Positions 1-64,000 of a stretch of DNA of 64,000 nt are shown in pieces. The notes below the pieces were generated by a model, which saw only the letters and a program-made list of their open reading frames with translations, had not been told where the DNA came from and ran no database searches. Source of the DNA: Desulfatiglandales bacterium (GTDB lineage: Bacteria; Desulfobacterota; DSM-4660; Desulfatiglandales; Desulfatiglandaceae); assembly GCA_963662465.1 (NCBI GenBank), contig OY759599.1, positions 5,664,001 to 5,728,000 of the forward strand, written 5' to 3'. A program made the translations under genes and the position numbers. How positions within the stretch are numbered: the first letter of the stretch is position 1; each line of letters starts with the position of its first letter.

Positions 1-1632
1 CAGGGCAATGCCGGCGCGAACCGCAAACAGGAGGGAAAAAATACAGATAATGCGATAGATGCTGAAGGTGAAGTTATCCCAGCCGACCCGATAACGGATG
101 ACGTCCAGAAAAAGTGACCCTCCCCCCACAAAGATAAAGATCCAGGCAAGACTCAATAACAGCAGGGTCAAAAAGATCAGTGGAAACCCCAGACCCCGTA
201 TAGCCACGGGGGAATGAGCATCCAAAGGTATTTTTTTGCGCTGCCGACGAGAACCGATCTTCCCCAATCCGACACTGAGCCCCTTGGCCAGACGAACATT
301 CAGCGATAGCAACAGCAACAGCATCCCTATCAGAACAGATAGATAACCCCAACCCAGGAAGGCCATAAAGGCCAGCATCGGCATGGCCGCAACGAGAATG
401 GCCCTGGATATATTTGCCCAACGCTCGTTTTTCGTCTTGGCGCGGGCATAGTGCCAACACAGGACCAAAAGCCAGATCGACCACACCGGGATAAACGTTT
501 CCTCCGGAATATGAAGCGACTCCAGAAGGGCGCAGACGGAGACAGCGGCCCAGAGTGGGATCAAACGATGGGGTTCAGAATCCTGATCGGGGAAGAATAA
601 ATGCCGCAGATTTCGAGAAAGGGAGATCAGGCCGTAAACCAGAATCACCGTTACCGCCGTTGAAAAAAATGCTGACGGAAAAAGCCCCGTGGAAGAAACA
701 CCCAGGAGGATGCCGGCGCTTGCGGCACAGGACAGGAGGAAGGGGAGCAGTTGAATGTCCTTCAGACTTTCGAACCGCTTTTCGATCCGTTTCAGAAAGG
801 CGATGGACATTCCCAGAAAGAGCAGGAAAAACAATACAATTTTGGACATAAACATCGTCCATCCCATCCCCTTCAAGTCGATGGGTTCCAGGAGATAAAT
901 ACCGAATCCGGATGCCCATTTCCAGGCAGCGGTGAGCCCCGATGACCAGGCTGGGGCCGAAAAAAAGCTGGCGGTGCGCCTCAGCAAATGGGTTTCCAAA
1001 ACCCGATTGGATTCCTGCTCAATTCGAGCCCGGTCTTTTTCCAAAAGAAGGATAAAGCTCTCGGCAGCCTCAAGCCCCTTGGTCAAACCGAGGGTCATGG
1101 GTTGGAGTTTGGCTTGCAGAGCCGCCAGATCGTTCAAATAGGCCTTTACCGCCATATCCATGTGGGGGCCCAATTGTTTGATGGGATTCTCTTCCTGATT
1201 GAGTTTGCGGAACAAATCGGCCAGGTTCTCCATTTGTCGCACCACGGACGCTTTTTCCTGTTTGAATGGTGAAACGAGCCTGTCCGCTTCACGTTCAAAC
1301 CAACCCAGAACACCCAGGATATCCTGTAAGATAAGCGGGTTTCCAGACCTGAGATCAAAATAGAGCATGAGCTTTTCAAACCGGGATCTTAGCAGGTACA
1401 GGTGTTTTTGAAGGTTTGACAGTCGATCCGGCAGTTTTAAGGCCAACTGGTCCACGGCTTTGGCGGTCTCGGTAAGCTCCTGGTGCTGACGTTTCAGCAA
1501 TTCGTCCCAACTGTCGGGTTCATTTCCGGAAGGGTTGCAGGCGAGAAGAGACATCAGCATCAAAACCAAAAAAAAAAGGTGAAGATGCGTTTGATCTCTT
1601 CTGATAACCTTTTTTTTTCGCTTACAGCTCAT
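1..1632 (-). CDS. Large mechanosensitive channel (MscS/MscK-like), runs off the window edge
   Basis: Not in the ORF track because no stop falls in the window. Hand-translated at both ends: ATG at 1632 after GGAGG; MSCKRKKK...FFLVLMLMSLLAC (lipobox-like), helical periplasmic region, then hydrophobic ...FLDVIRYRVGWDNFTFSIYRIICIFSLLFAVRAGIAL, typical of the segment before an MscS core. Confidence 0.7.
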   Translation of the reverse strand, partial: MSCKRKKKVIRRDQTHLHLFFLVLMLMSLLACNPSGNEPDSWDELLKRQHQELTETAKAVDQLALKLPDRLSNLQKHLYLLRSRFEKLMLYFDLRSGNPLILQDILGVLGWFEREADRLVSPFKQEKASVVRQMENLADLFRKLNQEENPIKQLGPHMDMAVKAYLNDLAALQAKLQPMTLGLTKGLEAAESFILLLEKDRARIEQESNRVLETHLLRRTASFFSAPAWSSGLTAAWKWASGFGIYLLEPIDLKGMGWTMFMSKIVLFFLLFLGMSIAFLKRIEKRFESLKDIQLLPFLLSCAASAGILLGVSSTGLFPSAFFSTAVTVILVYGLISLSRNLRHLFFPDQDSEPHRLIPLWAAVSVCALLESLHIPEETFIPVWSIWLLVLCWHYARAKTKNERWANISRAILVAAMPMLAFMAFLGWGYLSVLIGMLLLLLSLNVRLAKGLSVGLGKIGSRRQRKKIPLDAHSPVAIRGLGFPLIFLTLLLLSLAWIFIFVGGGSLFLDVIRYRVGWDNFTFSIYRIICIFSLLFAVRAGIAL

Positions 1633-1874
1633 ACCGGTCCTCCCTGAGGATTGTTCATTTCTAATAAGTTCGGTGGGAAATACCTCATTTCAGTAACATG
1701 AGATAACAAACGACTGCGAAAAGGCAAGGGAAAAATTGTTGACAATAATCGAAAGATATTAAATCATTCGGGAAAGCCTATCAAATGGTCCCCCCCATTT
1801 TTTTCTGGAAGGACTTTTTCATGAACACCCAGACATATAACGTTCAGGATGCCAAAAACAAGGGAGGCGTCAAA

Positions 1875-3419
1875 ATGAAAAAACTGCCTGTCAGCATTAG
1901 CAATCTCAGGGAAATTATAGAGGAAGGCTACGCGTATGTGGATAAATCCGGATTTGTCCATGAATTGACGGAAAAAGGCAAATACTATTTTCTTTCCAGA
2001 CCACGGCGTTTCGGAAAATCCCTGTTCATAGACACCCTCAAGGAGGCTTTCGAGGCCAATGAGGATCTCTTTCGCGGCCTTTGGCTGCAGGATCACTGGA
2101 ACTGGAAAAAACGCTTCCCCGTAATCCACATCTCCTTTGGCAGCGGCGTCATCAGGAACCGTGAAGAGCTTGACCGAAGGATCATGGATATTCTTTACCG
2201 AAACGAGAGGGCTTTGGGGGTTATCTGCAAACAACCGAACGACATCCCAGGCTATTTTGGTGAGCTGATTCGCAATAGTGCGAAAAAATACGGTCTGCGC
2301 ACCGTTGTTCTGATCGATGAATACGATAAGCCCATTCTGGATAATATCTCCGACGGCGCCATGGCTTTCGAAGTTCGAGAAGGGCTGAAAAATCTATATT
2401 CCGTCATCAAGGACAGCGACGCCCATATTCAGTTCGCCTTTCTTACCGGCGTATCCAAGTTCTCAAAGGTGAGCCTGTTTTCAGGCCTGAACAACCTCAA
2501 GGATATTACCTTGGACCCGCAATATTCCACGATCTGCGGTTATACCGAACCTGAGATGACCGCGGTATTTTCTGAACATCTGAAAGACAAATCCCTGGCG
2601 GATATCCGCAAGTGGTATAATGGGTACGCCTGGCTTGGAGAAAAGGTATATAATCCCTTCAGTATTCTGAATTATCTTCAGGACGGCACTTTTCGCAACT
2701 ACTGGTTTGAGACGGGCACACCCGAATTTCTAATAAAGTTGGTCCTTGCCAAAAGATATCTCGTTCCCGGCTTGCAGCATACGCTTGCCACGGAAAGTCT
2801 TTTGGGGAGTTTCGATATCGACGCCATCGAGATCGAGACCCTCATGTTTCAAACCGGATATCTGACCATTCAGGAGAAACAGCAGTTCGGCAATATGACG
2901 GCATACCGCCTGGATTTTCCGAATCTGGAAGTAAAAATGAGTTTTACCGATAGCGTCTCAGCCTATCTGTTGAACCGGCGTCCCGCGCATGAACGGTACA
3001 AAATCGATTTATACCAATCCCTTGCATCCGGCAGAATAAATGAGATCGAACGGGTCTATCGCGGCCTGTTTTCCGCCATTCCCCACGACTGGTACCGCAA
3101 GAACAAATTGTCCGAATACGAAGGATATTACGCCTCCATCTTCTACTGCTACTTTACCGCCCTCGGCCTGGATGTGATTGCCGAGGATACGACCTGTCGC
3201 GATCGCATCGACATGACGGTGAAAATGGACAACAAGGTCTATATCTTCGAATTCAAGGTGGTGGACATCGACAAGACCCCCGGAACGGCACTGGAACAGA
3301 TCAGACAAAAAGGATATGCCGACAAATACCGCTCAAGCACCTCCGAGATCTACCGGATCGGCGTGGAATTCGACCGCAATGAGCGCAATATCGTCCGGTT
3401 CGAGTGGGATCGGGGGTAA
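1875..3419 (+). CDS. AAA-ATPase-like protein with C-terminal PD-(D/E)XK nuclease domain
   Basis: MKKLPVSI start after GGAGG; YVDKS, SRPRRFGKS (Walker A variant), LIDEYDKP, FLTGVSKF, YWFETGTP; C-terminal RIDM...IFEFK...ALEQI. Confidence 0.9.
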   Translation: MKKLPVSISNLREIIEEGYAYVDKSGFVHELTEKGKYYFLSRPRRFGKSLFIDTLKEAFEANEDLFRGLWLQDHWNWKKRFPVIHISFGSGVIRNREELDRRIMDILYRNERALGVICKQPNDIPGYFGELIRNSAKKYGLRTVVLIDEYDKPILDNISDGAMAFEVREGLKNLYSVIKDSDAHIQFAFLTGVSKFSKVSLFSGLNNLKDITLDPQYSTICGYTEPEMTAVFSEHLKDKSLADIRKWYNGYAWLGEKVYNPFSILNYLQDGTFRNYWFETGTPEFLIKLVLAKRYLVPGLQHTLATESLLGSFDIDAIEIETLMFQTGYLTIQEKQQFGNMTAYRLDFPNLEVKMSFTDSVSAYLLNRRPAHERYKIDLYQSLASGRINEIERVYRGLFSAIPHDWYRKNKLSEYEGYYASIFYCYFTALGLDVIAEDTTCRDRIDMTVKMDNKVYIFEFKVVDIDKTPGTALEQIRQKGYADKYRSSTSEIYRIGVEFDRNERNIVRFEWDRG

Positions 3420-3507
3420 ACGCAGGGGGGGCTTACCTGATCCCATCTTCTTTTCCCCTTCACCTTTAACAAAAGGTTTTCCTCTTAATAGCTAACAACT
3501 TCAAAAA

Positions 3508-4815
3508 TCATTTCGTCATCATATTCGGCAGCAAAAGCGCCAGATCCGGAAAAACGGTAACAAGAATCACCACCGCGAATATAGCCAGCAGAAACGGGGC
3601 CACACCGCGAAAAATGGTCTCCACCGGTACACCCTTGGCAACACCCGCCACCGTAAAGATATTCAGGCCCATGGGAGGGGTGATTAGTCCCGCCTCCATC
3701 ATCAACACCGCGATCACACCAAACCAGATGGGGTTGAACCCCAATGCCAGAATCACCGGATAAATGACCGGCATGGTCAAAACCATCATGCTGATGGCGT
3801 CCAGAAAACAGCCTAGAAACATGTACATAAGAATAACAACGGTGTGAATCACATAGGGGGAAACATCCAGGGTTCCGGCCCATTCGGCCACCTGCATGGG
3901 AATGGTGGACAGCGCCAGAAAATAACTGAACACATTGGCCCCGGCCACGAGAAACAGCACCATAATGGAAATGTGTACCGATTCCTGAAGGGCGTTGGTG
4001 AGATTTTTCCAGGTCAGTTTCTTTTTGAAAAGGGCGATCAACAACAGCACCGTAGCCCCGATGGCGCCTGCTTCCGTGGGTGTAAAGAAGCCTCCGTAGA
4101 TCCCTCCCATGACCAGCAAAAAGACCGCCAGGGGTTCCCATACCTTCAGAAGGGCGGCAAATTTAACGCGCCGGGAAACGGATTCAAGGTTCGCCGGCGC
4201 CAGGGCCGGATTGATCTTCACCATGAAGACCACGATCCCCACATAGGCCAGCGCCAGGGTCAAACCGGGGAAAATGCCTGCCACCAGCAGCTTCCCAATG
4301 GACTGCTCGGTCAGCATGCCGTACACGATGAACCCGATGCTCGGTGGGATCAAAAACCCCAGCGTGCCCCCTGCGGCGATGCTGCCCGTGGCTAGTCGGG
4401 GATGGTATTTATATCGCTCCATTTCGGGCAGCGCCACGGTCCCCATGGTGGCCGCCGTGGCCACGGATGAACCGGAAACCGCTGCAAATCCGGCACAGGC
4501 CCCGATGGTAGCCACGGCAAGCCCTCCGGGCAACCGCCGCAACCATTTATCGAAGGTATTGTAGAGGTCCTTGGTCATACCCGAACTTGCCGCGAACCCC
4601 CCCATGACGATGAAGAGGGGAATCACCGTGTAGGGGAAATAGGCACTGACCTCGTAAACGGTTCGGGAGACCATTGGAAGCGCCGCTTCAATGCCGGACA
4701 GATAGGCAACCCCCGCAAAGCCCACGAACATTAAGGCATAGGCGATATGCATGCCGAGGAAAAGCAGCAGAAACACCAGGGCCGTGCCCATGATGCCGAT
4801 GGTCACAGGATCCAC
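3508..4815 (-). CDS. dctM: TRAP transporter large permease
   Basis: 435 aa polytopic; GSSVATAATMG, AAGGTLGFLIPPS, FTPTEAGA, GLITPPMG motifs. Confidence 0.95.
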   Translation of the reverse strand: MDPVTIGIMGTALVFLLLFLGMHIAYALMFVGFAGVAYLSGIEAALPMVSRTVYEVSAYFPYTVIPLFIVMGGFAASSGMTKDLYNTFDKWLRRLPGGLAVATIGACAGFAAVSGSSVATAATMGTVALPEMERYKYHPRLATGSIAAGGTLGFLIPPSIGFIVYGMLTEQSIGKLLVAGIFPGLTLALAYVGIVVFMVKINPALAPANLESVSRRVKFAALLKVWEPLAVFLLVMGGIYGGFFTPTEAGAIGATVLLLIALFKKKLTWKNLTNALQESVHISIMVLFLVAGANVFSYFLALSTIPMQVAEWAGTLDVSPYVIHTVVILMYMFLGCFLDAISMMVLTMPVIYPVILALGFNPIWFGVIAVLMMEAGLITPPMGLNIFTVAGVAKGVPVETIFRGVAPFLLAIFAVVILVTVFPDLALLLPNMMTK

Positions 4816-4817
4816 GG

Positions 4818-5291
4818 TTATCTCCTTACCAGTTTCCGGATAGCATCCACCAGGTCAAGCACCAGTTCCAGACAAAGAAAGACCCCGGCCACCGACACCA
4901 GCAGCCTGAAAGGGTATTGGGGCACTCGCAGCATATCCGAAACCGTGCGCTCTTCCATGCCCACCACCCAGCCCTGCCAGGCCATAACGGCGATAATGAA
5001 CAGACTCAGAAGGGTGGTCAAAATCTGAAGCGTCAGAGCCGCCTTTTCCGGAAGGCGAGACGTCAGCATGGTCACACGCACATGCCCCCCCACCTGGTGG
5101 GTGTAGGCAATTCCCAAAAGCATAAATATCGCCAGCATATAACTTGACAGTTCCATGGAACCGGGAATAGGCTTGGACCAGATGGCCCGACCCACAACCT
5201 CCCCGCTGGTCAGCAACATCATGGGGATCAGAAAAAACATGCCCACATAGTTTAAAGAAAAGGTAATACGTTGTATGATTTTCCGTATCAT
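4818..5291 (-). CDS. dctQ: TRAP transporter small permease
   Basis: 157 aa, 4 TM, GHVRV motif, lies between dctP and dctM. Confidence 0.9.
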   Translation of the reverse strand: MIRKIIQRITFSLNYVGMFFLIPMMLLTSGEVVGRAIWSKPIPGSMELSSYMLAIFMLLGIAYTHQVGGHVRVTMLTSRLPEKAALTLQILTTLLSLFIIAVMAWQGWVVGMEERTVSDMLRVPQYPFRLLVSVAGVFLCLELVLDLVDAIRKLVRR

Positions 5292-5338
5292 CTTTTGCCG
5301 CTCCGTTTCGGTTGGGTGTAAGGTATCAGGTTAAAATG

Positions 5339-6400
5339 CTATTTTTTCCATTCCGGCGGCATGGCCACACAGGTTACCCCTGCATCCGTCGCGGCCTGGT
5401 CATACACGAGGACCGTCTTCTTGGCGGGAAGGCCCTTTTGTTCCAGATCCGCCACCCATTTTTTGGTGACATCCTGGAAACGGGCGAACCATTTCTTTTC
5501 CTGGTCCTGGGGCAGCTTGTAAAGCTTTATGCCCTTTGCCTCGATTTCCTTCATCATGGTCTTGTACACCGCCTGATTGAGACCGCCCGTGGTGCGAAAG
5601 GGATTGCCGCACACCTCTTCGATGATGACTTTAAGATCATCGGGGGTTTTTTCCCAAACTTTTTTGTTCATGATCACCCCTTCGGACACACAACCAAAGG
5701 TGGCTACCACGCCGTATTTGGCCACTTCATAGAGCTTGAAAGCTAAAACCAGGGGGGGGCAGGTTACCAGGCCGTCGATGGCGCCGGTTTCAAGGGAAAG
5801 GTACGCATCGCCCAGAGGCATGAACACCGGTTCCGCGCCCAGTGCCTTGATATACTGAGTCTGCAGACCGCCGGGGGCCCTGATTTTCATGCCTTTGAGG
5901 TCTGCAAGGGAATGGACCGGTTTTCGGGTCCACAAAAAGGCCTGGATGCAACCATTCAACTCTATGACTTTTACATCTTTAAACTCTTCTTCCAATGCGC
6001 CCTTGTACACCTTGTTGCCGATGTCAACGGCCACGTCTTTCCCATCCACCCAGGCCGCAAGGGACAAGACGTCGGTCAATGGAAACCTGCCCGGGGTCCA
6101 GGTGGCGGTAAAATACCCCATATCGGACATGCCGTTACGCACAATATCAAAATGTTCCGGGCCCTTACCGAGTGCGCCCCCCGCATAGAGAGTAGTCGTA
6201 ATACGGCCGTTGCTGCGCTTTTCCAGTTCCGCCAGCATGGGCTTCCACACCGTCTTCACTTCCCGGCTTGCGGGCGGATGCCATGTGGAGAATTTCAGGT
6301 GAATCTCACCATCCGAATCCGCCATTGCGATCGCGGGCAGAACCATGGCCAGGAAACCCACCAGCAGAAACCCCTCAAACAAACCTTTTCCTTTTTTCAT
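5339..6400 (-). CDS. dctP: TRAP transporter substrate-binding protein
   Basis: Signal peptide; SNGRI...YAGGALG, PGRFPL, DLKGMKIR, YLSLETGAIDG. Confidence 0.93.
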   Translation of the reverse strand: MKKGKGLFEGFLLVGFLAMVLPAIAMADSDGEIHLKFSTWHPPASREVKTVWKPMLAELEKRSNGRITTTLYAGGALGKGPEHFDIVRNGMSDMGYFTATWTPGRFPLTDVLSLAAWVDGKDVAVDIGNKVYKGALEEEFKDVKVIELNGCIQAFLWTRKPVHSLADLKGMKIRAPGGLQTQYIKALGAEPVFMPLGDAYLSLETGAIDGLVTCPPLVLAFKLYEVAKYGVVATFGCVSEGVIMNKKVWEKTPDDLKVIIEEVCGNPFRTTGGLNQAVYKTMMKEIEAKGIKLYKLPQDQEKKWFARFQDVTKKWVADLEQKGLPAKKTVLVYDQAATDAGVTCVAMPPEWKK

Positions 6401-6651
6401 TCCCGATACCTCCTTAAAAAATTTGGTTGCCGTTCAAAAGACAAAAAAACCGTCCCATGATTCCTTATCCTTGATGGCTTCTATGCTCTTTCTCTAATGC
6501 CGAACCGATGAGAGGCTGTATGTAGTATCTAAAGGTTAGATATCAGGTTATCAAGGGAAAAATTTAGGATTAGCCGTTTCCGGTTTTTTATATTAAATTG
6601 TCTTTAAATTCATAAAATAAAACGCTAACGGCCAAAACAAAATCGCTTAGA

Positions 6652-7113
6652 ATGGGAAAAACAATGAAGGGGACCATTTCCAGGGAAAGAGCGGCATTTT
6701 TAGAAAAGGACTATGCACGCGGATTTATACAATACTGCCAGTTTAAACCCGAGGTCATCCAATATGGCTTTTTTCAGTCCCGGGTGACCATCAGGGAACA
6801 TCACCGGCAACAGGACACTTTTATTCACGCGGGGGTGATGGCCGCCATAGCCGACCATACAGCAGGATACGCGGCTTTTACAACGGTCTCGGAGGAATTT
6901 CAGATCCTGACCATTGAATTCAAAATCAATTTCCTGAAACCGGCCCATGGCAAAGCCCTGGTGTGTCGGTCAAAGGTCATTCGCGGGGGAAAACAGATCA
7001 TCATCGCGGAATCGGAAGTTTTTGATATTCATGAAGGAACGGAGACCATGAGCGCCAAGGCCATGGTGACCCTCATGGCCGTTCACAGAGAGAAGCTTAA
7101 ATCAAAAAGCTGA
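6652..7113 (+). CDS. PaaI-family hotdog thioesterase
   Basis: QQDTFIHAGVMAAIAD, TIEFKINFLKPA. Confidence 0.9.
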   Translation: MGKTMKGTISRERAAFLEKDYARGFIQYCQFKPEVIQYGFFQSRVTIREHHRQQDTFIHAGVMAAIADHTAGYAAFTTVSEEFQILTIEFKINFLKPAHGKALVCRSKVIRGGKQIIIAESEVFDIHEGTETMSAKAMVTLMAVHREKLKSKS

Positions 7114-7821
7114 TGCGATCTCATCTGCCACCCGTTTCGCCGCGTCCCGAGGATCTTTCGCGTCCCGGATAGGGCGACCGATGACCACATAGTCGGATCC
7201 ATTCCTGACAGCGTCCGCCGGGGTGACAATACGTTTCTGGTCGTCTTTGTCCACCAGGGTCCAGGCTGGACGAATGCCGGGGGTTACCGCAATGAGGTCA
7301 GCGCCCATGGCCTTTTTGACCATCCCCACTTCCAGGCCGGAACAGACCACCCCATGGCAGCCGGCATCTTTTGCCAGCCTCGCCTTTTGAAGCACCAGGG
7401 CTGATATATCGTTGGCATATTCATCCCTGTATCCCAGGGCTTTCAGCTTTTCCTGGTTGAGGCTAGTGAGAACGGTAATGGCCAGAATTTTGGTATTGCC
7501 GGGATTGTTTTCCGCAGCGCTTTTGAGGATGTCGTCCCCCTCATCGCAGTGAACCGTCACAAACGCGGGGTGATGAAGGCTGGCGGCGCGAAAGGCCCGC
7601 TGCACTGTGGCGGGAATGTCATGCAACTTGAGATCCAGGAATATCCCAGCGCTGCTCACGTCACCAATGGCTTTGAGAATCTTCGGGCCCTGTGAAATGA
7701 ACAACTCCAGACCCACCTTGAAAAGACCCACCTCTTCTTTCAGAGTTTCCACATAGCCCATGGCCTGATCATAGTCGGGAAGGTCCAGGGGAAAGACAAT
7801 ATAGTCCTTGGGGGTTTTCAT
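7102..7821 (-). CDS. pyrF: Orotidine-5'-phosphate decarboxylase
   Basis: FKVGLELF, FLDLKLHDIPATV, VTPGIRP, DQKRIVTP, VIGRPI. Confidence 0.97.
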   Translation of the reverse strand: MKTPKDYIVFPLDLPDYDQAMGYVETLKEEVGLFKVGLELFISQGPKILKAIGDVSSAGIFLDLKLHDIPATVQRAFRAASLHHPAFVTVHCDEGDDILKSAAENNPGNTKILAITVLTSLNQEKLKALGYRDEYANDISALVLQKARLAKDAGCHGVVCSGLEVGMVKKAMGADLIAVTPGIRPAWTLVDKDDQKRIVTPADAVRNGSDYVVIGRPIRDAKDPRDAAKRVADEIASAF

Positions 7822-7884
7822 AATTTTCCTCGTTCGGATATTTTGGAGTTTAAAAAGGATTTCGATTATGATAGAAGTTAATAG

Positions 7885-7913
7885 TTGACATGGTCGAAAA
7901 AAACAACCATATT
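7885..7913 (+). promoter_or_regulatory. Putative sigma70 promoter of tRNA-Thr
   Basis: TTGACA-N17-CATATT ending 18 nt before the tRNA. Confidence 0.5.
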
Positions 7914-7931
7914 ACGTGAATTCAATTTTGG

Positions 7932-8007
7932 GCCACCGTAGCTCAGTTGGTAGAGCACCTCACTCGTAATGAGGATGTCTGCGGTTCGATTCCGCACGGT
8001 GGCTCCA
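7932..8007 (+). tRNA. tRNA-Thr, anticodon CGT
   Basis: 76 nt; acceptor GCCACCG/CGGTGGC, D arm GCTC...GAGC, anticodon arm CCTCA-CT-CGT-AA-TGAGG, T loop GGTTCGATTCC, encoded CCA. Confidence 0.98.
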
Positions 8008-8030
8008 ATAGAAAAAATTTTGTTCAAGTC

Positions 8031-8414
8031 CTACGCGGCTCTTTTCTGATATTTTTCAGCAATTTTTACTTTCTTTCCGTATTTTTCACAATAGAAACGA
8101 ATACATTCCGGTGCTATATCAATTGCTTTTTCGTCATACAATCCTGTTTCTGGATTTAACCAGATAAGAGTATAGTCACCTTTTACCAATTCAAATCTAC
8201 TTTTATCTCGAAGTGGCAAAAAAACTTCTCCAGGATTTTCCTCAACTATCAGAGAATAAAAATCCAATTCATAGATTGATACATCCAAATTTTCCTCAAA
8301 CCATAATCTCAAGATATAATCTTTTACATACTCGGCTTTGAGGAGTCCTCGTTCAAATTTATTTTTCCAGTTTGATTCATCTGCAGCATATTCAGACCAT
8401 TCTTTCCATTTCAT
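8031..8414 (-). CDS. DUF2442-like protein (putative antitoxin)
   Basis: AEYVKDYILRLWFE...VFLPLRDKSRF...TLIW...IDIAPE pattern; directly downstream of a DUF4160 gene; AT-rich. Confidence 0.7.
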   Translation of the reverse strand: MKWKEWSEYAADESNWKNKFERGLLKAEYVKDYILRLWFEENLDVSIYELDFYSLIVEENPGEVFLPLRDKSRFELVKGDYTLIWLNPETGLYDEKAIDIAPECIRFYCEKYGKKVKIAEKYQKRAA

Positions 8415-8419
8415 GATAT

Positions 8420-8691
8420 TTACCCCACAATTGATACAAGTTGATTAATCATAGCAAGCTTCCATTGTTCAAGTAGTTCCTGTTCATGGACATCTACCCA
8501 TACTTCCACCATTTTTTTCAATTTCAGAGGTAGGCCTTTACCGGGTTTCATCCATTTTTTTGTTCTGATTTCATAACGATAACTTTTCACGTCATTCTGA
8601 TATTTGATATGAACATGCGGCGGTGCATGATCATTATAATTCATCAGTACTATCAGTGTACTTTTTTAAAGGGATACGATACAGGCGGCAT
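8420..8691 (-). pseudogene. DUF4160-like protein (putative toxin), frameshifted near the 5' end
   Basis: NDHAPPHVH motif and WVDVHEQELLEQW tail; upstream ATG at 8691 (MPPVSYPFKK) joins the ORF only if the A6 run (8662-8667) were A7. Confidence 0.65.
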
Positions 8692-8731
8692 AATTTATTA
8701 CTCTCTCATTTTGATTCTCATTCATAAAGAG

Positions 8732-8789
8732 GTATGACGTTAAATTGTGCGGTGTGGCTTTTTGCGTCCGCACCAGTGCCGGGTTATAT
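8732..8789 (-). mobile_element. Integron attC-like recombination site (degenerate core)
   Basis: Minus strand ATATAAC-CCGGC-ACTG(G)TGCGG...CCGCACAAT-TTAAC-GTCATAC: 58 bp, R''-5nt-L''...L'-5nt-R' layout with an extrahelical base; starts 4 nt after a stop codon; core reads GTC instead of GTT. Confidence 0.65.
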
Positions 8790-8793
8790 GAAT

Positions 8794-9000
8794 TTAACCG
8801 GATAGGTACTCTAATAACTCAGCATTTGCGGCGTTTTTTATTAGTCTTGCTCTCACGGGACCAACATTATATTTTAGCAATTAAATTTGACTCAGTATTC
8901 TGATGTAAATCTTCGATCGTATTTATGCCAGCTTCTTGAAGCTTTTCTTTTCGCCAGCGTGTAAGCATTTGCAGAACTGTTATTGGTTTCTTAAGCATGT
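8794..9000 (-). pseudogene. 3' fragment of a gene ending in an HhH/RNAP alpha-CTD-like domain
   Basis: Hand translation MLKKPITVLQMLTRWRKEKLQEAGINTIEDL...IYNVGPVRARLIKNAANAELLEYLSG*, ending at the attC-like site. Confidence 0.5.
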
Positions 9001-9202
9001 GTTCCAACGAAATTTGTAGAGCTTGCTTCAATCTGTGCACTTACTACGTTCAGCAACTCACGTTCATTAGTATCCGCAATGGTCTCTGAAAATTCAAAAA
9101 AACAGGATGCATAGTGGTGTACCTTTCCAAACGATTCAGTGTTTTGAATAGTATTATTGAAAGTGTCTTGGCAACGCATATTAATTTTTTCGAAATATTC
9201 TT
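8991..9202 (-). pseudogene. 5' fragment of an AT-rich hypothetical gene interrupted by the MITE
   Basis: EYFEKINMRCQDTF...ELLNVVSAQIEASS; the ORF-track ATG (9209) lies inside the MITE end; removing the MITE restores ...NAKEYFEKIN. Confidence 0.5.
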
Positions 9203-9356
9203 GGCTCATCGTGGATTTGCGTGAAATTTGGCTTCTGAGCCGATTGTAGGTGCGACTTTAGTCGCACATTAAGCCTACCCTGTGCGACTAAAGTCGCACC
9301 TACAGCCCGAACCGAAACAACCCAAAGCGCGGTTTCACGTTAATCCGCAATGAACC
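9203..9356. mobile_element. 154-bp MITE with 24-bp imperfect TIRs and 8-bp target-site duplication
   Basis: TSD ATATTCTT at 9195-9202 and 9357-9364; left end GGCTCATCGTGGATTTGCGTGAAA vs reverse complement of right end GGTTCATTGCGGATTAACGTGAAA (19/24). Confidence 0.85.
9245..9304. repeat. GTAG-type REP doublet (REPIN-like)
   Basis: TGTAGGTGCGACTTTAGTCGCACA and its exact reverse complement 12 nt away; each half is itself a hairpin. Confidence 0.9.
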
Positions 9357-9447
9357 ATATTCTTTAGCATTCGTTGGATCTTATCTTTTGTTATGAACCA
9401 TACACACTGCAAAATGATCAGCGTAATCTGAATGAGGGATATCACCG

Positions 9448-9590
9448 ATGCCCAAAACCGGCGAGAGCCGCTTTATACCCAAAACTTTGCCGGATTTTCA
9501 AAAGCACTCCCCAAACAATGAAGCCTGCATTGCTTACCTCTCACCAAGAGATTCCCCGGTGGCTTTTTATGCAGCCATTATAGATAATAC
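9448..9590 (+). pseudogene. IS1595-family transposase 5' remnant
   Basis: PKTLPDFQKHSPNNEACIAYL, then after a frameshift KRFPGGFLCSHYR*; resembles the IS1595 N-terminus (F..EEAC..YL...RWP.GF.CP.C zinc ribbon). Confidence 0.5.
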
Positions 9591-9717
9591 GAAGATAATG
9601 CAGGACTACCAGGGAGGACACATTTTGAAAGCCCCACCTGCAAATTGCATTTTTTTTGATTTAATGCAACTGGATCTCTCACAGGCAAATTATTGCACAT
9701 AACGACCTTCCTTTTGA

Positions 9718-10185
9718 CTATGAAGTCGACATCAGGATATTGATCTGCTGGTCCGTCATGTCGATCCCATCCTTGAAAACATCGAGAGTCCGATAGAAAA
9801 CCTGTTTTTTTATCCCTTCGGCCAGCACATTGTAGGTAAACAAAATCTGCCGCTTGTGGCCCCTGACCAGCCGTCCTATGTTCAGCTTTTCGTTGAGCTG
9901 TTCCAGATCGTCATCATCCAGAAATTGAGCACCAAGCCGTCCCAGGGCATAGGCCTGAAGGCTGAAGCAGTTAATGAATCCCATGGACAGGGGAATCCGG
10001 TAGAAAAATACCGCCACAAAGGAAAGACCCATCTGAAAAATGAGACAGTTATCACGTTCCCGAATGATAAAGTTCCGCTCCTCTATCCATTTTTTGACCT
10101 GCCCCTTCAGGATTGGCGAGGGACGCTCTTCCGGAAGGAAGTTGATAAAGGCGCCGGTTTCCGATTCAGGCGGAAGGGTTTTCAT
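9718..10185 (-). CDS. Hypothetical protein, YbjN/T3SS-chaperone-like fold suggested
   Basis: ATG at 10185 after GGAGG; LEQLNEKLNIGRL...ILFTYNV...GI...F pattern. Confidence 0.5.
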   Translation of the reverse strand: MKTLPPESETGAFINFLPEERPSPILKGQVKKWIEERNFIIRERDNCLIFQMGLSFVAVFFYRIPLSMGFINCFSLQAYALGRLGAQFLDDDDLEQLNEKLNIGRLVRGHKRQILFTYNVLAEGIKKQVFYRTLDVFKDGIDMTDQQINILMSTS

Positions 10186-10981
10186 CTGTATCAGCCCTCC
10201 CATCACCCGCTAGATAATAACCGGTCGCCCTTCTGAAAGCTTCCGAGGTTTTTGCCCCAGCGTAGCCGTCCACTTTCACATAGACCCCCGGAAGGGTATT
10301 TAGAAATCCCTGGAGGCCCGCGGCATGCGACGTTTTTTCCCGGGGTGCATATCTCAAAAGCGGCATTGCCGTTTCAGGCGGCGGGGCTTCCAACTCCGGA
10401 TCAAAGACCGCCAGGCCTTTCTCCGCCATTCTTCTCAATACCACGGCCGCCCCCATCTGGCGGGATACCGCCGTGTTGGAAAAGGTGCCGTCAGCCACAT
10501 ATTTACCGCGGGCGTAGTGTTGGGAATAACTCCACAAGTAGGGGGAAAGGACCTCCGGATGCCATTTTCGATACCCCCATCCATTGTATCCTTCCAGCTT
10601 GTAAAGGGTCCCTGGAACGCTCCAATCGTTCCAGCGGTCCATCCGCTCCAACCGAAGGGCGTCCATGGCGCTTTCCTCCCAGGTGAAGGGCGGAGTGCCG
10701 GTGCGTGGATGGCCCGAAGGCACGTGTATCGTTCTTTTTGTTAGGGGATCACCATTGTGCAAGTGCCGGTCAAACCCTGAAGACGCCTCCATCAGATGAA
10801 TCACCGCAATCACAAACCAGGGGATTTCAAGCACGTCGGCCACCCGCTGGTAACGTCCCAGATTTGAAACGATTCTTCCTACAATTGACGATACTTCCGC
10901 TGTCCGGGTTTCCCTGATGATGCAGGTGTCGAACAAACGCCGGTAATCCGCTCGCAACCCCTCGGTCAATTTCATGAACAT
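10166..10981 (-). CDS. Lysozyme-family protein (COG5526-like) with C-terminal peptidoglycan-binding motif
   Basis: IPWFVIAVIHLME, HLHNGDPL..RT.HVP.G.P, LEGYNGWGY, SPYLWS, GKYVADG; C-terminal LQGFLN...VDGYAGAKT. Confidence 0.85.
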   Translation of the reverse strand: MFMKLTEGLRADYRRLFDTCIIRETRTAEVSSIVGRIVSNLGRYQRVADVLEIPWFVIAVIHLMEASSGFDRHLHNGDPLTKRTIHVPSGHPRTGTPPFTWEESAMDALRLERMDRWNDWSVPGTLYKLEGYNGWGYRKWHPEVLSPYLWSYSQHYARGKYVADGTFSNTAVSRQMGAAVVLRRMAEKGLAVFDPELEAPPPETAMPLLRYAPREKTSHAAGLQGFLNTLPGVYVKVDGYAGAKTSEAFRRATGYYLAGDGRADTDENPSA

Positions 10982-11036
10982 TTCTCCTGCAAGCTGTCGT
11001 CTTTTTTATGGTTCAAAGGCCATTTAAGATGTAGCA

Positions 11037-11065
11037 TTGACGCAAAATTTTCCTAAGTATACACT
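11037..11065 (+). promoter_or_regulatory. Putative sigma70 promoter
   Basis: TTGACG-N17-TACACT upstream of the 11180 CDS. Confidence 0.45.
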
Positions 11066-11179
11066 GTCGGCACCGAGGGAGTCCATATGGAAAAAACCCG
11101 TGTTCAAAAAATCGGGCTTTTAATCAAGTCATTTTCCTAGGACCCGGCGTTTCAATGATCACCATTTGCGAGAAACCCC

Positions 11180-11980
11180 ATGACCGATTGCAACCGCATA
11201 ACCGTAAGCCGACAGGAACTCGAACGGCTCTTTGCCCTTTACCATAACCGTCAATGGGTTCATCCGGATCCCCTCGAATTTCTGTATTTGTACCGGGAAA
11301 AAAAGGACCGGGAAATGGTGGGGCTCATCGCCTCTTCCCTGGCCTACGGTCGGGTGACCCAGATTTTGAAAAGCGTATCCACCGTGCTTGAAAAAATGGG
11401 GCCTTCCCCCTGTGATTTTGCCCTGTCATCCACTGATGCCACACTTGAAAAGACCTTCGCGGGGTTTAAACACCGGTTTACTACGGCGAAAGATCTTGTA
11501 ACCCTCCTGCGGGGCGCCGGGTCGGTTTGCAAACATTATGGTTCTTTGTACAACTGCTTTATGGAAACCTACCGTGACCGGCAAGACACCGTCCATGAAG
11601 CACTGTGTTTTCTGGTGAGCGAACTGAGAAAAGCGAGCGGCGGAAGCGCCAACAGTCTTCTACCATTGCCGGAAAGAGGGAGTGCAAGCAAAAGACTGCA
11701 CCTTTTTCTTCGCTGGATGGTGCGAAACGATCAGGTGGATCCGGGCGGCTGGCATGATGTGAGCCCGAGCAAACTCATTGTTCCGCTTGACACGCACATG
11801 CACCGCATCTGCTCACAGCTCCATATGACCGCCAGAAAACAGGGAGATCTGAAAACGGCCATGGAAATCACCCATGCATTCAGGGAACTGGCGCCGGAAG
11901 ATCCCGTCAAATACGATTTTGTCCTCACCCGGCTCGGCATTCGCAAAGACTGCGATCCGGGGGAATTGTTTTCAAATTAA
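11180..11980 (+). CDS. TIGR02757/DUF2400 family protein (HhH-GPD-like)
   Basis: HPDPLEF, LAYGRV.QI, SASKRLHLFLRWMVR, VPLDTH, PEDPVKYDF. Confidence 0.92.
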   Translation: MTDCNRITVSRQELERLFALYHNRQWVHPDPLEFLYLYREKKDREMVGLIASSLAYGRVTQILKSVSTVLEKMGPSPCDFALSSTDATLEKTFAGFKHRFTTAKDLVTLLRGAGSVCKHYGSLYNCFMETYRDRQDTVHEALCFLVSELRKASGGSANSLLPLPERGSASKRLHLFLRWMVRNDQVDPGGWHDVSPSKLIVPLDTHMHRICSQLHMTARKQGDLKTAMEITHAFRELAPEDPVKYDFVLTRLGIRKDCDPGELFSN

Positions 11981-12867
11981 AGGGCCCGGGACCATTCCGG
12001 TCGGAGATCGATATTCCCCGCCAGGGCGCTGTCAATCTGGGCCAGGGCCGCGTCCTTTCCCTTGGGAAGCCGGGCCTTGATGGGCAGATAATTGGAAGCA
12101 TGGTTAGAGAAAAACATCCCTCTACTGAGCTGGGTATTGGCGATCATCTCTCGCAATTCAACCAGGGTTTCCTTTTCGTTAAGGAGCCGAAAGTCACCCC
12201 GTTTGTATTCATCATGGAGTGGGGTTCCCGGCATCACCATGACGGTGAGGGCCCCCACGTAATTGGGATCCATGGCGCTCAAAACTTCCCCCGTGGCCCT
12301 GGCGTGCTGAAGGGAGAGCTTCGGGTCATTTCCCGCAATGCCCAGGAGTACCGTGACGGAGAGCTTGATGCCCGCTTCCCGGACCTTTCGGCCCATGTTG
12401 ATGAGATGCTGGGCCGTTGCACCCTTTCGGATCTTTTTGAGCAGGGGATCATCGCCTGTTTCCACCCCCATATAAATAATGCCGAGCCCGTTATCATGAA
12501 GGGCTTTCAGGTCTTCGGGGCTTTTCATGTTGATCCCCTTGGCATTTCCATAGGCCCCCACCCGTTTCACCCAGGGGAGGTGTTCTCGAATGCGGTCCAG
12601 TATCCACATGAGCCGTTTCTGGGGAACGATCAGGGCATCCCCATCCATAAGGAAAACCCGATCCTGTCGTTTCATGTATTTGCCGGCAAAAAGGATATCC
12701 GATAGAATAATTTTATCGTCTTTGATAGTAAATCGTTTGTCGTTGTAGGTCCCACAAAAGGTGCACTTGTTATGGGAACATCCCAGGGTCACCTGAAGCA
12801 GGATGCTGTAGGCCTCACTGGGAGGTCTGATGCAGTTGCCGTCATAATGCATCCCTTCACTTTCCAT
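11977..12867 (-). CDS. Radical SAM protein
   Basis: IRPPSEA.S.LLQVT.GCSHNKCTFC (CxxxCxxC); FLMDGDAL; SNHASNY. Confidence 0.92.
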   Translation of the reverse strand: MESEGMHYDGNCIRPPSEAYSILLQVTLGCSHNKCTFCGTYNDKRFTIKDDKIILSDILFAGKYMKRQDRVFLMDGDALIVPQKRLMWILDRIREHLPWVKRVGAYGNAKGINMKSPEDLKALHDNGLGIIYMGVETGDDPLLKKIRKGATAQHLINMGRKVREAGIKLSVTVLLGIAGNDPKLSLQHARATGEVLSAMDPNYVGALTVMVMPGTPLHDEYKRGDFRLLNEKETLVELREMIANTQLSRGMFFSNHASNYLPIKARLPKGKDAALAQIDSALAGNIDLRPEWSRAL

Positions 12868-12903
12868 TTTCTTTTTCTCCTGTTATGGGCAGATATTTTG
12901 AAT

Positions 12904-12974
12904 GGGCGGACACACAGGTCCGCCCCTACGATCGGTTGCATTTTCATGGGCAAACACGGGGGTCTTGCCCCTAC
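12904..12974 (-). repeat. Two tandem GTAG-type REP hairpins
   Basis: GGGCGGACACACAGGTCCGCCCCTAC (12904-12929) and GGGCAAACACGGGGGTCTTGCCCCTAC (12948-12974), both followed by GATCGGT. Confidence 0.85.
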
Positions 12975-14008
12975 GATCGGTGGCGGCGCCAATGGACCTT
13001 CAGGGCTTTCAGAGGGTTCTTGGCGGAATCCATGACCGCCGTGGGTTCGAAACCGCTGTGGAGCATGCAGTGGGTGCATCGAGGATCCCGACCCACGCCG
13101 TATTTTGACCAGTCCGTGTTTTCCATCAACCCCCGGTAAGTATCTTCATAACCATCGTTGATAAGGTAGCAGGGTTTTTGCCAGCCAAAAATGTTCCGAG
13201 TGGGATTCCCCCAGGGGATACAGGCGTAATCCTGGTTTCCTTCCAGAAAATCCAGATACAGACTGCTGTGATTGAACCGCCAGGACTTTTTTTTCCCCAG
13301 CATAAAAATGGATCGAAATAATTTTTTGGCTTCATCCCGATTGAAAAAATGTTCCTGGTCCGATGCATTTTCATAGTTAAAAGCAGACGCAACGGTCATG
13401 GCTTCCACCTGAAGAGACGTCAGCAGATCAAACAATTGACCCGCACTCTCGGCGGTTTCCCCCTTAAACAGGGTGGTGTTGGTGGTAACCCGAAACCCTT
13501 TTGAAATTAAAAGCCTAATGGCCTTTACAGCATTTTCAAATACCCCTTTACGGCCCACCCTTGCGTCATGACGTTCGTTGAGCGCATCCAAATGAACATT
13601 AAATGTGAGATAAGTATTGGGTTCGAACTCATCAATCCGTTTTTGAACGAGAAGGGCATTGGTACACAAGTATACGAATTTTTTCCGGGCCGCAAAGCCT
13701 TTGGCTATTTCCGCTATTTGTGGATGCATGAGGGGTTCACCGCCCGCAATGGACACCACGGGGGCGCCACATTCCTCCACCGCAGCCATGCACGCATCCA
13801 AGCTCATGCGTTTTTTAAGGATTTCCTCCGGGTAGGCAATTTTTCCGCAGCCTTTGCAGGCCAGGTTACAGCGGAAAAGAGGTTCAAGCATCAGCACCAG
13901 GGGAAATCGCCCGTTGCCGTTTGAACTGAACCGTTTTCTACCGACATAGGCGCCGATACGCGCCTTTTGAATAAATGGTATTCCCAAATACAGCTCCTTA
14001 TTCCTCAA
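12971..14008 (-). CDS. hpnH: Adenosyl-hopene transferase (hopanoid radical SAM)
   Basis: RFPLVLMLEPLFRCNLACKGCGKI, VSIAGGEPLMH, CIPWGNPTRNIFGWQKPCYL, DPRCTHCMLHSGFEPTAV. Confidence 0.95.
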   Translation of the reverse strand: MRNKELYLGIPFIQKARIGAYVGRKRFSSNGNGRFPLVLMLEPLFRCNLACKGCGKIAYPEEILKKRMSLDACMAAVEECGAPVVSIAGGEPLMHPQIAEIAKGFAARKKFVYLCTNALLVQKRIDEFEPNTYLTFNVHLDALNERHDARVGRKGVFENAVKAIRLLISKGFRVTTNTTLFKGETAESAGQLFDLLTSLQVEAMTVASAFNYENASDQEHFFNRDEAKKLFRSIFMLGKKKSWRFNHSSLYLDFLEGNQDYACIPWGNPTRNIFGWQKPCYLINDGYEDTYRGLMENTDWSKYGVGRDPRCTHCMLHSGFEPTAVMDSAKNPLKALKVHWRRHRS

Positions 14009-14736
14009 TTATCATGCGTTTCCATTTTACACAGTTGCTTCATCAGGTCCAGTGCCTGTTGCCATGGTCCTTCCCGCCCGCTACAGGGGGGCATGCAGAT
14101 CAAAATTTTTCGCAACTGGTCGCAGGCCGGCCCCGGTTCTTCATCTTCCAAATACGCCTTGGCGAGTCCCAGACGATTTTCAAAAAAATCGGGATCCCGC
14201 ACAACGGCGCGTTTGTAATGGGCCAGCGCCTTTTCCAAATCTCCAATGCTGACAGGGGGTCCGGGCGCCCGCAGATAGAGTTCCCCCAGCATTCGATCCG
14301 GACCGCCATGATCCAGTTGGGGACTCAGGCGGGCCGCCTCAAGGGCAGACCGTTCGATGACCGGCGCCAGAGCCAACCCCCTCAAGGTATCGTTTTCAGC
14401 TTCAAGTCCAGCCAGGTAAGCGGCCAGGTAATGGGCCATACCGTTTTCAGGGTCACGGGCAACAGCTGCTTCGGCCAGCTTGCGCCCTTTCAGAGCGTTT
14501 TCAAGTCGTATGACCCGGGTTTTTCCGTTTTGTGCCAGCACGGCGTAACAGCGAGCCGCCTGAACTGCCGCTCCCGATTTTCCAGCGTCCTTTTCCCACA
14601 ACACGGCCTGATCCCGGGTGCAGGGAGACCACAGAGTGGTTTCTTCCCCGTCCGGCAACCGCATGACGTCCCGGGTCGAGGCGCAGGCCGTGAGGAATAA
14701 AAAGATCATCCACAGGCTACGGAATAAAACAGCCAT
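14005..14736 (-). CDS. TPR/TatT-like lipoprotein (BstC-like)
   Basis: Lipobox FLFLTAC; HYLAAYLAG, DHGGPDRMLGELYLRAPGPPVSIGD.EKA..H pattern of TRAP T-component-like proteins. Confidence 0.7.
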   Translation of the reverse strand: MAVLFRSLWMIFLFLTACASTRDVMRLPDGEETTLWSPCTRDQAVLWEKDAGKSGAAVQAARCYAVLAQNGKTRVIRLENALKGRKLAEAAVARDPENGMAHYLAAYLAGLEAENDTLRGLALAPVIERSALEAARLSPQLDHGGPDRMLGELYLRAPGPPVSIGDLEKALAHYKRAVVRDPDFFENRLGLAKAYLEDEEPGPACDQLRKILICMPPCSGREGPWQQALDLMKQLCKMETHDN

Positions 14737-15556
14737 TTTCTTTATCGCTTAACCGAAATTGCAACAGGTCCAGGTCCGCGGGTCCAAAGCCGTCCGTTTG
14801 TAAGAGGGTCAGAAGTTTTTCGGCGCTTGCGTCCCCTTTCATCCCCTGCAGGACCCCGGCCAGTTTTTTCATGGTTTCATTGGCTGAACCAAACCAGATC
14901 ACCGGGCTTACGGGCAACTCCCGGGAAGTGTGCATCACTTTGATCTTTTTACCAACCGACAGGGTTTGAACGGTTCCATACTGAACCCGATCCAGCACCA
15001 CCCCGCTGGTTTTGCCCTTAACCACCGAGCGGAGAGATCTCAGGGGACGAAAGGTCCCCTCAAGGGTAAAGGGCAATCGATCCGGAAGGCATCCAAACAA
15101 TAAGCAGGCGGCCGCCTTGTTTTCAAACAGCATGTTCCCAAGAATTTTGCCGTTCAGGGATTGCCAGTCCGATCCCGCATCCTCATGGGCCATCAGGCGC
15201 CAGACATCTTTTATAAATCCGCCCGGCCGCGTAGCGGCCATGGGCGTCATTTGAAAACGGCGGGCATACCGGGCGTAAACCCCTAATTGTACAATTCCCC
15301 ATACCGGCGGCGAGGATGTCAGAAACGCCAGGGCAGGTTCCAGTTGGTTGAAATAACGACCCCGAAGGGTTACGCCAGGCCCCATTTTCCGCTGAATATA
15401 ATCAGCCAGGGCATCCATCGCCGGACGCGCTTCCGCTTCCGTTCCCGGCTGACCCGGCTGGATCACCGCAAAATCCAGATTGCCCCCCTCGGCATGCCCA
15501 TTCACGGACCCGAAAAGCATGGCAAAAAAGAACAATACGGCCCCATATTTTTTCAT
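14717..15556 (-). CDS. Periplasmic substrate-binding protein, PhnD-like (BstB-like)
   Basis: Sec signal MKKYGAVLFFFAMLFGSVNGHA; SBP-like tail (VVKGK..GVVLD, VMHTS.ELPVSPV, LLTLLQTDGF). Confidence 0.65.
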   Translation of the reverse strand: MKKYGAVLFFFAMLFGSVNGHAEGGNLDFAVIQPGQPGTEAEARPAMDALADYIQRKMGPGVTLRGRYFNQLEPALAFLTSSPPVWGIVQLGVYARYARRFQMTPMAATRPGGFIKDVWRLMAHEDAGSDWQSLNGKILGNMLFENKAAACLLFGCLPDRLPFTLEGTFRPLRSLRSVVKGKTSGVVLDRVQYGTVQTLSVGKKIKVMHTSRELPVSPVIWFGSANETMKKLAGVLQGMKGDASAEKLLTLLQTDGFGPADLDLLQFRLSDKENGCFIP

Positions 15557-15564
15557 GGCATTCC

Positions 15565-15592
15565 TCACTTTTCACTCTTCACTCTTCACTTT
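15565..15592. repeat. Heptamer tandem repeat (TCACTYT)x4 at a gene junction
   Basis: TCACTTT-TCACTCT-TCACTCT-TCACTTT; includes the MMPL stop codon. Confidence 0.75.
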
Positions 15593-18383
15593 TCGTAAAC
15601 CGTCCCATCAATTTCAGAATCGGCGGCAGCACGAACAGGCACGCCAACATGCCCATCAAAGAGCCCAGCACCATGATGCTTCCCAGGCTGGCCAGCCCCC
15701 GGTGGTGCGCAAACAGAAGCCCGCCGAAACCGATCATGGTGGTGGTAAAACTCAGGGCCACGGCGGTGGGGGTACTCGTGTAAAAAAGTCCGCCAACCCC
15801 GGGCTGCCTGGGACGATCCGCCAGCAGAGGTTCAATTTCCCGCCACCGGGCCAGGAAATGAACCCCCCCGTCCACGCCGATGGCAATGAGAATGGGAATG
15901 GCAAAAAAGTTGGCCAGATTGAAATGAAGCCCCAGCCACCCCATCAACTCCAGCAGCCATAGCATACTTACGCCCAAAGGTAAAATGGTAAGCATCACGT
16001 ATCGCACCGAACGGGCATAAGCCCAAAGAATCAGACACACCAACAGGATGGTCAGGGCCGCCGCCCGGAGAAACGTACTGTGCATCAACTGGGCCGACTC
16101 ATATACCCCCACGGGAACCCCACTCACATGAGGGGCCACCTTCCGCAGGGCCGCCACAAAATGGCCCAGCGCATCAAAATCCCATACGTCTCCCGTGGGA
16201 CTGATTTTGATCTGGTAGCTCCCATCCTTGCCCACATAGAGATCTCTGAGGCTGGGCGGAAGGTTTTCGGGCGTCACCGATTTGGCCCCGAGCCATCGTT
16301 TTAATTGTTTAAGGGATGTCATGATATCCCGCGCCAGTGCCGTCTCCAACCCATCAAGGCGACCTGCCCGGTCGGGATATCGCTCCAGTTGTTCAATGGC
16401 GGCAGCCACGGCTTCCATATTTTTTCCCACGAGGGGAAGTTCTTGTTTAGCCCCGGCAACAAAGAGCTTTTCCTCCAGGTTTTCCAGGGCCTCGGACAGC
16501 CGTAAAAGCGCTGCAATAAGCGATTTCGGGTTGAGAGGATGTTTTGTCGGGAATTGATCCGGGACTTTTTCGAGGGCCCTGGCCGCTCTTTGGTATTCCG
16601 CTGATTTTTCTTCCTGTTTATCCGGAATAAAATCGAGAACGCTTTCCACCCGGCCCACGGAGGGAATGGTCTTGAACTTCCGGGCCAAATCTTTGACCTG
16701 TTCCAGGGTTTTGGCCGAAATGATGGCATACCAGGTGCTTTCGTCGGCGGTTTCAACCAGTATCCTTTCATATTCCACGGATTCCAGCCCTCGGGCCTGA
16801 AGTTCCAGCAGATTGTAGTTGAAGCGCACCTTGAAGAGCCCGGGAAGGGCCAGAAGGGTCAGGACCAGGAGAATGCTCAACACCAGTTTAGGGCGTTTAA
16901 AAAAACGCTCCAGAAAGGGCATGGCGCTAATCCTGGGCATGGAGGAAGGGAAAAGCTTGTTTTTGCCGGCCAACAGAAGCATGGCGGGCAACACCATCAT
17001 CATGGATGCCAGGCAGAGGAGTACGCCGGTGCCGCCGATAAGACCCAGTTGCGCCAGGCCGATGAAGTCAGACCCCAGAACCGAATAAAATGCGCAGACC
17101 GATGTAACAGCCCCCAGAATCACCCCGGGGCCGGTTCTGAAAAGAGACGCCCGAACCGCATCTTCCACGCCGAGACCCTTGCCATGAGCTTCCACATAGC
17201 GCATGACCATATGAATGCCGAAATCCACGCCGATGCCCACCAGCACCAGGGCAAAAATCACGGACAGCAGATTCAATTCTCCCACGGTGACCGTGGCAAA
17301 CCCGAAACTCCAAGCCATGGCCAGGACCAGAGAGAACAACACCAGAAACGGCCTGAGCCATCCATGGAGGACAATCATGAACAGCACCCCCACAAACAGT
17401 ACGGCAATGACGGACGCCCGCGTCATGTCCCGGTCCGTGGTTTCCATCTCATCCGCCTGAAGCGCCGGTCTTCCGGTGAGCCCCACAGCCAGACCGGGGA
17501 ATTCCGCGCGGGTCGCGTTAAGGGCCTCGCGCACCACCGCAAGCGGCTTTCCGATGACATCCAGGGCGCCGAAATCCTTGATCGGCAGGATGCGCATAAC
17601 CAGCAATCGGCCGGAAGCGGAAAAGAAATACTCGCCTCCACCCTGGCTGAGATCAAACAGCGAGCAGTCGCTTTCCTTTCCCGACAAAGCCTCATCCACG
17701 TTATCCAAAAGGTTCCCGAGCAGCCCGAGGGCCTGCCCCATCATCGCAGGGTCCATATCAGTGACAAGTGACGCCCCCTGCCCCCCGACCTCCGACCTCT
17801 GACCTCTGACCTCTGACCTCCGACCTCCGACCTCCGACCTCTGACCTCCGACCTCCGACCCCTGCCCTTCAAGAAGCCCCGCCGCCATGCCAAAGAAACC
17901 GGCCAGGGACCCGTCCCGAACCCACTGATCCACGAAAGGCGCTAGAAAACGAAGGGTTCCGGAAAGGGTTTTTGCCTCTTCGGGAGAAGCAAAAAGGAGC
18001 GCGCCGTCGCCCAGACCCCGGGCCAAAATACGGTAGTAAACCGCCTGAATAAGTGTTGGGTGTTCCGCGAGACGCACATTCAACTGTTCCGCAAACTGAA
18101 TGGCCTGTTTTTTTCCTGCCTCGGTTCCGCCTGTTTGAATGACCACGAAAAGATATTCCTGGTCTCCAAAATTCTCAAGGTGGTCCAGATATGTTTTTTG
18201 AAAGGGAACGGAGGGTGAGACCAGGCAATCCTGATTGCTGTTCAGGTGTAGAAAAAAAACGGAAACGAGCGCTGAAACCAATGCCAGCACAATCCCTGAA
18301 ACAATAATAGCGCCGGGATGGGCATGAACCATGCGCCAAAGTGGGTTCAGCAAGTAATTCCGTCGTTTGGGGACTGGGTTCAT
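15579..18383 (-). CDS. hpnN: MMPL/RND hopanoid transporter (HpnN/BstA-like)
   Basis: Two RND-type TM bundles; GLTGRPAL.ADE, LVGIGVDFGIH, FNYNLLELQ, LIAIGVDGGVH, HRGLASLG; ATG at 18383 overlaps the hpnO stop (ATGA). Confidence 0.85.
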   Translation of the reverse strand: MNPVPKRRNYLLNPLWRMVHAHPGAIIVSGIVLALVSALVSVFFLHLNSNQDCLVSPSVPFQKTYLDHLENFGDQEYLFVVIQTGGTEAGKKQAIQFAEQLNVRLAEHPTLIQAVYYRILARGLGDGALLFASPEEAKTLSGTLRFLAPFVDQWVRDGSLAGFFGMAAGLLEGQGSEVGGQRSEVGGRRSEVRGQRSEVGGQGASLVTDMDPAMMGQALGLLGNLLDNVDEALSGKESDCSLFDLSQGGGEYFFSASGRLLVMRILPIKDFGALDVIGKPLAVVREALNATRAEFPGLAVGLTGRPALQADEMETTDRDMTRASVIAVLFVGVLFMIVLHGWLRPFLVLFSLVLAMAWSFGFATVTVGELNLLSVIFALVLVGIGVDFGIHMVMRYVEAHGKGLGVEDAVRASLFRTGPGVILGAVTSVCAFYSVLGSDFIGLAQLGLIGGTGVLLCLASMMMVLPAMLLLAGKNKLFPSSMPRISAMPFLERFFKRPKLVLSILLVLTLLALPGLFKVRFNYNLLELQARGLESVEYERILVETADESTWYAIISAKTLEQVKDLARKFKTIPSVGRVESVLDFIPDKQEEKSAEYQRAARALEKVPDQFPTKHPLNPKSLIAALLRLSEALENLEEKLFVAGAKQELPLVGKNMEAVAAAIEQLERYPDRAGRLDGLETALARDIMTSLKQLKRWLGAKSVTPENLPPSLRDLYVGKDGSYQIKISPTGDVWDFDALGHFVAALRKVAPHVSGVPVGVYESAQLMHSTFLRAAALTILLVCLILWAYARSVRYVMLTILPLGVSMLWLLELMGWLGLHFNLANFFAIPILIAIGVDGGVHFLARWREIEPLLADRPRQPGVGGLFYTSTPTAVALSFTTTMIGFGGLLFAHHRGLASLGSIMVLGSLMGMLACLFVLPPILKLMGRFTKSEE
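17778..17868. repeat. Heptamer tandem repeat (CYGACCT)n inside the MMPL CDS
   Basis: Ten perfect CYGACCT units at 17785-17854 plus degenerate flanking units; encodes GSEVGGQRSEVGGRRSEVRGQRSEVGGQG. Confidence 0.95.
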
Positions 18384-19756
18384 GCGGTTCTGGCCGTTCG
18401 GAGTCCCATGTTTTTGACCGTTGCCCATGCGGATCCGGGAAATTTATGGGCATCCTTCAAAACGTCGTCCAAGGCGCCCAGAAAATAGTCGGCATCGGCC
18501 TGGTTGATCACCAGGGGCGGAAGAATTTTCACCGTGTCGAGACCATGCCCGGCCACCTGGGTCAGAATATGGTGTTTCTCCAACAGGGGCATAGTAATCA
18601 TCTGGCAAAAAAGATCCACGTTCATTTTGTGCAGCAGTTTCCATCCCGTCTTGAGAGAAAGAGATGCGGGTTTGCCGAACTGAATACCGATCATGAGCCC
18701 TTTTCCACGAATTTCGTGAACCAGCTCATAACGTTCGGCCATTTCACTGAGCCCTTTTTCCAGATAAACCCCTATCGTTTCCGACTGTTGGACCAGGTTT
18801 TCCCGTTCAATCACCCGCAAGGTGGCCAGACCGGCTGCCATGGCCAGATCATTTTGACCAAAAGTGTTGGAATGGGCAAAACACCGGTCCATGCTGTCAA
18901 AGAGCTTTCCATGGATGTTGCGGCGTGTTATTACAGCGCCGACGGGAATATATCCGCCGGAGAGGGATTTTGAAATCACCAGGATATCGGGCGTCACATC
19001 CCAATGGTTCACCGCAAACATGCGCCCCGTTCGGCCCAATCCGGTTTGAACTTCGTCAGCAATCAGCAGTGCGCCATACCGGTCGCAAAGGCTTCGGGCG
19101 CCGGGAAGGTAGTCCGAATCCGGAACAAACACCCCTTTGCCCTGGATGGGTTCCACAATAAAGGCAGCCGCATCCCCTCCTGAAAGAGCGTTTTCGAGGG
19201 CCTCTAAATCGTTGAAGGGAATGGGCACGCAGTTGGGCAACAGGGGTTCGTTGCGTCCCCGGAACTCCTCATTCCCATTAACGGAAAGGGCGCCCAGCGT
19301 CAACCCGTGAAAGGCCCGTTCACAATAAATGATTTTGCTTTTTCCCGTGGCCTGCCGCGCCATCTTGAGGGCCCCTTCCACCCCTTCGGCTCCCGAATTG
19401 GTGAAAAACACCGCTTCCAGATTCCCCGGAGCCAGACCGGCCAGTGCCTCGGCCAGAAGTCCCGAGATGATGCCCACATCCATCTGCACCATACTGGCCG
19501 GCGCCATATCGATAACATCTTTTAAGACCTGAGCTACCAGGGGATGGTTTCTTCCGATGTTGAACACACCGAACCCGGCCAGAAAGTCAAGTACCTCCCG
19601 GCCCTGTTCATCCGTCAGCCGCGCCCCTCGGCCCATGGTATAATTTCGATTGTAACCGATCACCTCCAGCACTCGCACAAATTGGGGGTTCACATAGCGA
19701 CGATGCAGCGCGTAGGTTTCGTTGAGACGGCTTTTTACAAGAGATGCAATATTCAT
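18380..19756 (-). CDS. hpnO: Class III aminotransferase (aminobacteriohopanetriol synthase-like)
   Basis: YVNPQFVRVL..IG, LDFLAGFGVFNIGRNHP, FFTNSGAEG, IVEPIQGKG, DEVQTGLGRTG, SKSLSGG; hopanoid context; likely start MNIASL. Confidence 0.85.
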   Translation of the reverse strand: MNIASLVKSRLNETYALHRRYVNPQFVRVLEVIGYNRNYTMGRGARLTDEQGREVLDFLAGFGVFNIGRNHPLVAQVLKDVIDMAPASMVQMDVGIISGLLAEALAGLAPGNLEAVFFTNSGAEGVEGALKMARQATGKSKIIYCERAFHGLTLGALSVNGNEEFRGRNEPLLPNCVPIPFNDLEALENALSGGDAAAFIVEPIQGKGVFVPDSDYLPGARSLCDRYGALLIADEVQTGLGRTGRMFAVNHWDVTPDILVISKSLSGGYIPVGAVITRRNIHGKLFDSMDRCFAHSNTFGQNDLAMAAGLATLRVIERENLVQQSETIGVYLEKGLSEMAERYELVHEIRGKGLMIGIQFGKPASLSLKTGWKLLHKMNVDLFCQMITMPLLEKHHILTQVAGHGLDTVKILPPLVINQADADYFLGALDDVLKDAHKFPGSAWATVKNMGLRTARTA

Positions 19757-19902
19757 TATGTTATAAGATTCGCCCGGCGCAATTCGATAGAAAGCTCCAG
19801 CGAAAAGAGTTCCTTTCATTTTTTTTGGGGAAGTGTAAGAAAACCAAGGGGTCATGTCAAGGTGCAAAGCGAAGAGGGACCAACCCGCGCACATATCTTG
19901 TT

Positions 19903-21027
19903 TTACCCGCTTTTCTCCCCATAAGCCCGCCCCTTCCATTTCGCGCCCTTTCCCTGCCAATAGCGAATGGCCGAGGTCCAGGTCATGGCCAGGAACAACA
20001 TGCCGATTACGGGCATGAAAAAAGCCCATTTCCAGGACAACCGGTAGAACTTCAATGTGGGGAGATAGCCCAGCATCATAAAACAGAAGCCGCACAGGGA
20101 TCCCATTACGGCCGTAACGGATGGGAAAAAGAGACCCATAACAGGCATTCCAAACATAAGGATCATAGCGCCGGTCACCAACAGCAACAGGGTTACAGTG
20201 TAGTGCAGCTGATGAAAGGCGGTTCTGGCCACCATGTTCCAGATGACCCCGGGCCGGTCATAGGCCCGAAGGCTTAAGGCGGAGTGAGAAAGTCCGATCC
20301 AGGTGCGGCCTCCAATGGATTTGACCTTCCGGGCCAGGGCGCAGTCGTCGATCAGCTGCCCCCGTACCGAAGCAAAACTCCCAATGGCCCTGAGCATGTC
20401 GGTTCTAATCAGGATGCATCCGCCCGCTGCCGCTGCCACCCGGGGGAAAGAGGAGTTGGAGAGGCGGAAGGGGTAGAGGAGCTTGAAAAAGTAAATGAAC
20501 GCCGGCATCAAGAGTCGTTCCCACGGAGAAACCATGCGGAGGGACGCCATCAGGGAAATCAAATGGACCCGTCTGGTCATCATTTCCCGGCGAAGTCTTA
20601 CAAGGATGCCCGGTTTGAGTCCTATATCCGCATCCAGCAGGAGTACAAGGGGTGTATCCACCTGTTGGAATCCCTGCTCAAGAGCCCACAGCTTGCCGCT
20701 CCAGCCTTTGGGAAGGGGCCTTCCCGAAACAATTTTCAAATCGATTTCCGCCATATTTTCGGCAAGGGATGTCGTTTTATCATCGGATTGATCGTCCACC
20801 AGGATCACCTTAAGATGATTTCCCTGCGCCATGACGCCGGAAAGCGTGGTTTGAATCACTTCAGCTTCATTCCTCGCAGGAATAAGAACCGTGATGTTGC
20901 TCAAATCTTCCCGGCAATCGTCCGGTTCCCCATCCAGAAATTCCCGAGTGGACCAGGGCCGCCAGGGAAGAAGAAGGATGATGAGCCAAAGAAACGCTCC
21001 GATGAAGGTTAGAAGGGTCAAGTACAT
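19903..21027 (-). CDS. hpnB: Hopene-associated glycosyltransferase (GT2)
   Basis: IPARNEA, LP.GWSGKLWAL.QG, LLLDADI, PAFIYFF.LLYPF, AAAAGGCILI, LIDDCALA, WNMVARTAF.QL, WKGRAY. Confidence 0.88.
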   Translation of the reverse strand: MYLTLLTFIGAFLWLIILLLPWRPWSTREFLDGEPDDCREDLSNITVLIPARNEAEVIQTTLSGVMAQGNHLKVILVDDQSDDKTTSLAENMAEIDLKIVSGRPLPKGWSGKLWALEQGFQQVDTPLVLLLDADIGLKPGILVRLRREMMTRRVHLISLMASLRMVSPWERLLMPAFIYFFKLLYPFRLSNSSFPRVAAAAGGCILIRTDMLRAIGSFASVRGQLIDDCALARKVKSIGGRTWIGLSHSALSLRAYDRPGVIWNMVARTAFHQLHYTVTLLLLVTGAMILMFGMPVMGLFFPSVTAVMGSLCGFCFMMLGYLPTLKFYRLSWKWAFFMPVIGMLFLAMTWTSAIRYWQGKGAKWKGRAYGEKSG

Positions 21028-21869
21028 GGTGGTATATCCTGTGTATTTTCAAAAGATGACGGAAATTCAAGGTAGTAATCCGCTTCCGTTTTTTTCCCCC
21101 GTTTCAAACAGCCGGCGCCGTAGATGCGGCACTTGCGGGAAAGCGTTTCGGTTGCGGATTTCCGTTGCGCTTCATTTAATGGGCTTTCCCGGAGCAGCTT
21201 CACCAGGGCTTTGATCCTGAATCGGTCCATCCCTTTAAAACGAGCGGACAATTGATCCGCATGCCCCCCCTCCTTGACGATGAGACTTTTCCCCATCAGG
21301 TAAACCGGATAACGGCACGCGATCCTGAGCCAGAGATCATAATCTTCACAGGCCGGTAAATCTTCATCAAAAACGCCCACTTCCTGAAAGAGTTCGCGTC
21401 TAAGCATCACCGCCGAAGGACTCACCAGACAAAGCGCAAGGGATGCCTCAAACACATCGCCGGAAAGTTTCAAATGCCGTTTTCCGGGATTGGCGCGCCG
21501 ACCGTTTCTGATCCATGTCTCTTGGGTCTGACAGATCATGGCATTGGGGTTTTGCCCAAAAAATGCGGTTTGCGCGCCGAGTTTATCGGGTAACCAATAA
21601 TCATCGGAATCCAGGAAGGCGATCAGCGGGGCGCTTGAAAGCGCAATTCCCGTATTCCTTGCGGCGGAGACCCCTCGATTGACATCGTGAGCGACATATT
21701 GAATGCGATCCTTGAATTGAGCCAGAACCTTTTCCGTATGGTCGGTGGACCCGTCGTCCACCACAATCATCTCATAGTCCGTAAAACGCTGGTATAGAAC
21801 CGACGAAACGGCTCTGGCCGTTTTTGCGGCCCGGTTAAAGGTGGGGATAATAACGCTGACGGCTGCCAT
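21018..21869 (-). CDS. Glycosyltransferase family 2
   Basis: VSVIIPTFNR, VVDDGSTD, GVSAARNTG, AFLDSDD, CEDYDLWLR. Confidence 0.92.
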   Translation of the reverse strand: MAAVSVIIPTFNRAAKTARAVSSVLYQRFTDYEMIVVDDGSTDHTEKVLAQFKDRIQYVAHDVNRGVSAARNTGIALSSAPLIAFLDSDDYWLPDKLGAQTAFFGQNPNAMICQTQETWIRNGRRANPGKRHLKLSGDVFEASLALCLVSPSAVMLRRELFQEVGVFDEDLPACEDYDLWLRIACRYPVYLMGKSLIVKEGGHADQLSARFKGMDRFRIKALVKLLRESPLNEAQRKSATETLSRKCRIYGAGCLKRGKKTEADYYLEFPSSFENTQDIPPCT

Positions 21870-21881
21870 AACAAAACCCCG

Positions 21882-23600
21882 TTATAATAAGACGAGAAGC
21901 CCCGCCAGCAAAAAATTGGCTTCCACCAGGGCCTCCAGGGCAACCCCGGTAGAGAGCCATTGCTTTTCATAAGAAAAAAGACAAAGCAGCAGGGTCAACA
22001 GGGGGATGAGCATAAGACAAAAAAGTGAATTTACCAGAGCCAACAGGGTGCTGAATATCAGCAGCAGCGCCGTAGCCAGGAGAACCATTTTGAACAGGCG
22101 CAGCGTCTTTTTTTCACCCAGGGTAATGGGCAGGGTCTCAGCGCCCACCATCAGATCCCCCTGAAGCTGGAACAGGCTGAAAAGAATCGCCCTGGCGTAA
22201 CTAAATGAAAATACGACAAGGCAAGCCACCAAAATACTCAATACCGGACCGGATCCGCCACTGAAAAGGGGCAGAATTACCATAACCGCCATCCAGGCAA
22301 GCGCTTCGGACAGACTTCGTGATCCGGGAATATCTTTTATTTTAACAAAGCGATAGCGATTTTTAGTTCCTTCGGGAATCAGGGGGATACTGTATACAAT
22401 CCCCAAAAGGCTCAAGCCGATCAGGGCCATAAGGGTCCCCGGCCCCACCCAATAAGAAAGAAGCAGGGCAATGCCGATGGCAACCGATCCCATAAGGATC
22501 AACAAGCCTTTGGTGTTATTTTGAAACGTGGCGCGATCGGGATCATTGTAGGAAGCCGCCCCCTTGTCCAGAAACCGGTTGAAAACATGCATGGCATAGA
22601 TATAAAGGGCCGCCATGAAGGGAAAAATCAGACCGGTTTTTCCGCCCGCAAGACACAAGGCCGCATACGCGAAGGAAAAAGCGCCGAATGCCGCCGCCAG
22701 GTTGCTCAACACCAGGAATCGAAAAACACGCTTGACCCGGCGGACAAACGGCGCTTCTTTTCGGTCCCGGATGTTTTCTATTTCCCTCAGGACGTTTTTG
22801 ATAAGCCAGTGAGGGGTGGAGGCGCCGGCCGTCAAACCGATCACATCCATTTGCGAAAGGACTTCCCGGGGCAGTTCCTTTTCCGTTTCCACATGGAATG
22901 TGGGAAGGTTTTGTTCTTCGGAGATTTTGGCCAGTCGCTGGGTGTTGGCGCTGTGATACCCACCGACCACCACGACCCCTTCCACCTGTCCTTTAAAGGT
23001 GCGGACTTCCTGTTGTCTTTCATGAGTGGCATCGCAGATGGTATCAAATACCTGGATGTCCGGAAACCGATCCCGCAGGGCCGAAACAATCGCTTTAAAA
23101 TCTTCATCATCCTGGGTGGTCTGAGCAACCACAAAGGGATGCGCCAGTTGAGGGAGACCTGCCACATCCTCTGTTTTCTGGATGACATGGGCGGGTTTCT
23201 TGCTGTACCCCATAAGTCCGATCACTTCAGCGTGGTTTTTGTCGCCCACAATGATGGTGGAGCGATCCTTGCCGGACTGGTGGCGGATAATGGCCTGAAC
23301 CCGGGTAACCTTGGGGCATGTGGCGTCGATGACCTTGAGCCCCGAATTCTGGAGCGCTTCCCGTTCATGGGGCGGAATGCCATGGGCCCGAATGATAATA
23401 CGACCGGCGGTAAGTCCGGCGGCGTCATCAATGGCTTTGATGCCCTTGGTTTCGAGGAGATTCAGAACTTGTTTGTTGTGGATGAGCGGCCCAAAGGTAA
23501 ACAAGGGGCCCTCCTTTTTATTGGATTCGGCCATGACCATTTCCATGGCCCGGCGCACCCCCATGCAGAAGCCCGCTGTCTTGGCCAATACGACTTTCAT
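21882..23600 (-). CDS. ispH: IspH (HMBPP reductase) fused to a UbiA-like membrane prenyltransferase domain
   Basis: AGFCMGV, LIHN, IRAHG, DATCPKV, HAEV, QTT, TICDAT, SANT, TAGASTP; then ~290 aa polytopic with NRFLD...DPDR, VYS.P, IKDIPG, D...G.ETLP..LG. Confidence 0.92.
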   Translation of the reverse strand: MKVVLAKTAGFCMGVRRAMEMVMAESNKKEGPLFTFGPLIHNKQVLNLLETKGIKAIDDAAGLTAGRIIIRAHGIPPHEREALQNSGLKVIDATCPKVTRVQAIIRHQSGKDRSTIIVGDKNHAEVIGLMGYSKKPAHVIQKTEDVAGLPQLAHPFVVAQTTQDDEDFKAIVSALRDRFPDIQVFDTICDATHERQQEVRTFKGQVEGVVVVGGYHSANTQRLAKISEEQNLPTFHVETEKELPREVLSQMDVIGLTAGASTPHWLIKNVLREIENIRDRKEAPFVRRVKRVFRFLVLSNLAAAFGAFSFAYAALCLAGGKTGLIFPFMAALYIYAMHVFNRFLDKGAASYNDPDRATFQNNTKGLLILMGSVAIGIALLLSYWVGPGTLMALIGLSLLGIVYSIPLIPEGTKNRYRFVKIKDIPGSRSLSEALAWMAVMVILPLFSGGSGPVLSILVACLVVFSFSYARAILFSLFQLQGDLMVGAETLPITLGEKKTLRLFKMVLLATALLLIFSTLLALVNSLFCLMLIPLLTLLLCLFSYEKQWLSTGVALEALVEANFLLAGLLVLL

Positions 23601-24586
23601 GTGGTTTCATCTCCTGATATCTTTTGTATGGCGGCAAAATACCGGTCCAGTGCCGCCATCATGGTTTTAAAATCCTGGATGTCGGTAAAAGCGCCGCGAA
23701 AACGGCTGCTGTGAGGCAGCCCTTTGGTGTACCCTAAAAGCAACCCCCGCATGAGTTTAGAGGCTCTGTTTTCACCAATGATACTTGACAGCAGCGCAAA
23801 ATGTGTCGCGATGACATTCCTTCTTTCGGGTAAATCGGGGAAGCGTGCCTCCAGACCTTGTTCAAGGTCCAGAATCTGCTTGAATATCCATGGGTTTCCC
23901 ATGGCGCCCCGACCGATCATAACGCCGTCGCATCCGGTTTCTTCCCTCATTTGAAGGGCCAATTCCGGTTTAAACACGTCCCCGTTGCCAATGACGGGAA
24001 TGGTCAGACTTTTTTTGACTTCCCGGATGATCCGCCAGTCCGCCTGCCCTGAAAACCCCTGGCTCACAAACCGGGGGTGGACGGTGATGGCATCCGCACC
24101 ACAATCCTCAATGATCCCTGCGATTTCAAGAAAATTCGCCTCATGGTCGGACCATCCTCCCCGGATTTTCACGGTCAGGGGAACCGTGCAGTCCTTACGA
24201 ACGGCCGTGACCATATCCCGCACCGCGGCCGGATTTCGAAGCAGCGCACCGCCGGACCCGTTCTTGACCACCTTTCTGGCGGGGCATCCCATATTGATGT
24301 CCACCATGTCGGCGCCTTTTTCAACCGCAATCTCGGCCGCCATGGCCATGATTTGAGGGTCTGCACCGAATATTTGTACGGAAAGGGGCTTTTCCTCTGA
24401 AGAACCATCCAGGTAACGAAAGGTTTTTTCATGGCCTCTTGAAAGACCTACGGCACTCACCATCTCAGTAACCACGAGACCGGCCCCCAACCGCTTGGCG
24501 ATCAAGCGAAAGGGCGGGTTGGTAATGCCCGCCATGGGGGCCATGATGAGCCGGTTTTTGAGTAAGAGATTGCCTATTTTTAACAT
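23597..24586 (-). CDS. dusB: tRNA-dihydrouridine synthase B
   Basis: MAPMAGIT, VQIFG, DINMGCPARKV, GNGDV, GVMIGRGAMGNPWIF. Confidence 0.93.
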   Translation of the reverse strand: MLKIGNLLLKNRLIMAPMAGITNPPFRLIAKRLGAGLVVTEMVSAVGLSRGHEKTFRYLDGSSEEKPLSVQIFGADPQIMAMAAEIAVEKGADMVDINMGCPARKVVKNGSGGALLRNPAAVRDMVTAVRKDCTVPLTVKIRGGWSDHEANFLEIAGIIEDCGADAITVHPRFVSQGFSGQADWRIIREVKKSLTIPVIGNGDVFKPELALQMREETGCDGVMIGRGAMGNPWIFKQILDLEQGLEARFPDLPERRNVIATHFALLSSIIGENRASKLMRGLLLGYTKGLPHSSRFRGAFTDIQDFKTMMAALDRYFAAIQKISGDETT

Positions 24587-24638
24587 GGTGTCGGTTCACA
24601 AAGCTTGACGTTGTTGGTCTTGTTGCTATTCATGACAT

Positions 24639-25107
24639 TTATTCCTGATCCGCGGACGACGCAGGTTTTCGCTGATTCTTTTTGGAGGCTTCGATCTGTT
24701 TCAGCTCCCGCACAGCACAGACCTTCAGTTCGGCCCGTTTGCTTTCCTCAATCGCGTAGTCGCTGGCCCCGTCATCACAGTTTCGTTGCCGCGTAGTATT
24801 GCGGATGTCGGCAAAGAATTTTCTCCTCCCGCCGCGAGGCGTCCGGCAGATAGACAAAGTTGCGGATCACATCACAGAGGCGGGTCGGGTGAAACAGACC
24901 CTTGATTATGGAATAAAGCGAGTCGATCCCGTCTTTTTCGATCAGGTCGCCGCCAGCCGTCTTGCGCCAGCCGTAGAAAAATTCATAGGGTGCAAAAAAC
25001 GCACCCGCCTTATTGCTCTCGTAGAGATCCGCCGCCGAATAGGCCTCCAACTGCCGAATCACCGCCTCGATTTCAACTGGCGTGATGCCGTCTTTCGCAT
25101 ACTGCAC
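24639..25107 (-). pseudogene. hsdR: Type I RM restriction subunit remnant with internal deletions
   Basis: Joined HsdR-like segments: GITPVEIEAVIRQL...DLYESNKA | GAFFAPYEFFYGWRK...RLCDVIRNFVY...KILCRHPQYYAATKL; possible C-terminal scrap (RAELKV...KKN); no helicase motifs. Confidence 0.75.
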
Positions 25108-25264
25108 TTATGTAATCGACGCTGTCGAGTTTAAGTGACCCGATTCCTATGTTTTTCGAAGTGAGGTACTGAATCCCATAAATTGTTCTTTCAACTTTGG
25201 CATGCGCACCATCACCTAGCTGGCAGACTTCTCCGATTGAAGTATGAGTCCACTCACTCCCCAT
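25108..25264 (-). pseudogene. hsdS: Type I RM specificity subunit, 5' fragment
   Basis: MGSEWTHTSIGEVC..GDGAH....GIQYLTSKNI....KLD.VDYIS is an HsdS TRD start; it fuses directly into hsdR sequence. Confidence 0.75.
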
Positions 25265-26183
25265 AACCCAACCCCTCCAAACCCTTCCGAATCACCTCAT
25301 CCAGTTTTTTCAGCATTTCCAATGCGCCGATTTCAAGCTTTGAGAAGGCGAACCATTTTTTACCCAAATCTTTCAGGGATGCGCCGATATGATAGATTTC
25401 GTTTTCATCGATGATCATAAAGCGGTCGTGCGACTCCGCAAAACGTTTAATGGAAATCGGCGAGTATTGCTGGTTGTGTTTTTTCAGATCCAAAGCGAGC
25501 TGCTTTGAAATAGACTTGGTGTAAATCGTACAGGAAATGTCTACAGATCGCTTGCTGAGCAGGGTTAAGACAGAATCATCAATATAGTTATCTATCAAAA
25601 CCAGAGATAGTTCGGCTTTTCGAATCAGATCGCAAACAAAGGTATAGGCATCGTACACCTGACCATCATAAAAAATGCCTTGTTTGGGAACTTCATTATG
25701 CAGTTCCAATGCCTGAAACAATCGTTCGAAATTCTTTTCGGTTTCGGATTCAAAAGCAATTTGGCAGCGTTCTACGGAGTCCAAACGGGCAAAAATCTGG
25801 GCGTTGTTCTGGATGAAGCGGCGCATTTCCACAAAAGCATTGATAATTTTGATGCTTACCTTAATGGCTGTTTCACTTCGCAAAACCGCGGAAAGCATGG
25901 AGACTCCCTGCTCAGTAAAGGCGAAGGGATTGACCGTGGAATGCTTCAGCGATTTGAACCGGTCGCAATTTGCGACCAGTTGTGCTTTTTCGGCATCATT
26001 TAATTGGAATCTAAATTCTTCTGGGAAACGGGTGATATTCCTTCTTACCTGCTCATTGAGACGTTTGTTTTCGACCTGATAGATTTGAGCCAGATCTTTA
26101 TCGATCATCACCTGAACACCACGAAAGGTAAAAATCATACACTGTATGTTCTCAAGCAGAACCATTTGATTTGCATCTTCCAT
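25254..26183 (-). CDS. ORF6N (KilA-N-like) DNA-binding protein with C-terminal PLD-like domain
   Basis: FRGVQVMIDKDLA..Y.VE..RLNEQVRRN..RFP..F.FQL, PFAFTEQGVSMLS; C-terminal LIDNYID...SHDRFMIID...YHIGASLKDLGKKWF. Confidence 0.9.
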   Translation of the reverse strand: MEDANQMVLLENIQCMIFTFRGVQVMIDKDLAQIYQVENKRLNEQVRRNITRFPEEFRFQLNDAEKAQLVANCDRFKSLKHSTVNPFAFTEQGVSMLSAVLRSETAIKVSIKIINAFVEMRRFIQNNAQIFARLDSVERCQIAFESETEKNFERLFQALELHNEVPKQGIFYDGQVYDAYTFVCDLIRKAELSLVLIDNYIDDSVLTLLSKRSVDISCTIYTKSISKQLALDLKKHNQQYSPISIKRFAESHDRFMIIDENEIYHIGASLKDLGKKWFAFSKLEIGALEMLKKLDEVIRKGLEGLGYGE

Positions 26184-26191
26184 AACTACTC

Positions 26192-26911
26192 TCAGTACCC
26201 CAACTGCTTCAGATTTTCCTTAATCACATCATCTAACTTTGCCGACTCTTCCATCTGCCCATAAAGCGTCTGGCTCATCTCCGTCATCTTGGTCTCAAAG
26301 GGAATGCCGTCGTCCTCAAGAGCCGCTGCACCGACGTAACGGCCGGGCGTGAGCACGAAGTCGTGCTTCCGCATCTCTTCAAGGGTTACGGATTTACAAT
26401 AACCGGCTTGGTCTTCATAGACGCCGTCTTTCACCTCCCCGCGCCAGGCGTGATACGTTTTGGCAATGGCGGCAAATTTACCGAGGAAATATTCATAAAC
26501 CCGACCGACCACGTCCTCCTCCTTATCCCGGACCGTGTCGATATTGTTGATCGCATCGATCAGGGCGGAGAGCTTGCTGCCATCCGCCGTCAGGGCCGAG
26601 TCGATCTTGATCGCGATATCGCCCTGCTTGGCGTGCTGCTGAATATAGCTCCAGCGGGATGTCTCCGGCAGGTAGAAGACGTTCTTCATGGTGTAGAACT
26701 CTACCATGTTGATGTATTTCTCCTTACCCTCCGCAATCAGCTCAGCACGACGCTCCTCAAACTTATCCGAAACGAACTTGAGAAAGATCAAGCTCAGCAC
26801 CACGTGTTTGTATTCGGAAGACTCGACACTGCCCCGCAACCGGTTGGCGGAATCCCACAGGGACTCTTCGAAGCCTTTATCGTTTTTTGGAGATGCTTTT
26901 TTCTGAGCCAT
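26192..26911 (-). pseudogene. hsdM: Type I RM methyltransferase with in-frame internal deletions
   Basis: HsdM N-terminus (LWDSANRLRG, YKHVVLSLIFLKFVSD, VVGRVYEYFLGKFA) joined directly to the C-terminus (IAKTYHAWRG, VLTPGRYVG); SAM-binding and NPPF motifs absent; 239 aa. Confidence 0.88.
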
Positions 26912-26955
26912 TATTAACCCTGAAATTACTGAAAGATCAAAAAGTAGTTTACACT

Positions 26956-27014
26956 TGTAGGTGCGAATTTATCCGCACATGAATTTAAGTTGTGCGGCTG
27001 AAGCCGCACCTACA
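26956..27014. repeat. GTAG-type REP doublet, same family as 9245-9304
   Basis: TGTAGGTGCGAATTTATCCGCACA ... TGTGCGGCTGAAGCCGCACCTACA. Confidence 0.85.
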
Positions 27015-27236
27015 TCGTGCAAATGATTGGAAAACGGTAAATGTAAACCAAGAAATGAAAGATGCCTAATCTATCTGCATTTTTTTGCCGATGATGAGAT
27101 CCGATTAAATTTATTCCCATTTCCGCTTTTGCACACACTTTTTGCCGTGGCGCTTCGTTTCTGATCCTAAGACGGATCAAACAAAATTAGATCCCAAAGA
27201 TACGATCTATGAAATAGCGACCAAACTTTTTTCTTC

Positions 27237-28088
27237 CTATTTGGTTCGGGAATATGAAGATTTTAAAATTTCGGCAATAGCTTTAGATTCCAGAAAGTTT
27301 CTACCTGTTGTTTGAACAGCAATACCAAGTCCTTTATCAGTATGGGTAAGAACGATTTCAATCAAGCCATTTGCATCAACCGATTTAATGAAGTCCCGCT
27401 GGTTTGGATTAAAAGGAAGAGAATTGACTATAGCTGTAACATAAGGAGACATTCGTAGACGTTTTGAGAACCGATCTAGCACATCTTTTCCGTGGTCGTT
27501 ACATAAATTTATGGGTTTTTCTCCTGATTCAAGTGATGATTTTACCAAGGAGACAGGCTGGTGTTTTTCCAACCATTTTTTCATAATAAGCGACTTGAAA
27601 TGTTGTGGTTCCGAGACAGATAAAATGATCGGCGTACATACCACTTCGTCCTTATTTGAAATTATTATCTGATGTTCAATCTTTTTCCAATACTTTTCTG
27701 ATTCAAAACCGATACAAATGGTATCTTTCAAATATGCCGCAGCCAAACCAATGGATTCTTTTTCGTTACCGTTGTAGCATATAACATATCGATTCTCAAT
27801 ATACCGACCTTCTTCAGGAGTATCTTCATCAATAAAAGGATGCTTTCCAAGTCCTAAGAGTACTGAGCCAAGAGTCCGGCTTTGGGGGGTTTCGTTACAA
27901 AATTGTTGCAAAGACATGCCATCGGTCAATTGAAGGTCACCCATATATGTTTCAAGTCGTATTCTTTTGTTAAAGAATGAATGCCTTTCTTTATAGGTAC
28001 TTATAAACTGTTTTACCCGTTGAAATACCTCACCAAAATCAGGCGCTAAAGGAGATATAGTCAGCTCATTAAAAATTAGATCCTTCAT
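27237..28088 (-). CDS. Hypothetical protein, putative effector of a Menshen-like system (NsnC position)
   Basis: 283 aa, AT-rich, starts 1 nt after the ATPase gene; no motif firmly recognised. Confidence 0.55.
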   Translation of the reverse strand: MKDLIFNELTISPLAPDFGEVFQRVKQFISTYKERHSFFNKRIRLETYMGDLQLTDGMSLQQFCNETPQSRTLGSVLLGLGKHPFIDEDTPEEGRYIENRYVICYNGNEKESIGLAAAYLKDTICIGFESEKYWKKIEHQIIISNKDEVVCTPIILSVSEPQHFKSLIMKKWLEKHQPVSLVKSSLESGEKPINLCNDHGKDVLDRFSKRLRMSPYVTAIVNSLPFNPNQRDFIKSVDANGLIEIVLTHTDKGLGIAVQTTGRNFLESKAIAEILKSSYSRTK

Positions 28089-28089
28089 A

Positions 28090-29178
28090 TCAAACCAACT
28101 TCAGCAGCTGATTATTCCATTCTTCCAGAAATTCCTCCGGGTATTCACTCAATTCACCATTCTTATCAACCTGAATATTGATAATATCAGTATACTGTTC
28201 ATCCTTTGTCGTGACTTTATGAAACCACGGACATTGAACATCGACACAGGATATATGCTTCTCTTTTACTGCCACTCGAATACCATTGATAATGTGGTCG
28301 CTGTGGGTTTCCACAAGAAGCTGTGCGCCTGATGCGGCAACAAGAGCCATCAACTTGCCCAGTTTAGCCTGACCACGGGGGTGAATATGCGCTTCCGGAT
28401 TTTCAATAATAACGATTTGATCTCTTTCTGCTATGAGCAACGCAACAATAACAGAGAGGACATATGAAATTCCGAATCCAACATTTGTTGGTTTAAATGC
28501 TTGTGTTCTGCCTTTTTGAAGCTCAAACTCGTAGTTCAATAATATTTTATCAGCACCGGGCACTTCTGTGACATTGATTTTTATTCCGGGAGAGATTTCT
28601 CCAAGCCAGGCATTAACCTGATTTGCAAGAAAGGGTGATGACATTGCCGGGTGAAAACGTTTGGGATCTACTTTCAGTCGATTCCCATTCACCGAAAGAA
28701 AATGCGAGCTATATTGCCCGTATGAACCAAGAATCCGGTCTTTCACAAAATTTTGAGACATATCATACATTATTGAGGGTCCAAGACGGTCAGCTGAGAT
28801 ATATTGAAGATTATTGATATAGCTATCAATATTTTCTTCTGTGGCATTTCCTTTCACTCGATTTAACGCGTTGCTTTCAGAAGCCCATTCAAACTCGTAC
28901 TCTGCACATTTACTTTTATCCCATTCAAGATAAAAATGAATAACCTCATCCTTGGCAAATTGGTACAAGGCATCGTATCCTTTTCCAATATCAACTAAAT
29001 CCCCCTTGAGTTCCAATTTACATGTGCTACTAAGGTAGCTCTGCCTAAGCAATAACAGAACTTGGATTAACGAACTTTTGCCCATTCCATTAAGGCCGGC
29101 AAGGATATTCAATCGTTTTAAAGGCATATCAATATCTTTAAGCGACTTGAAATTTTTCACACTGATTTTATTGATCAT
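28090..29178 (-). CDS. ABC/AAA_21 ATPase with DUF3696 C-terminus (NsnB-like)
   Basis: NFKS, AGLNGMGKSS, YISADRLGP, NVGFGISYVL, IIENPEAHIHPRGQ, VETHSDHIING, PEEFLEEW. Confidence 0.88.
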   Translation of the reverse strand: MINKISVKNFKSLKDIDMPLKRLNILAGLNGMGKSSLIQVLLLLRQSYLSSTCKLELKGDLVDIGKGYDALYQFAKDEVIHFYLEWDKSKCAEYEFEWASESNALNRVKGNATEENIDSYINNLQYISADRLGPSIMYDMSQNFVKDRILGSYGQYSSHFLSVNGNRLKVDPKRFHPAMSSPFLANQVNAWLGEISPGIKINVTEVPGADKILLNYEFELQKGRTQAFKPTNVGFGISYVLSVIVALLIAERDQIVIIENPEAHIHPRGQAKLGKLMALVAASGAQLLVETHSDHIINGIRVAVKEKHISCVDVQCPWFHKVTTKDEQYTDIINIQVDKNGELSEYPEEFLEEWNNQLLKLV

Positions 29179-30304
29179 TGAGAATCCCTTTTACTAATTT
29201 TTCAATTTCTGAAAAACGCTTGATGACTCGAGTCTTGTCACCTGTTGCTTGTGAAATTGCTGAGATAAAGGCATCGTCTGTTCGGCACAAATTTGCAAAT
29301 TTTTCTAAAACCAAGGCGCCGTTTTTTATCAGCGTACTTCTCTCCTCGTCAGATCGATTTGCTAAAGCAACCGCCCAAATTTCAAAGATCGATTTATTAA
29401 TTGGCTTTCTTCTTTCCGGATACTGATCTGCTTTTCGGAAGGCCCAGTTTCCAAAAATCTTTTTCGAGGTCCGCATTGATTCTCGGAATGACCCCTTAAT
29501 AGAGATAAGCTCTTTTTCGTTTTTTTGTTCAATTTTATCCATTGAATCATTCATGAATGATTCAAGGTCGGGGGAATAATCCACTGGAGGAGTAATATAG
29601 AATGCCACAAAACGGTTAATAAATTCCCTGTCGAGCATTCTTTTGGGATTTATTTTATTTTCGGTGGCGACTTTGAATTCATTTAGGTTAGCTAGTTCAT
29701 GTATGAATCTTGACGAAACCCCCTGGTAAAGAGCGTGTCTGATTTCTTGTTGTTCTAAAACTAAACCACCCGTATTAATACGTCGGAAGATATTATATTT
29801 CACTTTCTTTGGTGTTCCAGGGTTGATTATATAAGCCGTTACCTGAGTTTGGTCGATAATTCTTTTAAGCGGTCTTTCAAGGTCGGTATATTTTTTTCTC
29901 TCAAGGTCTTTTAAAAATTCAAGTCCTGTTAAACGAAGTTTTTTATCTACTATGAAATTCTGTATACAACTTAGTCGTTGCAAGCCGTCAACGACTAACC
30001 ATTTGTTGGTATCCTCAGCATCAAAATAAAATGCCGGCAACGGGAACTTAACCAAAATTGATTCAATTAACCGGCTCTGTTGAACTGGCGACCATAAATT
30101 ACCACTCCGCTGAAAATCAGGATTCATATCAATCTCAGATGGAGACTCTTTCAGCATATCCACTAAGTTTGAAATTGTTGGAAATTCGCGTGTGATATTG
30201 ATTTCAGAAGGATTGAACGGCTCACGCATCAATTCAGACCCGGTATCTTCCTCTTCGACTGGAATTTCCCTATATAATTCAGGATTTTCAGTATTGTTTA
30301 TCAT
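29168..30304 (-). CDS. DUF262 (ParB/GmrSD-like) protein (NsnA-like)
   Basis: PDFQR, QSRLIESIL...PLPAFYF, VVDGLQRL, IFRRINTGG..L..QEIR. Confidence 0.9.
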   Translation of the reverse strand: MINNTENPELYREIPVEEEDTGSELMREPFNPSEINITREFPTISNLVDMLKESPSEIDMNPDFQRSGNLWSPVQQSRLIESILVKFPLPAFYFDAEDTNKWLVVDGLQRLSCIQNFIVDKKLRLTGLEFLKDLERKKYTDLERPLKRIIDQTQVTAYIINPGTPKKVKYNIFRRINTGGLVLEQQEIRHALYQGVSSRFIHELANLNEFKVATENKINPKRMLDREFINRFVAFYITPPVDYSPDLESFMNDSMDKIEQKNEKELISIKGSFRESMRTSKKIFGNWAFRKADQYPERRKPINKSIFEIWAVALANRSDEERSTLIKNGALVLEKFANLCRTDDAFISAISQATGDKTRVIKRFSEIEKLVKGILNDQ

Positions 30305-30313
30305 CAAATTTCA

Positions 30314-30952
30314 TTATTTAGGGGTAATCGCTCCCACGGGGCAGATATCCACGCAGGCCAGGCATTGTTCGCAGGAAACAGCGTCCGATTTTTGCGTGCC
30401 ATAAAAACGGATCACCGTTTTAAACCCCCGGTCGGCAAAATCCATCATGGGGACCCCATGGGTCTTACGGCAAACCTGGATGCATTTTCCGCACAGGACG
30501 CACCGGTTGGGGTGGTGGTTTAGAAAAGGATGATCATCCGTTGTTTCCAGATCTTTCAGGGAAATTTCCAAGCGTTTGGGCTTGAGACCCACCTTCAGGA
30601 ATCGGGCAATTTTCTGCAGCTCGCACTTTTTGTTGGCCGGGCAATGGCCGCAGTCCACATGGTGAACGGACAACAGCAGTTCCAGTGCTGTTCGCTGCAA
30701 TCGCCGCACAGCCGGGCCATCGGTTTTGACGACCATTCCCGCGGCCGCTTCCACCTGGCATGAGGGGACCGGTTGCTCGCGTCCCTCAATTTCCACGAAA
30801 CACAATCGGCAGGAAGCGGGTGGATGTTCCAGCATATCCATGTAACACAGGTTGGGAATATACACCTCATGGTCAAGGCAGGCCTTGAGTAGATTAGCGC
30901 CTTCCGCTACCTGGATTTCCCTGTTGTCCACAACGATTTTGATCATGTTCAT
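30314..30952 (-). CDS. Short NuoG/HydA-N-like Fe-S protein (2Fe-2S plus 4Fe-4S)
   Basis: IPNLC...ASCRLC.VE...SC; HHVDC..C.....CELQ; CVLCGKC...C; CEQCLACVDICP; no catalytic domain; likely start MNMIKI. Confidence 0.85.
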   Translation of the reverse strand: MNMIKIVVDNREIQVAEGANLLKACLDHEVYIPNLCYMDMLEHPPASCRLCFVEIEGREQPVPSCQVEAAAGMVVKTDGPAVRRLQRTALELLLSVHHVDCGHCPANKKCELQKIARFLKVGLKPKRLEISLKDLETTDDHPFLNHHPNRCVLCGKCIQVCRKTHGVPMMDFADRGFKTVIRFYGTQKSDAVSCEQCLACVDICPVGAITPK

Positions 30953-30974
30953 CCCGATATTGAATTTCCAATTT

Positions 30975-32903
30975 TCAATCCTGGGTCGGCCGCTCCACAA
31001 TGGGCGCCAGATGCGGTGGTGATACCCTCCTGACCGCATTATACTCCGGCGGACAGGCCGTCTGGCATTCACCGCATTTGACGCAGAGGGTCTGGTCCAC
31101 CCCTTTTTTGCGATTCCGGGTGGTAAAGATGGCTTCCACGGGACAGCAACCCACACAGGCATCGCACCCCCGTGCGCATTTATCCAGGTCAATATAAAAG
31201 GCCGTCAAAGCACGGCACATGCAGGCGGGACACCGTTTTTCCTTGATGTGGGCCTCATATTCGTCCCTGAAATATTTGAGAGATGTCAGCACCGGGTTGG
31301 GCGCCGTCTTCCCAAGGCCGCACAGGGACCCTGCCTTGATGTCTTTACTGAGCGCTTCCAGGGTTTCCAGATCGCCCTCACGTCCCTCCCCCTTGGTGAT
31401 GCGCACCAGAATTTCCAGCAGATGATGGGTGCCCACACGACAGAAGGTGCATTTGCCGCAGGATTCAGCCTGGGTAAAATCCAGGAAATACCTTGCCACA
31501 TCCACCATGCAGGTGTTTTCATCCATGACCACCATACCACCGGAACCCATCATGGCCCCGGCCTGGGTCAGGGAATCGAAATCGATGGGGGTGTCCAGAA
31601 ACGCCGCCGGCAGGCATCCCCCGGAAGGTCCGCCAATCTGCACCGCTTTAAACGCTTTTTTCTTGGGAACGCCGCCGCAGATATCAAAAATGAGGGTGCG
31701 CAGCGTCACACCCATGGGAATCTCCACCAGGCCGGCATGCAGCACATTGCCCACCACCGAAAAGATGGCGGTGCCCGGGCTCTTTTTCGTTCCGACTTCG
31801 CGATACCACTCAGCCCCGTGGGCCATCAGGAGAGGAACAGTGGCAAAGGTTTTCACATTGTTGATGACCGTGGGTTGCCCCCAAAGGCCTTTTTGCACCG
31901 GAAAGGGGGGACGGTAGGTGGGCATGCCGCGACTTCCCTGGATGGACTGAATGAGAGCCGTTTCCTCACCGCACACAAAGGCGCCTGACCCTTGAAAAAC
32001 CTCAACGGAAAGATCAAAGGCGCTCCCCAGAATATTTTTTCCCAGAAGCCCCAGATCCTCGGCCTGTTCGATGGCCCGGGTCACCATTTTGACGGCAATG
32101 GGATATTCCGCCCTCACATAAACCATGGCCTTTTGCGCCCCCACCGCATGGGCACAAATCATGATCCCTTCCAACACCTGGTGGGGATTGCTTTCCAGAA
32201 TGGTGCGGTCCATATAGGCCCCGGGATCTCCCTCGTCGGCATTGCAGATAACGGTTTTTTCCGATCCTTCCGATCTTGCCGCCAGTTCCCATTTAAGCCC
32301 CGTGGGAAAACCCGCCCCGCCGCGGCCCCGCAAACCAGCCGCCTTGATTTCCCCAATGATCGCTTCAGGGGATAATGCAAGGGTCTTGACCAGAGCGCCA
32401 TACCCCCCATGGGCCACGTAATCCTGAATCTCTTCGGGATCCACCCGCCCGCATTTTTCCATGACCCGCCGTGTTTCCATGCTGAACCGCGGAAAATCCC
32501 AAACCTGGGGGATCATATCGTTTTCCACCATGGCGCCCATGAGGTATTCAAAGAGGGGGTCCCCATTTTCGAGATAAGATTTCACCAGCATTCGGGCTTT
32601 TCCAGGAGTGACCCGGTGATACAGAATCGCGGGGAAACCGGGATTTTCAATGATCACCACCGGTTCCGCATAGCAGTGTCCGATGCAGCCCACGGGATGG
32701 ATGCGAGCCTCGATGTTCCGTTCCGCCAGGACCTCCAGGAAGGCGGCACGGGTCTCCAGGGCCCCTGAGGCAATGCCGCAGGTAGCCATGCCGATGTGAA
32801 TGACGGGGGTTGAAGCATCCTCCAGCGCTTCCCGATATTTCAGGGCTTTTTCGCGGATGGGGGCAAAGGCGTGTTCCGGATTCGCTCTATTGATGGGATC
32901 CAT
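30975..32903 (-). CDS. NuoF/HydB-like flavoprotein with N-terminal thioredoxin-like Fe-S and C-terminal ferredoxin domains
   Basis: GLRGRGGAGFPTG.KW, CNADEGDPGAYMDR, GAFVCGEETALI, GGPSGGC, ESCGKCTFCRVG, SLCGLG; likely start MDPINR. Confidence 0.92.
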   Translation of the reverse strand: MDPINRANPEHAFAPIREKALKYREALEDASTPVIHIGMATCGIASGALETRAAFLEVLAERNIEARIHPVGCIGHCYAEPVVIIENPGFPAILYHRVTPGKARMLVKSYLENGDPLFEYLMGAMVENDMIPQVWDFPRFSMETRRVMEKCGRVDPEEIQDYVAHGGYGALVKTLALSPEAIIGEIKAAGLRGRGGAGFPTGLKWELAARSEGSEKTVICNADEGDPGAYMDRTILESNPHQVLEGIMICAHAVGAQKAMVYVRAEYPIAVKMVTRAIEQAEDLGLLGKNILGSAFDLSVEVFQGSGAFVCGEETALIQSIQGSRGMPTYRPPFPVQKGLWGQPTVINNVKTFATVPLLMAHGAEWYREVGTKKSPGTAIFSVVGNVLHAGLVEIPMGVTLRTLIFDICGGVPKKKAFKAVQIGGPSGGCLPAAFLDTPIDFDSLTQAGAMMGSGGMVVMDENTCMVDVARYFLDFTQAESCGKCTFCRVGTHHLLEILVRITKGEGREGDLETLEALSKDIKAGSLCGLGKTAPNPVLTSLKYFRDEYEAHIKEKRCPACMCRALTAFYIDLDKCARGCDACVGCCPVEAIFTTRNRKKGVDQTLCVKCGECQTACPPEYNAVRRVSPPHLAPIVERPTQD

Positions 32904-33420
32904 TTGCCTGCTTTTCTCGCTCCTTTTTTTCCTTTTCGATTTGAAATCCCAGAATAAGCCCTTCCACCTTGCTGGGCGCCACATGGCCATAGGCCGTTTC
33001 ATCCACAATGACCACCGGCGCCAGAGCGCAGCACCCCACACAGGCCACCCGTTCAATGCTGAATTCCCGGTCCGGGGTGGTTTCCCCATGGCCGATGCCC
33101 AGTTTTCGCTCAAAGTTCTCGAGAATGATATCGCCGCCCCGCACGTGGCAGGCCGTGCCCAGGCACACCTTCATGTGATGTTTTCCCGGCGGGTGAAACC
33201 GGAACTGGTTGTAGAAAGTCGCCACCCCATATACTTCGCACACGGCCAGTTCCAGGGCATCGGCCACCATTTGAAGCGCCTCGGTCGACAGAAAGGCGTG
33301 CCGTTCCTGGATCATCTGAAGCATGGGGATCAGGTTTTTCCGGTCCTTTTCAAACCCTTGAAGCAAGACCGCGATATCCTCCAGCATGGCCGCTTCTTGA
33401 GCGCGAATATCGTCATCCAC
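32887..33420 (-). CDS. NuoE/HydC-like 2Fe-2S subunit
   Basis: VYGVATFY.QF, VCLGTACHVRG, VACVGCCALAP; GTG at 33420 after AGGAG. Confidence 0.92.
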   Translation of the reverse strand: MDDDIRAQEAAMLEDIAVLLQGFEKDRKNLIPMLQMIQERHAFLSTEALQMVADALELAVCEVYGVATFYNQFRFHPPGKHHMKVCLGTACHVRGGDIILENFERKLGIGHGETTPDREFSIERVACVGCCALAPVVIVDETAYGHVAPSKVEGLILGFQIEKEKKEREKQANGSHQ

Positions 33421-33445
33421 AAGGATCTCCTTGAATGGTTTGCAT

Positions 33446-33913
33446 TTAAATCTTTTCCATGGCGCCCAACGCCCCTCGGATTCGGTCCCGAAGCAGAAAA
33501 CAGAGACTTTCAAGAAGGCTGAATCCCAGGTCATGATTGTCGGTCATCATTTCTCTCAATTCCGCACCCTTGATGTACACCACCGTGGTGGATTTCCGGC
33601 AAACGGCCGAACTCATGAGATTGTGGGGCTGGCCCAGCAGCGTCGACCAACACCCCATGGCCCGCCCTTTTCCCAGAATGCCGATCACGGCGTTTCCCTT
33701 GCGTGTTCTCAGATCTATGGATCGTTCAAGGGACACATGGCCTTCGGCGATGACGTAAAGGTACTCTCCAAAATCCCCTTGAGAGAAAACATAGTCCCCA
33801 GGTTCATAATTTCGCACCCGGCAAAGGCCGACGATGCTATCAATGTAGGATTTTCCCAATTCCTTGAAAAACTCACAGCCCTCCAGAATTTGGGCAATTT
33901 CACTGCGATCCAT
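33446..33913 (-). CDS. Stand-alone cyclic-nucleotide-binding (Crp-type) domain protein
   Basis: FFKEL, YEPGDYVFSQGD...LYVIAEG.V; no HTH. Confidence 0.85.
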   Translation of the reverse strand: MDRSEIAQILEGCEFFKELGKSYIDSIVGLCRVRNYEPGDYVFSQGDFGEYLYVIAEGHVSLERSIDLRTRKGNAVIGILGKGRAMGCWSTLLGQPHNLMSSAVCRKSTTVVYIKGAELREMMTDNHDLGFSLLESLCFLLRDRIRGALGAMEKI

Positions 33914-33940
33914 AGGGTTATCTCCTTAATTTTCCGGTTC

Positions 33941-35809
33941 TCAGTAATCCACCGAAGGAAAAAGCCTGCTATCCGTGTGGGGCAGAAAAAGGGCAGCGAT
34001 ATACTCATCGGTAAAGGGCAGATGGGTAGACAACTCGATGTTGGTCATGGACCTTGAAATATTCATACAGGTTTCAAAAGCGCTTTCCGAGAGAAGACAG
34101 GCCCGAGCGCCCGTCAGCGAGCTGTTGCCGATGAATTTTATTTTTTCCAATGGAATATCGGGGAGAAGGCCGATGGCCACCGACTTTGGAATATTGAGAA
34201 AACTACCGAACCCCCCCGCCACATACAGGGTGTCGAGCATGTCAAATCCAAGCCCGATATAATCGATGAGGGATTTAATGGCCGCAAACACCGCACCCTT
34301 GCTCTTGATGAGGTTGTCGATATCCGACTCGGTAATGACCACGGCCGCGCCGGTTTCGGTTTCATGGGCATGAGCAATGATGTATTCGGGAATGCCGTCC
34401 TCAAAATCCAGCCGGGCGTCTTCCCGCTTCCGGTGAAATTTACCGTCCTGACCAATAATTTTATTTCTGACCAACTCATAAATGCAGTCGATGAGTCCGG
34501 AACCGCAGATCCCTCGAGGCTTTTTGCCGCCGATGACCTCGTAATGGAGTTCACCGTCTTTGATTTCCACCTTTTCAATGGCGCCGTCCGTGGCGCGCAT
34601 ACCGCAGCGGGTCCCCCCCCCTTCAAAGGCGGGACCCGCCGAAGCGGAGCAGCACACCAGCCAGTCTTTATTGCCGATGGCAATTTCACCGTTGGTGCCG
34701 ATGTCGATGAGGCACTTGACCTCTTCATACTCCGATATGCCGCTGGCCAGAACCCCCGCAACAATGTCGCCCCCCACATAGGAGGCCACGCAGGGCATGG
34801 TTTCCAGTATGCCCCGGGGGTTGATGCGAATGCCGATCTCAGAGGCCCGAATCTGGGGAAATTCATCGGCGGTGGGCACATAGGGGGCCAGCCGAATGGA
34901 ACAGGGGTTCAACCCCAGGAGCAGATGGCTCATGGTGGTATTGCCCGCCGCCACAATGACGTCAATCTCTTCACGGGAAATGTTGTTTTTTTCAACCAGT
35001 TTTGAGATCAGAGTGTTGATATTTTTAACCACGGCCTGTTGAACCGGGTCCAGGCCCCCTTTGCCGCAGGCAAATATCACTCGGGAAATCACATCTTCTC
35101 CAAAGCTGGCCTGTTTATTGTGACACCCTTCCACACTCAGCACCGCGCCGGTATTCAAGTCCAGCAACTGGGCTACCACCGTTGTGGTGCCCACATCCAC
35201 GGCCAGGCCGTAATGGGACTTTGCCGTGTCAAAAGGGTCAATTCGCAGGATGCGGTAATTCTCACCATGTTTAGCCACTGTCAACGTTACTTTCCAATCG
35301 TTTTCACGCAGTTTACTGGAAAGGGTCTGCAAACAATCCAGGGGAATATCAAAGGTATGCCATCCCATCTGTTTTCGCAGTTCCCTGGATATCCGTTCTA
35401 CATCGGGCACATTGTCTTCCACGGTGGGCGGTGAAAGCGCCATGAAAATCTTTTTGACCAGCGGGTTAAGTTCAATTTCCGCGGTTTGGCTTTCCCCCCC
35501 CGTCATGATTTTGCTCGCATCCACACGGGATTCCGGTGGAATGACGATCTCCAGATCATCATGGATCTCCGTCTGGCAGGCAAGGACATACCCTTTCATC
35601 AGTTCATCCTGTGAGAAAAAACCCTTTGCATGTTCCTCGGCATCGGCACGGCCTTTTGTCACTTGAACACGACATTTGCCGCAGACCCCTTCACCACCGC
35701 AAAGATTGGTAATAAACACATCGGCTTGCTGAGCCGCTTCCGCAATGGTTGCGCCGTCCGTCACTTCAACGGACTGATCCGCGGGCAAAAAGTGAATGGT
35801 ATAGGTCAT
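33941..35809 (-). CDS. ASKHA-domain reductive activator of corrinoid proteins (RACo/AcsV-like, DUF4445)
   Basis: N-terminal CGGEGVCGKC...LACQ 2Fe-2S; AVDVGTTT, GEDVISR, YVGGDI, IDIGTNGEI, SAGPAFEG, GICGSG, AGGFG. Confidence 0.93.
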   Translation of the reverse strand: MTYTIHFLPADQSVEVTDGATIAEAAQQADVFITNLCGGEGVCGKCRVQVTKGRADAEEHAKGFFSQDELMKGYVLACQTEIHDDLEIVIPPESRVDASKIMTGGESQTAEIELNPLVKKIFMALSPPTVEDNVPDVERISRELRKQMGWHTFDIPLDCLQTLSSKLRENDWKVTLTVAKHGENYRILRIDPFDTAKSHYGLAVDVGTTTVVAQLLDLNTGAVLSVEGCHNKQASFGEDVISRVIFACGKGGLDPVQQAVVKNINTLISKLVEKNNISREEIDVIVAAGNTTMSHLLLGLNPCSIRLAPYVPTADEFPQIRASEIGIRINPRGILETMPCVASYVGGDIVAGVLASGISEYEEVKCLIDIGTNGEIAIGNKDWLVCCSASAGPAFEGGGTRCGMRATDGAIEKVEIKDGELHYEVIGGKKPRGICGSGLIDCIYELVRNKIIGQDGKFHRKREDARLDFEDGIPEYIIAHAHETETGAAVVITESDIDNLIKSKGAVFAAIKSLIDYIGLGFDMLDTLYVAGGFGSFLNIPKSVAIGLLPDIPLEKIKFIGNSSLTGARACLLSESAFETCMNISRSMTNIELSTHLPFTDEYIAALFLPHTDSRLFPSVDY

Positions 35810-36001
35810 GGAGTTCTCCGGTATTGTAGGCAGTTAAGGATTATATTTTAAATAATGTGCCCCTTTATATACAACAAACAAACCTTGAATGTGAAGAAAA
35901 AACAGGTATTCATTCTTCCCCCATTCCCCGTGACCTGTTTTTCAGTTAAAACCGTTATCAAATCTCCAAGGCCTGAGACCGGCAAAATTTACCGGAACCG
36001 G

Positions 36002-36030
36002 TTGACAAGAAAATCAGGTCCACGTATGGT
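36002..36030 (+). promoter_or_regulatory. Putative sigma70 promoter
   Basis: TTGACA-N17-TATGGT upstream of the 36096 CDS. Confidence 0.55.
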
Positions 36031-36095
36031 TCTCAAAGCGGTAAGCCGTAATTTTGAGTTTTAGGGTTTGGGTTTCAAGTTTTTGAGGAGAAAAT

Positions 36096-39000
36096 ATGTC
36101 AATGTTTTGCTTTTCTTTCCATGGAAATCGACAAAAGACGAGAATTTTGTTCGTGCTTTTGATGCTTATGCTTTTTTTCCTGACTGGAAATCCGGCGGAG
36201 TGTGGTCCAGCCGAAGCCCCGAGCCATAAAAAAACGGTTTCGGACCCCGGAGATGCGGTTCCGGAACTTACGGTGGAGGCCTTGAAAGAACGGATTCGAA
36301 TTGCCAATCAAGCGCCAATGTCCCCTGAATCCAAACAACGGATTATTTCTTTTTACCAGAAGGCCATTGATTCGCTGAAGCGCCGTGAAAAAGCCCTTGA
36401 GGACATGTCTCAATATGCCCAGGCCCTGGAAGATCTGCCCCAACCGGCTGACCTGCCGAAAGGGAAAATAAAGCCGGTTCGAGCCGCCGCCGTGGAAGAG
36501 CGGGCCAAGGCCATGGCCCTGGGGGAGATCGAGGGAGAAATAGCCAACTTGCAGATTCAACTGGCCGAAGCACAAACCCAGCTTGAACTGAAACAGGCGA
36601 AGTTGCAAGACGTCCTCAAACAACCGAACCAATTACGACAGGGTATCGCGCAATATGAATATTCCCTGGCTGAACTGCAAGCGAAACTGGCCCGCCCCAA
36701 ACCCAACGATGAATCGCCGCGCCTCATCCGCGCCAGACGCACCAGCCTTCGGGCCCAGCAGGCGGCCCTGGAAGCCCAATTGAAAGCAGCGGACCGGGAA
36801 GTCGCTCTGGCCCAAAGGGAGTTGGTGGTTACCCAGAACCAGCAGGCCCTGATTTCCCGGAAAGTCAATCGCCTGGAAGCCCTGATCAAAACCTGGGAAT
36901 CCGTCCGGGAACGCCGACAGGGCGACCTGGCCTACATTGAATTCCGGCAGGCCCAGGAGTCTCTCAGGGAGATGGGAGCGAACGATTGGCCCAAGGAGGG
37001 CGATTTCCTGCGAAAAATGGGGGACGGGAATCTAGATCTATCCAAAACCCTTATTGACCTGGATACCCGGGAACAGGAGGCGGAAAAAACCGCCAAATTA
37101 CTGGAAATCCGCGCCAACCAGACCCAAAAGGACTTTGAACTGACCCAAAGGCGCATCACCATGATGGGCCTGACCCGCAGAGCGGGTCTGTGGCTTCAGT
37201 CCCGGCGGGAAACCCTCCGGAAAAGCCGGGCGGATACCAAGGTGGCGCTCCAGCGTCGAAATGAAATTCTTCGGGTCAATCTGGCCAACGACGAATTGAT
37301 TCAGGAACGTCAAGATTACCTGGTACTGAAAAACAACATTTACGAGCAGCTGGACAAGCTGGAATCCTCCCTGACGCCCAAACAAAATGAAGCGCTGAAC
37401 ATGCAGGCCTTTCTGCTACTGGAAAGCCGACGAAAACTGCTGGAAGAAACCGGTGGGTCCTACAACAATTATCTGAAGCAACTCAACGCTCAGGAGATCG
37501 CCCAGAAAAAAATTGACCATCTATCCGGGGAATACAGGGATTTTATCAACCAGCGCCTGTTGTGGACCCAGAGCGCCGATCTCATCTCCCTTTCCGATGT
37601 AAAAGGTTCCGAACCAGTACTCCGATGGATGATCGATCCCGCCAACTGGGGAAAATTTCTGGGAGATCTGGGCCTGTCCATGGGAAGCCAGCCGGCCGTA
37701 TGGGGCCTTCTGGCGCTGGGCCTTCTGGTACTCATGCTGTTCAGACCCCGGATCACGCGCAACATCATGGCTCATGAAGGAAAAGCATCAACGGACGGCA
37801 TGGCGGGAACCCTGGCCCTCATCTCCTTGAAGCTCATCAAAACCGCGGGCATTCCTTTTGTTCTATATCTGGCGGCGCTCCATCTGTGGACCCTTCCCAT
37901 GGGAAATTACTTCACCCGGTCCGTGTGTGCGGGGCTTGCCATAACCCTGGAAGCCTATATCTTTCTCAGGTTTCTGGTGCAGCTTTGCAAAGAGAACGGC
38001 ATGGGGCAAACGTATTTTTCATGGGACCGACCGGTTTGCGCCATGCTGGTCCGCTCGGCCAGGACCCTTCTGGTCCTTTCCCTCCCGGCGCTGTTTTTTG
38101 TGGTGATGATACAGAACGGTCCTCAGGCCCAGGGGTTCCGCGGTTCATTGGGGCGAATCCTGTTTCTCTTTTCAATGATTCCGGTACTCCTGGTTTTCTG
38201 GCGAGCCCTTCGCAAATCCGGCCCCCTGGCACAAACCATTCGCCGGGGACGTCCCGACGGGTGGCTTGCCAAATATCTTCCCCTCTGGTCCGCTATTATC
38301 CTTCTCTGTCCCGTGGCCCTTATGATTTTGCCCATCGTGGGGTATTATTTCACCGCCTTTGAACTGGGATCGAGTCTCGCTGAAACAGGTTGGCTGATAC
38401 TGGTTCTGGTGATCGCGGATGCGCTTATGCGGCGGGGATTGCGGTTGGCCCAGATAAAGCTTGCCCTGAAAAAAGCCGAAATTGCACGGGAAGAAGCCGC
38501 CAGAAAAGCCCTGGAATCGGGGGATGATCCGGAAGAAAGCATTCAAGCAAAACCCATGGCCTCGGCATCAACCCTGGAGATGGAAGAAATCAACGAGCAG
38601 ACATCCCTGCTCATCCGTTCAGTGGTCATAGTGGCCGGTCTGGTGGGGGCCTGGCTCATCTGGGAGGATGTATTCCCCGCCTTCCGTTTTTTGGAAAACG
38701 TGCTACTCTGGAGCCGCGAGGTGGGTGTTGACAAAGCCGGAACCCCCATTATGGAATCCATTACCCTGCTCAACCTCATCACGGCCCTTCTTATTTTTAC
38801 CGGTACTTATATCGCCGTCAAGACGGGCACGGCCCTTCTGGAAATTCTCATGGCCAGGAGTTCCAACATTGATGCCGGCAGCCAACAATCCTTCGGCCTC
38901 ATTGGACAGTATGCCATTTTCATGGTGGGTCTGTTTGCGGGACTAAACGCCTTGGGCATCGGCTGGAAACAGTTTCAGTGGCTGGCCGCGGCCATGACCG

Positions 39001-39605
39001 TAGGGTTGAGTTTCGGACTCAAGGATATCTTTGCCAATTTCGTATCGGGCATCATCATTTTATTTGAACGGCCCATCCGCTTGGGAGATACAGTCACGGT
39101 GGCAGGCGCCACGGGCAATGTTTCCCGTATCCGCATCCGTTCCACCACCATCACAGATTGGGATCGCCGGGAGTTGATTGTCCCCAACCAGGCCTTTCTT
39201 TCCGAGAAGATCACCAACTGGTCCTTGTCGGACCGGATCAGGCGCGTGGTCATCGATGTGGGCATCGGTTACGGTTCGGACGCTAAAAAAGCCGATGCAT
39301 TGTTGCTGAAGATTGCCGGAGAAAACAAGCTGGTCTTGGACAACCCGGGCCCCAGTGTATATTTTGAAGGCTTTGGCGCCGACTCCCTGGATTTCAAGCT
39401 GCGGGTTTTTGTGTTGCTTTCAGATGCCATTAAAGTGCAGAACCAGATTCGACACGAAATCAATCAGATCTTCCAGGAAGAAGGCATCGAGATCCCCTTT
39501 GCCCAGCGGGACAACCATCTGGATACGAGCGGCGGCCCCCTGGATATTCGCCTGGTGAATGATCGCGTAGGGGCGGCTCCCCGTGGCCGCCCTGATAACG
39601 GGTAA
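36096..39605 (+). CDS. MscK/KefA-like mechanosensitive channel
   Basis: Signal, long coiled coil, multi-TM region, then VGLSFGLKDIFANFVSGIIILFERPIRLGD, IRIRST, ELIVPN, GIEIPFAQ. Confidence 0.92.
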   Translation: MSMFCFSFHGNRQKTRILFVLLMLMLFFLTGNPAECGPAEAPSHKKTVSDPGDAVPELTVEALKERIRIANQAPMSPESKQRIISFYQKAIDSLKRREKALEDMSQYAQALEDLPQPADLPKGKIKPVRAAAVEERAKAMALGEIEGEIANLQIQLAEAQTQLELKQAKLQDVLKQPNQLRQGIAQYEYSLAELQAKLARPKPNDESPRLIRARRTSLRAQQAALEAQLKAADREVALAQRELVVTQNQQALISRKVNRLEALIKTWESVRERRQGDLAYIEFRQAQESLREMGANDWPKEGDFLRKMGDGNLDLSKTLIDLDTREQEAEKTAKLLEIRANQTQKDFELTQRRITMMGLTRRAGLWLQSRRETLRKSRADTKVALQRRNEILRVNLANDELIQERQDYLVLKNNIYEQLDKLESSLTPKQNEALNMQAFLLLESRRKLLEETGGSYNNYLKQLNAQEIAQKKIDHLSGEYRDFINQRLLWTQSADLISLSDVKGSEPVLRWMIDPANWGKFLGDLGLSMGSQPAVWGLLALGLLVLMLFRPRITRNIMAHEGKASTDGMAGTLALISLKLIKTAGIPFVLYLAALHLWTLPMGNYFTRSVCAGLAITLEAYIFLRFLVQLCKENGMGQTYFSWDRPVCAMLVRSARTLLVLSLPALFFVVMIQNGPQAQGFRGSLGRILFLFSMIPVLLVFWRALRKSGPLAQTIRRGRPDGWLAKYLPLWSAIILLCPVALMILPIVGYYFTAFELGSSLAETGWLILVLVIADALMRRGLRLAQIKLALKKAEIAREEAARKALESGDDPEESIQAKPMASASTLEMEEINEQTSLLIRSVVIVAGLVGAWLIWEDVFPAFRFLENVLLWSREVGVDKAGTPIMESITLLNLITALLIFTGTYIAVKTGTALLEILMARSSNIDAGSQQSFGLIGQYAIFMVGLFAGLNALGIGWKQFQWLAAAMTVGLSFGLKDIFANFVSGIIILFERPIRLGDTVTVAGATGNVSRIRIRSTTITDWDRRELIVPNQAFLSEKITNWSLSDRIRRVVIDVGIGYGSDAKKADALLLKIAGENKLVLDNPGPSVYFEGFGADSLDFKLRVFVLLSDAIKVQNQIRHEINQIFQEEGIEIPFAQRDNHLDTSGGPLDIRLVNDRVGAAPRGRPDNG

Positions 39606-39640
39606 ACGGATAAATAGGCAACCACGGGGGTTGCCCCTAC
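39567..39640. repeat. Inverted GTAG-type REP pair overlapping the channel gene end
   Basis: GTAGGGGCGGCTCCCCGTGGCCGCCC ... GGCAACCACGGGGGTTGCCCCTAC. Confidence 0.85.
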
Positions 39641-39660
39641 ATTATTTCGGGTATTTTAAC

Positions 39661-40323
39661 ATGAAAAACATATGGATCATCGGGGTCGGTCGTTTCGGGC
39701 GCATGGCGGCGGATCGGTTAACCGGAAAAACCAAAAACCTATCCCTTGTGATGGTGGACCCCGAAGAAGAAAAACTTCATGCAGCCCAAGGTCCGGGAAG
39801 AACCCTCGTCAAGGCCGATGGCGTCGGCTACCTCTTTGAGCATCTTCGGCCTGAAGGGGAACCGCTTCCCGACTGGATCATTCCAGCGGTGCCGGTTCAT
39901 CTGGCGGCGGAGTGGCAATTACTGAGACAGGGTCCTGAAAAACTGCAGCGGATTCCCGTTCCCGCTGAAGTTGACCCCCTTCTGCCCCATCCCCTGCGGG
40001 GTGAAAACGGGGATGTCTATGTGAGCCATGCGGATTTTCTCTGCCCGGACAATTGCCCGGAACCCCGCGATATCTGCACCTTCACCGGGAAACCGCGAAA
40101 ACAGAATATGTTTGAGGTTTTAACCGAAATCCCGTTTCCCCCATGGGAAAATCTGGTGATCCGCAGCCATCAACTGGGGCCCGGCATCGGCGGGTATCGG
40201 CCCCAACAGCTTTTTGACCTGGCGGCCCAGGTTGAAAAAACCCATGGTCCCATCCTGTTGAGTACGGCCTGCCGCTGCCACGGGGTTATGACGGGCCTTC
40301 AAACCGGTTCCGGGTCCGCCTGA
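39661..40323 (+). CDS. Hypothetical protein with N-terminal Rossmann motif and Cys cluster
   Basis: IWIIGVGRFG; CPDNCPEP..IC; STACRCHG. Confidence 0.7.
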   Translation: MKNIWIIGVGRFGRMAADRLTGKTKNLSLVMVDPEEEKLHAAQGPGRTLVKADGVGYLFEHLRPEGEPLPDWIIPAVPVHLAAEWQLLRQGPEKLQRIPVPAEVDPLLPHPLRGENGDVYVSHADFLCPDNCPEPRDICTFTGKPRKQNMFEVLTEIPFPPWENLVIRSHQLGPGIGGYRPQQLFDLAAQVEKTHGPILLSTACRCHGVMTGLQTGSGSA

Positions 40324-40499
40324 AATTACGCTGAAAGCACTCTTTGCCGCAATGGCGGTCACCACACTCCGCGGGACAGATGAACCCGTTGACTAAAATT
40401 GACTTGGGGACCATATTTGCATCCTTCTATCTTCAACATGCAACAATTGCAAATAGATTCGTGTACTGTTTGTAAAACTGATATTTTCAGGGGGAAAAC

Positions 40500-40838
40500 A
40501 TGTCTCATACTAAGCATCATTCACGTGATGAAGACTATCTTCGAGGCAGCGACAGTCTGCCTGCGGTAAACGGTGGGTATATAACCGTTTATTTAGAAGA
40601 TGCTGAACTTTACATTGCCAGCGTTCCATCCTTCAATTTGATGGCGGAAAAACATCGCGATAGCGTCGTTGAAAATACAGAAGAATTTATGGATAAAGAT
40701 GAGAATGAATATGTAATAAATATATGGTCTTCGAATGTTGGCGTGGATTGGGATTTAGAAATCTATCCCAAAGATGAAAAAGCTCGTTTCGCCTTGCTCA
40801 AAAGAATCAGAATTGAATATGAATCCAATCCATATTAG
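40500..40838 (+). CDS. Hypothetical acidic protein (AT-rich)
   Basis: 112-aa ORF preceded by AGGGGG; no motif recognised. Confidence 0.55.
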   Translation: MSHTKHHSRDEDYLRGSDSLPAVNGGYITVYLEDAELYIASVPSFNLMAEKHRDSVVENTEEFMDKDENEYVINIWSSNVGVDWDLEIYPKDEKARFALLKRIRIEYESNPY

Positions 40839-40846
40839 GTGAACAT

Positions 40847-41092
40847 ATGAGCAATACCATATATTTTGAGGAATATACGCAGAACATAAAGCTGATAAGA
40901 GATTCTGAAAAAACGGATTACACGCTAAAGCTATTTTTCGCAAACGTTATTACGCTAATGGAAGTATATTTATCGAAAGCTCTTGTTTCAACAGTTCATG
41001 GCAATAGAGATCTGATTATAAAAGTTAATGTCATTGACGTCGTAACTGCTTTTTTGTCTGACATTGATGCAAAATTGTGGAGTTGGTTCTAA
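40847..41092 (+). pseudogene. Short AT-rich ORF, possibly a truncated HEPN-like gene
   Basis: AGGTGA RBS; LFFANVITLMEVYLS helix pattern; only 81 aa. Confidence 0.35.
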
Positions 41093-41148
41093 TTTCGCCC
41101 ACGGTTAGAAGGGGTTCAATACAAAAAAGTGATGCAAGCAGATATAAA

Positions 41149-41232
41149 GGGCGGACACATAGGTCCACCCCTACGAGCATATCGTGAATCAAAAGATGGG
41201 GGATGGGTAGAGGCAGACTTGTGCGTCTGCCC
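41149..41232. repeat. GTAG-type REP pair
   Basis: GGGCGGACACATAGGTCCACCCCTAC (near-identical to 12904-12929) and GTAGAGGCAGACTTGTGCGTCTGCCC. Confidence 0.85.
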
Positions 41233-41272
41233 GGTTCGATCCAGTGAGTTTAGTCTTTGGTCCCCCCATGCG

Positions 41273-44200
41273 TTAATCGTTCCAAAGCGTTTCCATGAGG
41301 GGCTCATAAAGCTTTTCGGCCAAGATTTCGAAACGGCCGTTTTCAGCCTGCCAAAGGGCGTCAAAATCCGGGTAACATCGTTTTAAATAGACCCCGTCCC
41401 TGTACCCCAGTTCTCCGGGAAAATGGTAGCCATCCCCCTCATAGGCTTTTCGGGCGGCCTCCCATGCCTTTTGCGGGGCGTCTTCGCCTTTGTTGGAAAT
41501 CAACGTTTTCAGATAAGTCAGGGCTGTTTTTGCCGTCACGGGAAGGGGTTGTGAAAGCCCATGCCACCAGGTCGTTATCATCTCGGCCAGCCATTCACCA
41601 GCCTTTCCCTGATCCAGGGGGGGCAATTGCGCCAGACCATCCGGCGCCACCAGGATACTGGTGAGCGTCAATCCCCCGGCACATCCCGCCAGGTGTTTGA
41701 CCCAGAGGCCCACCAGGCTATCCGGGCGTGAAACCCTGTTTTTAGCATCCAGGATATCTTTGGGATAAAATTCCCAGCGGGCATACTCGGCAGCCGTTGT
41801 TGCGGCGGATGTTCCAGGGCTCGCCCCCCGTAAACCGTCCAGCCAGTCTTCCAGCATTTCGCAGTCGCACCCTTCGATGCCAATGGGAATACCAATTTCC
41901 AAAGGGGAACAGGGATGGAGATAACGCGCCGCCAGACCGTGATAATGTTCCAGCATGCGAAGGACCGGTTCCGTGAGTTTTTCCGCTGACAATTGCCCGA
42001 AACCGCCCGGCGGCAATTCTCCGGTGCGCTGTAGCCGCCGGGCTGCCCGGTGAACAGCTTCGGCACTTTCGGATGCGCGGACCGCCAGACCAGCGTTCAA
42101 TAATATGTTCCCAAGGTTAAAGGGCGCGAGCCCATCCAGGGCAAAGGGTTCCCGGTTGTGGGAAACGACGCCGGTGTCGTCAAAGTAAACGTTCAGTCGC
42201 TCATTAAAAAAGCCTTTTACCGGATTTTTCAAAAACCGGATCAATGGGGTCAACGCCAGACGGCTCTCCACACGGGCCGGTGAAAGGCTGCCCTGATCCG
42301 GCGTGTGATCTCGCGATGCCAACATTTCCCGCCATTCCCGGGCATATGTGAACAAATCCCGGGGGCCACCGGGCAGAAAATAGGCCTTGCTAAAGGGCTG
42401 CAGGGGGTGCGGGCAAGTCAGCTGATCCAGCAGATCCCGAGTGTCGCCCGTCGCATTCCCGCCCGGGGGGATATCCTCAACCTCCCAGCCGCCCGCCAGA
42501 TAATCTCGCAACTGAGACACCAGCACCGAAGGCATCCGCTCACTGTTGTCCGTCACATTACGTGCGATGTAACTGATATAGAGTTTTTCGCGTGCCGACA
42601 GCAGCGCCTCCAGAAACAGGTATCGGTCGTCTTCCCGGTAGGAACGGTCTCCCGGTCGGTAACGACCGGAAGCGGCCATCAAATCGAAATCCATTGGATG
42701 AATGCTGCGGGGGTATTCTCCATCGTTCATCCCCAGAAGACAGACTACTTTAAAGGGAATGGCCCGCATGGGCATGAGGGTGCAGAAATTGACCATGCCC
42801 GCCAGAAAACGCTGTGACAGGCTCCCATCCTTCATGGCGCCCAGCACAACATCGCGCACCACCGGCAGGGTCAGGGGGGCTTCCAGTCCGGCATCAGTAC
42901 AGGCCCTTTCCCAGGCTTCCAGGACCGTGTCCAGAAGGCGCCGAGTCAGTTGATCGTCGCGGGTGGTAGGCAGAAAAAAATCGGTCATTAAGGCCGCCAT
43001 ACGCGCAATCCAGTCCTTTGGGGGAGCGGGTTTGCCGAGGGTCTGCCGGTATTTTTCCAAACGATCAAGGATCGTGTGCAAAGAGCCCACAAGAGCGGCT
43101 TCCAGCCCTCCCACTTCGTCATAGGGTTCAATGTCCCGCCAGGGTTCGCCCGACCCCACGGCATATCCCAGCAACATGCGTTTCAAACCGAAGGCCCAGG
43201 TGTTTTGCCCAAAGCCGGGCGGTAAATCAAAGACCGTCCGTTGCCGTTCATCGAGCCCCCAGCGGATGCCCGCGCCGTCGATCCACCGTTGTAATTGGCG
43301 CACATCATTTTCCCCAAGGCCGAAGCGGTCGCGAAAAGCGGGCGCTTGCAGGAAATCCAGCAGATCACTTTGCGTCATGCGCGAGCCAGGCAGTTGGAGC
43401 AGCTTCTCCAAGGCCTGCAGCATGGGAAGACCGGCCCGGTCCGGCCTGTCGGCGATGGTGAAGGGAATAAACCGTGAATCCTGCCGAGGGACATTTCCGA
43501 AAACGGATTCGATATGCGGCGTGTAGGCATTCACGTCAGGGGCCATGACGATAAGGTCTTTGGGCTTTAGCCCTTTGTTTCGGTTGAAGAGGTCCAGCAG
43601 TTGGTCCCGCAGAATTTCCACTTCCCGTTGACGGCTGTAGGCCAGCTGAAAGCTGATGGAGCGATCATTAGGGGATATTTTCGCTTTGTTTTGGCCGACG
43701 CCGGGCAGCGGCTCTAATTCAAGGATCGCCTGCTGGACCTGCTGCAACAAAGACGCCTTGAGATCTTCCGTCACAAAATCGTTAAAAAGATCAATTTGGG
43801 CAAAGCTGTTCCGGTACGACTCGGGCTGATCATATCCATACAACAGACCGATATAGTCCCGTCCCTGTTTTCCCCAGGAGGCCAGCAACGGATTGACATG
43901 CTGGTGCAGAGATTCCGGACTCATGTCTTTTAGAATGGGGCCTTTGCCGGCATGGCGCGCCTGTTCGATGCGCAGCAGGTCTCGGTCTTCAATGATGTCG
44001 GCCCAGTAATACCGGCAGGGGTTGTGAACAAAAAAAAGAACCTGGCTGTGTCGGGAGAGGGCATGCAATGCTTCCAGGGCCTGTTTCGGCAGGGTGCTGA
44101 TGCCGAAAACCATCACGCGGCGGGGCAGGGAACCCGGCCGTTTTGAAAGGACGCGGGCAGATGCCAGAAAGCGTCGATGTAAACTGGAACGGCTGGTATC

Positions 44201-44809
44201 TCTTTCAGATGCGGGGACATCGGACTGGATCCGGCGCCACAATTCCGCCTGCCAGCCTTGCCCCGGCGGCAGGGGGTCCGGTTTTCCATAAACAGTTTGA
44301 AGCTGGTCCCGGCCGAGGGTCCAATCCTCCAGCCAGTCGGCCCTGTACACTTGATACTGGTCATACAGGTCCGCCAGGCGGCAGGCCAACTGGTATTGTT
44401 TGCGCAAATCAGGATCATCGGACAAAAATCGGGCAAGGGGCGAAAAACCGTTTTCCGCGGGTAACAGGGGCAGCAACCGCATCAACCGCCATTTCAGCCG
44501 CTCTTTGTCATAGGGGGATTCCAACGGAATAGCATTGTCTCCCAGAACCGCCCGATAGGCCTTCCATAGAAAGCGCGCGGGCAGCTCGAAAGACACGGCC
44601 GCACTGATGCCGCACCCCTCATTTTCAGCCAGCGCCAGCTTGAGCCATTGGGCCATGCCGTTGCTCTGTACAATAAACGTTTCGTTTTCAAGGGGCGCAA
44701 GGGGATGTTTGCAGACCCATGAAACGGCAATTTTTCGCAAATCTTCCATACGATTGGAATGGATGACGGTAAAGCCGGGCGGCAATTCCGTTTCTTTTCG
44801 ATCAATCAT
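41273..44809 (-). CDS. recC: Exodeoxyribonuclease V gamma subunit
   Basis: HSNRMEDL, VQSNGMAQWLK, LADLYDQYQVYR.DW, NPCRYYW.DI, NPLLASWGKQGRD, CTLMPMRAIPFKVVCLLGMNDG, DDRYLFLEALLSAR, HPLQPFS. Confidence 0.96.
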   Translation of the reverse strand: MIDRKETELPPGFTVIHSNRMEDLRKIAVSWVCKHPLAPLENETFIVQSNGMAQWLKLALAENEGCGISAAVSFELPARFLWKAYRAVLGDNAIPLESPYDKERLKWRLMRLLPLLPAENGFSPLARFLSDDPDLRKQYQLACRLADLYDQYQVYRADWLEDWTLGRDQLQTVYGKPDPLPPGQGWQAELWRRIQSDVPASERDTSRSSLHRRFLASARVLSKRPGSLPRRVMVFGISTLPKQALEALHALSRHSQVLFFVHNPCRYYWADIIEDRDLLRIEQARHAGKGPILKDMSPESLHQHVNPLLASWGKQGRDYIGLLYGYDQPESYRNSFAQIDLFNDFVTEDLKASLLQQVQQAILELEPLPGVGQNKAKISPNDRSISFQLAYSRQREVEILRDQLLDLFNRNKGLKPKDLIVMAPDVNAYTPHIESVFGNVPRQDSRFIPFTIADRPDRAGLPMLQALEKLLQLPGSRMTQSDLLDFLQAPAFRDRFGLGENDVRQLQRWIDGAGIRWGLDERQRTVFDLPPGFGQNTWAFGLKRMLLGYAVGSGEPWRDIEPYDEVGGLEAALVGSLHTILDRLEKYRQTLGKPAPPKDWIARMAALMTDFFLPTTRDDQLTRRLLDTVLEAWERACTDAGLEAPLTLPVVRDVVLGAMKDGSLSQRFLAGMVNFCTLMPMRAIPFKVVCLLGMNDGEYPRSIHPMDFDLMAASGRYRPGDRSYREDDRYLFLEALLSAREKLYISYIARNVTDNSERMPSVLVSQLRDYLAGGWEVEDIPPGGNATGDTRDLLDQLTCPHPLQPFSKAYFLPGGPRDLFTYAREWREMLASRDHTPDQGSLSPARVESRLALTPLIRFLKNPVKGFFNERLNVYFDDTGVVSHNREPFALDGLAPFNLGNILLNAGLAVRASESAEAVHRAARRLQRTGELPPGGFGQLSAEKLTEPVLRMLEHYHGLAARYLHPCSPLEIGIPIGIEGCDCEMLEDWLDGLRGASPGTSAATTAAEYARWEFYPKDILDAKNRVSRPDSLVGLWVKHLAGCAGGLTLTSILVAPDGLAQLPPLDQGKAGEWLAEMITTWWHGLSQPLPVTAKTALTYLKTLISNKGEDAPQKAWEAARKAYEGDGYHFPGELGYRDGVYLKRCYPDFDALWQAENGRFEILAEKLYEPLMETLWND

Positions 44810-44999
44810 GGCGGGGATTTTCTCCCAGTGGGTTTTGTGGGAACCATTTTGCCTCGTCTGAATTTCTAAAACCGTGACGGCTTACTTTCAGATTATTTAT
44901 GCTTTTATGCTCAAAAAGGGAAAGAAAAAGTTGTGAAATTCATAAAACATTTTCCGTAAGCATTCAGGACCTGCCCCCTTAACCGACTCAGAATTCAGA

Positions 45000-45028
45000 T
45001 TGACAACACACCAGCGAAAACATACGCT
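45000..45028 (+). promoter_or_regulatory. Putative sigma70 promoter
   Basis: TTGACA-N17-TACGCT upstream of the 45100 CDS. Confidence 0.5.
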
Positions 45029-45099
45029 CATGTACATGCTTTTTCTGGAAGATATCCGGGAGGGGTATGTGTAAAAGCGGAGATACCCTGGAGTAAAGA

Positions 45100-46248
45100 A
45101 TGGACCAATGGAAAACATTCTGGGCCATTGTTGTGGATGTGTGGGAACATGGTCTTTACGGCATCGATATCGGACGGATTACCGTGGCCGTCTTCATTGT
45201 TCTCGGATTTCTAATCATTCGGCGTTTGTTTTCCCGAATTGTCGTTCAGAGGATCAGTCTGCTCACTCAAAAGACATCGACGCCTTTGGATGACAAGGCC
45301 CTGGCGGTTCTTCAAAAGCCTGCCGGTTTCATCCCTGTTGTGCTGGGGGTCTATTTTGCAACGGACTATCTCAATCTTTCGGGGGACCTGGAAATCTTTG
45401 CGGACCGGTCGATCCGTTCCCTCATCGTGTTTGTCATCTTCTGGAGCCTGGTCAGACTGCTCCAACCCCTGTCGGTATTGTTGCGGGGCCTGGAAAAGAT
45501 TTTATCCACGCCCATGGTGGATTGGCTCATCAAGACCGTCAACATTGCCTTCATCTTCATCGGCGGCGCCACAATTCTGGAGATCTGGGGAATCAGGATC
45601 GGTCCCATCATCGCGGGCTTCGGGCTCTTCGGGGTGGCCGTGGCGCTGGGGGCGCAGGATCTTTTCAAGAACCTCATCTCGGGAATCCTCGTCATCGGGG
45701 AGAAGCGGTTCCATCCCGGGGATTGGATTCGGGTTGACGGCGTGGTGGAGGGAACCGTGGAAACCATCGGGTTTCGGTCCACCGTGGTGCGCCGATTCGA
45801 CAAGGCCCCGGTCTTCGTGCCCAATTCCAAACTGGCGGACAATTCAGCCATCAATTTCTCCGCCATGACCCACCGGCGAATTTATTGGGTCATCGGGGTG
45901 GAATATCGAACCACCATCGACCAGCTCCGAACCATCCGGGACCAAATCGAAGCTTATATCCTTGAATCCGAAGCATTCGCCCATCCCCCCGAAGTTCCCA
46001 CCTTCGTTCGCATCGACCGTTTCGCAGATTCCGCCATCAACATCATGCTCTACTGCTTTACTCACACTACGGTCTGGGGAGAGTGGCTCGAACAGAAGGA
46101 ACAGCTTGCCTACCGGGTCAAGGAAATCGTCGAAGGCGCCGGGACGGGATTTGCCTTCCCCAGCCAATCCGTGTACGTGGAAGCGCTTCCGAACGACGGG
46201 CCTGAGGTCTTTGTGCCACCCGAAGAGATCAAGAAGGTTTTTTCATAG
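45100..46248 (+). CDS. MscS-family mechanosensitive channel (YnaI-like size)
   Basis: GVAVALGAQD..KN.ISG, F.PGDWI, GTVE.IGFRST, VPNS, FAFPSQ. Confidence 0.94.
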   Translation: MDQWKTFWAIVVDVWEHGLYGIDIGRITVAVFIVLGFLIIRRLFSRIVVQRISLLTQKTSTPLDDKALAVLQKPAGFIPVVLGVYFATDYLNLSGDLEIFADRSIRSLIVFVIFWSLVRLLQPLSVLLRGLEKILSTPMVDWLIKTVNIAFIFIGGATILEIWGIRIGPIIAGFGLFGVAVALGAQDLFKNLISGILVIGEKRFHPGDWIRVDGVVEGTVETIGFRSTVVRRFDKAPVFVPNSKLADNSAINFSAMTHRRIYWVIGVEYRTTIDQLRTIRDQIEAYILESEAFAHPPEVPTFVRIDRFADSAINIMLYCFTHTTVWGEWLEQKEQLAYRVKEIVEGAGTGFAFPSQSVYVEALPNDGPEVFVPPEEIKKVFS

Positions 46249-46345
46249 CGTTATAACTCAGCACCAGATAAGACATTTTCGCGAAAAGGGCTCTATCTTC
46301 AACAATCGCTGAACCCATACGACCGGACAGGCGTGATGCCCTTTC

Positions 46346-47317
46346 TTATGCAAACACCTGTAAATCCGCAAAACACTTGAGCCCACAGAGGGACCGAGTG
46401 TTTTTCACCGCGGCAATAACCGCCCTTTCCATGACCCGCGCCGCCAGAAAACCCACCACGCTGAGGTCTGCCAAAATGGTCCCGGTTGACATGGCAAAGA
46501 TGGTGTCGCCGTCATACATGGTGTGGGCCGGTCGAATGCTGCGAGCATAACCGTTTTGCGCCATGGAGGCCAGCTTGGTGGCTTCCGTTTTGGTGAATCG
46601 GGCGTTGGTGGCAATCACCCCAATGGTGGTATTGCCGCTGAAAACATTCTTTGGGTTGGAAAATGCCTTGAGCATAATGGCTTCCGTGTCCTCGATGGTT
46701 TGCAGGTCTTCCGACAGAGGACCAGCCAACCGCTCACCCGTTTCAGGGTCTATGACATGCCCCAAGCAGTTCACCGCAACGAGGGCGCCCACCTTCAGCG
46801 TTCCCTCCTGAAGGGCATAACTTCCCAGGCCCCCCTTCATGGCCCGCGCCATCCCATGAATTTTTCCCACGCAGGCACCGGCACCGGCCCCCACATTGCC
46901 CTGGTTCAACTGGCGGGTTTCGGCGTTTATACAGGCCTGGTATCCCATTTCCTTGCCGGGCCGAATTCTGTGATCCCCTAAGGCCAAGTCAAACAGTGCG
47001 GCCCCGCACACAACGGGCACCCGGGTCACCTGCACGTCAAAACCGATCTCCCTTTCCTCCAGGTACTGCATGACACCGGCAGCCGCGTCAAGACCGAAGG
47101 CGCTTCCCCCGGCCAGAAGAACGGCGTGCGCCTGCTGCACCAGATTGACCGGGTTCAACAGATCCGTCTCCCGGGTTCCCGGAGCCCCACCCCGCACATC
47201 CACACCCACGGCAGCGCCCTCTTTGCTGATCACGACGGTAACGCCGGTGGGACCCGTCAGGTTCTGGGCATGACCCACTTGCAGGCCTTCAATTTTTGTG
47301 AATTGGATTTCTTTCAT
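46346..47317 (-). CDS. P1/S58 family peptidase (DmpA-like)
   Basis: GVDVRGGAPGTRETDLL.P, LAGGSAFGL, GNVGAGAG, GNTTIGVIATN, PAHTMYDGD; likely start MKEIQF. Confidence 0.92.
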   Translation of the reverse strand: MKEIQFTKIEGLQVGHAQNLTGPTGVTVVISKEGAAVGVDVRGGAPGTRETDLLNPVNLVQQAHAVLLAGGSAFGLDAAAGVMQYLEEREIGFDVQVTRVPVVCGAALFDLALGDHRIRPGKEMGYQACINAETRQLNQGNVGAGAGACVGKIHGMARAMKGGLGSYALQEGTLKVGALVAVNCLGHVIDPETGERLAGPLSEDLQTIEDTEAIMLKAFSNPKNVFSGNTTIGVIATNARFTKTEATKLASMAQNGYARSIRPAHTMYDGDTIFAMSTGTILADLSVVGFLAARVMERAVIAAVKNTRSLCGLKCFADLQVFA

Positions 47318-47436
47318 GGCTGTTGGATATATCATGCCGAGAGCCTGTTGATCAAGAGAATTGCCCTCACTTAGGGTTGCCCTTGTGACATTTCGGCTCA
47401 CTGTGCTACAATGCTTCCAAAAACGACAGGGTGCTT

Positions 47437-50400
47437 ATGTTTCATCGAATCCTCAAATGGGTATTGTGGCTGACGGGCCTGCTGCTCACGATGCTGATCC
47501 TCGTGGCGGCAGGACTCTTTTTTACGCCGAACATGGTTTCCACGGACTGGTTTCGCCACCAGTTTGAAACCCGGGCCTCCAATGCACTTAAGCGGCAGGT
47601 CACCGTCAAGGAACTTCAATGGACCTGGAAAGAGGGGATCAAGATAGAAGGGCTTGAAGCGATCGATGCCCCCGAATATGCCCAAGCGCCCATCCTGTCC
47701 ATTGACTATATCCTTTTTTCATTTGATTTCCAACCGACCCGCAAACGCCTGTTCATCGATCTGGAAGTGGATGGCCTGAGGGCACATCTCATTCGAGAAA
47801 AAGACGGTCGCACCAACCTGGCGGCATGGCTGTCCCAGCTTAAACAGCCTCGGGAAACCACGGAACCCGCCCACAACGAACCAAGTAAAAAGAAGCCAAC
47901 CCCCTTTATCCTGCCCGGAGATCTTGAAGCGAAAGTCCAATTGAGCCATGCCCATATCCGGGTGGATGATCGGATGGAAAACCGGTCCCTCCATATTCAG
48001 GATGGGACGTTCAAGCTGGAAATCCCTTCGCTCCTTTCAAAACCCGTGACCCTTGTCCTCAGTTCCCGGCAGGAGATAGATGGAAAGATACTGCCGCCCC
48101 TGGCATTGACCGTTCATGTGAATCAACTGGTGAATGAAACCCATACCCTAAATCCGCAAACCGCCATAATTCAAGTCAACGGTGAATTTCCAGGGCTCAA
48201 GGTGGCCGTAAAAGGTTCACTGGCGCAAAGAGGCCTGGAAGGCAAGGTGGCGATTGATTTCATTCCCCTGGTAAAAACGGTACAGGCCTTTTTGCCGAAT
48301 ATCATTCCTCAACTTTCCGGCCGGGTTTTGCTTCAGGCAAAGGCCCGGTCTGAAAAGGAGAATGCCATCGCTTTTGACATGGTTCTTTCCGGCGAGGACA
48401 TCCTGGCCGCAGGCGGACCATTGAAAGAGAAACAGGTGGGCCCCCTTTCCTTCAATATCAGCCAGAAGGGAAGCGCCGACCTCGATGATAAAGCAGTAAC
48501 CCTTGCCGGCGGTGAAATCCGGTTCATGGAACACTGCGGTCTATTTTGGGAAGGCCGCATAAAAATGGAGGAGAAAGCAGGCGCGGATGTGAACCTGACC
48601 CTGCGCAGGGTGAATTTCGATTTAAATGAAATTCAACGCCTGGCCAAAAGGTTCATCCCCAAAGACATTCATGTGACGGGGTTAAACAATGCAGGTCGCC
48701 CCGATTTTGCTATCAATGAAATTCACCTGGTCGGCATGCTGCCTAAAGGAGAGGCACGGTTGTCCATAAAAGATCTGGACGTGAACATCTCAAGTCTGGA
48801 TCTGGCGCTTTCGGAAAGAACGCTGAAAGTCAAGGATTTGACGCTTCAAATTCCGGAAACGACGGTTCAACTAAAAAAACTGTTTCCCCAGGTACTGGAA
48901 ATGCGCGCTGAACTGGGCGTAAAAAAGGTTGGCCTATCGGGAAAACAATCCTTTTTCCTCGAAGATGGCTTGACCCTGAAAGGGCATATGAAAGAGGTAC
49001 GGCTCAACCAGCGCAATCCTCTCATGCTGGATGTGGGGGGGCTGGAAGCGGACATTCAATCGGGAGACCTTCTAACGCTTCACCTGATGGGCGCGGCTGT
49101 GGATTCCGGCATAAAAGAATTTCAAATGGAGGGGCGCCTTGGGGTAGATCTCAAGCAAGTCATGGATCTGACTCCCGCCGCCTTGAAGCCGAAAGGGGAC
49201 TTCACCGGCCGCGTGGAAACGGAATGGCGCCTTCAAGGTCGACGGCCGGACGCAACAGAACTGGCAGGATTAACCGACAACGGACTCCCCCTTGAAAAAC
49301 GGCTGCAACAGATGGCCTTTCTGGAAAAACTGAATCTCAAAACACAGTTTATCAATATGGGGATAACACTCCCCCTGAAATCCGGAGAAACCCTGTCGGT
49401 CCTGAGTATCCACTCCCCAAGCCCTTTTGAGATCAGTCTCCTTGACGGCATGAAATCGGTCTTATTTGAGGGAAAAATCAACCTTGATAAAATCCAGGCC
49501 CTTCCCGCCCTGGGGAAGCTGAAGCCCCCCCAGTCCGCCGTTTTCTCAGTAAAAGGGGTGGGGCGGGATCTCAACTCCCTGGAGTTGTGGGAAACCTTTA
49601 CCGTGACCCCCCTGGCCATGGAACAGACCCTTGAACTGTCTCTGAACAAACTGAATCGCCTGCTGAGAAAAAAAGAGAAACCGGACCTTACCGCCATTTT
49701 AAAGCTTATGGAAGCGAAAATCCAAGCCGGCGTATCGATCAACTCTGGTCCCGGATTGGCCCCCTTCAGCAAAGGGCTCACCCTTAAAGGGCCTCTAAAG
49801 GGGCGTCTGGAACTGGAATTACGAGGTGGAAAAACAATTTCGGCCCAAACCTTCCTTGAAAGTGAAGGTCTGAACGTAACACTGGGGCCGAAGTTTACCC
49901 TCAACAATTTAAAAACCCATCTTCAACTGGAGAAAACTTACGACCTGGCCTTTGGACCCCCGATCGTTTCACGGGAAAACACAAAAGCCCTCTCCCGAAC
50001 GGTGCTTCAGCCCGGAATCACGTCAAGGCCTGACCTTGGATTCAACAATTCCCTTTCCCAACGGTTGGTGGAGGACCTTCGAGGTCGACTGTCCCGAAAA
50101 CCCTCCCTGTCCTTTGATTCCGCATGGCTTGCATCGGGGCCCTTTCCCATGGAAATCAACAATGCCCAACTGCAGATGCGGCTAAACCCATCCCTCCCTT
50201 CCGTGGACTATTTTCAGATGGATATCATGGGGGGAACCCTGTTGGGGGAACTGGGGATTTATGAGCGCAATGATCTTTATTTCCTCCACATGGACGGGGC
50301 TTTTTCCGGTCTGGATGTAGAGACAAGGCATGTGGAGACAAGGCATGCCTTGTCTCTACGGGGGCGGGATTCCGAGGACCTCCCGAATCAAAAGGCGGGG

Positions 50401-50853
50401 GGTGAAGACACCCGAATTTCGGGCCAGCTGTCCCTGGAAATGCCCATGGACCCCAATACCCGGACCGTGATGAACAACGTGGACGCGGTGTTTCGCCTCA
50501 CCCACATAGGACCCCGAACCCTGGAACGGCTCCTTTATGCCATGGACCCCCATGAAAACAACGAAAGCATTGTAAAACAACGGGCCCTGCTGAGAAAGGG
50601 GACGCCCCGGTGGATCGAGGTGGCCATTCGGCATGGGAATCTGTCGCTGACCGGAGATGTGACGGTGGGCGGTTCAACGATACATCTGCCCCCCATCAAA
50701 CGGTTGAACGTGACGGCCCTTCCCATTCAAAAACGAATTCAAAACCTGGCCAATACCATGGTTCCCCTGGTAAAGGGCCTGAAAATCCTTTCCGCGGACA
50801 CGCTTCGGGTGGATCAGGGCGGCGGCATAGATTTTACGGAGGCATCTCAATGA
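47437..50853 (+). CDS. Large AsmA-like (YdbH/TamB-type) beta-rich envelope protein
   Basis: N-terminal TM anchor, AsmA-like start (ASNALKRQV.V..L.W, LIREKDGRTNL), ~1100 aa of alternating beta-strand pattern. Confidence 0.7.
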   Translation: MFHRILKWVLWLTGLLLTMLILVAAGLFFTPNMVSTDWFRHQFETRASNALKRQVTVKELQWTWKEGIKIEGLEAIDAPEYAQAPILSIDYILFSFDFQPTRKRLFIDLEVDGLRAHLIREKDGRTNLAAWLSQLKQPRETTEPAHNEPSKKKPTPFILPGDLEAKVQLSHAHIRVDDRMENRSLHIQDGTFKLEIPSLLSKPVTLVLSSRQEIDGKILPPLALTVHVNQLVNETHTLNPQTAIIQVNGEFPGLKVAVKGSLAQRGLEGKVAIDFIPLVKTVQAFLPNIIPQLSGRVLLQAKARSEKENAIAFDMVLSGEDILAAGGPLKEKQVGPLSFNISQKGSADLDDKAVTLAGGEIRFMEHCGLFWEGRIKMEEKAGADVNLTLRRVNFDLNEIQRLAKRFIPKDIHVTGLNNAGRPDFAINEIHLVGMLPKGEARLSIKDLDVNISSLDLALSERTLKVKDLTLQIPETTVQLKKLFPQVLEMRAELGVKKVGLSGKQSFFLEDGLTLKGHMKEVRLNQRNPLMLDVGGLEADIQSGDLLTLHLMGAAVDSGIKEFQMEGRLGVDLKQVMDLTPAALKPKGDFTGRVETEWRLQGRRPDATELAGLTDNGLPLEKRLQQMAFLEKLNLKTQFINMGITLPLKSGETLSVLSIHSPSPFEISLLDGMKSVLFEGKINLDKIQALPALGKLKPPQSAVFSVKGVGRDLNSLELWETFTVTPLAMEQTLELSLNKLNRLLRKKEKPDLTAILKLMEAKIQAGVSINSGPGLAPFSKGLTLKGPLKGRLELELRGGKTISAQTFLESEGLNVTLGPKFTLNNLKTHLQLEKTYDLAFGPPIVSRENTKALSRTVLQPGITSRPDLGFNNSLSQRLVEDLRGRLSRKPSLSFDSAWLASGPFPMEINNAQLQMRLNPSLPSVDYFQMDIMGGTLLGELGIYERNDLYFLHMDGAFSGLDVETRHVETRHALSLRGRDSEDLPNQKAGGEDTRISGQLSLEMPMDPNTRTVMNNVDAVFRLTHIGPRTLERLLYAMDPHENNESIVKQRALLRKGTPRWIEVAIRHGNLSLTGDVTVGGSTIHLPPIKRLNVTALPIQKRIQNLANTMVPLVKGLKILSADTLRVDQGGGIDFTEASQ
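50317..50359. repeat. GTAG palindrome inserted in frame in a CDS
   Basis: GTAGAGACAAGGCAT-GTGGAGACAAGGCAT-GCCTTGTCTCTAC; encodes VETRHVETRHALSL. Confidence 0.9.
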
Positions 50854-51452
50854 AAAAGCGCACATTCTTAAAGGCTCTGTTTCTGATCACAATCCTGTGG
50901 ACCCTGGTCGGCTGTACCCTGGCCAAAGTGGACGTCAATGTGGTCAGCGAGCGAACGGCCCTGGAAAATCAGGTTTTGGGTTCCTACAACGCCCTTTCCG
51001 ATGATGTCCTTCTGGTGGCCTCGGTCAGGGGCGTGGACCCTTCCGGCAAAATCAAAACGCCGCCTCGAAAAAGCCGTGAATATCAAAATGCCGTGGAAGC
51101 CATGGAGACCCTGGCGTTTCATGGGGATGATGTGGACGCCTTTAAGCGCCTGGGGTGGGTGGGGGAAAACAACCTTGGGTTGCTGACCCCCTTTCCCATG
51201 AACAAGGAAAAAGCACCCGATGATCTTCAGGCATTTGCGGCCCGGTATCCCCAGGGGGAGTTCGTCTCGGTGGTGGAGCAGGTGAACCGTGCCCGGGAAG
51301 TGGTCATGATGCGGGTAGTGGAAACCAATGCGGATTTTACCGAAAAAGACCTGCCCCGGATCAAAGGGGTATTTGCCAAACTCAACCGTGAAAATGCGCT
51401 GCCCGGTGAGCGGGTGCAGGAGGAGGACGGGTCGTGGACGATGATGCCTTGA
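50850..51452 (+). CDS. Lipoprotein with DUF1318 (YdbL-like) domain
   Basis: ATGA overlap with the upstream stop; lipobox TLVGC; ERTALENQVLG; FK..G.VGENN.G.L, V.QVN.AR, A.PGE.VQ..DG.W. Confidence 0.8.
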   Translation: MKKRTFLKALFLITILWTLVGCTLAKVDVNVVSERTALENQVLGSYNALSDDVLLVASVRGVDPSGKIKTPPRKSREYQNAVEAMETLAFHGDDVDAFKRLGWVGENNLGLLTPFPMNKEKAPDDLQAFAARYPQGEFVSVVEQVNRAREVVMMRVVETNADFTEKDLPRIKGVFAKLNRENALPGERVQEEDGSWTMMP

Positions 51453-54400
51453 GGGCGGAGGTCAGAGGTCAGAGGCCAGAAACCAGAGGTCAGAGGACAG
51501 AGGTCAGAGATCCGACTTCCGACCTCCGACTTCTGACTTCCGTCATGGTGGTTATGGCGGTTTTGCTTTCGTGTGCGGGACCCAAAACCGTTGGGCCGGT
51601 TGAAAAAACATCGGAGGCGGTTGATTCGGTGGTTTTTGCCCAAAGGGAGAAAGATCGAAAAGCGCCGCTGCGCCTACCCGTGAACCTGCCCGTTCAAGTG
51701 AGCTTCGAGGCGGATCCCGTGCGGTATGGTGCATTGTCGGGAGACGGAAATACCCTGGCCTATGTTCTGGAGAATCAGAGCGGATCATCCCTTTGGATCC
51801 GACCGAGAGATTTCACCCTTGGGACTCTCCCTCAAAAACGGCTTGAGGGCATGGGTAGAATTTCGGCGCCGGCTTTGTCGCGGGACGGTTCAAGCATCGT
51901 TTTTGTGGCCACGGATCATGATGCCAAGGGCGATATCTTTTTGCTTTCAACCCAAGGGGGATCAGACCCCAAACGACTTACCGGAAGAGACACGGCGGAC
52001 GGGGCGCCTACTTTTTCACCGGACGGCAACCGCATCTATTACCACCGGTTGTTAACGGAAGAAATCTTACCCCACCTGGCCTATATGGATTTGAGCGCCG
52101 GCGCCAAAGGCCCTGAAACCCTTCGAGAGGGGGCCTTTCCTTCCATCTCCCCGGATGGTGAGCGTCTGGCCTTTGTGTCCTTTGAAAAGGATTCCGGCGG
52201 CGACATCCAGGTTCTTGACCTGAAAACCGGGAAAGTGACGCCGGTCACCGCCGGTTCTCCGCAGGATCTGTATCCCACCTGGTCCTTGAATGGAAAATGG
52301 ATCTATTTTTCCCGCTTTGACCTGGATACCAATAAAGACAACGCCGTCATTTGGCGGGCTGCCCCTGATGATGCCGGTCTTTGGGCCTACCCCCTCACAT
52401 CGGAAACCTTTTCCGCCTACCAGCCCATGGCCACGTCATCGGAGTTGCTGTTTCTGTCAAACCGGAACGGCACGGCAAATCTCTGGCGGCTCCCTTCGGG
52501 AGGAGAAATTCCCATCGGCGAAGACGCACCAATCCAGATGGAACGGGCCCGAATCCTGGCCGCCCAAATACCTCAAAAGGATGCCCTGGCCCTATTGGCC
52601 TATTATAAGGTGCTGGAAGACTTCAGTCGGGAGATACACTACGGCGGAAAAACCCTTTATGAGATCGGTAAGCTTTACCAGCGCATGGGGCGAGAGAAGC
52701 AGGCGGTTCAAACCTATGAACGACTGATGAAAGATTTCGGAAACGCCTATCCCGAAAAAGCCCTGGCCGCCATTCGGCTGACGGAGATTCAGGCGGAGAA
52801 TGCCTGGAAAGCGGCGCCCACTGATTTTAAGCGAAAACAGATCCTGTTGAATGCTCAAAATCGCATCCAGGCGCTTTTGAAAACCGGAATCCCTTCACCA
52901 TCGGACACTGATGCTCTGGATTCGGCGCGCATCCGGGCAAGGGGGTTGATGGTTCAAGCCCAATTGCTGGAGGAATTGGACCCAAACCCCGATTCCCTTG
53001 GAAACGCCATTGCGCTTCTGGACCAGGTTGCCGGCATGAAGAATGTGGCATCTGATTTGAGGGCGGAAGCCATATTTCAAAAGGCGCGGATCAACAGCCG
53101 TATGGGGCAGGCCCAGGCGGTAATACCCGCCTACCTTTCCATCGTCACAACATACCCCGATACCCCATGGGCCGACGCCGCGGTAGAGCGGATCATCGAC
53201 AATTTCTTGTCGGATTCTTCTGGAAATACGGTGGAAACCCGGATTCAAGCCCTGGCCCGGCTGGCGGAAACCCATCAAGAATCAGTCCCCAAACTGGCCA
53301 TGGGCGCCTTTAACCGCATGGGAGATGAAGCCTTTGCGGCGGGGGACCGGCAGCAAGCCAAACGATGGTACCGGGAAGTCCTGAACCGGTATGCGATGTC
53401 AACCGGCTCTCCCACAAAAGAGAACCTGCCCCCCACACAGGTGGCAGCAGCCCGGCTGGCCCTGGCTGAAATCCTATACCGGGAAGAGCTCTTCCGCCAA
53501 GCCCTGGATCTCTACGAAACGGAAATGGCCCATCGACCCTATGAAGACCGACTCTATACCCTTGCCCGGGCCGCCTATATCCAAAAATCCCTGGCAGCAG
53601 CCGATTTTCTGTTCAATTTGGGCGAAATTCCGGCGGCCCGCAAACGCTATGGGGATCTCATTCGAGAAAATCCTGACCTTGTTCAGGCCCATCGCGGGTA
53701 TATCAAATGCGCGGCCGCCATGAAACAGATCGACCCTTGTCTGGAACGCTACCGGGCGCAGCTGAAAACAGATCCCGAAAATCCAATCCTCCTCTATGCC
53801 GCGGGCCTCTGCCTCACCTACCGGGAAGGGAAAAAAGCCCATGCCGATGCACGTACGCTCATCACAAAAGCCATTTTGAAACAGGGGCAGACCGCTTACT
53901 TCCACCAGACCCTGGGATACCTCTTCGAGGTATCGGAAACGGTTTATGGTGAACCGGGAGGACTTGAAAAAGCCCTTTTGAGCTATCAGAAGGCCTATTT
54001 TTTAAACAACCCCGAACAAGACCCCCAAAACAGCGCCAACCTGGCCCTCAATCTGGGGAACATCCATTTTCTCCTGGGCCAGTATGGCAGAGCCCTGACA
54101 CGGTACCAGGAGCGGCTTGAATCAAAGGCGCCCTTTGATCATGAGGATACGGAAATCCTCTTTTACCGCCGGTTGGGGGGAGCCGCCTTTCAGATGAATG
54201 ACCCGGCCGTATCCATCGACGCCTACACCCGGGCACTCCAGCTCATCGATGACCGCATCGACCCCGGACGTCCGTCGGAACTCATGGGAAAACTAAATAC
54301 GTTCATTTTCGACCGGATACTGACCCCGGCCTTGAAGCGCTCGAAAAATGCCAAAGATATTGAGGCCATGACCCAACGCCAGCGCCGTATCCATAAAGCG

Positions 54401-57400
54401 TTATTCCATGCCACCGGCCAACCCCATAACGCCCCGCCTGATCCGAGATGGGAATCCTACCGGAAAACCATGGAAACCATCATGGCCGAACAGGAAAAAC
54501 TGATCGGGGACATCGCCCCCCTGATCACCGAAAAAAGGGACGAAACCCCGCAAACGCTTTCTTTCATGCTGACTCGGGCCCGAGACGCCCTTCAATTTCC
54601 GAACCGGATGATTGAACTCAAGGCTGAAATACTGGACCGGCTGGGACTGGCCTGCCAGGAGGCGGGCAAATGGGAAGAAGCGACCGACGCCTTTGAAAAG
54701 GCCTTTCAACTGAACCAGGGCCTGGGCCGGTTAAAGAACCTGGCCGCCAACCGGCGATCCGTGGCCTACAATACCTATATGGCGGCAGGGGATCGATCAG
54801 GAAAGGAAAAAGAGCGTTTGCTCAAAGACGCGCTCAAGCAATTTGAAGAGATGCAAGGCCTGTTGGATCAGTACGGGGTGGTGGACCCGAGCGAAAAAAA
54901 GGCGGGGAGTACATCTCGGGCAGGGGATGGGGAGAGTGCGCTGCTGAAGGTTTCCCTGGATCTGGCCCTGGATAAAACCACCGGTTCCGAGGCTGTTTAC
55001 GGGTTCAGCCCCACCCAGGAAAAACGCCTGGCCCAGGCCTTTATTTCCCGTATTGAAACGGAACTGGGCATGCTGGAAAAGGCCCAAACAGCCATTGATG
55101 GACAACTCCTGCCCTATCACCAGGCAAAGACCGTCAGGGATCAGGATCTCTACGGCGTTTCCCTTCTTTCTCATCGGGACGGGCAGCTGCGGTTTGCACT
55201 GCAGGAACCCAAAAAAGCCTTTTCATCTTTTCAGCGTTCCGCACAACTGGCCTTGAAACTCAAGAACCCGGCGAGCGCCGCCATGAACCTGGAGAACATG
55301 GCTTGGGCCATGGGTAGAATCTCCACCCGGGATCCTGATTATCCATCTCTGAGAGCCGGGCTCGCCACTCTTGATCGAGAGACCATCAGGTTGCTGGAAC
55401 GGGCCCAAGGGGTCCTGGACCCATTGACCCTTCCCCACTATCACAACCGGATGGGGGCTTTGGCGCTGAAACCGGTTTCAATAGACGAAGGGTTGTCCCC
55501 TGAAGGAGCGGCCAGGGACATGATGCTTCTTTCGCGGGCCGGCGCCCATTTTACCCTGGGCCTTACCGCATTGAAAAAAACCGAGGGAAAACGGGGAAAA
55601 TCCGACCGAAAGGCACTGGCACTGGCAGCAGCCCTTCAGTTAAACATGGCCCATGTGGCTCTCGATTTTGATGAAAGAGAAACCGCGAAAGCCCACGCAA
55701 AAAGCGCCCTGGAAATTGCCGGAAGGGGCCTGCTCCCCCAATATGAATGGCGCGCGCTGGTCATCCTGGGGGATCTTACCGCGGCGCTGAAATCCCTTTC
55801 ATCGGCGCCACTGGCAGATGCCGGTTGCGCTCCCGGCGAAATCCGGACCGCCTTTGCCCCTATGGTGCTTTCACTGATTCAAAAGGAAAAGGCGGAAGAC
55901 GCGTTGAATTTGCTTGAGCGGTTATCGGAACTGGAGCGGTTTCACCGCATGGCCCCCATGGTGAGTGCCCAGGTTTCACCTTCGGAACAGGCTCGCCTGC
56001 TAGAGATCTTTCCCCGGCTCATGACCCTTTTGCGCCTCAGGGAACAACTGAAAGGGGCTGAAGAGGAGGAAAAACCCCACCTAGCGGAGCGGATCCGGCA
56101 GGAGCGGACCCTTCTGGATGAAGATTCAGGCAAAAAAGAAAATACGGTTAAATTGCCGGCCCTGCTCACCCGATCGGAAACTCTGCGGGAACAATTGGTG
56201 TTGTTGCTGGGTTTGGCCTGTGAAATTGAGCGGGTGGCAACCCTGGCTGTTGTCAATTCTTCTGAAGAGAGTGATAACCCACAAAAGACGCTATACCGGG
56301 AACTGATGACCCTGTACCCTCAAATATGGAAGGAAATTAAGCGGGTTTCGGCAAGGGAAGGCACCCCCGGCGTGGCGGCCCTTTTCGGCCCGGACCCCGT
56401 GGAGGCCATCGATCTCATGGAAAACCTGCCCAAGGGGGGGCATGCCGTACGGCTCTTTGAAAAAGACTCTTCCGGAAAGGGTTGGACGGTCTTTGTGGTA
56501 ACAGAAGATGATATTTCCGTAGAGACAACGACCTTGTCTCTACAGCCCCCCCCATCCACCCTCCTCATTTACGAAGACCCGTGGGTATTGCCTTCCGGAC
56601 AATGCCCCGTGGCCCTCAGCGCCACCCATCTGGTTCGATCGGTGGCAAATCGAAAACCCTTTAAACGCCGGATGGTGGAACTGGCAGGCCCTTACAAACT
56701 CCCTTCGGATTTTGATGTGACCCTGTTGCCCGCATCAGCGGATCAGGAGGCGATTTCAGAAGCCCTGCCCGGGGCACAGGGGCTTTTGCTGGGCGGTCCT
56801 GTTTATACGGCTAACTCGGTTCCCACAAGACCGGGAGAGGTTCCCGTATACCAGCCGGCCATGGGGCTGGACCAAGGCCGAACCCTTCCCCTGCTAACCC
56901 TCTTCGACCGGCTTTCAGATGTTTCCCTGGCCATGCTCCCCCGGGCTGACGCCGAAGAAACCTACATGTTGGGGCACCTCTTTTCCCTGATGGGGGTTCC
57001 CACCCTGCTGCTGCCCCGCAACCCTTCAAACCCTTCTCCGGTGGTACCCCTTTTTTTTGAAGCCTATGGCAAAAATCCGGTCTACAACGCCCTGATGACG
57101 GCCCTCAAAAAAACAGAAGGTCGGAGGACACTCTGGGTTAACCTGGGGTACTGGGGCATGACCGAGGCGGAGGCCCTGATTCTGGCCGAACGTCGGTTCA
57201 AGGAATATGTTCAAAAGGGCATTTCGGCGTTTAAGAAAAAAGAGCCCGTTTATGCCCTGGTTCTTTTTGAAAAAGCGCTGATGGTGGCCCGGCAGGTTCA
57301 AGTGCTTTCGCGCTATGAACCCCAACTTCTGGTGTATGCCCGTGAAAGCGCCTATGCCGGCGGCCGTTACGAAAGTGCGGTTCAACATGCCCGGGATCTA

Positions 57401-60046
57401 GTCAAATTCTGGGCCCGAAAGAAGCCCGATTCCAAGGATCAGGCGGAGGCCCTGGTGAAACTCGGATTGGTTCTGGCCCGCATAGAACAATACGACCGGT
57501 CTATTGCCGCCCTGGAAGAAGGGACCGAGATCATGGCCAATCTGGAACTGGCGGATTTACAGGTGGCGGCCTTAAATGACCTGGGGGTGGTCCTGGAAAA
57601 CGCCACCCATTACAACCGGGCCCTGACGCAGTTTCAAACCGCGGCGGATCTCAGCCGAAACCCGGACAAAAAGGGGGCACTGGCCCGACAGCACATGCGC
57701 ATGGGTCGGGTTTATGACCTCAGACTGAGCCAATATCCAAAGGCAAAAATCCACTACCTGAAAGCTTGCGCCCTTTATGAAACCCTGAACGACACCGAAA
57801 ACATGGCCCAGGCCCTCCTGGATGCCGGTCGATGTGACCGGCTGCTGGGGAATTTCAAAGAGGCCGAAAACCAGTATGAAAAAGCCCTGGCGCTTCTTGA
57901 CAAAGGAAAAGAAGGGTTGAACGCCGAAAATCAAATCATGGCGGGCATCCTAATGGAACAGACCAATAACCACTGGTTTCAAGCCCGTTACCAGGATGCC
58001 TGGAAGGGGCAACGGCAGGTTCACGAAATGGCCGTGAAAAATCGGTGGACACTGGAAGAGGTCAACAGCCTGAACACCGCCGGTCTGATCTGGTGGACCC
58101 TGGGAAATCACCCTTCGGCCCTGCGCCAATTGGAAGAAGCCCTGGCCCTGGCCAAAACCCTTCACGTCAGAAGAGATGAAGTCGCCGCCACCCTCAACAA
58201 TATGGGGCTGGTATATCGGGACGCAGGCGATTACGAAAAGGCCCTGGCGGCCCTGGAACAGGCCCTTGCCATCGACCGCAACATCAACTCCAAATGGGCC
58301 ATTGCCTATGATCTTAAGAACCTGGGGTTAACCCGACTGGCCATGGGAGAAGCGGAAAAAGCCCTTCCCCTGTTTCAGGAAGCACTGGAACTCGCCCGAC
58401 AAATCGGAAACCGCATTAATCAGGCCAAGATCCTGGTGGCATACGGCGAGGCCCTGATGACCCTGGATCGGTCTGAAGAGGCCAACGCCCGGTTCACTCA
58501 AGCCCTTGATCTTTCCCGCCAAATGGCCCTTCGCGAAGTGGAGTGGCGGGCCCTTTTCGGGTTGGGCCAACTTCAGCTCAAAGAGGGAAAGAAAGCCGAA
58601 GCCAGGGTGTTGCTGGAATCCGCCGTGAAAGTGATTGAAGGCATGCGGGCCGAGATCAAGCTGGATCAGCTGAAGGATGGGTTTATCAATAATAAAATGG
58701 CCGTCTATGAAACCCTGGTGGGTCTGTTGGTGGATATGGGGCATAATTCAGAGGCGTTTTACGTTGCGGAACGCTCCAGGGCCCGGAACCTCATCGATCT
58801 TTTGGGCAACCAGCGGCTCACCCTCCATGGGGCCGTCAATCAGGATCGCTATGATACGGAAAAGCGTCTCAAAACTCAGATGGCCGAGTATGAAACCCTG
58901 ATGGCCCAGGCCGCGGACGCAAATGAAAAAGCCGTTTATCAAAAGGCATTGGATCAAACCCGGGACAAGCACCGGGATCTCATGCTGGAAATTCAGCTCA
59001 AAAACCCCGAACTGGCTTCCATCCTGTCGGTGGATCCCCTGACCCTTTCACAGGTGCAAAAGTTCCTGAAACCGGAAACCGCCATCCTGGCCTACTATGT
59101 TCTTCCCGATGAAATACTCTGCTGGTTCATCACCCGCGACGGGATGGAACTTTTTAAAACCCCTCTGGGCCGCAAAACCCTGGCCCAAAAGGTTCTGGAC
59201 TATCGGCGCACCCTTCAAAACCTGGAGCCTCCCGAGGCCGAGGCCGGGGAACTCTACACATGGCTGCTTGCCCCCTTGAAAGACCGGTTGAAAACCGTCA
59301 AAACCATTGGGGTCGTGCCCCACCATATCCTTCATCATCTATCCTTTGCCACCCTGTTTGACGGAAAACAATACCTGGTGGACCGTTTTCCCCTGTTCTC
59401 CATCCCCAGCGCAAGCGTGCTTCGCCATACCCAGCAGACCCTGCCGCCGGAGAAAAACACAAAGGTTCTGGCCGTGGGCAACCCGGATCTAAACAATCCG
59501 GCCCTCGCCCTTCCCTTTGCGGAAAAAGAGGTGTCTACCATCGGGTGGAACTTCCCCCATGTAACCGTACTCACGGGAAATAAGGCGACGGAGGGGTGGG
59601 TGGTCCGCAACATATCGGATTTCGGCATCATTCACCTGGCTTCTCATGGGACGTTCGATCCCGTCAACCCGCTTTTTTCCGCCATCAAACTGGCGCAAGA
59701 CGGTCAGGACGACGGCGATCTTCGGGCTTCCGAGGTGTTCGGCCTCGATATCCGGGCAAACCTCGTGATGCTGAGCGCCTGCCAGACGGGCCTGGGCAAA
59801 ATCACCAGCGGCGATGATGTGATCGGCATGAACCGGGCCTTTCTCTATGCAGGCACCAACGCCGTCATGAGCAGCCTGTGGCGGGTGAGCGATATCTCAA
59901 CAGCCCTTCTGGTGAAGCAATTTTACAGGGAATACCAAAACCGGCCCAAGGCCGAAAGCCTGAACAGGGCCATGCGCCATGTGAAAAACCGATACCCCCA
60001 CCCTGGTTACTGGGGGGCCTTCGTGCTGGTGGGGGACTATCGGTGA
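51434..60046 (+). CDS. Giant lipoprotein: TolB-like PD40 propeller, many TPRs, degenerate CHAT, TPRs, active CHAT (caspase-family) domain
   Basis: GTG after AGGAGG; lipobox VLLSC; PALSRDG/PTFSPDG/PSISPDG/PTWSLNG repeats; TPR arrays; C-terminal LPFAEKEV, IIHLASHG, LVMLSACQTGLG, SSLWRVSD, HPGYWGAFVLVG. Confidence 0.9.
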   Translation: MDDDALRAEVRGQRPETRGQRTEVRDPTSDLRLLTSVMVVMAVLLSCAGPKTVGPVEKTSEAVDSVVFAQREKDRKAPLRLPVNLPVQVSFEADPVRYGALSGDGNTLAYVLENQSGSSLWIRPRDFTLGTLPQKRLEGMGRISAPALSRDGSSIVFVATDHDAKGDIFLLSTQGGSDPKRLTGRDTADGAPTFSPDGNRIYYHRLLTEEILPHLAYMDLSAGAKGPETLREGAFPSISPDGERLAFVSFEKDSGGDIQVLDLKTGKVTPVTAGSPQDLYPTWSLNGKWIYFSRFDLDTNKDNAVIWRAAPDDAGLWAYPLTSETFSAYQPMATSSELLFLSNRNGTANLWRLPSGGEIPIGEDAPIQMERARILAAQIPQKDALALLAYYKVLEDFSREIHYGGKTLYEIGKLYQRMGREKQAVQTYERLMKDFGNAYPEKALAAIRLTEIQAENAWKAAPTDFKRKQILLNAQNRIQALLKTGIPSPSDTDALDSARIRARGLMVQAQLLEELDPNPDSLGNAIALLDQVAGMKNVASDLRAEAIFQKARINSRMGQAQAVIPAYLSIVTTYPDTPWADAAVERIIDNFLSDSSGNTVETRIQALARLAETHQESVPKLAMGAFNRMGDEAFAAGDRQQAKRWYREVLNRYAMSTGSPTKENLPPTQVAAARLALAEILYREELFRQALDLYETEMAHRPYEDRLYTLARAAYIQKSLAAADFLFNLGEIPAARKRYGDLIRENPDLVQAHRGYIKCAAAMKQIDPCLERYRAQLKTDPENPILLYAAGLCLTYREGKKAHADARTLITKAILKQGQTAYFHQTLGYLFEVSETVYGEPGGLEKALLSYQKAYFLNNPEQDPQNSANLALNLGNIHFLLGQYGRALTRYQERLESKAPFDHEDTEILFYRRLGGAAFQMNDPAVSIDAYTRALQLIDDRIDPGRPSELMGKLNTFIFDRILTPALKRSKNAKDIEAMTQRQRRIHKALFHATGQPHNAPPDPRWESYRKTMETIMAEQEKLIGDIAPLITEKRDETPQTLSFMLTRARDALQFPNRMIELKAEILDRLGLACQEAGKWEEATDAFEKAFQLNQGLGRLKNLAANRRSVAYNTYMAAGDRSGKEKERLLKDALKQFEEMQGLLDQYGVVDPSEKKAGSTSRAGDGESALLKVSLDLALDKTTGSEAVYGFSPTQEKRLAQAFISRIETELGMLEKAQTAIDGQLLPYHQAKTVRDQDLYGVSLLSHRDGQLRFALQEPKKAFSSFQRSAQLALKLKNPASAAMNLENMAWAMGRISTRDPDYPSLRAGLATLDRETIRLLERAQGVLDPLTLPHYHNRMGALALKPVSIDEGLSPEGAARDMMLLSRAGAHFTLGLTALKKTEGKRGKSDRKALALAAALQLNMAHVALDFDERETAKAHAKSALEIAGRGLLPQYEWRALVILGDLTAALKSLSSAPLADAGCAPGEIRTAFAPMVLSLIQKEKAEDALNLLERLSELERFHRMAPMVSAQVSPSEQARLLEIFPRLMTLLRLREQLKGAEEEEKPHLAERIRQERTLLDEDSGKKENTVKLPALLTRSETLREQLVLLLGLACEIERVATLAVVNSSEESDNPQKTLYRELMTLYPQIWKEIKRVSAREGTPGVAALFGPDPVEAIDLMENLPKGGHAVRLFEKDSSGKGWTVFVVTEDDISVETTTLSLQPPPSTLLIYEDPWVLPSGQCPVALSATHLVRSVANRKPFKRRMVELAGPYKLPSDFDVTLLPASADQEAISEALPGAQGLLLGGPVYTANSVPTRPGEVPVYQPAMGLDQGRTLPLLTLFDRLSDVSLAMLPRADAEETYMLGHLFSLMGVPTLLLPRNPSNPSPVVPLFFEAYGKNPVYNALMTALKKTEGRRTLWVNLGYWGMTEAEALILAERRFKEYVQKGISAFKKKEPVYALVLFEKALMVARQVQVLSRYEPQLLVYARESAYAGGRYESAVQHARDLVKFWARKKPDSKDQAEALVKLGLVLARIEQYDRSIAALEEGTEIMANLELADLQVAALNDLGVVLENATHYNRALTQFQTAADLSRNPDKKGALARQHMRMGRVYDLRLSQYPKAKIHYLKACALYETLNDTENMAQALLDAGRCDRLLGNFKEAENQYEKALALLDKGKEGLNAENQIMAGILMEQTNNHWFQARYQDAWKGQRQVHEMAVKNRWTLEEVNSLNTAGLIWWTLGNHPSALRQLEEALALAKTLHVRRDEVAATLNNMGLVYRDAGDYEKALAALEQALAIDRNINSKWAIAYDLKNLGLTRLAMGEAEKALPLFQEALELARQIGNRINQAKILVAYGEALMTLDRSEEANARFTQALDLSRQMALREVEWRALFGLGQLQLKEGKKAEARVLLESAVKVIEGMRAEIKLDQLKDGFINNKMAVYETLVGLLVDMGHNSEAFYVAERSRARNLIDLLGNQRLTLHGAVNQDRYDTEKRLKTQMAEYETLMAQAADANEKAVYQKALDQTRDKHRDLMLEIQLKNPELASILSVDPLTLSQVQKFLKPETAILAYYVLPDEILCWFITRDGMELFKTPLGRKTLAQKVLDYRRTLQNLEPPEAEAGELYTWLLAPLKDRLKTVKTIGVVPHHILHHLSFATLFDGKQYLVDRFPLFSIPSASVLRHTQQTLPPEKNTKVLAVGNPDLNNPALALPFAEKEVSTIGWNFPHVTVLTGNKATEGWVVRNISDFGIIHLASHGTFDPVNPLFSAIKLAQDGQDDGDLRASEVFGLDIRANLVMLSACQTGLGKITSGDDVIGMNRAFLYAGTNAVMSSLWRVSDISTALLVKQFYREYQNRPKAESLNRAMRHVKNRYPHPGYWGAFVLVGDYR
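51458..51542. repeat. Heptamer repeats, direct then inverted (hairpin-forming)
   Basis: Seven GAGGTCA-like units (51458-51506) then four TCYGACY units (51511-51538); same family as 17785-17854. Confidence 0.9.
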
Positions 60047-60230
60047 GGCATTGATCATCGTTCCGGTCACCCGGCAATAAATTGCCGACCTATTTTCTGT
60101 TGCCCCGATCTTTACAACCTGTAAAAAGCGCTGACATGTTTGTTGCGCCCATTTTCTGCTTTCCAGCCTTTTCATTCAAATAAATTCTATTATTACAACA
60201 ACATAAAGATCTCTAACCTCAACTTTCCAT

Positions 60231-60246
60231 TGGCATGAACATTGCC
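60231..60246 (+). promoter_or_regulatory. Sigma54 (-24/-12) promoter
   Basis: TGGCATGAACATTGCC: GG-N10-GC, close to consensus TGGCACG-N4-TTGC, ending 37 nt before the kinase ATG. Confidence 0.75.
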
Positions 60247-60283
60247 TTAAGGGTTTTGGTAACTCACAACGGAAGGGAATGCC

Positions 60284-61978
60284 ATGAAAAAACCAAACTA
60301 CGTAAATTTAAGGCGCTCCATACTGACCAGCATGATTCTCATTCCGCTGGTCACGCTGGTCCTGATTCTGGGTTTCGGCTACTATTTTTTTATCACATCG
60401 CTGGAATCCACCACCATTGAAACAGTTAAACGCATCGTCTCGGACCACCGGCACATGATTGATTCGTTTCTCATGAACCGCAAGGCAAACCTGGACTTTG
60501 TCCTCAGTTCCTACCGGCTTGAAGCGTTGGCGGATCCAAAGGAACTGGAAGAAATTCTTTCCCATTTGCAGAAGGAGTCAAGTGCCTTCGTGGACCTTGG
60601 TGTTTTTAATGCCGACGGAATTCACATCAACTACCAGGGACCCTACAAACTGGCGGGAAGAGATTACGCACAGTCTCCCTGGTTTAAAGAGGTCATGCAA
60701 AAGGGACAATACATCAGCGACGTCTTTCTGGGCTACCGGCGCATACCCCATTTCATCATCGCCCTGAAAAGGGAGGCGGAAGGAAAAATCTGGGTGATTC
60801 GTTCCACCATTGATACACACATTTTTAATGATCTAGTGGAAAAGGTGCGCATTGGAAAAACCGGTGAAGCCTATCTCCTGAACATGGACGGTATCTTCCA
60901 GACCGAGCGTCGTTCAGGCGGCAATCTCATGGAGAAAGATTCTGAAATTATTTCCAAACCACCCCTTCATGACGGTATCAAAGCATCAATCGAAAAAGAT
61001 GCCAAGGGTGATTCCTACCTCTATGCCACCACCTGGCTCAAGGAAAAAAACTGGTTGCTGGTGGTCCGACAGGCCAAGGAAGATGCGTTTAAAGCTCTTT
61101 ACACCGCCAGTTACGTGATAGCCCTCATTACGATTATCGGCGGCGCCGCCATTATCGGTCTTGCCCTGATCCTGACCACCCGCATTATCAGGCGCATGGA
61201 ATGGATGGATGAGGAAAAAGAACAGCTGAACGGGCAATTGATCCGGGCCAGCCGGTTAGCGGAACTGGGGGAGATGGCCACCGGCTTTGCCCATGAAATC
61301 AACAACCCCCTCCAAATCATGAAAAGCGAAAAAGCCCTCGTAGACGTTCTGCTGGAGGAGGTGAAGGAAAAATGCGAACCGGCGTCTTCACCTACCCTTT
61401 CGGAGCTGGAAGATTCCATTGGCCAGATCGATCTTCAAATCAATCGTTGCGCTCAGATTACCCAGTCCATTTTGAAATTCGGACGTCAGAGCGAACCGGT
61501 TTTTCAAAAGGTGACCTTGCAGGATTTCATTCCGGAAGTGACGTCAATGGTGAAAAATAAAGCCAATGTGCATGGTATTTCCCTGAGCCTCACAATCGAT
61601 GTGGATACGCCTGCCGTCCACGGGGACCCGGGGCAACTTCAGCAGGTCCTGCTGAATTTATACAACAACGCCATGGACGCCATTCTTTCAAGGCATGGGG
61701 TCGAGGGGGGGGAACTGGCGGTGGGCGCCGGCGTCAGGGAAGACGGCAAGGTGGCCATTTTTGTACGGGACAACGGCAGCGGCATCAGTATTGAAAACCG
61801 GAAAAAGATTTTCAGTCCGTTTTTTACCACCAAGCCGGTGGGAAAGGGAACGGGTCTGGGTCTTTCCGTATGTTACGGCATTATTGACAAGATGGGCGGG
61901 TTTATTGAAATGGACAGTGAAAAGGGGGTTGGCACAACCTTCACCATTGTCCTTCCGTCATCAAAAGGGGGGAAGTAA
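60284..61978 (+). CDS. Membrane sensor histidine kinase (Cache, HisKA, HATPase)
   Basis: Two TMs; [11 protein letters not shown]ache motif; [38 protein letters not shown]. Confidence 0.95.
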
Positions 61979-62428
61979 ATGGAAGTCATGAAAATGATGT
62001 TGGTTGACGATGAGGAGCGGTTTCTCTCCACCACGAAGAAACTGCTGTCGAAAAAAGGATTTGAGGTCATAACCGCGGCCAGTGGACCCGAAGCTTTGGA
62101 TATATTGAGAGCGCAAAATATTCATGTGGTCATCCTGGACGTAAAGATGCCGGGGATGGACGGCATCGAAACACTCAAAGCCATCAAACGAACATATCCG
62201 CTGGTTGAAGTGATTATGCTGACGGGACATGCCACCGTGGAATCGGCCGTTGACGGTTTGAAATCAGGGGCCACGGATTACCTGATGAAGCCGACGGATA
62301 TCGGCGATATCATTTCAAAGGCTACGGAAGCGTTTGAAAAACGACAAAGGATTGAAGACCGAATTCGGGTGGCCCAAGCGCGAAAGATCATGAAAACGCC
62401 AAGGGAAATCCTGAGGGAGACCACCTGA
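61979..62428 (+). CDS. Single-domain response regulator
   Basis: LVDDEE, ILDVKMPGMDG, MLTGHA, YLMKP. Confidence 0.95.
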   Translation: MEVMKMMLVDDEERFLSTTKKLLSKKGFEVITAASGPEALDILRAQNIHVVILDVKMPGMDGIETLKAIKRTYPLVEVIMLTGHATVESAVDGLKSGATDYLMKPTDIGDIISKATEAFEKRQRIEDRIRVAQARKIMKTPREILRETT

Positions 62429-62451
62429 GTCTTATTTAGGGGGAGGAGCAA

Positions 62452-63360
62452 ATGGGAAAAAAAATACGTGTTCTGATGGTGGATGACGAAGAACAGTTTC
62501 GCTCCACCACAAGCAAAATTCTCACCCGGAGAGGGTATGAAACCACCGTTGCGGAAAGCGGTGAAGCGGCCATTCAGATTCTCAAAAAATCAAGCCAGGA
62601 TGTCATTGTGTTGGATGTGAAGATGCCCGGCATGGACGGTCATGACGCCTTGCGCAAGATTAAGCAAATCGATCCGAATGTTCAGGTGATTATGCTCACC
62701 GGACACGGGACCATGGATTCCGCAAAAAAGTCCCTCAAGGACGAGGCCTTTGATTATCTCAACAAACCCTGCGACATGGACCTGCTGGCGTCCAAAATTG
62801 ATGATGCCGTCAATGCCGTGAGCAAAGGGAAAAGAGAGGAAAAGAAAGCCGGGGATATCATGATCCCCCTTCAGGAATACACCACCATCCAGGCGGGCAA
62901 CACCGTCAAAGAAGGGATTGTCGCTTTAAAACAATCCTTTGAAAACGCTGTTTCCACCAGCCGAATCATGGAAACCGGGCATCGTTCCATTCTGGTCTTT
63001 GACGCGCGGGAAAACCTGGTGGGCATCCTGAGCATTCTGGACCTTATCCGTGCCGCACGACCGGCCTACCTGTCAGCGCCCAAACCCTCCATGGCGGACA
63101 GCATGCAGTACTCCACCATGTTCTGGAGCGGACTTTTCACCACCCAGACCAAAGCCTTGATCTCCAAACGGATTGAAGACGTCATGTCCGATGCGCCCAT
63201 CAGCGTCGATGAGGAAACCAATCTCATGGAAGTGGCCAATCTCCTGTATACGGAAAAGAGTCGGAGAATGGCGGTCACGCGAAAAGGGACTGTGGTAGGG
63301 GTTGTACGGGAGCAGGAATTGTTTTTCGAAATGGCCCGAATCCTGATGGAATCCGAATAG
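62452..63360 (+). CDS. Response regulator with C-terminal CBS pair
   Basis: REC domain (VDDEE, DVKMPG, LTGHG, KP) plus two CBS motifs. Confidence 0.92.
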   Translation: MGKKIRVLMVDDEEQFRSTTSKILTRRGYETTVAESGEAAIQILKKSSQDVIVLDVKMPGMDGHDALRKIKQIDPNVQVIMLTGHGTMDSAKKSLKDEAFDYLNKPCDMDLLASKIDDAVNAVSKGKREEKKAGDIMIPLQEYTTIQAGNTVKEGIVALKQSFENAVSTSRIMETGHRSILVFDARENLVGILSILDLIRAARPAYLSAPKPSMADSMQYSTMFWSGLFTTQTKALISKRIEDVMSDAPISVDEETNLMEVANLLYTEKSRRMAVTRKGTVVGVVREQELFFEMARILMESE

Positions 63361-63383
63361 AAAAATAGAAGCGAGGTGGAAAC

Positions 63384-64000
63384 ATGACAAAAGAAAAGCA
63401 AAAAGCCACCGGTTATGACAAATATGTAAACTGGAAACTCTTTTTCATTCCAGTCGTGTTGTTTTTTGCCATTCTGGTGTTGCCGACCCCCTACGGCATG
63501 AAGGATGTGGGGACGGAAGTCAAAGTGGGACCCCAGGCCGTGATCAATCTGATCACCACGGAACTGTTTGCCAAAAAGAACTGGGAGGCGTCCCAATGGG
63601 AACTGCTGACGGCACAGATTATGGAACAGAATATGTGTATGGGCGCCCTTTCAAAGAAACGATTTCTGAAAAGAGATCTCAAGTGGTGTAAAAAATACAA
63701 AATTCAGGCGGACGTCGAGAACATGAAAAAAGCAAACGCCTTTATAGCGGAAACCGTGGATGATACAGCTTTTGCCGATCTCATGAACCGGGCGGTAACG
63801 CTTCGAAAGGAAGGTCTGGTTTATGAAAACCTGACCGAAAAAGAGCGAAAGGCCGCGGACACGGGCGCATGGAACATCAAAGTGGCCGTTGCCATGATGG
63901 TGTTTGTGGTCTTCTGTTTCATGACCGAATGTATTCCCCTGCCGGGCGTGGCCTTCTGCATCGGCCTGATTCTGGTATTTACCGGCGTGGTGACCCGAAA
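63384..64000 (+). CDS. SLC13/DASS family anion permease, runs off the window edge
   Basis: ATG at 63384 after GAGGTG; MTKEKQKATGYDKYVNWKLFFIPVVLFFAILVLPTP.GM ... FVVFCFMTECIPLPGVAF (TE.IP DASS motif). Confidence 0.8.
   Translation, partial: MTKEKQKATGYDKYVNWKLFFIPVVLFFAILVLPTPYGMKDVGTEVKVGPQAVINLITTELFAKKNWEASQWELLTAQIMEQNMCMGALSKKRFLKRDLKWCKKYKIQADVENMKKANAFIAETVDDTAFADLMNRAVTLRKEGLVYENLTEKERKAADTGAWNIKVAVAMMVFVVFCFMTECIPLPGVAFCIGLILVFTGVVTR

Follow-up and report, generated by a model that had tools for sequence, protein, structure and literature searches.

How hopanoids travel onward from the inner membrane is the question raised by the locus described here. Their outer-membrane localisation requires HpnN, as the title of a 2011 study by Doughty states (cited in PMC10942540), and the shuttles proposed for their passage after HpnN, namely HpnM/HpnS and HpnT, rest on predictions (PMC12324291). 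In the window (the whole 64-kb stretch of DNA that we analysed), hpnB, hpnO, an RND transporter gene, two genes here called B and C, and hpnH form one run on the minus strand. The original prediction had named the five genes from hpnO to hpnH in this order, hpnB being beyond its coordinates, and all five were recovered using open reading frames and Pfam/NCBIfam profiles. The features of the locus are as follows:

11977..12867, minus strand: radical SAM protein, 296 aa (PF04055)
12971..13987, minus strand: hpnH, adenosyl-hopene transferase (TIGR03470, 515 bits, cut-off 225); the longest ORF begins at 14008
14005..14736, minus strand: C, BstC/TatT-like all-helical TPR lipoprotein, 243 aa (NF045602, 82 bits; lipobox LTAC, Cys18)
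14717..15556, minus strand: B, BstB-like periplasmic substrate-binding protein, 279 aa (NF045601, 75 bits; signal-peptide-like N-terminus)
15579..18383, minus strand: HpnN-like MMPL/RND inner-membrane transporter, 934 aa (TIGR03480, 549 bits)
18380..19756, minus strand: hpnO-type class-III aminotransferase (PF00202)
19832..19860, minus strand: sigma-70-like site TTGACA-17-TACACT in the hpnB-hpnO gap, a possible promoter of an hpnO-RND-B-C-hpnH unit
19903..21027, minus strand: hpnB, hopene-associated glycosyltransferase, just upstream of hpnO (TIGR03469, 383.5 bits, cut-off 379.25)

Two of the three couplings previously claimed between these genes are present, an ATGA overlap (18380-18383) and one of 20 nt (14717-14736), whereas the third, at 14005-14008, reads TTGA and not ATGA. 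The start of hpnH is more probably the TTG at 13987, since AAGGAG lies 6 nt 5′ of it and position 2 of TIGR03470 aligns with residue 9 of the long ORF; C and hpnH would then be separated by a gap of 17 nt without overlap. The RND gene and B are 22 nt apart. The sigma-70-like site was the best of 14 consensus matches (10/12), but shuffled sequences averaged 8.6 matches, making it weak evidence for a promoter. We inferred the aminotransferase to be HpnO-type, acting at the aminobacteriohopanetriol step. No HpnO model was among the NCBIfam matches shown for it, the best being PigE (450 bits, below cut-off), and its closest match in the Methylococcus-like genome G487 (54%, E 1.5e-166) adjoins hpnN, ∼3.5 kb from a cyclase gene. 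Synteny further revealed that the radical SAM gene is often found 3′ of hpnH in close relatives; its product came near the cut-off of no NCBIfam family.

The trio of RND, B and C had been described as a BstABC-like triad, a view that stands for B and C as homologues of BstB and BstC and needs correcting for the RND, which looks HpnN-like rather than BstA. The RND scored 549 bits with TIGR03480 (HpnN; cut-off 752) versus 283 with NF045600 (BstA; cut-off 1400), and 373 with NF052374 (cut-off 1100). All three scores are below cut-off, and of 46 HpnN-like matches in the cyclase-bearing genomes of a phylum sample, 33 likewise fall short of the TIGR03480 cut-off. The best PDB match was HpnN of B. 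multivorans (5KHN, E 9e-64), and the protein is the sole HpnN-like RND in the genome at E ≤ 1e-60. Three trees placed it as sister to two Desulfobacterota HpnN-like RNDs (SH 98, 87 and 94). Grouping it with methanotroph BstA alone was rejected by the AU test (p = 0.0175), while grouping it with all three Bst-type RNDs was not (p = 0.23). It is an MMPL RND in the hopanoid locus of an shc genome, with HpnN as its best structural relative. Scoring higher as HpnN than as BstA, it points to a system composed of HpnN and BstB/C-like partners rather than to BstABC.

For B and C, profile and structure comparisons bore out the predicted homology. Both fall far under the cut-off of 350 bits of the respective equivalogs, BstB NF045601 and BstC NF045602 (75 and 82 bits). 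Nevertheless, the sole significant PDB sequence match of B was BstB (7T1M, E 2.9e-15) and the best match of C was BstC (7T1S, E 4.7e-16). The same two structures ranked first in Foldseek searches with the predicted models (B: pLDDT 85.5, TM 0.73/0.79; C: pLDDT 86.9, TM 0.66/0.69). The Pfam match of B is PF12974; the PF16811 score of C, 14.7, is below the cut-off of 26.5. We take the motif S-x-[ST]-G to have a role in oxyanion binding; it was present in 0 of 35 B-clade members versus 18 of 22 PhnD-like outgroup proteins. Neither the operon ORFs nor Pfam profiles revealed ABC permease or ATPase genes adjoining B. In C, the lipobox Cys18 is conserved at ≥90% and is followed by Ala, not Asp. This residue governs lipoprotein sorting in E. 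coli, a rule that need not apply to the present organism. E114 and E152 of C are conserved as well. By alignment mapping only, BstB cavity positions are hydrophobic at 14/19 in B, 18/19 in a BstB orthologue and 92% in PhnD-like controls, and those of BstC at 8/15 in C versus 12/15. The sterol-head contacts E118, Y120 and N192 of BstB align with D117, W119 and D189 of B. E86 of BstC aligns with Q69 of C, in a column that is Glu in 2 of 31 members but in 7 of 11 further ones.

It had also been argued that this organism was unlikely to make sterols, and a search of the genome for shc versus oxidosqualene cyclase agrees with this. The genome is 100% complete and encodes one cyclase (796 bits, above the SHC cut-off, motif DVDDT) as well as a squalene/phytoene synthase. 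It contains no oxidosqualene cyclase, the OSC query matching only shc, no squalene epoxidase (no PF08491) and no match to Erg24- or P450-type sterol-locus queries. No sterol genes (osc, smo, sdmA/B) lie beside the trio, whose neighbours are hpn genes. Across the genomes surveyed, DxDD was present in every cyclase whose motif was read.

Phylogenetic analysis did not support the idea of the trio as a forerunner of the sterol carriers. B proteins from hopanoid operons form a clade of their own, and their union with methanotroph BstB alone was rejected (AU test, p = 9e-7); weaker versions of the idea were either borderline or survived the test (p = 0.044, 0.06 and 0.23). Both the B and the C clades are separate from methanotroph BstB and BstC in the trees, and a long, fully supported branch parts the whole Bst-like family from PhnD-like proteins. 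In these trees, the hopanoid-operon proteins and the sterol carriers are cousins.

In a synteny survey of Desulfobacterota, the trio proved to be conserved next to hopanoid genes, as anticipated. The RND gene is directly 5′ of B in 32 of the 35 related loci with at least 1 kb of upstream sequence, and C directly 3′ of B in 31 of the 32 whose downstream sequence extends for 400 bp or more. An hpn gene is present in 32 of 37 related loci, the other five being contigs of only 2.4–4.5 kb, and shc itself lies within 5 of the 37. This RND-B-C-hpn arrangement is in excess of chance. Through rearrangements across several orders, the trio genes keep beside hpnH or hpnO. A cyclase was found in 36 of 37 B-clade genomes versus 54 of 301 in the phylum sample. 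Among 151 genomes of the family to which the Maridesulfovibrio record belongs, which are kin and not independent, 11 had B and a cyclase, 4 B only, 4 a cyclase only and 132 neither. The B clade includes the cultured Maridesulfovibrio bastinii, whose genus has been renamed and whose hopanoid production is the subject of a title in the reference list of PMC5100885. The composition of the trio varies: L075 lacks C, and in L058, L059 and G770 the RND is non-adjacent. Bst-like genes were also found in genomes without a detected cyclase (G065, 93% complete and with a BstB above cut-off, G265 and G220). In three shc-less genomes, B stands alone between ispH and hpnG with neither RND nor C in the locus, indicating that B can outlast the pathway.

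In other Desulfobacterota, the place of the trio is taken by MlaC/HpnM or a TolC-like gene. Profile searches with a Pfam check detected no MlaC-, TolC- or MlaA-like gene in any of the 51 B loci, some of which are short contigs, whereas MlaC/HpnM was present in 20 of 35 HpnN loci without B, using an MlaC profile built from eight sequences of which seven are among these 20 positives. B and C therefore appear, on this sequence comparison, to fill the shuttle slot of HpnN loci. The remaining 15 of the 35 B-less loci lacked MlaC too, which shows that no shuttle gene need be adjacent. In the Maridesulfovibrio-record family, three of the four genomes with a cyclase only have an above-cut-off HpnN with MlaC beside shc. 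The only MlaC/MlaA pair of the genome under study sits in an ordinary mlaE-F-D-C-A operon, which also holds its HpnM match (76 bits, cut-off 160), and no DUF2147/HpnT protein (PF09917) is encoded in the genome.

Taken together, homology, predicted folds, gene order, the link to shc and the absence of sterol and MlaC-type genes make it likely that the locus encodes an undescribed hopanoid export relay, running from the HpnN-like RND via B to C, a predicted outer-membrane lipoprotein. HpnH, HpnG (its gene being beside shc elsewhere) and HpnO would synthesise extended hopanoids, probably of the amino type, at the inner membrane, and the RND, by analogy with HpnN, would lift them into the periplasm. 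B could then carry them across to C, whose anchor is probably in the outer membrane's inner leaflet and which would receive and unload them. B and C would thereby act in the role proposed elsewhere for HpnM/HpnS (MlaC/MlaA-like) or HpnT.

The Bst folds are not hopanoid binders by default, since in a lipid mix with hopanoids the Methylococcus BstA/B/C proteins favoured C-4 methyl sterols (PMC10942540). B and C could carry another lipid, such as a fatty acid, a phospholipid, squalene or another isoprenoid, as part of the same membrane-remodelling job, leaving the RND to export hopanoids with little help. Es_TatT, a member of the same fold family as C, binds long-chain fatty acids (PMC11713862), Bst-like cassettes without a cyclase exist, orphan B genes persist in the three shc-less genomes and the pocket residues of B and C differ from those of BstB and BstC. 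We nevertheless consider this unlikely, given the cyclase in 36 of 37 clade genomes, the persistent proximity to hpnH/hpnO and the lack of MlaC/HpnM in all 51 B loci. A slightly smaller chance falls to inward movement of hopanoids, for recycling or for uptake from the outer membrane or environment, or to C being an inner-membrane accessory of the RND. PhnD-type and TatT-type proteins do stem from import systems (PMC10942540). The trio is, however, interleaved with biosynthetic genes in producers, and no second HpnN-like exporter is encoded in the genome. For C, the Ala following the lipobox Cys also speaks against inner-membrane retention under the E. coli rule.

Database labels call B-clade proteins PhnD/SsuA or phosphonate ABC substrate-binding proteins, and the Pfam matches are to PF12974 and TPR, as expected if B simply bound phosphate or phosphonate and C were an unspecialised TPR lipoprotein, both in the operon by accident. 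This is very improbable in light of the PDB matches to BstB and BstC, the missing S-x-[ST]-G motif and ABC partners, and the long branch to PhnD-like proteins. Hardly any weight goes to a true BstABC transporter of home-made or scavenged sterols: the gene order equals bstA-bstB-bstC and the folds match, yet the complete genome lacks osc and squalene epoxidase, the three proteins are far under the cut-offs of the Bst equivalogs, HpnN is the better-scoring model for the RND, and B and C cluster apart from their methanotroph counterparts.

If correct, the hopanoid export relay would mean that BstB/BstC folds are not sterol-specific and that bst-like genes are unusable as sterol markers. It would also provide paired sterol and hopanoid binders for studying how proteins discriminate between two ring systems. 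The locus offers two small, soluble-domain shuttle candidates in sulfate-reducer lineages and, because purification and crystallisation have already succeeded for the Methylococcus relatives of B and C, published assays (pull-down and MST) can be applied directly.

Among known systems, BstA-BstB-BstC of Methylococcus capsulatus (PMC10942540; 7T1M, 7T1S; NF045600-NF045602) has the same order of an RND, a PF12974-type protein and a TatT-like lipoprotein, likewise beside triterpenoid genes, and the predicted models of B and C have BstB and BstC folds. Here, however, hpn genes surround the trio and SHC is the only cyclase in the genome. Compared with a set of close BstABC orthologues (G487), the RND shares 26% identity, B 22% and C 39% over 132 aa. 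The sterol-making genomes that we checked (G487 and G555) hold BstA and a canonical HpnN separately, unlike the single HpnN-like RND here. C also resembles the TatT/TPAT lipoproteins (Tp0956; Es_TatT, 8G52/8G53; Foldseek ranks 4 and 8), which share the all-helical TPR fold and set a precedent for lipid binding, but the operon has no TRAP P/Q/M genes and BstC is closer to C. The proposed logic is identical to that of HpnN and its predicted shuttles HpnM/HpnS or HpnT (PMC12324291; commentary PMC13712982): a hopanoid locus with an RND of the HpnN family, then a carrier for the periplasm and a lipoprotein for the outer membrane. No MlaC-like, MlaA-like or DUF2147 gene lies by the RND, as one would in that pathway, and in place of MlaC, MlaA or lipocalin the carriers here are of unrelated binding-protein and TPR folds. 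A distinct HpnN clade of Desulfobacterota is noted in the preprint, which proposes shuttles solely for alpha- and gammaproteobacteria and says nothing of Bst, phosphonate-binding or TPR partners (PMC12324291). On balance, we lean towards the view that anaerobic Desulfobacterota, cultured Maridesulfovibrio among them, use BstB/BstC folds as a third and so far undescribed way of exporting hopanoids across the periplasm. This would make HpnN-type RNDs modular, with MlaC, TolC-plus-MlaC, lipocalin or BstB/C as exchangeable partners, and the BstB/C family would be a broad triterpenoid/lipid relay from which the sterol carriers of methanotrophs and the hopanoid carriers described here were recruited separately.

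The operon lies on the minus strand, where dus, an ispH-ubiA fusion, a GT2 gene and then hpnB precede the aminotransferase gene:

19903-21027, minus strand: hpnB, above the NCBIfam cut-off
18380-19756, minus strand: class-III aminotransferase (hpnO label)
15579-18383, minus strand: MMPL/RND transporter (RND)
14717-15556, minus strand: PF12974-like binding protein (B)
14005-14736, minus strand: TPR lipoprotein (C)
start probably TTG 13987, minus strand: hpnH, downstream of C, above the NCBIfam cut-off
11977-12867, minus strand: radical SAM gene (296 aa), after hpnH

The ATGA overlap of aminotransferase and RND (18380-18383) and the 20-nt overlap of B and C are present in the sequence. At the C/hpnH junction, for which the original prediction had also given ATGA, the sequence is TTGA; the likelier start of hpnH is TTG 13987, preceded by AAGGAG. 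We infer the hpnO identity of the aminotransferase from context; no HpnO model was among the NCBIfam matches listed, but its closest counterpart in a Methylococcus-like genome (54%) adjoins hpnN, close to a cyclase gene.

Several neighbouring features were also observed. The IspH (LytB) protein (21882-23600, minus strand; 572 aa) carries a fused C-terminal UbiA-like prenyltransferase domain; the fusion is retained upstream of hpn genes in close relatives, and more distant ones have a plain ispH beside the cluster. The 296-aa radical SAM protein follows hpnH in many close relatives (75-95% identity), possibly as a hopanoid-modifying enzyme or simply by synteny. The RND ORF is 934 aa long, versus ~898 in many relatives; its first periplasmic domain contains a low-complexity repeat insert built of RSEVGGQ-like units (residues ~172-205; window ~17770-17870, minus strand). 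Elsewhere on this strand are a 271-aa ORF (10166-10981) with no Pfam or NCBIfam match at E ≤ 0.1, which may be lysozyme-like and end in a peptidoglycan-binding motif, and a 2870-aa ORF (51434-60046), one of several in the window exceeding 1100 aa.

By sequence, the single significant PDB match of B was BstB of Methylococcus capsulatus (7T1M, E = 2.9e-15; next 0.64), and the best match of C was BstC (7T1S, E = 4.7e-16). Fold searches with AlphaFold2 models ranked the same structures first (B: pLDDT 85.5, TM 0.73/0.79; C: pLDDT 86.9, TM 0.66/0.69), bearing out the predicted likeness in both cases. Equivalog scores were far below the cut-off of 350 for both B (75) and C (82), as were those of the RND against BstA (283 versus 1400) and HpnN (549 versus 752); the nearest solved structure to the RND is HpnN. 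Of the BstABC-like triad originally proposed, the BstB/BstC-fold partners stand; the RND is HpnN-like, and the system as a whole is not a BstABC member. The S-x-[ST]-G motif occurred in none of 35 B proteins versus 18 of 22 PhnD-like controls, and at least 90% of the 26 sequences aligned retain the lipobox Cys of C. Mapping the published BstB/BstC pocket residues onto B and C by alignment gave no clear signal. At the positions of BstC Arg132 and Met170, C has conserved acidic residues (Glu in 29/31 at each; 6/11 and 9/11 in further members) that, speculatively, could meet an amino-hopanoid tail.

A genome-collection scan returned 37 related loci, among them loci in records named as Maridesulfovibrio and Desulforhabdus and in another labelled Methylophilaceae. 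The trio is conserved beside hpn genes: where the locus was informative, the gene immediately upstream of B was the RND in 32 of 35 cases and the one immediately downstream was C in 31 of 32, and 32 of the 37 loci contained an hpn gene (hpnH 28, hpnO 20, shc 5). A cyclase was detected in 36 of the 37 genomes, versus 54 of 301 in the phylum sample, and every readable cyclase motif was DxDD (obtained from 29 of 30 loci returned). The family to which the Maridesulfovibrio record belongs was sampled with 151 genomes: B and a cyclase occurred together in 11, B without a cyclase in 4, a cyclase without B in 4, and 132 lacked both (Fisher p = 1e-10, overstated because kin genomes are not independent). 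In 12 of the 15 B genomes, B-C was followed by hpnH or hpnA-hpnH, with the RND adjacent in 11 of those. By source names, this B clade occurs in M. bastinii (which we take to be D. bastinii, since renamed to Maridesulfovibrio), M. hydrothermalis, M. zosterae, M. frigidus and Desulfovibrio inopinatus. PMC5100885 states that aminotriol and aminotetrol are produced by some Desulfovibrio species, and it cites a paper whose title concerns hopanoid production in D. bastinii. The Methylophilaceae-labelled locus (L078) carries the entire hpnO-RND-B-C-hpnH block in a genome with a single SHC; either the block has moved across phyla or the bin is mislabelled.

The host genome, one 8.16-Mb contig (completeness 100% by the tool's figure) whose nearest named relatives are Desulfatiglandales records and NaphS2, has one triterpene cyclase, above the SHC cut-off and with the motif DVDDT. 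The gene directly after shc is presumably hpnG-like, by position and likeness. A squalene/phytoene synthase is present in the genome; squalene epoxidase was not found there, an OSC query matched shc alone, and queries of the Erg24 and P450 types, taken from a sterol locus, gave no match, in agreement with the predicted hopanoid rather than sterol pathway. The genome's one MlaC/MlaA pair belongs to an operon of the order mlaE-F-D-C-A, and it has no DUF2147/HpnT.

The module is in the minority: of the 54 genomes in the phylum sample that have a cyclase, 2 carry it, whereas an HpnN-like RND occurs in 46, 13 of them above cut-off. We retrieved 32 of the 44 HpnN-like loci outside genomes G000 and G129, and none had a B or C match. 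Together with three family-level loci, these gave 35 HpnN loci without B, of which 20 had an MlaC/HpnM-like, 12 a TolC-like and 1 an MlaA gene, and 15 lacked MlaC. None of the 51 B loci (several of them short) contained any of the three genes, as judged for MlaC by a profile trained partly on the HpnN loci themselves. Three cyclase-bearing genomes that lack B, all from a single family, have canonical HpnN and MlaC beside shc. The TolC-like outer-membrane efflux genes (PF02321) flank the RND in many cyclase-bearing Desulfobacterota (L160, L162-L164, L166, L168, L170-L172, L174, L176 and L158), often together with an HpnL-like PF03706 gene and MlaC, and may represent a further undescribed arrangement for hopanoid export.

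Other results bear against hopanoid cargo. Bst-like genes occur in three phylum-sample genomes where a cyclase was not found (G065, G265 and G220): G065 (93% complete; L039, G065:C60) has a BstB above the equivalog cut-off with BstC at a contig edge, and G265 (L040, G265:C3) a C-C-RND-B cassette beside an ABC-2 exporter and an OmpA-like lipoprotein. In three further loci (L224, L226 and L227), B stands alone between ispH and hpnG in genomes with no cyclase found, and may be a relic or repurposed remnant of the hopanoid locus. PMC10942540 reports that the Methylococcus Bst proteins preferred methyl sterols from an extract containing hopanoids, and PMC11713862 that Es_TatT binds fatty acids. Homology, context and exclusivity are direct observations, and we consider a hopanoid relay from RND through B to an outer-membrane C the most probable reading, its cargo, direction, contacts and localisation being what we infer. 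The RND would extract extended hopanoids from the inner membrane, B would shuttle them, and C, anchored in the outer membrane, would receive them.

The trio had also been proposed as a precursor of the sterol carriers. A B profile search gave 530 clusters (50% identity, E up to 0.001), and trees were built from the full-length members of the top 150 after removal of 20 near-duplicate loci. Hopanoid-operon B proteins formed one clade (SH 99), separate from methanotroph-type BstB, whose nearest row was the G065 protein. AU tests gave p = 9e-7 for uniting the B clade with methanotroph BstB alone and 0.044 with a six-row BstB clade, 0.0175 for the RNDs with methanotroph BstA and 0.23 with all three Bst-type RNDs, and 0.06 for C proteins with BstC. 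Moderate support placed the triad RNDs as sister to two HpnN-like RNDs of Desulfobacterota; all of these trees are weakened by long branches. The sterol carriers are therefore not derived from the hopanoid-operon B clade as sampled, and the precursor proposal is not supported; a deeper common origin appears likely. The class containing the Methylophilaceae record was sampled with 400 genomes; the other B-bearing genomes that were usable, three in all, each had two cyclases and a canonical HpnN, and two of the three showed an OSC-type DCT motif.

Among the papers searched, none ties hopanoid operons to BstB/C-like genes; Tables S1-S3 of PMC12324291 may list such domains near shc, and PMC10942540 mentions, without genomic context, that the BstC cluster has deltaproteobacterial members. 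Hopanoid operons in anaerobic lineages pair an HpnN-like RND with partners of the BstB and BstC folds.

Follow-up and report, generated by a model that had tools for sequence, protein, structure and literature searches.

A rare five-gene module in a Desulfatiglandales genome combines a candidate AsmA-like bridge with an exported CHAT protein

Three overlapping genes (A, B and C) in the 64,000-nucleotide window, the whole stretch of DNA that was analyzed, belong to a module of five genes that is split 3+2 in this genome. The remaining two genes, encoding an SH3b protein and an M48 peptidase, lie elsewhere on the chromosome. The reading that we favor, at a probability of roughly 45%, is that A and B form an accessory bridge whose assembly or turnover would be controlled by C acting as a gated periplasmic protease; the coupling of bridge and protease is drawn from genomics. 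The module consists of known parts in an arrangement that was not found in print. The original prediction for this locus described genes A to C; the pseudo-CHAT domain, the SH3b and M48 genes and the clade-limited lipobox of C were absent from it. Coordinates are given in Table 1.

Table 1. Genes of the module and features within them (window positions unless a contig or locus is named)
Feature	Position	Strand	Basis or remark
Gene A, encoding a 1,138-aa protein of the AsmA/DUF748 clan with a membrane helix at the N-terminus and a predicted long beta-groove	47437..50853	+	Pfam, hydrophobicity, model, relatives
Gene B, 200-aa lipoprotein, YdbL-like C-terminal half	50850..51452	+	DUF1318 hit, lipobox, profile comparison with YdbL
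Gene C, 2,870-aa exported propeller-TPR-pseudoCHAT-TPR-CHAT protein	51434..60046	+	Pfam, models, alignments
Signal peptide of C, lipobox LLSC (Cys47), n-region lengthened by 7-base-repeat element	51434..51574	+	
Long hairpin from heptamer-repeat element inside start of gene C	51453..51545	+	-46.6 kcal/mol, z -4.29
TolB-like (PD40) beta-propeller of C, residues ~80-360, approximate edges	51671..52513	+	PD40 2.7e-20; TIGR02800 2.8e-22, below cut-off
First TPR/helical array of C, residues ~380-1640, approximate edges	52571..56353	+	
Pseudo-CHAT of C, residues ~1670-1909, catalytic dyad not conserved	56441..57160	+	Model, Foldseek, alignment
Second TPR array of C, residues ~1911-2545, approximate edges	57164..59068	+	TPR_12, TPR_1, TPR_MalT
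CHAT protease domain of C, His2738 (59645), Cys2783 (59780)	59240..60037	+	PF12770 5e-61, 207 bits
Terminator-like stem-loop after gene C	60072..60087	+	Weak consensus match
SH3b and M48 genes belonging to the module, relocated	G000:C1:5417551-5418060 and 5416574-5417503 (L083:11575-13061)	-	~293 kb from A-B-C

The genome carrying the window is a single contig of 8.16 Mb. Genes A, B and C are co-directional; A and B overlap by 4 nt (ATGA) and B and C by 19 nt. Gene A was started at the ATG at 47437, with a GTG at 47431 as the alternative, while gene C starts with a GTG that has a GAGGAGG element 7 nt upstream. A contig from sequencing run X1 spans 46500-59620 with zero differences, but X1 may be the source sample and, thus, is not independent. 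The lengths of the open reading frames, the Pfam hits and the conservation in 160 fetched loci argue that the triad is not due to chance. The open reading frames match the three overlapping genes that had been predicted at these positions, and C carries the lipobox, PD40, TPR and CHAT features attributed to it, with the catalytic His and Cys where they had been placed. Here the triad is flanked by a divergent S58 peptidase gene upstream and a sensor kinase gene downstream, as identified by Pfam, and neither recurred beside related loci when neighbors within 10-kb flanks of 81 loci were clustered. Elsewhere in the window, a recC-like gene was seen at 41273-44809 on the minus strand, and the window has no further open reading frame as large as RecB next to it; two segments (26001-30000 and 8001-10000) have a low GC content of 38-43% compared to about 53% around them.

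Relatives of B were fetched as the best 80 of 107 genome loci and the best 80 of 192 metagenome loci; the two sets overlap, were chosen by likeness to B and include kin that are not independent. The loci include Desulfobacterota, Deferrisomatales, Nitrospirota, Nitrospinota and Magnetococcales, with the closest relatives in Desulfobacterota. Where enough flank was available, A was directly upstream of B in 68/70 genome and 56/57 metagenome loci, and C was directly downstream in 72/76 and 58/60, respectively. Three of the four genome exceptions for C (L065, L079 and L020) carry C close by or at another place in the genome, and the fourth ends 1.7 kb past B. The triad is conserved across distant bacteria, and none of the three outcomes that the original prediction named as refuting it was observed.

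Few genomes carry the module, and B and C are retained or lost as a pair. Full-length B (E < 1e-50) was found in 8 genomes of an even sample of 301 from the phylum. The middle region of C (E < 1e-12) was found in 9, namely the 8 with B and a genome of 86% completeness; this count disregards three additional partial hits that were weak (E 1e-7 or worse). Among 121 Nitrospirota genomes, B and C were each present in 2, and these were the same two genomes. B and C sit on different contigs with other neighbors in G020 and G060 and both are retained, and G304 has kept C though it is unlinked from B. Correlations of 0.83-0.87 between the pairwise identities of A, B, C and the SH3b protein were discounted as a sign of co-evolution because of shared ancestry.

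These distributions bear on the possibility that the genes are only co-regulated neighbors, with A and B an ordinary YdbH-type bridge and with C and the SH3b-M48 pair independent envelope proteases that share its promoter. Each part does come from a known family, and the cluster can split, as seen in this genome (G000), G132, G020 and G060. However, the joint retention or loss of B and C extends to genomes in which they are unlinked, and the other, commoner DUF1318 type, matched by the C-terminal half only and present in 55/301 genomes, comes without C. Mere neighborhood is, in our judgment, very unlikely.

The product of gene A agrees with the inner membrane-anchored, beta-rich protein of about 1140 aa that had been predicted. 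Its sole hydrophobic stretch is N-terminal and forms a helix (residues 2-34) in the structure model, which was built from 49 sequences (pLDDT 83, pTM 0.61) and continues in almost unbroken strands. Pfam matches to DUF748 (1e-12), YhdP (1e-6) and AsmA (1e-3) were all under cut-off, while AsmA passes the cut-off in two relatives of A, L116 and L127. The top Foldseek match was the bridge-like lipid transporter LPD-3 (E 5e-6, with a TM score of just 0.14), and residues 37-254 aligned to the N-terminus of Vps13 (Z 8.7, rmsd 6.0, 173 residues aligned). The sub-cut-off hits, the relatives and the Vps13 alignment place the first domain of A in the AsmA/Chorein-N type. ApoB and porins score equal to or higher than Vps13 on other parts of A, and apoB leads the VIA structural match lists together with porins and other generic curved sheets; taken alone, the structural match is modest. 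In a wide structural search, YhdP was not listed and TamB appeared at Z 7.0 only, which decides little for a model of 1,138 aa. Also, A is not detectably YdbH: the YdbH family (PF11739) had no match anywhere in the genome, and the profile of A against E. coli YdbH reached a probability of 12.6. A sequence search of the A and CHAT profiles against solved structures returned nothing. The AsmA-like fold class of A is supported, with the long beta-sheet, the helix and LPD-3 as best match agreeing with the fold foreseen in the original prediction, and a role in lipid transport would follow by analogy with the family.

Relatives of A range from 1,095 to 1,451 aa. Compared with most of them, A lacks 91 alignment columns before residue 509. 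An assembly error is an unlikely cause of this gap, since the relative L137 aligns to A over 28-1135 in one piece at a similar length, so that the short form is apparently common to both, and a diverged contig from X4 spans gene A at almost the same length.

Protein B is the DUF1318 lipoprotein that had been predicted. Its lipobox is LVGC with an invariant Cys22, DUF1318 is above the Pfam cut-off, and PF07027 was matched by 48/48 members. The C-terminal half matched YdbL (probability 93, E 3e-7) and the solved YdbL structure (E 0.014). Shortly after Cys22 there is a strand (residues 27-32) with hydrophobic residues at 27, 29, 31 and 32 in 48/48 rows, and this alternating strand is followed by a conserved helix (34-46). 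The invariance of the ERTALENQ motif in B is partly circular, as ERTALENQ served as a search pattern. In E. coli, YnbE is proposed to extend YdbH through strand augmentation (PMC11126948). The strand after Cys22 recalls this proposal and suggests a YnbE-like role, so that B may be likened to YnbE and YdbL in one chain. The YnbE family (PF13617) had no match at B, and the profile alignment covers the signal peptide only. Atlas searches gave DUF1318 and SH3 clusters only. Modeling A(780-1138) and B(22-200) as a complex gave a score of 0.00, which is evidence in neither direction.

The genome also encodes TamB, a further AsmA-type frame and, behind an anchored protein of 988 aa, a second DUF1318 lipoprotein; therefore, the A-B bridge would be an extra one. 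That second pair (L084:10882-14413, minus strand), whose 988-aa member is without Pfam hits and beside which no CHAT partner was found, is probably the commoner bridge pair.

Gene C begins in an unusual way. None of 200 shuffles was as stable as the hairpin formed by the heptamer-repeat element at its start. A 17-mer related to the repeat occurs at 8 other sites in the genome, the element is also present near window position 17797 (C1:5681797), and in close relatives the beginning of gene C is likewise extended by similar repeats. One could speculate that the hairpin reduces the output of C relative to A and B. The ATG at 51545 was rejected as an alternative start of C because C would then be without an n-region and the site lacks a Shine-Dalgarno sequence, and the start in L004 matches 51434.

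Export of C is conserved across the family, but lipidation apparently is not. An export-type hydrophobic N-terminus was found in 143/144 relatives, in line with the exported protein that had been predicted. The lipobox attributed to C holds here and in near relatives, yet the pattern was found in 29/144 relatives, mostly of the nearest clade, and 115/144 are without it; the scoring used a rough pattern that both misses and over-calls. In an alternative reading, A and B could move a lipoprotein or other acylated cargo to the outer membrane or surface, with C and the M48 peptidase processing it, or C could itself be a cargo that acts outside. Lipidation of C in this clade, as indicated by the lipobox pattern, is in favor of it. 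There is also a precedent in GspN, a beta-taco protein described as moving lipoproteins to the surface (PMC12802150), and signal-bearing TPR-CHAT proteins also occur near TPS secretion genes: a second such protein with intact dyad motifs is encoded near a TPS-domain exoprotein gene in this genome (L085:9922-12237, plus strand, and 15590-19522, minus strand). The many relatives without a lipobox speak against a role in export or maturation, as does the absence of any recurrent gene for a barrel, a secretin or a conserved cargo from the clustered loci, and we regard it as quite improbable.

The catalytic residues His2738 and Cys2783 of the C-terminal CHAT domain are kept in 47/47 aligned rows; the alignment left out four rows with cut or irregular ends, in which both motifs are present. 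Residues 1400-1960, which are blank in Pfam, were modeled as helical repeats and a CHAT fold (pLDDT 91, pTM 0.91), with DdvA and Csx29 as the leading Foldseek matches. Separase aligned to this pseudo-CHAT with Z 16.4 and an rmsd of 2.9 A over 232 residues. In 50 rows, neither a His-Gly nor an Ala-Cys is conserved on the strands equivalent to the catalytic ones, as assigned by a weak profile alignment. Comparison of the sequence profiles of pseudo-CHAT and CHAT gave a probability of 1.2 and E 0.044, and the identity of the pseudo-CHAT is based on the predicted fold instead. The two TPR arrays matched each other in profile comparison (E 3e-19), although any two TPR arrays may give such a value. 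The architecture of C probably arose by duplication of a TPR-CHAT unit.

Neighbor clustering revealed two more recurrent genes, one for an SH3b protein in 41 loci and one for an M48 peptidase in 39. The SH3b gene follows C in 37/44 testable genome loci and 20/29 testable metagenome loci, and it precedes A in three Magnetococcales loci. The HEXXH motif is intact in all 35 scorable M48 peptidases of the 39 members, and all five module products carry N-terminal export or anchor segments. In this genome, the relocated SH3b-M48 pair adjoins two DUF4351-type fragments, and the module is split in a like manner in G132 of the same family. In a tree of 47 rows, the relocated M48 groups among the operon-linked M48s, apart from those linked to CHASE2 genes (supports 85/87 and 94/82, the latter for the CHASE2-linked branch, with long branches flagged). 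The close SH3b type is present in 6/301 genomes, all within the 8 with B, while G020 and G060 have B and C without it. Some other neighbors were seen in passing. In G038, an SH3b-M48 fusion is encoded by a divergent open reading frame after C (L121:8223-9455, minus strand) with the zinc motif HETAH, and an unfused pair is found on another contig of the same genome. The region L083:19-8511 (plus strand) encodes a surface protein of at least 2,830 aa with 21 invasin/Big_1 repeats, many of them nearly identical. HerA-like ATPase, DUF2780 and DUF2959 genes lie upstream of A in nine Nitrospirales loci (L057, L064, L067, L069, L070, L072, L073, L077 and L082).

Distant SH3b proteins were found after a CHASE2 adenylate cyclase gene in 5 of 8 distant loci (L120, L128, L129, L131 and L134). 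In four of these five, an M48 gene and a FadL-type barrel gene come next, the barrel being confirmed by Pfam in two, and there is no CHAT gene. We found no paper describing this cluster. SH3b-M48 is thus a portable unit. The invariant arginine of the SH3b linker had been considered as a CHAT-specific cut site, but this was weakened because the [RK]G[LF] linker motif is kept in the CHASE2-linked SH3b proteins without CHAT.

The company of CHASE2 cyclases points to signaling. C might sense a periplasmic cue of foreign origin or damage, similar to the proposal for DdvA, and relay it through the SH3b protein and M48 peptidase in a signaling or anti-phage cascade, with A and B as a conduit or lipid cue. 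DdvA, the top Foldseek match for the pseudo-CHAT region, is described as regulating a defense island (PMC11506125), and the spread of the module is patchy (8-9/301 and 2/121 genomes). On the other hand, the 10-kb flanks of the 81 loci have no recurrent gene for a sigma factor, anti-sigma factor, kinase, cyclase or effector, PADLOC run on the five module proteins gave one generic TPR model match and no system-specific hit, and the conserved length and order appear unlike those expected from an arms race. We consider a signaling or defense cascade unlikely.

Control of a bridge by proteolysis is argued for by the adjacency and co-presence of the genes, the invariant dyad, the HEXXH motif and the export segments. 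In the favored mechanism, A would be anchored in the inner membrane and carry a hydrophobic cargo, most likely lipid, along its beta-groove. B would be an outer-membrane lipoprotein whose N-terminal strand may extend or cap the groove of A, and its YdbL-like half, homologous as seen above, would chaperone that strand. C would be a periplasmic scaffold and gated protease, in which the propeller, the TPR arrays and the dead CHAT may bind partners and the live C-terminal CHAT may be switched on allosterically, as described for separase and Csx29 (PMC11506125). The most likely substrate would come from the module, be it B, SH3b, M48 or C itself. Cleavage would serve to license the bridge, to remodel it or to take it away, and SH3b-M48 would provide a second step, acting in trans in this genome. 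Precedent for proteolytic control of such a bridge comes from E. coli, where the level of YdbL is reported to be critical, excess YdbL to be lethal where the bridge is essential, and free YdbL to be degraded by DegP in vitro (10.64898/2026.03.16.712125). Against proteolytic control stand the lack of a YnbE match in B and of a YdbH match in A, the weak structural matches of A, the distant SH3b-M48 pairs beside cyclases and the genomes G020 and G060 without the close SH3b type. Also, 2,870 aa is far above the needs of a simple turnover protease. A bolder version, which is possible though doubtful, is that the bridge is physically joined to a separase-like periplasmic protease, with the dead CHAT and TPR arrays reading the state or cargo of the bridge and the live CHAT starting a two-protease cascade through SH3b-M48.

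If this bolder version is correct, it would be, to our knowledge, the first proteolytic checkpoint on a bacterial bridge-like lipid transfer protein. The module bears on the assembly, gating and removal of AsmA-like bridges. The study of DdvA leaves the activating signal and the cleavage of its periplasmic CHAT unshown (PMC11506125). With a bridge and an intact CHAT in one inherited unit, the candidate substrates are few and a Cys-to-Ala exchange would be a clean probe, and the tandem of pseudo-CHAT and CHAT would be a new model for the gating of caspase-family proteases outside the cytoplasm. To the picture of the module, this copy contributes the pseudo-CHAT, a clade-limited lipobox and a natural 3+2 split; the split suggests that A, B and C must stay translationally coupled while SH3b-M48 can act in trans.

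We found no paper joining a CHAT domain with YdbH, and no description of the combination of bridge and CHAT in the literature outside most subscription journals and supplements; table S7 of the DdvA paper (PMC11506125) or large domain-architecture supplements could list C-type proteins. The closest known system to the A-B part is YdbH-YnbE-YdbL of E. coli, in which the gene for an anchored AsmA-clan protein precedes and overlaps that for a lipoprotein (PMC11126948; 10.64898/2026.03.16.712125). The module shares this layout and a YdbL-homologous domain, which is here in B. In contrast to the E. coli system, A has 1,138 aa compared to 879 for YdbH and does not match it, there is no separate ynbE since B joins the lipid anchor and DUF1318 in one chain, and the unit further includes a giant candidate protease together with the SH3b and M48 proteins.

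For C, the original prediction held that characterized CHAT proteases are mostly cytoplasmic, a view to be qualified since a periplasmic TPR-CHAT with a His-Cys dyad, DdvA of Myxococcus xanthus, already has a structural characterization (PMC11506125). DdvA is described there as a 991-aa transmembrane anti-sigma factor, whereas a cytoplasmic domain and a linked sigma gene are both lacking for C. Starting with a signal peptide and a propeller, and with no recurrent sigma gene among its neighbors, C does not belong to the DdvA type of anti-sigma factor, and it differs further by its two TPR arrays and additional dead CHAT. A helical repeat scaffold before a CHAT fold is common to C, separase and Csx29, with Z scores of 13-16 against the pseudo-CHAT region; the Csx29 model matched C at 3e-11, far under cut-off. 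Separase and Csx29 are cytoplasmic or nuclear with one CHAT, while C is exported and has two CHAT folds, the first without a dyad. Finally, the CHASE2-cyclase/FadL clusters share the SH3b-M48 pair, the linker motif and HEXXH with the module, but their M48 peptidases form a separate branch and their partners are a cyclase and mostly a barrel, compared to a bridge and a CHAT protease in the module.
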